Source: Microcystis aeruginosa NIES-2549
GTDB lineage: Bacteria > Cyanobacteriota > Cyanobacteriia > Cyanobacteriales > Microcystaceae
Reading direction: 5' to 3'
NCBI RefSeq assembly: GCF_000981785.2
Contig: NZ_CP011304.1
Coordinates: 3,240,001 to 3,272,000, forward strand
DNA: 32,000 nucleotides
The notes below the pieces were generated by a model, which was not told the origin of the DNA, searched no databases, and saw nothing but the letters and a program-made list of their open reading frames with translations. The position numbers and the translations under genes are program-made. Of the stretch, positions 1 through 32,000 are shown in pieces. Every line of letters begins with the position of its first letter. The stretch's first letter is position 1.

Positions 1-793
1 GATGGGAATGTTGTAGCGGCAAGTCTAGATAGGGTAAAACATTCGGGGTCTCTCGGATCGCCTCGATAACCTTTGGCGTTAACCCGGTCGGGTAAGCGTA
101 GTGAACGCGAATCCAAGGTATATCGACTTCTCCCAGCGCTCGCAAGAGTTCCGCTAATTTGGGTTCGCCATATAAGTCTAACCCATAATTGGTTGTTATT
201 TGCGAAATGAGAATTAATTCTTGGACTCCTTGGTCGGCTAATTGTCGCGCTTCGGCCACAATCGACTCGATCGATCTCGATCGCTGATCGCCGCGCAGGT
301 GGGGAATAATACAGAAAGCACAGCGATAATCGCAGCCTTCGGCCACCCGCAGATAGGCGACTCCCTCGCTGGTGGTGCGATAACGGGGCAGATTTTCATC
401 GGCGATAAAAGTGGGATCGGTGCTGACTTCTTTGACTCGTTCTCCCGTCTCTACCCGTTCGACGATCTCGACGATTTTCTGATAATCCCCTGTACCGACA
501 ATGGCCACGGCTTCCGGCAATTCCGTCAGCAGTTCATCTTGGAAATGTTGGGCCATACAGCCGGAGATAATAATTTTTTTATTAGCTTCCGCCAGTTCCA
601 CGAGGGTGCGAACGGATTCTTCTCTAGCTGCTTGAATGAAACTACAGGTATTAACGATAACGTAATCGGCCAACTCCTCGTCATTATCTACGGGATAGCC
701 GGCCTTGGCCAGCAGTCCTAACATATGCTCGGAGTCGATCCGGTTTTTCTCACAGCCTAGGTGTGAGATAGCGATGGTTGGCTTATTGCCCAT
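1..793 (-). CDS. rimO: Ribosomal protein S12 methylthiotransferase RimO (N-terminal ~264 aa; gene continues beyond the window edge)
   Basis: Manual reverse translation from ATG at 793-791 gives [33 protein letters not shown]...[14 protein letters not shown]...[22 protein letters not shown]...[10 protein letters not shown]. This shows an MTTase N-terminal domain plus a radical-SAM CxxxCxxC motif. It is absent from the ORF track because there is no stop inside the window. The + ORF 242..721 is its antisense shadow. Confidence 0.9.
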
Positions 794-974
794 GCGATCG
801 AGTATCAACCAAATCTTAAACTTCTTCAATGTTAAGACATTTTAACGGATTCCGGAATTGATAAAATCATTAGCAGTTAAAATAATTTCCCCCCCGGTGG
901 CCCGTGGCTAGGCCTTCACCCTGTTAAAATGGGTGAGCGGCGCATGGTTTGGGACGCTAAGAGTAGTAGACGCT

Positions 975-1826
975 GTGAACTTAATTGCAACTTTCAAGAC
1001 AAAAAACCCGATTATTGGCGTGGTTCATCTCGCCCCCCTGCCCACTTCCCCCCGTTGGGGTGGCAGTCTCAAGACGGTGATCGAGCGGGCTGAACAGGAG
1101 GCGACGGCTTTGGCTGCCGGTGGTGTTGATGGTTTGATTATCGAGAATTTTTTTGATGCCCCCTTTACTAAGCAACAGGTGGATCCCGCCGTGGTTAGTG
1201 CCATGACGTTAATTGTTGATCGCATTAAAAATCTGGTGGTCTTACCGATTGGTCTTAATGTTCTCCGCAATGATGCCCATAGTGCTTTAGCGATCGCTAC
1301 CTGTGTTAATGCCCAATTTATTCGGGTTAATGTGCTAACGGGGGTTATGGCCACCGATCAGGGCATTATTGAGGGTCAAGCCCACGAACTCCTGCGTTAT
1401 CGGCGCGAATTGGGGTCTGAGGTCAAAATTTTAGCGGATGTTTTGGTTAAACACGCCCGCCCCTTGGGAACCCCTAATCTGACCACGGCGGTGCAAGATA
1501 CGATCGAACGGGGACTAGCAGACGGGGTGATCCTCTCCGGTTGGGCTACCGGTAGCCCCCCCAGTTTTGAGGATTTGGAACTGGCAGTGGCGGCGGCCAA
1601 GGGAACACCGGTTTTTATCGGCAGCGGGGCTGATTTGGACAATATCGGGCGGTTGCTGCCGGCTGCCGATGGGGTGATCGTGGCTAGTTCCCTCAAGCGT
1701 CATGGCAAAATTACTGAACCGGTGGATCCGATCCGGGTGTCGCAATTTGTGGAAACGGCCCGACAGATCAACGATCAAAGGGCAAAAATTGATAATTCGC
1801 TGCCTTCTTTGCCTCTGTCCACATAA
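975..1826 (+). CDS. btpA: Photosystem I biogenesis protein BtpA (BtpA/SgcQ family)
   Basis: The ORF 933..1826 contains NPIIGVVHLAPLPTSPRWGGSLKTVIERAEQEATALAAGGVDGLIIENFFDAPFTKQQVDP, typical of BtpA. A GTG at 975 (VNLIATFKTKNPIIG) fits the usual BtpA N-terminus better than the GTG at 933. The start is uncertain. Confidence 0.85.
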   Translation: MNLIATFKTKNPIIGVVHLAPLPTSPRWGGSLKTVIERAEQEATALAAGGVDGLIIENFFDAPFTKQQVDPAVVSAMTLIVDRIKNLVVLPIGLNVLRNDAHSALAIATCVNAQFIRVNVLTGVMATDQGIIEGQAHELLRYRRELGSEVKILADVLVKHARPLGTPNLTTAVQDTIERGLADGVILSGWATGSPPSFEDLELAVAAAKGTPVFIGSGADLDNIGRLLPAADGVIVASSLKRHGKITEPVDPIRVSQFVETARQINDQRAKIDNSLPSLPLST

Positions 1827-2004
1827 CCCCTTGCTAGAATGGCGGATAGTTATCGGCCGTGGTGCGATCGTGATCCTAAGTTTTTAGGAATTGAAAATGC
1901 CCTAATTAACGAGATATCGTTACGGAATTTTTCCTTTCAACAAAGTACATTTAGATATCCCTCCTGACCCCTCAATTCTGCTGTAATTTAATCTAAATAA
2001 TATT

Positions 2005-2991
2005 ATGCGTCGTCGTTCTGTACCTTGGATTCATCGCTACTCTCGTCCTCTAATTGGGGGCGTTTCGATCGTGGGGGCGATTCTGACTGGCTATTTAACC
2101 ATTACCAAACTGACGGGAGGGGCTGCTGCCTGCACCGCCGGAGCTACTGATGGGGCTGGTTGTAGTGGTGTTCTTAATAGTCCCTACGCTACGGTTTTCG
2201 GGCTGCCCTTGAGTTTGTTCGGTTTTTTGGCCTATATTGCCATGGCGGTTTTTGCCCTCAGTCCTCTATTTATTAATGGGGAAACTCAGAAAAATCTCCG
2301 CAAAAGTTTAGAAAATAAGACTTGGTTATTGCTGTTAGCGGGGGCGACGGCGATGGCGGTATTTAGTGGTTATTTAATGTATATTCTAGCCACGGAATTA
2401 AAGGAATTGTGTCCCTACTGCATTACTTCGGCTTTGTTCGCTTTAACCTTATTAATTCTCACAATTGTCGGTCGCGAATGGGAAGGTTTAGGACAAATTA
2501 TACTGCCGATGGTTGTAGTGGCGATGATTACTTTGGTGGGAACTTTAGCGGTTTATGCGGGAGTAAATTCCCCCACAGTGACAGGAGGAAAAGAAGAAAT
2601 TACCCGGCCAATGACAGCGGCTACACCTCCCTACGGTTGGGAAGTAACCACGGTTTCGGGAGAGGCAGAAATTGCCCTGGCTCAACATTTAAAAGCAATT
2701 GGTGCGAAAGAATACGGGGCTTTTTGGTGTCCCCACTGTTACGATCAAAAACAGTTATTTGGTAAGGAAGCGGGAGAAATCCTCAAAAAAGAAGGGGTTT
2801 ATATCGAATGCGATCCCCAAGGGGTTAATGGTAATCCCCAAGCTTGTCGCGATGCCGGAATTAAAGGTTTCCCCACTTGGATTATTAAGGGTCAAGAATA
2901 TTCGGGAACCCAAAGATTAGAGAAATTAGCGGAGATTTCCGGTTATACTGGCCCGATGAATTTTAAATATACAGTTCCGGGACGTAAGTAG
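2005..2991 (+). CDS. Vitamin K epoxide reductase (VKOR) homologue fused to a thioredoxin-like domain (cyanobacterial disulfide-bond-forming enzyme)
   Basis: The N-terminal half has multiple TM segments with Cys pairs (AACTAGATDGAGC and CPYC). The C-terminal soluble domain has WCPHC. This architecture is known for cyanobacterial VKOR-Trx fusions. Confidence 0.85.
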   Translation: MRRRSVPWIHRYSRPLIGGVSIVGAILTGYLTITKLTGGAAACTAGATDGAGCSGVLNSPYATVFGLPLSLFGFLAYIAMAVFALSPLFINGETQKNLRKSLENKTWLLLLAGATAMAVFSGYLMYILATELKELCPYCITSALFALTLLILTIVGREWEGLGQIILPMVVVAMITLVGTLAVYAGVNSPTVTGGKEEITRPMTAATPPYGWEVTTVSGEAEIALAQHLKAIGAKEYGAFWCPHCYDQKQLFGKEAGEILKKEGVYIECDPQGVNGNPQACRDAGIKGFPTWIIKGQEYSGTQRLEKLAEISGYTGPMNFKYTVPGRK

Positions 2992-3002
2992 GAAAATATT
3001 GA

Positions 3003-3025
3003 GGGGTTGAACCCTGTTCAGCCCC
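3003..3025 (+). terminator. Possible intrinsic terminator after the VKOR gene
   Basis: GGGGTTGAAC-CCT-GTTCAGCCCC forms a 10-bp stem (one G-U pair) with a 3-nt loop, followed by GACATTTTAT. The T-tract is weak. Confidence 0.4.
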
Positions 3026-3100
3026 GACATTTTATGGTGTTTGTTCTCTAGATGAAGTATAACTTTAATTTTGTTCTTAGCAATAGAGGGAGATTGAAAG

Positions 3101-4285
3101 TTGCCAGATTTTGATCAACCTATACCCCAAGAAAAACTTGACATTATTGAGAAAACTAGAGCCAATTTATTTGTTTGGCGAGGTCAGTTTTCACCCCAAC
3201 TGATAGAGACTATTTTAAGTTTCTATTGCCCATCTAATTCGGTCATTCTCGATCCTTTTGTGGGTAGCGGAACTGTTTTACTAGAGGCAAGTTATTTATC
3301 CCTAGAAGCTTATGGATTTGAGATTAATCCCGCTGCTTATATCATGAGTCATACCTATGAATTTATCAATGATTCTCAAAAAAAAGAAGTTCTTAAAAAC
3401 CTGAGAAATATCGTCGATCAAGAATTTCCTTTGAGAATTTTTGAAGTCAGTGATCAAGTAGAAAATTTAGTAGATAAATTGCAAAATACTAGGAATATGC
3501 TACCGGATCGGTCAAAGGTTTTATTTGATGCTTTGGTAATCCTTCTTGATGTGTGTAACAATAAAATTACTCAGGAATTTATTCAGAAAAAATTTTTACA
3601 TCTTAGTAATATAATTACTAAGCTACCTTACTCTCAAAAGCCGATCAGGGTTGGATTATCTGATGCTCGTTCTCTACCACTAAAAAATAATCAGATAGAT
3701 TTTGTTGTGACTTCTCCACCCTATATAAATGTTTTTAATTACCATCAAAATTATCGTCAATCTGCTGAAATCTTAGGATGGGATTTACTCAAGATAGCCA
3801 AGTCAGAAATTGGCTCTAATAGAGCAAATAGGAGTAATCGTTTCTACACTGTAGTACAATACTGTTTAGATATGGGTGACATTTTAAAGGAACTGGCAAG
3901 AGTCACCAAGCAGCAAGCAAGAATTGTTTTAATTGTAGGACAAGAATCTAACGTTCTTGGCGTACCTTTTTATAATGCTGATATTATTGAAAAAATAGGT
4001 GTCAAAACCAAGCTATTCCAGAAAGTATTAAGACAAAAAAGAAAATTTAAGAATAAATTTGGTAAAGTTATTATAGAGGATATAATTAATTTTATTAACT
4101 TAAATAATCAAGTTAGCCAAGAGGTAATAGAACAAATTTCTAGAGAGGTAGCATTCGAGGTATTGGAAAGCAGTAGGCTGTTTGTATCTTCAGAAAACCA
4201 GCTATGTTTAGAATCAGCAATTGCCAAAGTCAATAATATTCAAAAAACACCAATTTTAGATAAGAGATTATATATTGACCTTTGA
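3101..4285 (+). CDS. DNA amino-methyltransferase (N4-cytosine or N6-adenine), SPPY catalytic motif
   Basis: AdoMet motif I VILDPFVGSGTVLLEA is at aa 48-63 and catalytic motif IV VVTSPPYINVFNY is at aa 202-214 (SPPY = nt 3713-3724). Motif I precedes motif IV by ~150 aa. The TTG start at 3101 is preceded by GAGGGAG. Confidence 0.8.
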   Translation: MPDFDQPIPQEKLDIIEKTRANLFVWRGQFSPQLIETILSFYCPSNSVILDPFVGSGTVLLEASYLSLEAYGFEINPAAYIMSHTYEFINDSQKKEVLKNLRNIVDQEFPLRIFEVSDQVENLVDKLQNTRNMLPDRSKVLFDALVILLDVCNNKITQEFIQKKFLHLSNIITKLPYSQKPIRVGLSDARSLPLKNNQIDFVVTSPPYINVFNYHQNYRQSAEILGWDLLKIAKSEIGSNRANRSNRFYTVVQYCLDMGDILKELARVTKQQARIVLIVGQESNVLGVPFYNADIIEKIGVKTKLFQKVLRQKRKFKNKFGKVIIEDIINFINLNNQVSQEVIEQISREVAFEVLESSRLFVSSENQLCLESAIAKVNNIQKTPILDKRLYIDL

Positions 4286-5213
4286 ACATCAACAAAAATA
4301 CATGAACGAATTTTCCCGTCCTCACTACACGAAACTAACTGCCTGTCTTAACAATCCTCGGTTGCCAGAAGCTGATCGGGAACGTTTAGAAGAAGCTATT
4401 ATAAAATATCGCCAGTGGATTATCGAGTTAGAATCGATTAATTCTAGTCAAGCAGATGCAGTAGAAAAGCTAGTGTCAGCTACTAACCGATATAAGCGTT
4501 TTATTGAACTTGACTTGATTTTTGATAGTTCAGATAACTTTTTGTATAGACAGAAGGGACAGTTAAAATTAGATAATACTATATTAGAAGAATTTTTACC
4601 GCAGCTGATTTTCCGTAGTTTACAAGGAATAGATAACTCTTTTGAATTGGGTCCACGAAATACCTTCTCTGGACTAAGTTTCCTATCCTCTCTCGGCAAT
4701 ATTGGTCAAGGTGGTCAAGCAAATATTAGAAGCAAAAATCAGGATTTTATGCTGGGTAAAAAGTTATATATAAAGTCATCTTTTGACCCAGAATTTCAAA
4801 ATTATGAATTGATTGAGTCTCATCTTGGCTATGTTTGTGCAGAGTGCAAAACCAATTTAGATAAAACTATGTTTCAGGAAGCTGTAGCCACAAGTAGAGA
4901 TTTAAAAATTGCCGTTCCTAACTCTTTATATTTTTTGATTTGCGAATTTCTTGATATGACACCAGTTTCAATAATTTCTACTCAAATTGATGATGTGTTA
5001 ATTATACGAAAAACTAAGCGTATGACCGCTAATCTTCGACAAGAGTATCGCTCCTCAAAAGCAAGACAGCTGCACAGACAGGAATATGTAGATTTTTTGG
5101 ATGCTTCTCAATATTATCCCGATGTGTTTCAAAGGATGATCGATAAAATACAAACTCATATTGATAATACAAATCCATCACTGGAAAATGTTTTATATCA
5201 AGGATATTTCTAG
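4275..5213 (+). CDS. Putative type II restriction endonuclease (PD-(D/E)xK-like)
   Basis: The gene sits between two DNA methyltransferase genes and overlaps the upstream stop by 11 nt (or starts at ATG 4302). A candidate nuclease core is D157 (KNQDFML) ... E190-C-K192 (VCAECK). I recognise no other family signature, so the call rests mainly on context. Confidence 0.5.
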   Translation: MTFEHQQKYMNEFSRPHYTKLTACLNNPRLPEADRERLEEAIIKYRQWIIELESINSSQADAVEKLVSATNRYKRFIELDLIFDSSDNFLYRQKGQLKLDNTILEEFLPQLIFRSLQGIDNSFELGPRNTFSGLSFLSSLGNIGQGGQANIRSKNQDFMLGKKLYIKSSFDPEFQNYELIESHLGYVCAECKTNLDKTMFQEAVATSRDLKIAVPNSLYFLICEFLDMTPVSIISTQIDDVLIIRKTKRMTANLRQEYRSSKARQLHRQEYVDFLDASQYYPDVFQRMIDKIQTHIDNTNPSLENVLYQGYF

Positions 5214-5224
5214 AAATTTTCTCG

Positions 5225-5254
5225 ACATCAAGTTTAGCTACTTTGATGTATAAT
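5225..5254 (+). promoter_or_regulatory. Near-palindromic operator-like site abutting a TATAAT -10 box upstream of the C5-methyltransferase gene
   Basis: ACATCAAGT-TTAGCTA-CTTTGATGT (5225-5249) has arms ACATCAA/TTGATGT. It is immediately followed by and overlaps TATAAT (5249-5254), 26-32 nt upstream of the candidate starts. Confidence 0.35.
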
Positions 5255-5279
5255 AGAGAGGTAGATAAGTTGTTAATTA

Positions 5280-6524
5280 TTGGTTATGACTCAGGTAAAT
5301 CTACAAAAAGCCGCTAATATTCTCGGTGTAACTACCGCAGAAATACTAACATGGCAAAAGAAAAAATTAATCAAAGGTCAGAAAATTAATCAAGTTGATT
5401 GGTTATTTGATCTCGAGCAATTAACCAATCTTAAAAATAACCAATCCCCTGGAGAATTGAGAATTTTACAAACTGTTGAGCCAACTAATTACACAGTTAT
5501 TGAATTATTTGCTGGCTGTGGTGGTATGGCTTTAGGTTTAGAAAATGCGGGACTAAAAACGCAATTACTGGTGGAAATTAATCAAGATTGTGTTAATACT
5601 TTAAGACTCAATCGACCGCAATGGAATGTTATAAATCAAGACATAAAAAAGATTAAATTTTCTGATTTTAGAGACAAAATAGATGTTGTAGCTGGAGGTT
5701 TTCCCTGCCAACCTTTTAGTTATGCTGGGTTAGGAAAAGGATTAGAAGACTTGAGAGGGAGCCTATTTTTTGAGTTTGCTCGTTGTTTACAGGAAGTGCA
5801 ACCTAAAATCGCTATGGCCGAAAATGTTCGAGGATTATTAAGCAATAAAAAAGGAGAAACCTTGCAATTAATGCTGGAAGCTTTACAGGAAATCGGTTAT
5901 TATGCTGCTTATCAAGTTTTATCGGCTCAATTTCTCGATGTTCCCCAAAAAAGAGAAAGATTAATTATTATCGCCACCCGTCAAGACCTAAATATTAAAC
6001 CCATTTTTCCCCAATATAAAAACTATACTATTTCTCTGAAAAAAGCCTTAGAGAATTGTCCAACTTCTCCAGGAGTAGAATATAAAGAAAGAAAAAAAGA
6101 GATTATGTCCTTAGTTCCCGCAGGAGGAAATTGGCGGGATTTGCCGATGGATATTCAAAAAGAATATATGAAAAATAGTCTCAAAAATCACGGCGGACGG
6201 ACAGGATATGCTAAAAGATTATCTTGGGATGAACCAGCTTTAACTATTACCTGTAGTCCGGCACAAACCCAAACAGAAAGATGTCATCCCCAAGAAACTC
6301 GTCCTTTGACTGTGAGAGAATATGCACGAGTGCAGTCCTTTCCCGATGATTGGCGATTTACCGGTAATTTAACCTCTCAATATCGACAGATTGGTAATGC
6401 GGTTCCCGTGAATATGGCCTATCATCTTGGTGGCTGTTTAATTAATATGTTGCAAGGGGATTATCTGGGGGAAACACAGCCAAAAACCGAACAGTTAAGC
6501 ATTCCGGGGTTAGAAGTTAATTAA
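5280..6524 (+). CDS. DNA (cytosine-5)-methyltransferase with an N-terminal helix-turn-helix extension
   Basis: The m5C motifs are I ELFAGCGGMALG, IV GGFPCQPFS, VI ENVRGL, VIII QKRERLIIIA and X QIGNAVPV. The N-terminal ~45 aa (LQKAANILGVTTAEILTWQKKKLIKG) look like a MerR/excisionase-type HTH. The start is TTG 5280 or ATG 5286. Confidence 0.9.
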   Translation: MVMTQVNLQKAANILGVTTAEILTWQKKKLIKGQKINQVDWLFDLEQLTNLKNNQSPGELRILQTVEPTNYTVIELFAGCGGMALGLENAGLKTQLLVEINQDCVNTLRLNRPQWNVINQDIKKIKFSDFRDKIDVVAGGFPCQPFSYAGLGKGLEDLRGSLFFEFARCLQEVQPKIAMAENVRGLLSNKKGETLQLMLEALQEIGYYAAYQVLSAQFLDVPQKRERLIIIATRQDLNIKPIFPQYKNYTISLKKALENCPTSPGVEYKERKKEIMSLVPAGGNWRDLPMDIQKEYMKNSLKNHGGRTGYAKRLSWDEPALTITCSPAQTQTERCHPQETRPLTVREYARVQSFPDDWRFTGNLTSQYRQIGNAVPVNMAYHLGGCLINMLQGDYLGETQPKTEQLSIPGLEVN

Positions 6525-6606
6525 TTTTGACTAAAAGTAAATAGCACTTGCTGAATAAATGTGAAATGTAGGCAAGGTAAGGGTTTTAGGGATCGTCGCC
6601 CGTACT

Positions 6607-6628
6607 TTTTCAGCAAACCCTAACTATT
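6607..6628. repeat. Left arm of a 22-bp imperfect inverted repeat bounding the vapBC cassette
   Basis: TTTTCAGCAAACCCTAACTATT matches the reverse complement of 7536-7557 (CTTTCGGCAAACCCTAACTATT) at 20 of 22 positions. Confidence 0.8.
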
Positions 6629-6720
6629 CATAACTACTGACACGCAAAAACTATTGATTTAGGATAACAAAGACAATTATAATACTTTTGAATCACCGAT
6701 AACTGTTTCAGTTTTATTGT
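6621..6720. repeat. 100-bp direct repeat, copy 1 (duplicate of the vapB promoter/5' region)
   Basis: It aligns base-for-base with 7341-7440 at an offset of exactly 720 bp with 6 mismatches (6634, 6637, 6674, 6704, 6708, 6715). It contains a decapitated antitoxin start, ATG AAT AGT TAG, on the minus strand. Confidence 0.9.
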
Positions 6721-7133
6721 TAGATGGTATAGGGAATCTCAATAAATGGATGTTGATTGAGATCAAAATCTTGGGTATTACGAGTGACTAATTTGAGATT
6801 ATAGTAAAGGGCGATTGCTGCTTGAATGGCATCAGGCAATTTCCATTGAATAACCTTTTTGTTAGGCTGTTTGGTTGCCTTTTTTTTGATTTGTTCACGA
6901 CGGATTTGAATGACTAAATCAGTGATGTTGACATCTAAATCTATCAGGGGAAAATGGCTTAACAACTCTCCTGCTTTTTCAAAGGAATTATCATCATCAA
7001 AACCAATGAGAACTTCGGCTTTAGTAATGACAGAAATATAACTTTCATCTCGGTGAGCTTTTAGATAAACTGTAGCTTGGGTAATACCATTAAAATGGTC
7101 GATTAAAATACAGGAGTCTATTAATCGTTTCAT
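6720..7133 (-). CDS. vapC: PIN-domain toxin (VapC-type ribonuclease)
   Basis: The conserved acidic positions of PIN domains are present: LIDSCILID (D8), ITKAEVL (E), LPDAIQAA (D) and RNTQDF (D). The ATG at 7133 overlaps the antitoxin stop as ATGA. The track start at 7139 is an upstream GTG. Confidence 0.85.
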   Translation of the reverse strand: MKRLIDSCILIDHFNGITQATVYLKAHRDESYISVITKAEVLIGFDDDNSFEKAGELLSHFPLIDLDVNITDLVIQIRREQIKKKATKQPNKKVIQWKLPDAIQAAIALYYNLKLVTRNTQDFDLNQHPFIEIPYTI

Positions 7134-7351
7134 ATCCACTCCTCCCGAATTTTTTGCTGATATTCTAAGCCATCTCCTTTAGTCCAGATTGCCTGGGTTT
7201 TATCTAATAAAGCTTCAAAATCGGCTTCTGTCTTTTCATCCTCAACTACTTGAATGTTAATGGCTAACTTTGTTCCTGCTTTAAAGGGTAAGTTAGAGAG
7301 GATAATCTTCTGAGAATGATCGATGGTTAAATAGGTTTGATAACTATTCAT
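7130..7351 (-). CDS. vapB: Antitoxin partner of the PIN toxin (VapB-type)
   Basis: This small ORF lies immediately upstream of the PIN gene with a 4-bp ATGA overlap. The likely start is ATG at 7351 (MNSYQTYLTIDHS...), and the track start at 7363 is an upstream GTG. The family call rests on context. Confidence 0.6.
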   Translation of the reverse strand: MNSYQTYLTIDHSQKIILSNLPFKAGTKLAINIQVVEDEKTEADFEALLDKTQAIWTKGDGLEYQQKIREEWI

Positions 7352-7440
7352 AATTATTGACACGCAAAAACTATTGATTTAGGATAACAAAGATAATTAT
7401 AATACTTTTGAATCACCGATAACCGTTGCAGTTTCATTGT
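7341..7440. repeat. 100-bp direct repeat, copy 2 (functional vapBC 5' region; contains TATAAT on the minus strand)
   Basis: It is 94/100 identical to 6621-6720. The minus strand reads ...GTATTATAATTATC... about 45 nt upstream of the antitoxin ATG. Confidence 0.9.
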
Positions 7441-7535
7441 TCTTAATAAAACTTAATATACTTCAATTTTCTCAAAAAAATCGACTGGCCTTTACAGGAC
7501 TCGGATTAATGGGACTTCGCAAGAAACGTTAATCC

Positions 7536-7557
7536 AATAGTTAGGGTTTGCCGAAAG
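7536..7557. repeat. Right arm of the 22-bp inverted repeat bounding the vapBC cassette
   Basis: AATAGTTAGGGTTTGCCGAAAG is the reverse complement of 6607-6628 at 20 of 22 positions. Confidence 0.8.
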
Positions 7558-7583
7558 AAGCTAGATACAATTGAGTAACGCAC

Positions 7584-7616
7584 AGAAAACGGGTTTCTCG
7601 GAGAAACCCGTTTTCT
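7584..7616. repeat. Palindromic hairpin element, copy 1 (AGAAAACGGGTTTCT-loop-AGAAACCCGTTTTCT)
   Basis: A perfect 15-bp (or longer) stem. The same stem recurs at 22313, 23376 and 23862 with different loop bases. Confidence 0.9.
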
Positions 7617-7713
7617 ACTCATGCACTCATGCAAAAAGGGGAATAAATAATCAGTCTTTAATAACCAGATTTAGTATAACTACTTCTTGCATGAGTTCCT
7701 ATCCTCAGCCAGA

Positions 7714-7809
7714 AATTGATTTTGTCCGATTTTACTGTCTGGAGTCTGTAGGGTTGATTCATGAATCAACCCTACCCCGGCAGCAATTGATTTTGTCGGA
7801 TTTTACTGT
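7714..7809. repeat. Direct repeat - palindrome - direct repeat unit
   Basis: AATTGATTTTGTCCGATTTTACTGT (7714-7738) and AATTGATTTTGTCGGATTTTACTGT (7785-7809) are 24/25 identical. They flank the perfect 28-bp palindrome GTAGGGTTGATTCATGAATCAACCCTAC (7748-7775). Confidence 0.85.
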
Positions 7810-8261
7810 GCGGGGGGAATAACTTCTAACGGAATACTTTCAGTTTCTCCATCTTTAGATGGATTGACATCGAGACTTTTTTCTGCATCTGGAGTTTTTT
7901 CCACCGCTTTAGTTTCTGAGGTGGGGGGATTTTCGGGGGGGACTTCTGGACTGGGGTTATTTTCTGGGATGGGGGTGAATTCCACCGGGGTTTCGCTTTC
8001 AGGAGAGGGGGAAACTTCGGGGGAAGGTTCGATATTACGGGTAGTTTCCGGGGGAGTTTCTTCTATCCGGGGAGATTCTGGGGTAGTTGCGGGGGTAGTT
8101 GCGGGGGTATCTGGGGGGGTGTCTTCGCTGGTTTTTTGTTCTTCCTGGGGACAGGCTGCCGATTCTAAACCGAGATGACATCGGACTTCCTCCCGTCCCA
8201 AAGATACGGCAATTCCCGACACCGACATTAATAAAGCTAGGATGGGTAAGATATTCTTCAT
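7803..8261 (-). CDS. Secreted Pro/Thr/Glu-rich low-complexity protein
   Basis: The N-terminal signal-like segment MKNILPILALLMSVSGIAVS is followed by PE/PT/PS-rich repeats. The gene lies 42 nt downstream of, and co-oriented with, the substrate-binding protein gene. The opposite-strand ORF 7864..8178 is a compositional mirror. Confidence 0.6.
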   Translation of the reverse strand: MKNILPILALLMSVSGIAVSLGREEVRCHLGLESAACPQEEQKTSEDTPPDTPATTPATTPESPRIEETPPETTRNIEPSPEVSPSPESETPVEFTPIPENNPSPEVPPENPPTSETKAVEKTPDAEKSLDVNPSKDGETESIPLEVIPPAQ

Positions 8262-8303
8262 AAAATTGACTTGATTCTACTCCTCGACATCACATTGTCT
8301 ATT

Positions 8304-9917
8304 TTAGATAGGATCGAACTGATATTGAGAACCCCTTGGCCCTTCATTGCCGCGATTAGCACGCACCAAGGGAACTTGGTTAAAAATGTTAAAATCCGTG
8401 GTGCTTCCCTGCAAAGTGATTCCTCGATTTAAAGTTTCGACTACAGTAGCACGGTCAGAACTTTTAGCGATCGCTTCCCCTAATACTTTCATACTATCGT
8501 AGGCGGTAGCAGTACGCCAACTGACGCGACCGCGCCAACTTTTCAGCGCATCTTTGGCAAAAGGATCCGTTGCTTGGAAACTCCAAGGTACTGCTAGAAC
8601 TAATCCGTCGATGCTATCCGCTCCTTGAATAAGTATATCTGGTGTATAAAGTTCATTTCCGCCTAATAAGAGCATTCCAGACGATTCTTGGGCAATAGCC
8701 ACGGCTTGATCAATGCGATCGCCGTCTTTACTCAGGGCCAAAAATACCACCCTAGCGCCGGCTTGTTTGGCCTGATCTATGGCGGTTTTAGCGTTAAAAT
8801 TGGCTTTGGTGGTGTCTATTTCCTTAACTATCTGGCCTCCCGGTTCTTTAATCGCTTTAGCAAAGGAATCCTTTAATTTTTGACTATAGGGACTATCGGA
8901 ATTATAAAAAAGAACCACTGACGGAGAATTCTCTTGCTGACTAGCATAATTAGCCAAAGTTTTGGCCACTGCTTCCAGATAACTGCCTAAAACTTCCTGA
9001 GATTTATCCTCAAGGGGAATAGTTTTCAGGGTTGATTTTCCCGTTTGACTAACACTGGTAGTCAGGGGAGAAAGAATCGCTAATCCTTCTTTTTCGTAAC
9101 TTTCAATCGCTTTTTGACTAAAAGGATCGATTCCGTGGCCCATAACTGCCAAAACTTGACCGGATTGTATCAGGTCATCAGCGATCGCTTTTGATTGTAA
9201 CCCACCGCCATCATTAGCGATGACTATTTCCAAAGGATTACCCGGATTAGAATTATTAAACTCCTCTTGATACCTGGCCACACCTCGGAGAATTTCCTTA
9301 GCGCTGTTGGGGTCGTTAGCGATGGGGACAACGACGGCTATAGTATTTTGATTACCCTTTTCTCTGGCTTTGGCGTTATTGTAATAGATTTTGCCTTCCG
9401 GATCGTTTGCTTGGGGAGTGGCCGCTGGTTGGTAATCTGCGATCGCATTTGACCAATCTTCCCTTTTAAAGGCCGCTGCACCTTTTTCTTTGTTAGGAGT
9501 GGAATTAAGCAGTATTTTCTCACCTTGGCTAAATAAATCGGGATTTTTAGCCGTATTACTTACAAAAGTTGCCTTCGGTTGCTTGTCTGGGGTTTCTTCC
9601 CGGACGACTGGGGAAGCATCGGGTTTGGGAATGAGCATTTGCAATAGACTCCAACCCCCTAAACCTGCGGTTAAAGCGGTAATTATCAAAGCGAAGGGAA
9701 GTAACCAGTTAGATTTTTGACCGACTCTAGTTGTACCCCCCGGGGAGACGACAACTGTGGTTTTAACCGTGGTTGTTACGGGATCCATCGCTTCCCTAGG
9801 CAGGCCACAGATAGGACAATCAGGAGTAGTATTTTCGCAGGGTTCATGACCTCCCGCAATCGCTTGCGGATAAGTTTTACCATCTTTGGGGATACCGTCA
9901 CATTGCCAAGTAGTCAT
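8304..9917 (-). CDS. Membrane-anchored periplasmic substrate-binding protein (PBP type 1, Leu/Ile/Val-binding-like) with a Cys-rich N-terminal segment
   Basis: The C-terminal ~380 aa show PBP1-like features (IAVVVPI, VLAVMGHG, VVFLAL...). One TM segment is present (WLLPFALIITALTAGLGGWSLL). The N-terminus has C6-x20-C27-x6-C34-x2-C37. Confidence 0.75.
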   Translation of the reverse strand: MTTWQCDGIPKDGKTYPQAIAGGHEPCENTTPDCPICGLPREAMDPVTTTVKTTVVVSPGGTTRVGQKSNWLLPFALIITALTAGLGGWSLLQMLIPKPDASPVVREETPDKQPKATFVSNTAKNPDLFSQGEKILLNSTPNKEKGAAAFKREDWSNAIADYQPAATPQANDPEGKIYYNNAKAREKGNQNTIAVVVPIANDPNSAKEILRGVARYQEEFNNSNPGNPLEIVIANDGGGLQSKAIADDLIQSGQVLAVMGHGIDPFSQKAIESYEKEGLAILSPLTTSVSQTGKSTLKTIPLEDKSQEVLGSYLEAVAKTLANYASQQENSPSVVLFYNSDSPYSQKLKDSFAKAIKEPGGQIVKEIDTTKANFNAKTAIDQAKQAGARVVFLALSKDGDRIDQAVAIAQESSGMLLLGGNELYTPDILIQGADSIDGLVLAVPWSFQATDPFAKDALKSWRGRVSWRTATAYDSMKVLGEAIAKSSDRATVVETLNRGITLQGSTTDFNIFNQVPLVRANRGNEGPRGSQYQFDPI

Positions 9918-9920
9918 AAT

Positions 9921-9955
9921 CAGTTATCAGTTATCAGTTATCAGTTATCAGTTAT
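9921..9955. repeat. Heptanucleotide tandem repeat (CAGTTAT)x5
   Basis: Five perfect units start 4 nt upstream of the start codon (9917) of the substrate-binding protein gene. Degenerate units continue to ~9973. Confidence 0.95.
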
Positions 9956-10043
9956 CAGTGGGTAAGTTATCAGATTTGAGTTTTAAGTGAGCAGTATGTG
10001 TTAAGTGAGCAGTATTAAATAGCAGTTTCTTGCCATCTTTTCG

Positions 10044-10085
10044 CTGTTTACTGATTACTGTTTACTGTTTACTGGTCACTGTTTT
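10044..10085. repeat. Degenerate heptanucleotide repeat (CTGTTTA-type, 6 units)
   Basis: CTGTTTA CTGATTA CTGTTTA CTGTTTA CTGGTCA CTGTTTT. It overlaps the 3' end of the FTR1 gene and encodes its last residues (...TVTSKQ*). Confidence 0.85.
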
Positions 10086-10982
10086 AGGACGTTGTCGTAA
10101 GCTTTGGAAATAGAGGCCACCGATAAGCAGTAAAAAGAGGATATAAGCAACAATTTGACTGATATAGAGGTTTTGACGATAACCAAACAGGGATTTAAGG
10201 AGGAGTCCGGGGAAAGTGCGATCGCTCAAAATTTGGGAACCGTCCCAAACTTGAAAACCGAGAAGACAGGAGGAGGGGAGAGAAGGACAGAAATGGCGAT
10301 AAAAAGGGTCAATTTCACTTAAAAGACTGATTCCTGCGTCGATATGTTTCAAAACACCGATGAGTAATCCGGCAACGATTAAGAGGAGGAAAGTCCCCAT
10401 AATTTGGAAAAAGAGACGGATATTAATTTTTACTCCCCCCGCAAATAGGAGAATTCCCAACAAAGTCGCCATACTTAATCCTGCCACTGCACCGAGGGTT
10501 TGTAGCTGCCAATCTTTTTGGAATTGGGCCAGGATAAAGAGGACAGTTTCAAATCCTTCCCGCAAGACAGCGATAAAAACGAGCAGAAAAATCGCTTTTC
10601 CTGCCCCATTTTCCGCTTTTAAACCCGCTTTTACCGCACTTTCTACCTCATATTTCAAAGATTTGGCCTGTTGAGTCATCCAAATTAACATCCAACTCAA
10701 CATCAAGACGGCAATCAGTCCAAAAGTGGCGGCCAGCAATTCCTTGAGCATTGGTACGAATGGACTAGGAGAGGCATCCACTTGAAAAAGGATTCCCCCT
10801 AGCAAAATACCGACCAAAACACTAGCCACTACTCCCGCACCGATACCACGATACACCCATGAGTTAAGTTGCGATCGACCCGATTTTTGTAAACAAGCGA
10901 GGACAATTCCCACCACTAAAGTGGCCTCGAAACCTTCCCGGAGAGTGATGATAAAAGTGGGTAAAGCGGAACTAAGATTCAT
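10062..10982 (-). CDS. High-affinity iron permease, FTR1/EfeU family
   Basis: A polytopic membrane protein with two REGFE motifs (TLREGFEATLVVG and VLREGFETVLFIL), which are diagnostic of FTR1-family permeases. Confidence 0.85.
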   Translation of the reverse strand: MNLSSALPTFIITLREGFEATLVVGIVLACLQKSGRSQLNSWVYRGIGAGVVASVLVGILLGGILFQVDASPSPFVPMLKELLAATFGLIAVLMLSWMLIWMTQQAKSLKYEVESAVKAGLKAENGAGKAIFLLVFIAVLREGFETVLFILAQFQKDWQLQTLGAVAGLSMATLLGILLFAGGVKINIRLFFQIMGTFLLLIVAGLLIGVLKHIDAGISLLSEIDPFYRHFCPSLPSSCLLGFQVWDGSQILSDRTFPGLLLKSLFGYRQNLYISQIVAYILFLLLIGGLYFQSLRQRPKTVTSKQ

Positions 10983-11016
10983 AAGCTAGTGGATAAACTC
11001 TAGCTTTGATCCTAGC

Positions 11017-11451
11017 TCAAGCAAAATCCCGCAGCATCTTGCGAATTTCCAGATTGTGTAATTCTTCTTGTCCGATCATACCGCGAGCGAATTCTTCTAG
11101 GTAAATACTGGCATCTTCGACGGTTTCTAGGAGTGCTTTGTACAAATCAAGGGATTTTTTCTCATGATTGAGGCTCTCACTCAAGATTGCTTTGATATTG
11201 TGTTCATAGCTCTCCTCGATGGGGGCAATTTTTAAGCTAGGATGACCTTCTAAACCGGTGAGAATTTCCCCAACTTGTTGCGCGTGGGTGAGGGATTCCG
11301 TGGCCTGGGTCTGGAAAAATTGGACGATGGGGATGCGATGGGGACCTGTCACCATCAGGGAATAGTGGGTGTAACGGACAACTCCCGCTAGTTCAAATTC
11401 CATGATTTCGTTCAGTTGTTCGATGGTTTTGTCTCTGTCTAGTTCTCGCAT
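11017..11451 (-). CDS. Ferritin-like (bacterioferritin/Dps superfamily) protein
   Basis: This 144-aa protein has a four-helix-bundle-type pattern (EFELAGVVRYTHYS...ATESLTHAQQVGEIL...EKKSLDLYKALL...EEFARGMIGQEELH). It lies 34 nt upstream of, and co-oriented with, the iron permease gene. Confidence 0.7.
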   Translation of the reverse strand: MRELDRDKTIEQLNEIMEFELAGVVRYTHYSLMVTGPHRIPIVQFFQTQATESLTHAQQVGEILTGLEGHPSLKIAPIEESYEHNIKAILSESLNHEKKSLDLYKALLETVEDASIYLEEFARGMIGQEELHNLEIRKMLRDFA

Positions 11452-11579
11452 AATATTCTCAATAATTTTTCTCTAATTGCAATTGTAGCTAATTGACTCC
11501 TGACTCCTGAATACTGATGGCTTAGATGTATAATTAATTTTTCTTAGGTATTGATCAGGGCGATCGAGTCAAAAAGATT

Positions 11580-12440
11580 TTAGTCGGGGGAATAGCAACT
11601 CAAGAGGTCATTAAAGGTTTCATTTTGTCTTAAACCATCGAAAACAAAGTTATTACGCACTAATTCGCCACATATATCCGGTTCTATGTCTAGAGCTTCG
11701 CGTAAACAGTCGATCGCTTTTTCTTGTTGACCGAGGGCAGCATAACAGCAGGCGGCATTATACCACGCATAGCGATCATCTCGATCGATTTTTAACAATT
11801 CTTCATAACAGGCGATCGCTTCTGGTAGGCGCTGTAATTCCTGTAGGATCACACCCTGTTGATACCAGGACCAGTAATCTTGCGGTCGGATATCGAGGGC
11901 GGTACGATAATTAAATAAAGCCTCTTGGGGATTGCCCCAATCCCGGAAAGCGTCGCCGCGACGATACCAGGCCCAATAATCCCGAGGTCGCGCCCCTAGG
12001 GCCAAGTCATAGGAAGTGATAGCGCGTTCGTAATTTTTCAGCAATCGATAGGCCTCCCCTTGCCGGTAGGCTGCCCAATAGTCCCCCGGACTATGACTTA
12101 GGGCCTGTTGAAAACAAGCGAGCGCTTTTTGGTAGTCTTTTAATTCCTGTAGATAAACACAACCTTGATCGTACCAAGCCCAATAGTTATCATCCTTTAC
12201 CTGTGCAGCGTTAGAGTAACTTTCAGCCGCTTCTTCATACATTCCCAAGTCTTCTAGTATCATACCCCTTTTGTACCATGCCCAATAATCATCTGGATAA
12301 TATTCTAAGGCTTTTTCGTAGCTGATTAAGGCTCCAAAATAGTCCATTCTTTCTCTTAAAATATTGCCTTGGTCATACCAATCCCGATAGGTATCCGGAC
12401 GGCATTCGAGCGCTCGATAGACAGTGAGTAGATAGGTCAT
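11580..12440 (-). CDS. Tetratricopeptide-repeat protein (DYWAWY-type repeats)
   Basis: About 8 tandem 34-aa units each carry a D(D/N)YWAWY...G...Y..A...Y..AL pattern. Confidence 0.8.
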   Translation of the reverse strand: MTYLLTVYRALECRPDTYRDWYDQGNILRERMDYFGALISYEKALEYYPDDYWAWYKRGMILEDLGMYEEAAESYSNAAQVKDDNYWAWYDQGCVYLQELKDYQKALACFQQALSHSPGDYWAAYRQGEAYRLLKNYERAITSYDLALGARPRDYWAWYRRGDAFRDWGNPQEALFNYRTALDIRPQDYWSWYQQGVILQELQRLPEAIACYEELLKIDRDDRYAWYNAACCYAALGQQEKAIDCLREALDIEPDICGELVRNNFVFDGLRQNETFNDLLSCYSPD

Positions 12441-12469
12441 AGTTATTAATCTATAGTAATTAGGTTCGT

Positions 12470-12497
12470 CAGTCTTATCAGTTATCAGTTATCAGTG
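12470..12497. repeat. Heptanucleotide tandem repeat (ATCAGTT-type, ~4 units)
   Basis: CAGTCTT ATCAGTT ATCAGTT ATCAGTG, located 30 nt upstream of the TPR gene start. Confidence 0.85.
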
Positions 12498-12614
12498 GGA
12501 GTGTTGGGTGAGCAGTGGGTGCTTTTTCCCTGAAAATTAGGTAGTTGACCACCTGAAAATCGATAAAACCCCACACCCTACACCCCACACCCCACACCCT
12601 GCCACCACCGAAAA

Positions 12615-12635
12615 GCTTTTTGCCGCAAACCCTAG
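12615..12635. repeat. Dispersed motif GCTTTTTGCCGCAAACCCTAG (family also at 6606-6625, 7539-7557 inverted, 26381-26399)
   Basis: The shared core is CTTTTT(C/G)NGCAAACCCTA. Here and at 26355-26399 it is preceded by a CTACACCC-rich tract. Confidence 0.75.
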
Positions 12636-12643
12636 TTATACTT

Positions 12644-14329
12644 TTAGAACAGATTCAGATCCGTTAAAGCGCCGAGACTGCTAGAGGAGACTAACTTGGC
12701 GAATTTGCCGAGAATTCCCGTTTTATAGCGTGGGGGGCGCGGTTGCCAATGGTGACGACGACGGGTTAATTCTTCCTCCGATACATTTAACTGCAAGAGA
12801 CGCTGACGAGCATCAATAGTGATTTGATCCCCTTCCTCTACTAGGGCAATTGTACCACCCACCGCCGCTTCCGGAGCGACGTGACCGACCACCATGCCAT
12901 AGGTTCCCCCGGAAAAACGACCATCGGTAATTAATCCCACGGAATCCCCTAAACCAGCGCCGATAATTGCCGAAGTGGGGGCTAACATTTCCCGCATACC
13001 CGGTCCGCCTACCGGTCCTTCGTAACGGACAACCACCACATCCCCGGCTTGAATTTTTCCGGCTAAAATTGCCTCTAAACAGGTTTCTTCCGACTCAAAC
13101 ACCCGCGCAGGCCCAGTGATGACCGGAGTTTTCACGCCGCTAATTTTGGCCACGGCCCCCTCTGTGGCCAGATTTCCTTTTAAAATGGCTAAATGGCCCT
13201 CTTTATAGACAGGATTGCTAAAAGGACGGATAACATCTTGGCCTGAGGGCGGTTGGTCGGGAATATCGGCTAAAATCTCGGCGATAGTCTGACCGCTAAT
13301 GGTGAGGGCATCCCCGTGTAGCAAACCATTAACCAGGAGAATTTTCATCACTTGGGGAATACCGCCGGCTTTATGCAGATCTACGGTAACGTAACGCCCA
13401 GAGGGTTTAAGATCGCAGATAACCGGTACACGCTGCCGGATGGTTTCAAAATCATCGATCGATAATTCTACCCCGATGGTGCGGGAAATGGCTAAAAGGT
13501 GCAGCACAGCGTTAGTGGAACCCCCCACCGCCATAATTACCGAAATGGCGTTTTCAAAGGCTTTACGCGTCAAAATTTGGCTAGGGAGAATCTGTTTTCT
13601 AACCGCCTCGACCAAAACCTTGGCCGATTCTTCGGTACTATCGGCTTTTTCCGCATCTTCGGCGGCCATGGTCGAGGAGTAGGGTAAACTCATCCCCATG
13701 GCTTCAAAAATGGAAGACATGGTATTAGCAGTAAACATTCCACCACAGGAACCGGCCCCGGGGCAAGCGTTGCGTTCAATTCCGATGAGGTCTTCTTCAC
13801 TGATTTTACCGGCGCTGTACTGTCCCACGGCTTCAAAGGAACTGACCACGGTTAAATCGCAATCTTTGTAGCGCCCCGGTTTAATCGTGCCACCATAAAC
13901 GAAAATAGCGGGAATATTCATCCGGGCCATGGCAATCATTGCCCCCGGCATATTTTTGTCACAACCCCCGATAGCGAGGACTCCATCGAGACTTTGACCA
14001 TTACAGACGGTTTCAATGGAATCGGCGATTACTTCCCTAGAAACGAGAGAATATTTCATCCCTTCTGTTCCCATGGAAATCCCGTCACTAATGGTGATAG
14101 TCCCGAAAAGTTGCGGCATTCCCCCCGCTAATCTGGTTCCTGCTTCGGCACGCATTGCTAAATCATTAATTCCCATGTTACAGGGGGTAATGGTGCTAAA
14201 TCCGTTAGCGATGCCGATGATGGGTTTGCTAAAGTCCTCATCGCCAAAACCTACCGCTCTTAACATAGCCCGATTAGGACTGCGTTGGGTACCTTGGGTA
14301 ACAATGCGACTTCTGTAGTTATCTGCCAT
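12644..14329 (-). CDS. ilvD: Dihydroxy-acid dehydratase
   Basis: [53 protein letters not shown]...GGCDKNMPG...GPGMREML is unmistakably IlvD. The start is set to ATG 14329 (M22 of the track ORF). Confidence 0.95.
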
Positions 14330-14948
14330 AACTTTATCTTTCTCCAATGGCGGCTGACGGGTGCGATCGCGGCTCAAGTTCTCCAATCGCACCTTTATTT
14401 CTATTTTCTGACTTTTGGCCGCTCTGAGCAGGTTTTAGGACAGTCCATCTCTAAAGAAAATATAAAACTGTGGGATGATTCAGGGAACAGGAGGTAGCAG
14501 CGAGATTCTATCATCGATTTGAAAAAAGCTCTAAATCCTGTTTAAAAGGTATAGAAAATGGCGTTGCTGAATCAAGATATGAATACTAATTGTACATCCT
14601 ATCCACAAGTTAGCTTAGTCCTAGGTTTGGAACAGTACCTAAAGGACAATTGATACCAAATCCGACTTATAAAACCCAGTTATGAATTAGTTATATTGAA
14701 GCCAACTATGATTGATAGGATAGGATGAGTTTTTAATTTTTCTCCTTATTTGTTGGTATTCAAAGAGAAGTGATCGTAAAGATTTCCAACTTAGTAAATT
14801 TACGAAGAGGAAATGCACACGATAATATCCCTTAAACATAGGAATTTGAGGTACTTTTGACTGTGGTTAATCAAGCGGATTTTATATCAGAAAGAGCAAA
14901 GGAATATAACTCTGATAGAGCAAGCTGTCTAGCTACATCGTCACTCAG

Positions 14949-16808
14949 TCAGCTTGAAAGCTCTTTATCAAAAATCTCAATAATATTAGGCATTGTATCA
15001 AATTTTTCAAAGACAATAATGTCACATGGCTCGCCATTTCTATCTTTATTAGAACGAGCATTCTCATCTAAATATTCATAAAATGTAGGTCTGTCAATGA
15101 TGTCACTTCCATAGCCAATAATAATCATCTTGAGTTCATCCTGACTATTCAGCCTTTTACAGGTTTCATGAACCAACTTCTCAAAATCATTTTTATCATT
15201 TAATTCGCCGTCAGTGTATATGATAATAAATCCACCTTGATCAGGATCTCGAGTCAGAAACCAGTCATCAATGATGGTTCTCAGCGTAGGGACAATAAAA
15301 GTATTACCATCTGGCTGATTTTCCTTAAAAAGACCAGCTACTTGTGAATCGTCTTGTATCTGTGTTACTACACGAGCAAAATTTGGACTAAAGAAAGCAA
15401 CTGTGATCTCATGGCAAATTTTTTCTTGGTCCATTCCTTCCTGATGCAGAATTCTGTAAATATGACCTTGGATTAGTTCTCGCAGTGCAATCCATCGTCT
15501 TTCATTCGCTAACTTAGGATCTCTTTCGGCCATAGATCCACTTTGATCAATTAACATATAAACCTTACGATTATAAATTTTAACACTAGGCATACTAGAC
15601 CTCCTTAGTCCATTTAATTGGTGTTTAATTTCAAGAATCCATTGTTGATTGAACACTTCTTGATAAATCGGATTAGCGGGAAACAGAAATGTTTTTGATT
15701 GCAAAATCAATCCAGACATTAATAAATCCCATTGTAGCATACTCTCACTATCAAACTTAATCTTATTAGGATTACGGAGAATACGATGATATAAGTTGAG
15801 TGTTGGTAGAACACTGTTAGAATCATTATGGCTATTCCCTAAGCTAACAAAGTAATCATGAATTTGTTGAAAGTGGGAGTTCAAGGAAGGCAACCTTTCA
15901 GGCTTAAGAAAATAACATCTAAACAAGTTTTCAATCTGAGGGAGAATCTCTGAATCTTCTAGTATTATATTCTGATCATGGATGATTTTACATAAAATTT
16001 GTGTTAAGAACGGTTGACCTTGAGTCCAATCAATTATAGTTTCCGCAAGCGAAGAAGGATGATTTTTCAAGACCTTCTTGAGCGGCCCACACTGGCTACG
16101 GTGAAAAGGAGAGATTTCAATAATGGATGCTTGTGTCAATAAACTCTGACAGTCATCTTGAAAAAAATTTAAATGGTTAACGCACCCTGCTAAAATAAAT
16201 TTAATATAAGGCAAGAAACTTTGATGATTTTCTGACAATAATTTCAGAAAGTTTTTTAAATATTCGTAAAATTCTTCATCCATCACATTTTCAAGGTTAT
16301 CCAGAAAAATAATAATAGTTTTATCGGTAATTTTAAGGATTTCTTGTAAAGAGTTAATAAATTTTAGTTCAAAGCTATTTTCTTGGGTATTTTGCCATAT
16401 CTGATTTAAAAGATTGAGTAGTTGGTGATCTTTGTCATCAAGTTTACTGTAGATTATTGTAATGATTTCTAAATAAAATGAACGTTCTGATAAGTTTTTT
16501 GAAAAGTTTTTAAAGGCAATTCCTCCCCATTTATATTTTAGCGAAGAAAAGTGTTTTTTCATTCGGAAAACCAAGCTTGTTTTGCCCACTTTAGGGGGAG
16601 CAAATAGACAACAAAAGGCTGAATGATCTTGACTATTCTGGAGAAACTTAAAGAGTTGTTCATCTGCTTGACGAGTAATATAAGTAGGATCATTAGGGAG
16701 TAAGATTTGACCAGGAAGATTAGGATAAGAATTTTCAGTAAATTTCTTGAAGTTATTCCATATATCTTGAATAAGCGAAGCTCCAGAATTAAATTGTATT
16801 TCTTCCAT
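14949..16808 (-). CDS. STAND/AAA-like P-loop NTPase fused to a C-terminal von Willebrand factor A (vWA) domain
   Basis: Walker A is LFAPPKVGKTSL (aa 68-79) and Walker B is IIIFLDNLE (aa 165-173). A STAND-type GxP motif WTQGQPFLTQ is at aa 261-270. The vWA MIDAS motif is complete: D421-Q-S-G-S425, G-N-T503 and T-D533-G. A GAGGAG Shine-Dalgarno sequence overlaps the end of the upstream gene. Confidence 0.75.
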   Translation of the reverse strand: MEEIQFNSGASLIQDIWNNFKKFTENSYPNLPGQILLPNDPTYITRQADEQLFKFLQNSQDHSAFCCLFAPPKVGKTSLVFRMKKHFSSLKYKWGGIAFKNFSKNLSERSFYLEIITIIYSKLDDKDHQLLNLLNQIWQNTQENSFELKFINSLQEILKITDKTIIIFLDNLENVMDEEFYEYLKNFLKLLSENHQSFLPYIKFILAGCVNHLNFFQDDCQSLLTQASIIEISPFHRSQCGPLKKVLKNHPSSLAETIIDWTQGQPFLTQILCKIIHDQNIILEDSEILPQIENLFRCYFLKPERLPSLNSHFQQIHDYFVSLGNSHNDSNSVLPTLNLYHRILRNPNKIKFDSESMLQWDLLMSGLILQSKTFLFPANPIYQEVFNQQWILEIKHQLNGLRRSSMPSVKIYNRKVYMLIDQSGSMAERDPKLANERRWIALRELIQGHIYRILHQEGMDQEKICHEITVAFFSPNFARVVTQIQDDSQVAGLFKENQPDGNTFIVPTLRTIIDDWFLTRDPDQGGFIIIYTDGELNDKNDFEKLVHETCKRLNSQDELKMIIIGYGSDIIDRPTFYEYLDENARSNKDRNGEPCDIIVFEKFDTMPNIIEIFDKELSS

Positions 16809-16815
16809 TGTTTAC

Positions 16816-17754
16816 TCACTCCTCTGGTTTTTCAAGATTTTGTTTTTGGTTAGACTCAGAATTGTTAGTATTTTTAGATGCAGAGAAAAGTGATTGAAAA
16901 AAATCTTGCCAAGTTTCTAGTACAGTAGTAAATAAATCAATGGGGAGTAGAATTAACTTATTCAAATCAATTTCTGAAGATTTTTGGTTGATGCTTTGAA
17001 CTTCCTCCCAGTGATCCTGATCAACTAATTCAGATAAACTTCGCCATCCACCAGCGTCTTCTAGGGTTTTTCTTTTTTTAGAGCCAGTAACGATTACTAA
17101 AATATCATAGTCAGAAGGTAAGTAACATCGACCAATTTCTTCAGATAGTTCATTTTTCATCTGAGGCACATTTTTACCAATTTTTTTGATTAATTCTGGG
17201 GCTTCACCAGTAGGAATTGTGTAAAAACTTTCTGGGAAAACTAACTGGTATAACTCTTCAAAACGGGGATAAAACCCATATTGATTATTTTGAATATCGT
17301 CGGATAATTGAGTGTCAATATCTTTTAAAAAAAGAACGGCTCTGTCAATTTTTTCCGCTAAAGATTCTTGATTTTCCTCTTTTAAAGTGAAAGCGGCCAT
17401 TTGACGAAAGCCAAAATCAGTTTTCTCATTATCTTCTGCAAGCCATACTACATCAACTGTGATCTGACGGGGTTCAGAATCTTGACGAGGAATTTTTTTA
17501 GGTTGCATTTGGCTTGTTATACTATCAAATGACTCTTGAATTTTGTAAGGCTCAATTCCCGTTATCATTAAAAGAAGTTGGTTTGTTGGTAATCTTTCTA
17601 AGACGAGAGAGGGAGAATCTTGTGCAATTAAATTGGTCGCTGTTGAAGATAACGGTGGAATTCGAGTATTAATCTTCCCGTCCTGACTAACTTCTAGCCA
17701 ACGGTAGTCTTGTTCAGGTTGATAATACCCGCGACTTTGAACATAAATCTTCAT
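16816..17754 (-). CDS. Hypothetical protein, 312 aa, no recognisable motif (third gene of the NTPase/vWA operon)
   Basis: This long ORF is preceded by a strong SD (TAAATAGAGGAGGTAATC-ATG) 11 nt after the upstream stop, and its own stop is 7 nt before the next start. The C-terminal tail is low-complexity (SKNTNNSESNQKQNLEKPEE). Confidence 0.6.
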   Translation of the reverse strand: MKIYVQSRGYYQPEQDYRWLEVSQDGKINTRIPPLSSTATNLIAQDSPSLVLERLPTNQLLLMITGIEPYKIQESFDSITSQMQPKKIPRQDSEPRQITVDVVWLAEDNEKTDFGFRQMAAFTLKEENQESLAEKIDRAVLFLKDIDTQLSDDIQNNQYGFYPRFEELYQLVFPESFYTIPTGEAPELIKKIGKNVPQMKNELSEEIGRCYLPSDYDILVIVTGSKKRKTLEDAGGWRSLSELVDQDHWEEVQSINQKSSEIDLNKLILLPIDLFTTVLETWQDFFQSLFSASKNTNNSESNQKQNLEKPEE

Positions 17755-17765
17755 GATTACCTCCT

Positions 17766-18863
17766 CTATTTAGGTCTTTTTAAAAAGAGTAGTGGATGAC
17801 CCTGTATGATCGTGAAACCGTCTATATTTTCTTTGCGGCTTTGAGCAAAGGTTTTAACTGCTTGGCCAAAAGGAGTTTCATCTCCACCAAACAATTCACG
17901 AATTGTTCTCAATATGGGAGAACGTTCAACTAATAATTGATCATTACAAATCTTGAATAAAAAACTCAGAAGATAGCGAAGTAATTGATCTCCATTTTCG
18001 GGTTTATAACGAGCGTCTATACTCGTTTTACGAAACCAAAATCGAGGTTTATTACCATCTTCTACTTCATATTTCCAAAAATGCAAACATCCAACTGTTT
18101 GAACTGGGGCTGTAATGACTGCTATGTTCTCAGAGCGGCCTTGCAAAAAGGCTAGTAAAGGCTCATATTTTTCCTGAATATGAGCTATCAGTTTTTGACT
18201 AGGTTGTTTTTCTTGTACATAGTAGTTGCCGTCTTTGTCTTCGATTTTTTGTACATAGGTTTCGCATTTAACAGGAGCTAAAATAACTAGCTTAGGGTTT
18301 CTAGGGTTGGCACAAGCGGCTTTTAATAATTCAAGGACTTCTTTAGGTTGGTTTCTTGATTGATGCCATTTTCCACTGTCATTAGATATATCCCAATCTT
18401 TACGGTTTTGAAAATTTTCTCTTTTGGGTTCTAACATAGCGGGTGTATCAATGGTGACGATCACTCCATAGGACTCTTGAATTAACTTTTTAACAAATTC
18501 CCTTTCCATCTTATCTTTTGAAGTCAGATATCCCCCTGGATAATCTCTAAAAATAAGCCTTATTTTACTATTCTTATAAACTAAATCAAAAACATATTTC
18601 GGTAAAGAATCAGGACCAGCAATTGCCTTTGTACCTTGGAGTCCTTTATCTCGCTCATCTGCTCTCATTTGATTTTGTAAACTTTTTAATTGTTCCAAGT
18701 ATTTATCCAGAATTTTTTTAGTTTCTTCATCAGGAATTAATTTAAAATCAATATCTTTGGCAATACGTTCCAACTTTTCATACATCGCCAACAGAAGCGT
18801 TGTTTTGCCTACACCACTTGCTCCTAACATCGTAATTTGAAATTCGTTTCCTTTTGGGTTCAT
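17766..18863 (-). CDS. P-loop GTPase-like protein (TRAFAC-type G1/G3 motifs)
   Basis: G1 is MLGASGVGKTTLL (aa 12-24) and G3-like is FRDYPGG (aa 105-111), with a ~85-aa coiled/helical insert between them. A possible G4-like APVKCE is at aa 196-201. An AAGGA SD lies ~12 nt upstream of the ATG. Confidence 0.65.
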   Translation of the reverse strand: MNPKGNEFQITMLGASGVGKTTLLLAMYEKLERIAKDIDFKLIPDEETKKILDKYLEQLKSLQNQMRADERDKGLQGTKAIAGPDSLPKYVFDLVYKNSKIRLIFRDYPGGYLTSKDKMEREFVKKLIQESYGVIVTIDTPAMLEPKRENFQNRKDWDISNDSGKWHQSRNQPKEVLELLKAACANPRNPKLVILAPVKCETYVQKIEDKDGNYYVQEKQPSQKLIAHIQEKYEPLLAFLQGRSENIAVITAPVQTVGCLHFWKYEVEDGNKPRFWFRKTSIDARYKPENGDQLLRYLLSFLFKICNDQLLVERSPILRTIRELFGGDETPFGQAVKTFAQSRKENIDGFTIIQGHPLLFLKRPK

Positions 18864-18900
18864 AAGAATGAGTTCCTTGTAAAGTTAAGTTTGACGATAA

Positions 18901-20970
18901 TTAATTGACAAATTGTAATGCTTGCAGTTGATTGACTTGAGCAACTTGTTCAACTGCATTGAGCCACTGTTGACGATGATTTTGTTCGGTATCTCCTCCA
19001 AATTCTTCTGGCCAAATATAAAATTTTTGATCATACTGGAAAATCTCCCATGCTTTTCTGACACCTTCTGAACGAGTAATTTGATCAACAAATTCTTCAA
19101 TTTCGATCAAGATTTCTTTTCCAGGCTTAGAAGATATTTTCGAAGGTAATTCAACTTCACAATGAAAAATCACTTCGCCATGAATGATTTCTAAATTATG
19201 TTGAATTTCTTCCGCTTTTTTTTGCTTAATTTCTGGGGTATCTTCGTTCCCGCCTGGTATTTTGGTTAACTCCATATTAGTTTTATTAGGATTAAAATTG
19301 TCTAGGTAATCTCTGACTACGGAACGAATATGATTTCGATAAGTCATCTCAAAATTAGCCAAGGCTTCAAGAGGTTGTTTCAGAGGTTTTAAAGAGTCAT
19401 CATCTGGGATAATTTCTACTAATTTTTTCAAGAATTGAGATCCTTGAAGATTAACTAACTGAGGAATATTCCCTAAATTAAGAGACTCTCTTAAACTTTG
19501 ACTTACTTTTTCTTTCGCTTCTTCTACTTTTCTGCTCATTCCATTTTCCATTGAAGTAAAATTACGAGTTAAATGAGTACGAACATCATGTAAGTAATTA
19601 GAATAAGTTATCTTCCAATCTTTTTTTTGTTTTATGTACCCTACTAAAATTTGTTCAATATCAGGAATTCCTGTATCATTTTTACAGTTTTCAATAACGG
19701 AAATTACTTCTTGCCTAAAATTATTTTCATCTTCATTTTTTTCTGAGTTTAAATTATCCACCAATCTATCAAGATTATATGTAATAGCAAACCAAGAATT
19801 TTCGTATAAACTAGACATTTTATGCTGTTCATTGACATATGACTTAGATAAACCAGTAGTCCAATCTTGTCGAGCTTTTGCTAATTCTTGGGCCACTCTC
19901 TGTTGAAGTTTATTCAATTCCTCTTGATAAGTTCTAACGTATTTTTCATCTAACGAAGTAATGTTATCTATCATATAGTCTAAAACTAGATCAAGAACAC
20001 GATTAGCTTCGTTAGAATCATTGCAATTAGCAATTTCACATCTCACAACATCAATGTGTTTGCTTTGAATAGTGTCCTTGTGATCCTGACAACCTTCTAG
20101 ATTACTATTATCATAGTTAAGAATCATAAAAGAACGCCTATTCAAAGAATCTAAAGCTTGATAGGCTGTTTTATATAAATCTGTATCTCTCGGTTCCCAT
20201 CCATAACGTTTGTCGTCACGATCAGGACGACGAATAAAAAGAACTATATCAACTTCTTGTCCTAAAGTTTTGAACATTAAATCCTCATCTCCCAGTCGAG
20301 TATCGCCTAAACCCGGAACATCAACCAAGGCAATCTGTTGTACATCTTGATTGGGAAAAGGACAAGAAATTTTCACGGAATTGACCGCTAAATGATCGAA
20401 AAAAATCAATTTTTTTTTCTCATCTCTTGGTTGAGAAACATATTTATAGATTTCAGATTTAGGAACACTCGATAAGATTTTAGGTGAGCCTGTTTGTAAG
20501 TGAGGTTTGTATGATTGTAAATGGTCATGATAATCATCTTTTAAGTGTCCATAAATGCTTTTTAAAGTCGCATTGCCCTGTTCGTAAGAAAAGTCAGGAA
20601 CAGGGAGAGGTTTTTCAAAATCTTCAATCGTCCGGGGAGGAGTCAGTTTTAAGGCTTTATAATAAGGAGTAATGACAGTTGTCAAAAAGGATTCTTGTGT
20701 GTGAAAAGTCACCTCACCTTCGGTTTCTCCTTCCTTATACTCAATCTTACTCTTACACGCTGTACAAGCTGCTCCTTCTTTTGCTGGAATTACATCATTG
20801 CCCAATCCACTAATCCTTTGTAAAAAAGTGCTTTTTCCTTGACCCATTAAGCCAACAACACCAATATTGATCGTTCCTCGTTGATAGCGATTCATTAGAT
20901 CAGTTAAACGATTTATTTGATGGGAAATGTTAACAGATATATCTGCCAAGTTAACCTGACAGGGGGACAA
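18901..20970 (-). CDS. Dynamin-like GTPase, major (C-terminal 681-aa) portion of a gene split by a MITE
   Basis: G1 is GLMGQGKSTFLQRISG (aa 40-55). The dynamin-type G3 is ALVDVPGLGD (aa 214-223). A long helical stalk-like C-terminal half follows. The first 8 codons, including the TTG start at 20970, are encoded by the MITE inverted repeat and the target-site duplication. Confidence 0.7.
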   Translation of the reverse strand: MSPCQVNLADISVNISHQINRLTDLMNRYQRGTINIGVVGLMGQGKSTFLQRISGLGNDVIPAKEGAACTACKSKIEYKEGETEGEVTFHTQESFLTTVITPYYKALKLTPPRTIEDFEKPLPVPDFSYEQGNATLKSIYGHLKDDYHDHLQSYKPHLQTGSPKILSSVPKSEIYKYVSQPRDEKKKLIFFDHLAVNSVKISCPFPNQDVQQIALVDVPGLGDTRLGDEDLMFKTLGQEVDIVLFIRRPDRDDKRYGWEPRDTDLYKTAYQALDSLNRRSFMILNYDNSNLEGCQDHKDTIQSKHIDVVRCEIANCNDSNEANRVLDLVLDYMIDNITSLDEKYVRTYQEELNKLQQRVAQELAKARQDWTTGLSKSYVNEQHKMSSLYENSWFAITYNLDRLVDNLNSEKNEDENNFRQEVISVIENCKNDTGIPDIEQILVGYIKQKKDWKITYSNYLHDVRTHLTRNFTSMENGMSRKVEEAKEKVSQSLRESLNLGNIPQLVNLQGSQFLKKLVEIIPDDDSLKPLKQPLEALANFEMTYRNHIRSVVRDYLDNFNPNKTNMELTKIPGGNEDTPEIKQKKAEEIQHNLEIIHGEVIFHCEVELPSKISSKPGKEILIEIEEFVDQITRSEGVRKAWEIFQYDQKFYIWPEEFGGDTEQNHRQQWLNAVEQVAQVNQLQALQFVN

Positions 20971-21187
20971 GACCTCTCAAAGCATTGTCCACAAAGGTTT
21001 TGAGGCTCCTCAGTTACAAACAGATACATCGCTTTCAGCCAAAAAGCTAACGAAATAATCAGGGATTTGGGCGAGCTTACTAGAAATATTTATCAACAAC
21101 GGGGGGTGAGCTGCATCGAACTTTTTCGCTCCAACACCCCAAAAAGCTTGTGATGTAAGGAGTTCAGCCAGCTTGTCCCCCTGTCAG
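20956..21187. mobile_element. 232-bp non-autonomous element (MITE) with 16-bp perfect terminal inverted repeats and a 9-bp target-site duplication
   Basis: The TIRs are CTGACAGGGGGACAAG (20956-20971) and CTTGTCCCCCTGTCAG (21172-21187). They are flanked by the direct repeat CAAGTTAAC at 20947-20955 and 21188-21196. There is no ORF inside. Confidence 0.85.
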
Positions 21188-21376
21188 CAAGTTAACAGTT
21201 CTTAAGAAATCAATTACTGCGGCTTCCTTTGATTCTCCCATCAGTCTAACTCTGAGACTTTCGAGCGTGTCTATATTTCCTTTAAGGGTTGTTAAGTTGT
21301 TATTGACTTGTTTAATCTTAGAAACGAGAGGTTCTCTTTTTTGGACAATTTGTTGAATCTTGGTGCGTCTTGACAT
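21164..21376 (-). pseudogene. N-terminal 63 codons of the dynamin-like GTPase gene, severed by the MITE (the last 7 codons and the stop are read from the element)
   Basis: MSRRTKIQQIVQKREPLVSKIKQVNNNLTTLKGNIDTLESLRVRLMGESKEAAVIDFLRTVNL is coiled-coil-like. It then runs into the TIR as LTGGQAG*. The codons GTT AAC TTG of the TSD are in frame in both fragments. Confidence 0.75.
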
Positions 21377-21468
21377 GGTGATATTCTCAGTACAGGATAA
21401 AAAGCTTAAAAAGTAGATAAGAGTAGGATTTTCTAAGAAATAGAACTGATCTCAAAAACCCCCACAAG

Positions 21469-21672
21469 TCAGTATAGCGAATTAAAGCAAGCTCTTAAAC
21501 CCCATTTGGTATGGCAGGTCGCCAGACTCTCATTTTTGACCTTGGTAAATTGTTGTAATTTGCCAGAAATTAACAGCATTGCCTGTTGTAGCGCAGGAAT
21601 AATATCTGAATCGAGGGGTAACGCAGATTCTAGGGTTACGTTGGTTGTGAGGTTGTAAAGGGTATTAGGCAT
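21469..21672 (-). CDS. Hypothetical small protein (67 aa), doubtful
   Basis: An ORF only. I recognise no motif and no clear SD. Confidence 0.25.
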   Translation of the reverse strand: MPNTLYNLTTNVTLESALPLDSDIIPALQQAMLLISGKLQQFTKVKNESLATCHTKWGLRACFNSLY

Positions 21673-22312
21673 GGGATGAACTGGGGATAAAAAAGAGAAT
21701 TAAACAGGATTCAGCGATATTTTGGTGGCAAAATCGATAAATTTGCACAACAATATCCCAAATATCCCAATGGACAACAAAGCCAATCGAGAGATTAGGA
21801 GAATAATTGGTTAGGGAATATCAAATTGATCTAAAAACTCATCCGCGAGTCTAGCATAAGCTACCTAGCTATGTCAAGAAGTTTTCTGTAATTTCACAGA
21901 AACTTTAGAAAAATTTAAGTAATTACCCCGTGTGCAACTATATTTTTAGTCTTGATTTACAAGGCTTTCAGAAATCAGCAGAGATAAAGTATCCTCTGTA
22001 ACCCTGATTCTGTCGTTTTTAGTTGCACATCGCGTGCAATTATTCCTTCTATGTCCTGGGTTATAACTTTTGAGATTGTCTGGGCTGCTACCGGTAAGGC
22101 GATGTTTATATTGTTAAGTTGTGTTAATAGCTTAATTTCTATGGTTTTCATAGTCTAAAAACAATGGTTATCCTCTTGTGTGAATAGGAGGAAAATCTAA
22201 GCTGGTATCTCCAATTCAGTCGCTCATAACTAGACAAGAGAAACTGTAGCGATTAATAAGTGCCTAAGCAAAATTAATTACACATTTAAGCCGCTACTCT
22301 GTCACTAAACAC

Positions 22313-22345
22313 AGAAAACGGGTTTCTTGAAGAAACCCGTTTTTT
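22313..22345. repeat. Palindromic hairpin element, copy 2 (terminator-like: followed by a T-run on the + strand)
   Basis: AGAAAACGGGTTTCTTGAAGAAACCCGTTTTTTT lies 18 nt downstream of the Rpn-family gene stop. Confidence 0.9.
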
Positions 22346-22362
22346 TGGGCGACAAACCAGAA

Positions 22363-23316
22363 TTATTCAGGTTGGATTAACTGATTTAAATAGCCTTGAA
22401 AATCTGAGATTGAGTCAAGAGTAATCGCTTGTCTGTGGAGATTTTTTAGAAGAGAAGTGTCTTGAATTTGGCTAATCTTATTAACCAGTTCAGAAGGCAC
22501 ATTCTCAAACCGAATCTCAAGGGCATCAATGACAGATTCTCGAGCTTTTTGAATCATCCCTTTTTCCATTCCCATTCTTTCAACACTGGTAATATAAGGC
22601 ATTCTTTTTTCCTCCTCGTACTGATTTAATTCCTGTTGAAACTCCTGTTCTAATTCAGCGGGTAAGCTCATCAGCCAATCGATAAACTTAAAGAGGTTGA
22701 GAATATCCTCTCGTTGATAACCCTGTTCGTACAACCGTTTAGTTAATGTTAGTTTCGCTTCCTTGCGCTTTTTTCGGTTTTGCCGAGTTTCTAAAGCTTG
22801 GAGATGCGCCATCACGACTGTAGCAAAAGGGTTACGGCTGGCTGCTAAAGCTGACCACTGCTGCTTAAATTCTAGCAACTTGACGACCGGAAAGCGAAAA
22901 CTCACTTGACAATCAAATAACTCACGCTCAAATTGATTGGGTCGCCAAGAAGCATTATCATCACCTAAAACTGCCAAACTCGCTACTGAACGCCTGTAAC
23001 GATCATAAATGCGATAGTAATAGACAAACATCCGTTCAGCAAAGTCAATTTCTCGCTGACCCTGGATTTCTATGTGGATTAAAACCCAGGTCTCTTCTCC
23101 CGCCATACGATAAATTTTCACCAACTTATCGACGAGACGTTTGCCTAACTCAGCATCGCGCACCACTTGTTGAAGTTCTTTGTCGAGAAATTCAAAGCCT
23201 TGATTCCAATCAATACCCGCGTGAGCTTGAGGAAAAAAGAAGGAAACAAAGTCTTCAAAGTAGATTTCTAAGACATCTTTCCAAGGAGTATCAAAATCAG
23301 TATTTGGGTTATTCAT
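22363..23316 (-). CDS. Rpn-family recombination-promoting nuclease / putative transposase (PD-(D/E)XK) with a DUF4351-like C-terminal domain
   Basis: MNNPNTDFDTPWKDVLEIYFEDFVSFFFP...DKLVKIYRMAGEETWVLIHIEIQGQRE...MFVYYYRIYDRY is typical of the abundant cyanobacterial Rpn/PDDEXK family. The start is set to M33 (ATG 23316). The 32-codon track extension translates the hairpin element. Confidence 0.8.
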   Translation of the reverse strand: MNNPNTDFDTPWKDVLEIYFEDFVSFFFPQAHAGIDWNQGFEFLDKELQQVVRDAELGKRLVDKLVKIYRMAGEETWVLIHIEIQGQREIDFAERMFVYYYRIYDRYRRSVASLAVLGDDNASWRPNQFERELFDCQVSFRFPVVKLLEFKQQWSALAASRNPFATVVMAHLQALETRQNRKKRKEAKLTLTKRLYEQGYQREDILNLFKFIDWLMSLPAELEQEFQQELNQYEEEKRMPYITSVERMGMEKGMIQKARESVIDALEIRFENVPSELVNKISQIQDTSLLKNLHRQAITLDSISDFQGYLNQLIQPE

Positions 23317-23375
23317 TTCAGTTATCAGTTCTCTTGAACCACCGAAGTAATTTTTGTGATATACTGTACTTACGC

Positions 23376-23408
23376 AGAAAACGGGTTTCTTTGAGAAACC
23401 CGTTTTCT
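23376..23408. repeat. Palindromic hairpin element, copy 3
   Basis: AGAAAACGGGTTTCTTTGAGAAACCCGTTTTCT lies between the truncated and the intact Rpn-family genes. Confidence 0.9.
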
Positions 23409-23434
23409 CCAAAAGGCGATCGCTAACGGAAGAG

Positions 23435-23806
23435 CTAATCTGTTAAAGTATTTAACCAATTGATTAAATCTTCAACCGCAGAGAAGTCGAATAAAGCTTC
23501 TCCTAATGCTTCGACATCATCAATACTTAACTGCATAATTTTAGTTTCTAATGCAGGATTAATCTCCCCTAACTTGCGTTTAAGTTGACGAAGAATCAAT
23601 GTCTTTTCGCGTTCGATACCTTGTTCGATACCTTGACGCATCCAACTGGTAGTAATTTGCATAACTCCCTCCTGTACGGGTTGACTAAATGTGCTAATCT
23701 CTTCTTGGAATTGTATCTCTTCCACTGGATTAAGATTGAGATATGTATCAATAAATCCAGAAATTAATTGCATTCTCGCCGCATCTAACCTTAAAGTAAT
23801 TAACAA
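23435..23806 (-). pseudogene. 5'-truncated paralogue of the Rpn-family gene (C-terminal DUF4351-like part only)
   Basis: The 123-aa ORF (FIDTYLNLNPVEEIQFQEEI...ITTSWMRQGIEQGIE...LRQLKRKLGEI...LSIDDVEALGEALFDF) parallels the C-terminal half of 22363..23316 (FIDWLMSLPAELEQEFQQEL...ITSVERMGMEKGM...). No nuclease core lies upstream. Only ~55 nt separate it from hairpin copy 4. Confidence 0.65.
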
Positions 23807-23861
23807 GCGCAGACATTCCGCCTTAACCTTAGCTCGCTCTTTGTCTGCAATAGGGTGATCC

Positions 23862-23894
23862 AGAAAACGGGTTTCTTCAAGAAACCCGTTTTCT
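23862..23894. repeat. Palindromic hairpin element, copy 4
   Basis: AGAAAACGGGTTTCTTCAAGAAACCCGTTTTCT. Confidence 0.9.
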
Positions 23895-23901
23895 ATTCAA
23901 T

Positions 23902-23978
23902 CTCCTGACTCCTGACTCCTAACTCCTGACTCCTAACTCCTAACTACTGATAACTGATAACTGATAACTGATAACTGA
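23902..23978. repeat. Two adjacent heptanucleotide tandem arrays: (CTCCTRA)x6 then (CTGATAA)x4.5
   Basis: CTCCTGA CTCCTGA CTCCTAA CTCCTGA CTCCTAA CTCCTAA spans 23902-23943. CTGATAA x4 plus CTGA spans 23947-23978, ending 10 nt from the MFS gene stop. Confidence 0.95.
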
Positions 23979-23987
23979 AAAGTTTCG

Positions 23988-25478
23988 CTAATCTTTAGAT
24001 AAATTGCCAGAAACATACCAAGTAAAACCGCCGCCGATAACTGCCATAACTGCTAAAGCTAATAGTACTGGTCGGAGTCCGAATTGAGTTTCGGCGATAC
24101 CCGCGACAGCTAGGGGTAAAGAGAGGGCAATATTAACGGCATTGTTTTCTAAACCAAAGACTTTACCGCGCATTTCAGGGGGTGTATCTGCCTGTAGGGT
24201 AGTTTGCATGGGAACCCCGACTAAAGCGGCAAAAATCCCTAATAAAGCGGTCATAGCGAAGGCTAAAATTAAACTCTTTGTGGCTAGAGATAAACCGATT
24301 AAAGCTGCCGCCATACCCAGGGAACCCCAGAGACTTAATTGGGTGTGGGAGAATTTTTGGCCCCAATAACCCAAAGTAATGGCACTAACTGCCATTCCTG
24401 CACCACAGGAGGCTAATAAAAAGCCGAATTGAGAAGCTTTTAACCCGGGTAGTTTTTCCGCCATACTGACAGCTAATACCGATAGAGCAGCAAAAATACA
24501 GAATAAGATGACTAATTGAATCAGAGCGTTACGAACTTTATGATTTTTGTTGAGGTAACGAATGCCGTCGCGGATGTCTTCCCAAACATGGGGCTGTTCT
24601 GCGGTAGGAATAACATATTTTTCGTTAGTTCGTAGGATAATTAGAATTAAACCAGCAATTACATAAAAAGCACCGACAATCATCACTTTGCCAATATCAA
24701 ATTGTCCGGCTCTCGTGCCGAAAATGCTATCGGCAAAAGCTAATACTGGTTCACCGATGGCAAAACCGATAATTAATACCGCCATGGTGGTTAAAGTGTT
24801 GAGGGAATTAGCCGGTAGAAGATGACGACGTTTTACCACTAATGGCAGGGTAGATTGTTCGGCGGGGGCAAAAAATTGGGTTAGGGTGGAGACAAGAAAA
24901 GTAATGACTAACAATAGGAAAAAACCGAAGGGTAAATTAAATTCTCCCTGTAGCCGGTAATGCCAATTTCTTAAACCGTCAGGCAACCAACCGAGGGGAA
25001 CGGCTAAAGTTTGCTCGCGCACTAACCATAATAATAGGGGAATGAGGAGGACAAAAGCCCCGCGTAAAAGGTTAGAAATAACTAAAACTTGTTTTTTTAA
25101 CCATCTATCAACATATACACCCGCCACCGAACCCACTAACACCGCCGGAATTGTATTAGCAATCATTATCGCCGATACCCAGCCACTAATCGACTGATCG
25201 GCTTCTTGGTAATGGGTGGCAATTAGGGATATCATCAGGACTAAATAGAATTTATCCGCTAATTGGGAAAAAATTCCCCCCGCCCAGAGAATGAGAAAGC
25301 GCGGGTTTTTTAGCACTGGGGCAAAACCCTGACTAGGATTGGATTTGGGCGCACGTTTAGGCAAGCGGTTCATGGTTTCTGTGTTGGATTGCCTCGGTGA
25401 GGAATCGGAAGAATTAAAAACAGGTGTGGAGGAGTCGCTAGAATTAGCGTCGCTAGTTTCTGAGTCAAACAGTTGCAT
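23988..25478 (-). CDS. MFS-family transporter
   Basis: About 12 predicted hydrophobic segments follow a Ser-rich hydrophilic N-terminal tail. The start could be further downstream (for example MNRLPKR). Confidence 0.75.
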   Translation of the reverse strand: MQLFDSETSDANSSDSSTPVFNSSDSSPRQSNTETMNRLPKRAPKSNPSQGFAPVLKNPRFLILWAGGIFSQLADKFYLVLMISLIATHYQEADQSISGWVSAIMIANTIPAVLVGSVAGVYVDRWLKKQVLVISNLLRGAFVLLIPLLLWLVREQTLAVPLGWLPDGLRNWHYRLQGEFNLPFGFFLLLVITFLVSTLTQFFAPAEQSTLPLVVKRRHLLPANSLNTLTTMAVLIIGFAIGEPVLAFADSIFGTRAGQFDIGKVMIVGAFYVIAGLILIILRTNEKYVIPTAEQPHVWEDIRDGIRYLNKNHKVRNALIQLVILFCIFAALSVLAVSMAEKLPGLKASQFGFLLASCGAGMAVSAITLGYWGQKFSHTQLSLWGSLGMAAALIGLSLATKSLILAFAMTALLGIFAALVGVPMQTTLQADTPPEMRGKVFGLENNAVNIALSLPLAVAGIAETQFGLRPVLLALAVMAVIGGGFTWYVSGNLSKD

Positions 25479-25500
25479 TATGATAACTTTTACTATCTGT

Positions 25501-26283
25501 TTAAAATTCTAAGGGAGATAAACCCTCAACTAATGCCGAGGAGCGAAAAGTTTTTCCCAGATGATATTGAGTATAGCGGCGCAGCAGGCGATCGAGGTTA
25601 ATCCAAGCTAGTTCTGAGGCAAGGTTTTCTGGTGGGGGAAAATCGGTTTTTCCTAGGCATTGCAGTAATTGCAGTTCTTGCAACGTCAGTTTACTATCGA
25701 TTTTGGGTGGGTTGATTATTTCTGTTAGGGCAGCTAGATCTATTATTCCCCCTGCCTCGAAACTAAATCCTAGGCAATTGTTCCCAATTAAAGCTTTTCC
25801 CGTCAACAGGCAGTTATGGACTTGCGGCACTAAACCGGCAATTATTAAGAAATGAAAAATTGCTTGACAAAGATAGGGAAGTATGTATTGATTCTCGTCG
25901 AGGACTTCAATTCTGGCCAGATGGCCGCAGATTAATTCGTATAATTCCCTCTGGGGTTGTTCACTCAGGGCGATCGCCAAAACCAGTTCGCAGAGGTATT
26001 GGCTAACGGTGAGTTTGGCGAGATTTTGACTTAATTTGGGATAAGATTCAATAGTTTCGGCTTGAACGACCTTATCTAGGGATTTTCCTGCGACTATTAA
26101 CAGATTATTGACCACAAATAGTTCACTTCTACCCCGGAGGGAAGATTTATACTTGCGCGCACCGGGGGCAATGGCTCTAATTAAACCATATTCGGCGGTC
26201 AAAATAGTTAAGAGGCGATCGGCCTCTCCGAAGGCCATTCCTTGTAGATTGATTCCAGTAGCTTGATAGGTACGAGACATCAT
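25501..26283 (-). CDS. recO: DNA repair protein RecO
   Basis: SRTYQATGINLQGMAFGEADRLLTILTAEYGLIRAIAPGARKYKSSLRGRSELFVVNNLLI is the RecO N-terminal OB-fold signature, and the length fits. Confidence 0.85.
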   Translation of the reverse strand: MMSRTYQATGINLQGMAFGEADRLLTILTAEYGLIRAIAPGARKYKSSLRGRSELFVVNNLLIVAGKSLDKVVQAETIESYPKLSQNLAKLTVSQYLCELVLAIALSEQPQRELYELICGHLARIEVLDENQYILPYLCQAIFHFLIIAGLVPQVHNCLLTGKALIGNNCLGFSFEAGGIIDLAALTEIINPPKIDSKLTLQELQLLQCLGKTDFPPPENLASELAWINLDRLLRRYTQYHLGKTFRSSALVEGLSPLEF

Positions 26284-26380
26284 TGATAGCAGTTATCTTA
26301 ATGGTGAGGTAGGAAGTTTTCGTTTGGGGGAGACTCCGAGAGGACTCCCTCTAAAACCTACACCCTGCTCCCACGAAAAA

Positions 26381-26399
26381 CTTTTTCGGCAAACCCTAG
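26381..26399. repeat. Dispersed motif CTTTTTCGGCAAACCCTAG (same family as 12615-12635)
   Basis: See 12615..12635. It is preceded by CTACACCCTGCTCCCACGAAAAA. Confidence 0.75.
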
Positions 26400-26464
26400 C
26401 TAATTGTCTCCCCAAGAAGACTTGAGCTAATCGCCAAGCAAAAGGGGAACTATGGAGGAGATGC

Positions 26465-26489
26465 TATGGGGGTTAGCGGACTCGAACCG
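26465..26489 (-). other. Orphan tRNA 3' portion (T-arm plus 3' acceptor strand) with no matching 5' half
   Basis: The minus strand reads AGCGG-TTCGAGT-CCGCT-AACCCCC-A, a canonical T stem-loop, 7-nt acceptor strand and discriminator. The required 5' strand GGGGGTT is absent from the next ~370 nt upstream. Confidence 0.5.
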
Positions 26490-26750
26490 CTTTAGCAATC
26501 TCAAAACTGGCAACTACATTATCTGAATTTCTCTCCCAGTCAACCATTGAATAAAAATGGGAGAGAAATGGGAGAAAGTTTAATCGGGGACAAGGTAATT
26601 TCGATGAGTATAATGACTTATTGAAGTTTTGGGACAAGAAATAAGCGGAGTTAAGGGAACACAAGGGAGTTAACCTTAAAAACGAAAAAGGTAAAACTAT
26701 CAGTCTGAGATTCACTTTAGCAGGTAAGATAGTCGCTAAGTTATATGTAA

Positions 26751-26835
26751 TGGGCGGAGTCGGACTCGAACCGACATGAGGGGCTGCCTCGCCACATTTT
26801 GAGTGTGGTGCGTCTACCAATTTCGCCATTCGCCC
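26751..26835 (-). tRNA. tRNA-Leu (anticodon CAA)
   Basis: Hand-folded 85-nt sequence GGGCGAA-TG-GCGAAATTGGTAGACGC-A-CCACA-CTCAAAA-TGTGG-long variable arm-GTCGG-TTCGAGT-CCGAC-TCCGCCC-A. It is a type II tRNA with anticodon loop CT-CAA-AA. There is one A-C mismatch in the acceptor stem, and CCA is not encoded. Confidence 0.85.
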
Positions 26836-27701
26836 TTGGCATTAGTTTTATCATTATAACCTATTTTTGGCCCCTTTAACAAATTTTGATAATCGGGGGA
26901 ACTGGCCCAACGATCGATTTCTCGCGCACGCAGGACGGGGAGGGGATGGGTTAACTGTTGGGTTTGCAAACCCTTTAACATTTCGCCCATTTCCGAGGTG
27001 CTGACGGCATCGTAGGACTTGGCCTGATCGATAAAAGCCTCTAAATTTAATAAAGGTGCGAGACTGGGGGAACCCCCGGCTAACTTCATTAACACCGACA
27101 TGACGATTTTTGGGTCTTGAACTGCCAATAAAGCCGCTCGATCGCAACTAAACTCGGCGCAGCGCACCCATGCTAACATTCTCTCCTGTAGGGATCGTGC
27201 TAACATTGTCCCCCAATTGGGCAGTAATCCCGCCGCTAGGACCATAATATTGGCTAAAGTCAGATAAACGCCGTGTTCACATTTGAGATGACCTAATTCG
27301 TGGGCCATTACCGCTTGAATTTCTGCGGGAGTCAGCATTTCAATTAGGGAAGTGTGCATCACCATAAACGGTTTTTTGCCGCGCATGGCGAAGGTATAGG
27401 CGTTAGGAACGGGGTTTTGTTGAATGTATAATTGAGGTGGTTCTAAGTCGAGAACTCGGCAAGCTTCTAGGAGGAGATTATGCAGGTCGGGTAATTGTTT
27501 TTCTCCCACCAAAACACTAGCAGCAATATTATTTAAGTAAAAGAATTCCTCAGCAACGGAACCTAATAAACTTCTTACGGCTATATCTAACCCAGGCAAT
27601 TGTTTAAGGGAATTAGTGGCCTCTAGGTCGATGGGATGCCGAAAATCATTGGCTTTTAAGCCGAGTAATAACTGTTTTGATAATTCCATATTCTTATTCA
27701 T
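26814..27701 (-). CDS. M48-family zinc metallopeptidase
   Basis: The HExxH motif is AHELGHLKCEH, with flanking hydrophobic segments typical of the M48/HtpX-like family. The last 7 codons and the TAG stop lie inside the tRNA-Leu gene. Confidence 0.8.
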   Translation of the reverse strand: MNKNMELSKQLLLGLKANDFRHPIDLEATNSLKQLPGLDIAVRSLLGSVAEEFFYLNNIAASVLVGEKQLPDLHNLLLEACRVLDLEPPQLYIQQNPVPNAYTFAMRGKKPFMVMHTSLIEMLTPAEIQAVMAHELGHLKCEHGVYLTLANIMVLAAGLLPNWGTMLARSLQERMLAWVRCAEFSCDRAALLAVQDPKIVMSVLMKLAGGSPSLAPLLNLEAFIDQAKSYDAVSTSEMGEMLKGLQTQQLTHPLPVLRAREIDRWASSPDYQNLLKGPKIGYNDKTNAKGEWRNW

Positions 27702-28113
27702 TTAACCAAACTTTAACGCGTTCTAAACTTTTCCAATCGGGTTTTCTAGCTAAACCATCGGCGATATTTTCATCCACTTCTTGGCGAACTTCTTTGTTTA
27801 AACTAATTAATTGTTGCACCAGTTCGATATGTTCCCTAACTCCGGCGGTTTTGGTTTCCAACATAGCTAAAACCAAATTGATCCGGTTTTGGGGGGAAAC
27901 TTTATCGAGTTTAACGGCTTTTTGGGCGGCTTTTAGGGCTAATTCCGGTTTATCGGTGAGCATATATAACCAAGCCAAACAGGACCAAACGGCGGCATTT
28001 TTAGGAGTGCGATCGCTTAATTCTTTAAATTCGGGCAATAAACTGGCGGCACTTTCTCCCTGTTGGTAGCGTTCTAAACCTTGTTCGAGGGTAAAATTGG
28101 CGGTTTCTGTCAT
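27694..28113 (-). CDS. Small TPR-like helical-repeat protein
   Basis: This 139-aa ORF has TPR-like AWSCLAWLYMLTDKPELALKAAQKAVKLD segments and overlaps the M48 gene start by 8 nt. Confidence 0.55.
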   Translation of the reverse strand: MTETANFTLEQGLERYQQGESAASLLPEFKELSDRTPKNAAVWSCLAWLYMLTDKPELALKAAQKAVKLDKVSPQNRINLVLAMLETKTAGVREHIELVQQLISLNKEVRQEVDENIADGLARKPDWKSLERVKVWLNE

Positions 28114-28232
28114 TTTCAGTTGCGGGGTTAATCAAGGAGCAAATTTAACGGTTATCGGTGTATTAGCCATGGTTAATACAATTCACCTTCATCTAGTATT
28201 CTAGCAAAATTTGTCCCCTTGTCAGTAAAATT

Positions 28233-28970
28233 TTAAAAGACGATGCCCCGTTCTCGCCAGATCATCAATAGGCCACTCATCGAAACGAATAACATCACTG
28301 CTTGTTTAAATTGTTGGGGACTCATTTTTTCTAAAACTTTTTGTCCTAACCAATTACCTGGCCAGGCCGCTAATCCTAATAATAAACCGTAACCGAGAAA
28401 GGGCAGATGTAAAACTCCAAAGGCTGCGTAGGCGATTAATTTGGCCACATGAACTACTACCATGTGAACGGATTTCGTTGCCACCATTGGTTCTTTAACT
28501 AGCCCATAGTTGATATAAAACAGGTTCATCATCGGGCCGGTACTACCGACTAATCCCGACAGGAAAGCGTAGATAAATCCCGAGGGCATAAAATACCAAG
28601 TTTTAATCTCAAAAAAAGGATTTTCTTCTTGGGGAAATAATTGTTTAAGCGAGGAGAAAACCAGAAAAATTCCCAAAACTAGCGGCAACCATTTGAATTG
28701 TAAATGGGCAAAGACAAAAGCACCGAGGGTAGATCCCATAATTGCCCCGGGTAAATACCACACCGTCGAGGGCCAGTCAATGGCGCGCCAATACATTCCC
28801 ATGCGTTGGACGTTACCGAGTAGCATCCCCGTGGTCAAAACCGGAGGAATGACGGCAGCATCGAGAAACCAACCTAAAACGGGGAGTAGAATCAGGGGAC
28901 TGCCCCCACCAGCAAGGGTACTAAAAAACCAAGCTAGACTACCTGCCAACATCAAGGTAACAATGATCAT
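28233..28970 (-). CDS. TauE/SafE (DUF81) family anion-exporter-like membrane protein
   Basis: This 245-aa polytopic protein has G-rich TM segments (LAGGGSPLILLPVL, GLVGSTGPMMN) typical of the family. Confidence 0.75.
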   Translation of the reverse strand: MIIVTLMLAGSLAWFFSTLAGGGSPLILLPVLGWFLDAAVIPPVLTTGMLLGNVQRMGMYWRAIDWPSTVWYLPGAIMGSTLGAFVFAHLQFKWLPLVLGIFLVFSSLKQLFPQEENPFFEIKTWYFMPSGFIYAFLSGLVGSTGPMMNLFYINYGLVKEPMVATKSVHMVVVHVAKLIAYAAFGVLHLPFLGYGLLLGLAAWPGNWLGQKVLEKMSPQQFKQAVMLFVSMSGLLMIWRERGIVF

Positions 28971-29001
28971 CGAGTTGTAAAGTTAAGTTAAAAAGAGCTA
29001 C

Positions 29002-29769
29002 TTAATCTATTATGATATCCTCTTTGGGGTCTTCATCAGTATAATGCCATTCCACATTGGGCATAGCCTCGAAAGCTTGCCGGACGTAATCCTCCCAGAG
29101 TTTCCGCATTTTGGCTAGGTAGGGATCTCCTAGGCGCAATTGTAACTTATGACGTAGGCTTAGGCTATTCGCTTCATACATACTCAAATAGATAGGCGGT
29201 CCGACGGAAATATTCGATTTCATGGTCGAATCGATGGAAAGTAAGGCACATTTAGCCATTTCCTCTAGGGGTGTATCATAGGTAATAGTGCGATCGAGAA
29301 TCGGTTTACCGTATTTAGTTTCACCTATCTGTAAAAAGGGCGTTTCTTTGGTGGCTTGAATATGATTTCCCTGGGGATAAATCAGGAATAATTGCTGGTC
29401 TTCTCCTTTAATTTGTCCCCCAAGAATAAAGTTACATTTAAAATCAATATTATCTTGTTCTAGCCAAGTTCTTTCCCTAGCTTGTACTTGACGACTTTTA
29501 TCACCGATATAGTGGGCGATATCGTAGAGATGATTCAGAGAATGGAGATTTTTATCCTCTTGATTGTGCAGGTCTCTTTTTAGTTCGTGAATCACTCCTT
29601 GGCTAATCGATAAATTGCCGGATGTGCAGACCATAATTACCCTTTCTCCCGACACCGAAAAATCAAATAATTTCCGATAGGCCGAGATATAATCGACTCC
29701 CGCATTTGTACGAGAATCCGCCCCCATAACAATGCCAAAACGATTGATAATTCCTAAACAGTAAGTCAT
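29002..29769 (-). CDS. Anbu-type bacterial proteasome beta-subunit homologue (peptidase T1 family)
   Basis: The N-terminus is M-TYCLGIINRFGIVMGADSRTNAGVDYIS, so Thr is the first residue after Met with no propeptide. The length of ~255 aa fits Anbu proteins. Confidence 0.7.
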   Translation of the reverse strand: MTYCLGIINRFGIVMGADSRTNAGVDYISAYRKLFDFSVSGERVIMVCTSGNLSISQGVIHELKRDLHNQEDKNLHSLNHLYDIAHYIGDKSRQVQARERTWLEQDNIDFKCNFILGGQIKGEDQQLFLIYPQGNHIQATKETPFLQIGETKYGKPILDRTITYDTPLEEMAKCALLSIDSTMKSNISVGPPIYLSMYEANSLSLRHKLQLRLGDPYLAKMRKLWEDYVRQAFEAMPNVEWHYTDEDPKEDIIID

Positions 29770-29772
29770 TTT

Positions 29773-29917
29773 CAGTTATCAGTAAACAGTAATCAGTGAA
29801 CAGTAATTAGTAATTAGTAATCAGTAATCAGTAAAGAGTGATCGGCGAATAATACCATTTAAAACTTAAAACTTAAAACTTTAATCTGATAACTGATAAC
29901 TGATAACTGATAACTGA
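29773..29917. repeat. Composite short-tandem-repeat block filling the Anbu-fabG intergenic region
   Basis: Degenerate CAGTNAT-type heptamers span 29773-29839. AAAACTT x3 spans 29861-29880. CTGATAA x4.5 spans 29886-29917. Confidence 0.9.
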
Positions 29918-29918
29918 A

Positions 29919-30683
29919 TTAAGCCATAACCATACCACCATCGACGTTAAAGACTTGACCAGTGATATAAATAGCGGCGGGATCGGCGGCTAAAAAACGC
30001 ACCATTCCGGCTACTTCTTCCGGTTTTCCATAACGGGAGAGGGGGATATATTTGAGAATTTCATCTGCTTTGAGGTCATGAGTCATATCGGTTTCAATAA
30101 AGCCGGGGGCCACGGCATTAACAGTAATGCCTCGACTGGAAAATTCTTTGGCTAAAGTTTTCGTTAAACCGATAACACCAGCTTTAGCGGCGCTGTAATT
30201 AGATTGACCCGGATTACCCATCAAACCGGATACAGAAGTGATGTTAATTATGCGGCCGCTTTTCTGTTTTAACATCAATTTACCGACGGCGCGAGTGCAG
30301 AGAAAAACCCCGGTTAAATTGAGATCGATGACCGCTTGCCAGTCTTCTAATTTCATTCTTAACATTAGGGTATCCCGGGTAATACCGGCATTATTAACTA
30401 AGACATCAATATGACCGAATTTTTCCTTGGTACTGTCCACTAAATTATCCACTTCTTCGCTTTTAGCCACATCTGCTTGTAGAGCGATTGCCTTTCCCCC
30501 AGCCGCGGTAATTTCTTCGACAACGGCATCGGCAGCACTGCTAGATTTAGCATAGTTCACCACTACAGTAGCACCCTGGCTGGCTAATTCCAAGGCGATC
30601 GCTTTACCGATTCCTCGCGAGGCCCCGGTTACTATGGCTACTTTGTCTTGTAAATGCTGGCATTCTGCGGGTAATAGTTTCAT
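29919..30683 (-). CDS. fabG: 3-oxoacyl-[acyl-carrier-protein] reductase
   Basis: VAIVTGASRGIGKAIALELA...VLVNNAGITRD...NITSVSGLMGNPGQSNYSAAKAG...FNVDGGMVMA is an SDR with the FabG signature. The start is set to ATG 30683 (M11 of the track ORF), and ATG 30695 is also possible. Confidence 0.9.
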   Translation of the reverse strand: MKLLPAECQHLQDKVAIVTGASRGIGKAIALELASQGATVVVNYAKSSSAADAVVEEITAAGGKAIALQADVAKSEEVDNLVDSTKEKFGHIDVLVNNAGITRDTLMLRMKLEDWQAVIDLNLTGVFLCTRAVGKLMLKQKSGRIINITSVSGLMGNPGQSNYSAAKAGVIGLTKTLAKEFSSRGITVNAVAPGFIETDMTHDLKADEILKYIPLSRYGKPEEVAGMVRFLAADPAAIYITGQVFNVDGGMVMA

Positions 30684-30836
30684 AATTTTCTGCATTCCCC
30701 AAATAATCGTCAAATCTCAAGAGAAAACTCTGTACTGATAACTTTGCTCAAAACAATTCATTATCTCACAAGCGGGTTAATTTGACCGCAGCCATCCTCA
30801 AGTGCGATCGCTCTGTCCCCACTTTCCTGTATAGTA

Positions 30837-31736
30837 TCAGGGAGAATTGGCCGCCACTAATTGATCGAGTTGTTGCTGCATCAAATAACAGACTTTCTCA
30901 TAACATTCGCGTACATAACGGCGGTCCCGGGCCGCTTTTTTGCCGTAACGTTCAAAAATAATTGGGGGACAAACCCGCGTCTGTATCGGCACAGGTAAGG
31001 GAATATTCGGCAAGGGACCGATAGCTAGTCCCCAGGGTAAACCGAAATAGATGGGACAGGTCCCGGGGTCAATACCGAAGGGCCAAGGCATACCCTGTTT
31101 ATGCAATTCTTTTAATTGAGGATAAATATCGTCGAGGACAAACAGGGTCGAGTGAGCGCCGTGGGAAATGGCGGGAATAATCGGCACTTCGTACTGTAAA
31201 GCTAGTTTAACAAAAGCTAGATTACCGGCAAAATGAATTTTATTTCTTAAACTGTGGGGACGGAAAACATCCGTAGCACCTCCTGGATAAATTAGTACAC
31301 TAGCACCACTATTCAAAGCTGCAATCGCCATTTTCGGATGTGCATGAACGGCCCCCATTTGGGCCGCTAGATTAGCTTGGGATGGAAAAACTCGCCAGAC
31401 TCGCGAATCCATCAAACCATAGATTAAGCGCTCGCTGCCAAAGCGCTGAAACCAATCATACATCATCATAAACATATCGGGAGCCGCTAAACCGCCGTTA
31501 TGGGAGCCGATGAATAATACTTGTCCTGAGGGGGGAATATTTTCCCAACCATCGGTTTTAACGCGAAAATAATGGTGATAAAACCAATCCAGAAGGGGGA
31601 CAAATTTTTCGATCACTTGCGGATCCCGATCCTCTAATGACCAACCGGTGAGGGTATCAACAGGGGCCTTGGCCGCTTGTAGGGATAATTCGGCAAAAGT
31701 CGCCGTAGATGAGACAAAAGAACTAAAAATCTGCAT
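30837..31736 (-). CDS. Acyltransferase-family protein (lysophospholipid/glycerol-acyltransferase-like)
   Basis: FIGSHNGGLAAPD and YPGGATDVFR resemble the H-box and the downstream G-rich block of PlsC-like acyltransferases. The exact substrate is unknown. Confidence 0.6.
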   Translation of the reverse strand: MQIFSSFVSSTATFAELSLQAAKAPVDTLTGWSLEDRDPQVIEKFVPLLDWFYHHYFRVKTDGWENIPPSGQVLFIGSHNGGLAAPDMFMMMYDWFQRFGSERLIYGLMDSRVWRVFPSQANLAAQMGAVHAHPKMAIAALNSGASVLIYPGGATDVFRPHSLRNKIHFAGNLAFVKLALQYEVPIIPAISHGAHSTLFVLDDIYPQLKELHKQGMPWPFGIDPGTCPIYFGLPWGLAIGPLPNIPLPVPIQTRVCPPIIFERYGKKAARDRRYVRECYEKVCYLMQQQLDQLVAANSP

Positions 31737-31841
31737 TGATGCCCAGTTGATAATTTAAGCGCACCTTATTATCGCAAATTTCTGTTAAAAAACCCATCGT
31801 TTTAGAACGGCTTTCCTCGATAATTCTATCATTTTTAATGT

Positions 31842-32000
31842 CTAATCTTCACAGTTGAACCAATTTTTATCTAATAATTGCTCTAAACTGTAAGGACATT
31901 CTGAGGGAAAATCGCCAGAAAAACCAGTTTTTTGTTGAACATAATCGAAAGCATCCTGATAGATTATCGGTAATTCCTCAGCCAAATAATTCTGTAAATT
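31842..32000 (-). CDS. DUF29-family protein, C-terminal 52 aa (5' part outside the window)
   Basis: Manual translation gives NLQNYLAEELPIIYQDAFDYVQQKTGFSGDFPSECPYSLEQLLDKNWFNCED*. The ...FPxECPYxLEQxLDxxW ending is characteristic of cyanobacterial DUF29 proteins. Confidence 0.6.
   Translation of the reverse strand, partial: NLQNYLAEELPIIYQDAFDYVQQKTGFSGDFPSECPYSLEQLLDKNWFNCED

Follow-up and report, generated by a model that had tools for sequence, protein, structure and literature searches.

A minus-strand operon of Microcystis aeruginosa NIES-2549 encodes a dynamin-like GTPase (g1), a small GTPase of the DO-GTPase2 family (g2), an orphan protein (g3) and a STAND-like NTPase fused to a vWA domain (g4). 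The invariant core of the related loci is the triad of g1, g2 and g3 rather than the tetrad. We read the locus as an accessory, horizontally moving NTPase-centred conflict module built on that core, probably anti-phage or abortive-infection in function, and put the probability of this reading at a little under 60%. Positions are those of the window, the whole 32,000-nucleotide stretch of DNA that was analysed.

A four-gene operon in a strain-specific island

The four genes share one orientation and form an operon-like array at 14949-21376, with intergenic gaps of 37, 11 and 7 nt and SD-like motifs (AAGGA, GAGGAGG and GAGGAG) read from the sequence (Table 1). The initial annotation had described this co-oriented operon, and its ORFs, gaps and SD-like sequences are all present, as are the motifs it quoted: GLMGQGKS and DVPG in g1, GASGVGKT and DYPGG in g2, and APPKVGKT, FLDNLE, GQPFL and the MIDAS motif DQSGS...T...D in g4. 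Its domain assignments also held, the Pfam profile search returning Dynamin_N, AAA_35 and a weak VWA as expected. Such an array is far beyond chance: homologues of the four genes recur, their order conserved, across dozens of independent loci. The sigma-70-like promoter upstream of g1 is a candidate only, since such matches in the region are not above the shuffled expectation. A terminator-like hairpin (22315-22343) lies between the operon and two further ORFs of the island.

Table 1 Features of the g1-g2-g3-g4 locus and its island (window positions)
Feature	Position	Strand	Description
Strain-specific island	14490-23959		9.47 kb; four-gene operon, non-coding stretch and two Rpn-like ORFs
g4	14949-16808	-	ORF, 619 aa; AAA_35 (STAND-like) NTPase fused to vWA
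g3	16816-17754	-	ORF, 312 aa; conserved ~230-aa domain with no fold match, then amphipathic C-terminal helix
g2	17766-18863	-	ORF, 365 aa; DO-GTPase2-type small TRAFAC GTPase; P-loop GASGVGKT (K20), Walker B/G3 FRDYPGG
g1 (MITE-split)	ATG 21376 to stop 18901	-	ORF
g1 main part	18901-20955	-	Dynamin-like GTPase domain and ~410-aa helical C-terminal half (g1C)
MITE inside g1	20956-21187		232 bp; 16-bp terminal inverted repeats CTGACAGGGGGACAAG
g1 5' piece before MITE	21188-21376	-	Codons 1-63 of the dynamin-like GTPase
Candidate sigma-70-like promoter upstream of g1	21848-21877	-	Best match: TTGACA, 18 nt, TGnTAGACT
ORFs of 349 aa and 123 aa	22363-23806	-	Same island, upstream of the hairpin

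The island that carries the operon is accessory and was acquired horizontally. M. aeruginosa L034 (GCA_009811875.1) has 217 bp instead of the island between ilvD and the MFS/recO genes, and comparison of the ilvD site in L035-L041 gave other cargo beside ilvD. The GC content is 35.7% in the island versus 43.0% in the remaining window, and none of the window's 13 HIP1 sites falls between 14371 and 23415, which bears out the AT-rich, HIP1-free tract noted at the outset. The neighbouring ORFs had been taken for Rpn nucleases. The 123-aa ORF does carry DUF4351 (E = 4e-22), whereas the 349-aa ORF gave no match in Pfam or NCBIfam; both are missing from the related loci and are island cargo that probably does not belong to the system. 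The case for a defence island is not as strong as had been claimed: the R-M system and vapBC are present but 8-11 kb distant, in another region with housekeeping genes in between, and the flanks of the relatives are mixed.

g1 is a dynamin-like GTPase interrupted by a MITE

The g1 protein matched Pfam Dynamin_N (E = 1.6e-11, 45 bits versus a cut-off of 27). Its G motifs, including G1 GQGKS with K101 and G3 DVPG, are invariant across the family, and no TM segment was predicted. The best PDB sequence matches, both weak, were to IRG/IIGP1 (E = 3e-3) and Nostoc BDLP (E = 0.09). Eukaryotic IRG/IIGP1, Mx and GBP proteins are likewise large GTPases and act as cell-autonomous immune executioners, but the g1 match is restricted to the P-loop region and yielded no evidence that they share a specific ancestor. 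Cyanobacterial BDLPs (Nostoc punctiforme BDLP and SynDLP), discussed as thylakoid/membrane-dynamics factors (PMC5827413), also carry a long helical region behind a Dynamin_N GTPase domain; however, the similarity of g1 to Nostoc BDLP is marginal, and no hydrophobic paddle was detected in g1. Jilly et al. 2018 (PMC5827413) described a cyanobacterial DLP clade, HSR1, that includes Microcystis and Trichodesmium genes and has a small GTP-binding protein downstream. Anabaena sp. 90, whose plasmid gene ANA_P10081 is an HSR1 member, was absent from the organisms listed for the g1 and g2 plasmid matches.

The MITE within g1, present as a single copy in the window, is bounded by a 9-bp target duplication (GTTAACTTG, at 21188-21196 and 20947-20955). 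The 5' reading frame (21376-21164) reaches a stop inside the element after 70 codons, and the longest g1 ORF on the 3' side begins with a TTG at 20970 and encodes 689 aa. Other Microcystis populations have the empty site: on metagenome contigs L042 and L043 the gene runs through without a break and encodes 743 aa, and the 5' piece of NIES-2549 is identical to the N-terminus of the L042 allele. Because the MITE parts the first 63 codons from the remainder of g1, the four-gene system is probably disabled or attenuated in NIES-2549.

g2 belongs to the DO-GTPase2 family

The second gene had been described as a GTPase-like P-loop protein. A GTPase it is, but not an anonymous one: 24 of 25 family members matched Pfam DO-GTPase2 (best E 1.8e-12) and some also matched DO-GTPase1, the g2 of this locus itself scoring slightly below the 27-bit DO-GTPase2 cut-off (E = 9e-6, 25.9 bits). 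The AF2 model (pTM 0.84) gave generic GTPase fold matches. Profile searching found at least 401 clusters, all named sources being cyanobacterial among the 120 matches listed, and mean column identity was 54-58%. When g1 and g2 were aligned with hhalign, the P-loop alone was in common (probability 48% over 23 columns). Through this family the locus is linked with the GTPase-centric conflict systems that Kaur et al. 2020 described (PMC7159879).

g3 is an orphan protein that is membrane-anchored in most relatives

No match to g3 was found in Pfam, NCBIfam or PADLOC, and its family members matched no Pfam model (GAP1 models included) except for an inserted HTH. The structure check proposed for this protein gave a confident AlphaFold model (AF2; pLDDT 81, pTM 0.75) for which fold searches of the PDB and of the viral set BFVD returned no match. 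The relatives fall into 470 representative clusters, and the conserved domain has an invariant N-terminal QSRG as well as TGxK and WRxLS. A single-pass C-terminal TM helix follows the conserved domain in 119 of the 150 best representatives (~80%), where the g3 of this locus ends in an amphipathic helix. Past the membrane segment the tails run to 0-281 aa; those scanned included two with a WD40 propeller, one with He_PIG Ig domains and several that by eye are P/T-rich. Tandem g3 paralogues also occur. As g3 is membrane-anchored in most relatives, many of which have a variable tail past the membrane segment, its predicted features suit a sensor or adaptor more than they do an effector. The 312-aa protein had been put forward as a likely output of the system; this is unlikely given the prevalence of membrane anchors and the HEPN and CHAT enzymes that relatives have in the dynamin slot.

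The closest parallels are to the DO-GTPase/GAP1 systems (eLife 2020, PMC7159879), especially GAP1-N2. Both have a DO-GTPase2-family TRAFAC small GTPase as the conserved switch and, directly downstream, a conserved non-enzymatic partner that is often TM-anchored with variable domains past the membrane. In both, vWA occurs in some neighbourhoods and effector domains (HEPN, CHAT, TIR and STAND) are swapped; both are enriched in filamentous or multicellular bacteria and lack experimental characterisation. That the locus is an ordinary system of this kind, with g3 a divergent GAP1, is nevertheless improbable. The DO-GTPase2 and DO-GTPase1 matches of the g2 family, the position of g3 just 3' of the GTPase, the C-terminal TM segment and further domains that g3 shares with N2-type GAP1, and the vWA proteins of some GAP1-N2 neighbourhoods would all agree with it. 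Yet g3 members match no GAP1 model, no similarity to GAP1-N, GAP1-M or GAP1-C could be detected in them, and their conserved core is ~230 aa as against three globular domains in GAP1. Moreover, g2 has no zinc ribbons, the locus has no FNIII-repeat or GASH component, and the GTPase that g2 is paired with is a large dynamin-like one with only the P-loop in common with g2, not a second DO-GTPase. Kaur et al. make no mention of dynamin and state that their systems hardly occur in cyanobacteria, the triad's stronghold.

g4 is a STAND-like NTPase fused to a vWA domain

Pfam matches of g4 were to AAA_35 (E = 7e-11), NPHP3_N and, weakly, VWA_2/VWA. The NTPase has a Walker A lysine (K76) and a Walker B D170-N171 in which Asn replaces the usual Glu; as Walker B reads D-N and not D-E, it may be a nucleotide binder only. 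The vWA MIDAS motif is intact (D421, S423, S425, T, D). The deposited annotation of g4 as Hat/HatR is a misnomer. MoxR-vWA ternary systems (VMAP, iSTAND; PMC7159879) also combine a MIDAS vWA with a STAND-type NTPase and swappable effectors and are concentrated in cyanobacteria, and the Walker B of g4 recalls their "inactive STAND". In contrast to those systems, the locus has no MoxR AAA+ chaperone, its vWA domain follows the STAND-like AAA_35 in a single polypeptide and is not fused to effectors, and its constant core consists of two GTPases and g3.

The conserved core is a triad with shuffled accessories

The order g1, g2, g3 on one strand was strict wherever a related locus had sufficient flank, cyanobacterial genomes included. 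It held in 30 g3-seeded loci and in three genome contigs. Among an independent set of 20 g2-seeded metagenome loci, g1 lay upstream in 19, and g3 lay downstream in all 16 with room for it. The triad is also present in the actinobacterium Nonomuraea gerenzanensis and on a conjugative plasmid of Aulosira laxa, and g1 homologues are also plasmid-borne. The AAA_35/vWA component is an accessory to the triad, found in a minority lineage and freely re-partitioned. Rosetta-stone-type fusions connect the components: the partner of AAA_35 is either vWA or the dynamin N-terminus, and vWA also stands alone. The proposed co-occurrence of the genes in other loci is borne out, the conserved unit being the first three, with g4 a shuffled accessory. 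The Microcystis locus is a derived sub-type in which the g3 anchor has been lost and the AAA_35-vWA protein gained.

One lineage has HEPN_Swt1 fused to the dynamin (E = 2e-24), one keeps the stalk but has CHAT in place of the GTPase domain (E = 1e-12), and a TIR-AAA_35 protein adjoins one related locus. HEPN, CHAT and TIR domains at or next to the dynamin position suggest a conflict system. Loci L001 and L067 contain paralogous duplications, and decayed copies were found in Trichodesmium (L024) and Okeania (L018). Defence genes among the neighbours include a PARIS-like AriA/DUF4435 pair at L001 and SbcCD/UvrD-PDDEXK/HNH/AAA_13 at L004, and PADLOC matches in the relatives' flanks include AriA, NsnB, LmuB and mad3. 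The triads of Anabaena cylindrica and Leptolyngbyaceae adjoin metabolic or regulatory genes, and rhomboid and TPR genes recur near the triad. The pooled flanks of 26 loci gave a mixture of genes, as a raw tally without a background rate.

Discussion

No significant PADLOC match was obtained for any of the four proteins, in keeping with the earlier remark that no described system was known to have this exact four-gene combination, and literature searches found no experiment on any member of this gene set. A tandem-dynamin system of the Eleos/LeoABC type had some appeal, as a dynamin-like GTPase followed by a second GTPase is found in both, and Eleos is a validated defence system reported from several phyla, cyanobacteria among them, in which the P-loop of the dynamin-family GTPase (LeoA/LeoBC) is required (bioRxiv 10.1101/2022.05.11.491447). 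This identity is effectively refuted. PADLOC-DB, expected to hold LeoA/LeoBC models, gave no match to g1 or g2 even at E = 0.1, and g2 is a 365-aa DO-GTPase2-type small GTPase, not a dynamin. Eleos consists of two (or three) dynamin-like proteins alone and has no counterpart of the third and fourth genes; the dynamin of this locus is coupled with three other components, namely a small switch GTPase, a protein without a fold match and a STAND/vWA protein. What the locus has in common with Eleos and B. subtilis DynA is a bacterial dynamin-family GTPase, in their case a component of defence.

A non-immune role in membrane dynamics, which we consider rather unlikely, would have a small-GTPase-regulated dynamin, recruited by a membrane-anchored g3 receptor, remodel or repair cytoplasmic or thylakoid membranes. 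The setting could be envelope stress, cell-cell junctions or the differentiation of filamentous bacteria, with AAA_35/vWA as an added regulator. This would suit a bona fide Dynamin_N protein, bacterial DLPs being membrane-remodelling enzymes (PMC5827413), and the membrane anchor of ~80% of g3 representatives. The triad is widespread among filamentous cyanobacteria, and one filamentous actinomycete has it; the Anabaena and Leptolyngbyaceae contexts are not defence-like, with rhomboid and TPR genes nearby; and the high conservation of g2 and the negative PADLOC search lean the same way. However, the locus varies between Microcystis strains, its low-GC island occupying a site that carries different cargo in other strains, and relatives are on plasmids. 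Its module has HEPN, CHAT and TIR domains fused into or beside it, g3 tails that vary widely in length and domains, tandem g3 paralogues and pseudogenised copies, and the proteins of the window have no membrane-spanning or strongly hydrophobic segment.

Several observations also count against the conflict-module reading itself. The three-gene form is often in an ordinary genomic context, and g2 conservation would also fit a housekeeping role. The version in the window has no recognisable enzymatic effector, the HEPN and CHAT fusions being found in one lineage each; none of the four proteins matches a PADLOC model, g4 with its D-N Walker B may merely bind nucleotide, and g1 is broken in this genome.

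In the conflict-module reading, g3 would sense an invader-associated cue, its variable tail past the membrane helix being presumably extracellular. In this sub-type g4 might sense the cue as well, through its vWA/MIDAS surface and nucleotide-dependent oligomerisation. GTP-loaded g2 would be the switch that sets the threshold, and the dynamin-like g1 the executioner, which would assemble in a GTP-dependent manner and then remodel or breach the membrane. Alternatively, g1 could gather a fused enzymatic domain, such as the HEPN RNase or CHAT protease of relatives. We infer the anti-phage function, the order of signalling and the roles of sensor, switch and executioner from two parallels: the DO-GTPase/GAP1 and MoxR-vWA ternary systems (PMC7159879), and the dynamin defence of Eleos and DynA (bioRxiv 10.1101/2022.05.11.491447). 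The gene set is conserved and undescribed, and it looks like a new branch of the GTPase-based bacterial immune systems.

The operon and its interrupted first gene

Four minus-strand open reading frames, g1 to g4, make up the operon (see the table of features). Reading of the ORFs bore out the layout described in the initial annotation, with intergenic gaps of 37, 11 and 7 nt and the sequences AAGGA, GAGGAGG and GAGGAG preceding the starts of the downstream genes g2, g3 and g4. All of the sequence motifs it had listed were recovered in the translations, and Pfam matches and motif conservation showed its domain reading to be accurate. By exact-sequence match g2 is AKE65629/MYAER_3291 and g4 is AKE65627 of M. 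aeruginosa NIES-2549; the deposited name of g4, "Hat/HatR", is misleading.

Features of the operon, its island and other regions of the window (window coordinates)
Feature	Position	Strand	Description
g1	ATG 21376, end 18901	minus	ORF broken by MITE
g2	17766-18863	minus	ORF, 365 aa
g3	16816-17754	minus	ORF, 312 aa
g4	14949-16808	minus	ORF, 619 aa
MITE in g1	20956-21187		232 bp; 16-bp inverted ends and 9-bp target duplication GTTAACTTG
Match to MITE terminal repeat	28210-28225		Two mismatches; CTGACAAGGGGACAAA
Candidate small ORF	21469-21672	minus	67 aa
Candidate small ORF	21975-22151	minus	58 aa
Island	14490-23959		9.47 kb, GC 35.7%
R-M genes	3101-6524		N6_N4_Mtase, RE_Bpu10I, DNA_methylase; GC about 34.5%
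PIN gene of vapBC-like cassette	6720-7139
Direct repeat	6621-6721 and 7341-7441		101 bp, 94% identical
R-M and PIN region	~2578-7688		Apparent second strain-variable region

The g1 frame is interrupted by a MITE, and deletion in silico of the MITE plus one target duplication regained a single ORF. The exact MITE-free allele, encoding a 743-aa g1, is present in two Microcystis metagenome contigs (L042 and L043). In NIES-2549 g1 is therefore probably disabled or truncated by the MITE. By BLAST the window holds no second full-length copy of the element; a match to its terminal repeat lies far from it.

The g1 protein matched Dynamin_N (E = 1.6e-11, 45 bits versus a curated cut-off of 27), and the dynamin-type motifs GxxGxGKS (G1) and DxPG (G3) are invariant in the family. 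The C-terminal half (~410 aa) is conserved as a separate module. PDB sequence searches with g1, g2 and g4 gave matches at the P-loop level only, the closest solved sequences to g1 being IRG/IIGP1 and the Nostoc BDLP, both weak. All four proteins lack a membrane-spanning segment, the hydropathy maximum of g1 being KD19 = 0.99.

Upstream of the operon start, before the Rpn-like gene is reached, lie two candidate small ORFs that had no NCBIfam match. The region of the longer one is kept in L042 and L043 and thus could represent a leader or small island gene. Promoter and terminator scans of the region gave match counts equal to the shuffled expectation.

A conserved core of three genes

The initial annotation had treated the four genes as one set. 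Homologues of the set do recur in other genomes, but g1, g2 and g3 (the triad) are constant, whereas AAA_35 and vWA domains, which compose g4, occurred in 1 of 20 g2-seeded loci, the Microcystis-like locus. The g3-seeded loci were drawn from 26 GTDB genomes, nearly all cyanobacterial by name (two are "uncultured bacterium"), plus metagenome contigs, and wherever the contig was long enough g1, g2 and g3 followed in this order on one strand. As an independent test, metagenomes were scanned with g2 as the seed: g1 was directly upstream in 19 of the 20 loci, the exception being a fragment, and g3 directly downstream in all 16 loci with room for it. The triad is also present in Scytonema hofmannii PCC 7110, Anabaena cylindrica and one Leptolyngbyaceae genome. 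Nonomuraea gerenzanensis, an actinomycete, has it as well, and Aulosira laxa carries it on a conjugative plasmid. Our custom HMMs were trained on the first locus set, so E-values there are circular; L031-L033 and L048-L072 lie outside the training set. Decayed copies of the system exist among the related loci.

Relatives of g1 were found on ten plasmid-collection records, of which the 11.85-Mb Nonomuraea record is probably a chromosome. Three plasmid loci (L070 to L072) encode more distant g1-like dynamins with other partners. On Stanieria cyanosphaera pSTA7437.02 (L070) these partners are a divergent 389-aa protein weakly matching DO-GTPase1/2, then 992-aa and 473-aa proteins that had no Pfam match, with an NB-ARC gene adjoining. 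A distant g1-like copy in Pseudanabaena is split and lies among toxin-antitoxin genes. Four Symploca/Caldora loci (L005, L006, L007 and L027) carry insertions of 2-8 kb between the dynamin gene and g2, with opposite-strand ORFs of ~330-580 aa. The insertions, which could be IS elements, leave the operon of these genomes divided.

g2 belongs to the DO-GTPase family

Pfam DO-GTPase2 (PF19993) was matched by 24 of 25 g2-family members, with a best E of 1.8e-12, and six of the 25 also matched DO-GTPase1. The window protein itself scored 25.9 bits, slightly below the 27-bit cut-off; its Nonomuraea and Aulosira homologues scored 43 and 36 bits. The AlphaFold model of g2 (pTM 0.84) predicts a generic TRAFAC GTPase with insertions, and fold searches with it returned generic TRAFAC GTPases and nothing more specific. 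A profile search gave at least 401 g2 clusters; among the 120 matches listed the named sources were all cyanobacterial, and no homologue was found in phage genomes. We rejected a close paralogy between g2 and the GTPase domain of g1 (a "double GTPase"), since hhalign aligned them over only 23 P-loop columns.

g3 is a widespread protein, in its common form probably membrane-tethered

Window g3 had no match in Pfam, NCBIfam or PADLOC. Across 15 family members the only Pfam match at E <= 10 was to an HTH inserted in some of them, and the Nonomuraea and Aulosira proteins had no Pfam match. The AlphaFold model of g3 is confident (pLDDT 81, pTM 0.75), and searches of the PDB and of the viral BFVD with this predicted structure found no similar fold; E was at best 0.08 in the PDB and 0.025 in BFVD, with TM about 0.1, and we dismissed Csm3, fluorescent proteins and Fabs, which headed the PDB list, as noise. 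The family is large: an exhaustive profile search returned 470 representatives at 50% identity versus 14 clusters by a word-indexed search.

In the best 150 of the 470 clusters, which were those inspected, a hydrophobic helix directly follows the conserved ~230-aa g3 domain in 119, and the tails past it range from 0 to 281 aa. Among the long-tailed members scanned, WD40 propellers were present in two and He_PIG Ig domains in one, and Pro/Thr-rich stretches were seen by eye in several others. This survey suggests that the common form of g3 is probably a membrane-tethered cytoplasmic domain. Many members have a variable tail past the membrane segment, and this tail is presumed to lie outside the cell. 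The helix was present in 26 of 29 loci without AAA_35/vWA and absent in 15 of 22 loci with it; judged from sequence, Microcystis g3 is probably a soluble derivative.

Other variants affect the g3 domain itself. In Okeania/Trichodesmium and related forms (P0005 and P0007-P0009; L003, L013-L018, L025 and L028) the middle of the protein holds an insertion of ~65 aa that weakly matches Cro/CI-type HTH domains. One protein (P0209) is a tandem duplication, a single chain that has two g3 domains and lacks a transmembrane segment, and in a metagenome locus (L067:9104-12174) one g2 is followed by three tandem g3 paralogues of 293, 241 and 439 aa.

g4 is an accessory

The NTPase module of g4 matched AAA_35 (7e-11) and NPHP3_N (2e-4) in Pfam, and paralogues of g4 also match NACHT and nSTAND models. 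These cross-matches suggest that AAA_35 is a STAND clade. Both the Walker A GK[ST] and the GQPFL motif are conserved in the family. The Walker B of g4 reads D-N rather than the D-E of most relatives, and the protein may therefore bind nucleotide but hydrolyze it poorly. The C-terminal vWA domain has an intact, conserved MIDAS motif.

AAA_35/vWA genes are frequent near close relatives of window g3, in Symploca, Caldora, Okeania, Trichodesmium, Coleofasciculaceae and Oscillatoria princeps. There AAA_35 is joined to vWA as in the window, or sits on the dynamin N-terminus to give proteins of ~1140-1180 aa, the vWA then standing alone downstream, or an extra AAA_35 paralogue of ~450 aa lies upstream. 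That the parts are fused in such different ways argues strongly that they function together, with the fourth gene an accessory outside the conserved triad.

Comparison with described systems

PADLOC gave no match for g1 to g4, in keeping with the initial proposal that the locus lies outside the named systems, and an NCBIfam scan gave no meaningful match. We rejected Eleos: neither g1 nor g2 matched the Leo models (LeoA, LeoBC) in PADLOC at E <= 0.1, and g2 is a small GTPase, not a dynamin. The MoxR-vWA ternary systems (VMAP/iSTAND) share a vWA with intact MIDAS, but no MoxR-type AAA+ was matched in g1 to g4, so the locus is not of that type.

The closest described kind is the DO-GTPase/GAP1 systems (Kaur et al. 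2020, PMC7159879). In that account a DO-family GTPase has GAP1 (N1 or N2, M and C domains) downstream or fused to it, and nearby genes encode an FNIII-repeat protein (N2 type) or a GASH protein (N1 type). The GTPase carries N-terminal zinc ribbon(s) in 60% of cases, two paralogous DO-GTPases are found in 38%, and the Walker B has a conserved glutamate. The systems are described as nearly absent from cyanobacteria, and dynamin is never mentioned (Kaur et al. 2020, PMC7159879). Our locus has in common with them the GTPase family of g2, a partner encoded downstream and often anchored in the membrane, occasional vWA genes and a grammar of swappable effectors. Although g3 occupies the GAP1 position, none of the 15 g3 members matched GAP1 in Pfam, of which the copy used may lack GAP1 models; g3 as a GAP1 homologue had no support there. 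No FNIII-repeat or GASH protein was present among the four window proteins or the top Pfam families of 139 flanking ORFs. The P-loop of g2 begins at residue 14, and the protein has no Cys-rich N-terminal extension that could be a zinc ribbon. The second GTPase here is dynamin-like rather than a paired DO-GTPase, and one relative (copy B of L001) does have two g2 paralogues. D107-[YF]-P109-G110 is invariant in the g2 family, the following residue being G, S, E or A; the closest invariant Glu is E145, within D139-x-P-A-x-x-E.

Jilly et al. 2018 (PMC5827413) reported cyanobacterial DLPs with a small "HSR1-related" GTPase downstream, including Microcystis and Trichodesmium genes. Judged by its description, their pairing may be the one formed here by g1 and g2. 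Anabaena sp. 90, which has a plasmid gene of the HSR1 clade, was not among the organisms listed for g1 or g2 plasmid matches. As far as the literature searched and PADLOC v2 show, the triad is undescribed.

A strain-variable island

The operon lies in an island of low GC content (35.7%, against 43.0% in the rest of the window) and has no HIP1 sites, confirming the low-GC, HIP1-free tract of the initial annotation. For the 349-aa ORF upstream, neither Pfam nor NCBIfam supported an identity as an Rpn nuclease. In another strain (L034) 217 bp replace the island, ilvD abuts the MFS/recO genes and the site is nearly empty. L035-L041 have different cargo beside ilvD on the island side, several with a giant He_PIG/Big_9/HemolysinCabind protein and a 251-aa protein.

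Elsewhere in the window lie low-GC R-M genes and a vapBC-like cassette composed of a PIN gene and a small upstream ORF. A direct repeat brackets the cassette, which suggests that this toxin-antitoxin pair is a small mobile or recombining cassette. The R-M genes and PIN cassette are common to L034 and L035; in L036-L038, HTH, TRM and DUF3086 genes are found past the ABC substrate-binding-protein region that the strains share. The stretch appears to be a second strain-variable region, distinct from the operon island.

Effector domains and the function of the locus

Effector-type domains occur on or beside the triad. A 160-kb ENA scaffold (L001:695-15732) contains two tandem paralogous copies of the system: one without dynamin, the other, copy B, with a Swt1-type HEPN at the N-terminus of the dynamin (E = 2e-24). 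A PARIS-like AAA_15/21 plus DUF4435 pair directly follows. In Oscillatoria princeps RMCB-10 (L012:6832-8772, P0196) a CHAT caspase-like protease replaces the GTPase domain on the g1 stalk, and g2, g3 and a stand-alone vWA follow. A TIR-AAA_35 protein is adjacent in one locus. A g1-stalk profile run against a word-indexed database returned four proteins, which is not a census of N-terminal fusions.

We give a conflict function of the locus a probability of roughly 60%. The main rival, a membrane-dynamics module with no immune role, we consider unlikely. The lack of a PADLOC match, the ordinary triad contexts in Anabaena and Leptolyngbyaceae and the 139 pooled flanking ORFs of related loci, which by PADLOC and Pfam were of mixed content with no background rate for comparison, count against the conflict role or are neutral to it. 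For the conflict role stand the HEPN, CHAT and TIR associations, together with the low-GC strain-variable island, the plasmid-borne g1 relatives, the decayed copies and the defence neighbours of some loci, namely the PARIS-like pair and an SbcCD/UvrD/HNH cluster. The literature searched held no experiments on any member of the system.

Discussion

The locus is best filed as a variant of NTPase-centred multi-component conflict systems with a dynamin/DO-GTPase/g3 core. From the parts list and the linkage of the parts, both observed, we infer a mechanism in which g3, joined in the Microcystis sub-type by g4, would be a sensor or adaptor, g2 would be the GTP switch and the dynamin-like g1 would be a GTP-driven executioner, acting on membranes or serving as a scaffold that assembles grafted enzymatic effectors. 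In a bolder form, which we put forward tentatively and which may well prove wrong, the triad would be a widespread transmembrane immune-signalling device of multicellular bacteria, a prokaryotic counterpart of Mx, IRG and GBP. The variable surface domain of g3 would sense phage attack or envelope damage, the small GTPase would relay the signal and the dynamin would execute alone or via HEPN/CHAT; the Microcystis type, as a cytosolic derivative, would have exchanged the ectodomain for a STAND-vWA sensor.

If the triad is immune, bacterial defence would employ dynamin-family GTPases in a second way that differs in mechanism, with the dynamin linked to a small-GTPase switch and a membrane receptor, and the predicted DO-GTPase systems would extend into cyanobacteria, previously thought nearly without them. 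The compact three-gene core, with clear P-loop and MIDAS mutants and natural HEPN/CHAT variants, offers a tractable entry to the DO-GTPase family. With about 470 clusters at 50% identity, g3 is a broadly distributed domain, and its confidently predicted structure has no analogue among solved or viral ones. The MITE insertion in g1 illustrates how such systems get switched off. The Microcystis locus belongs to a strain-variable gene pool, and this pool may shape cyanophage susceptibility in blooms.
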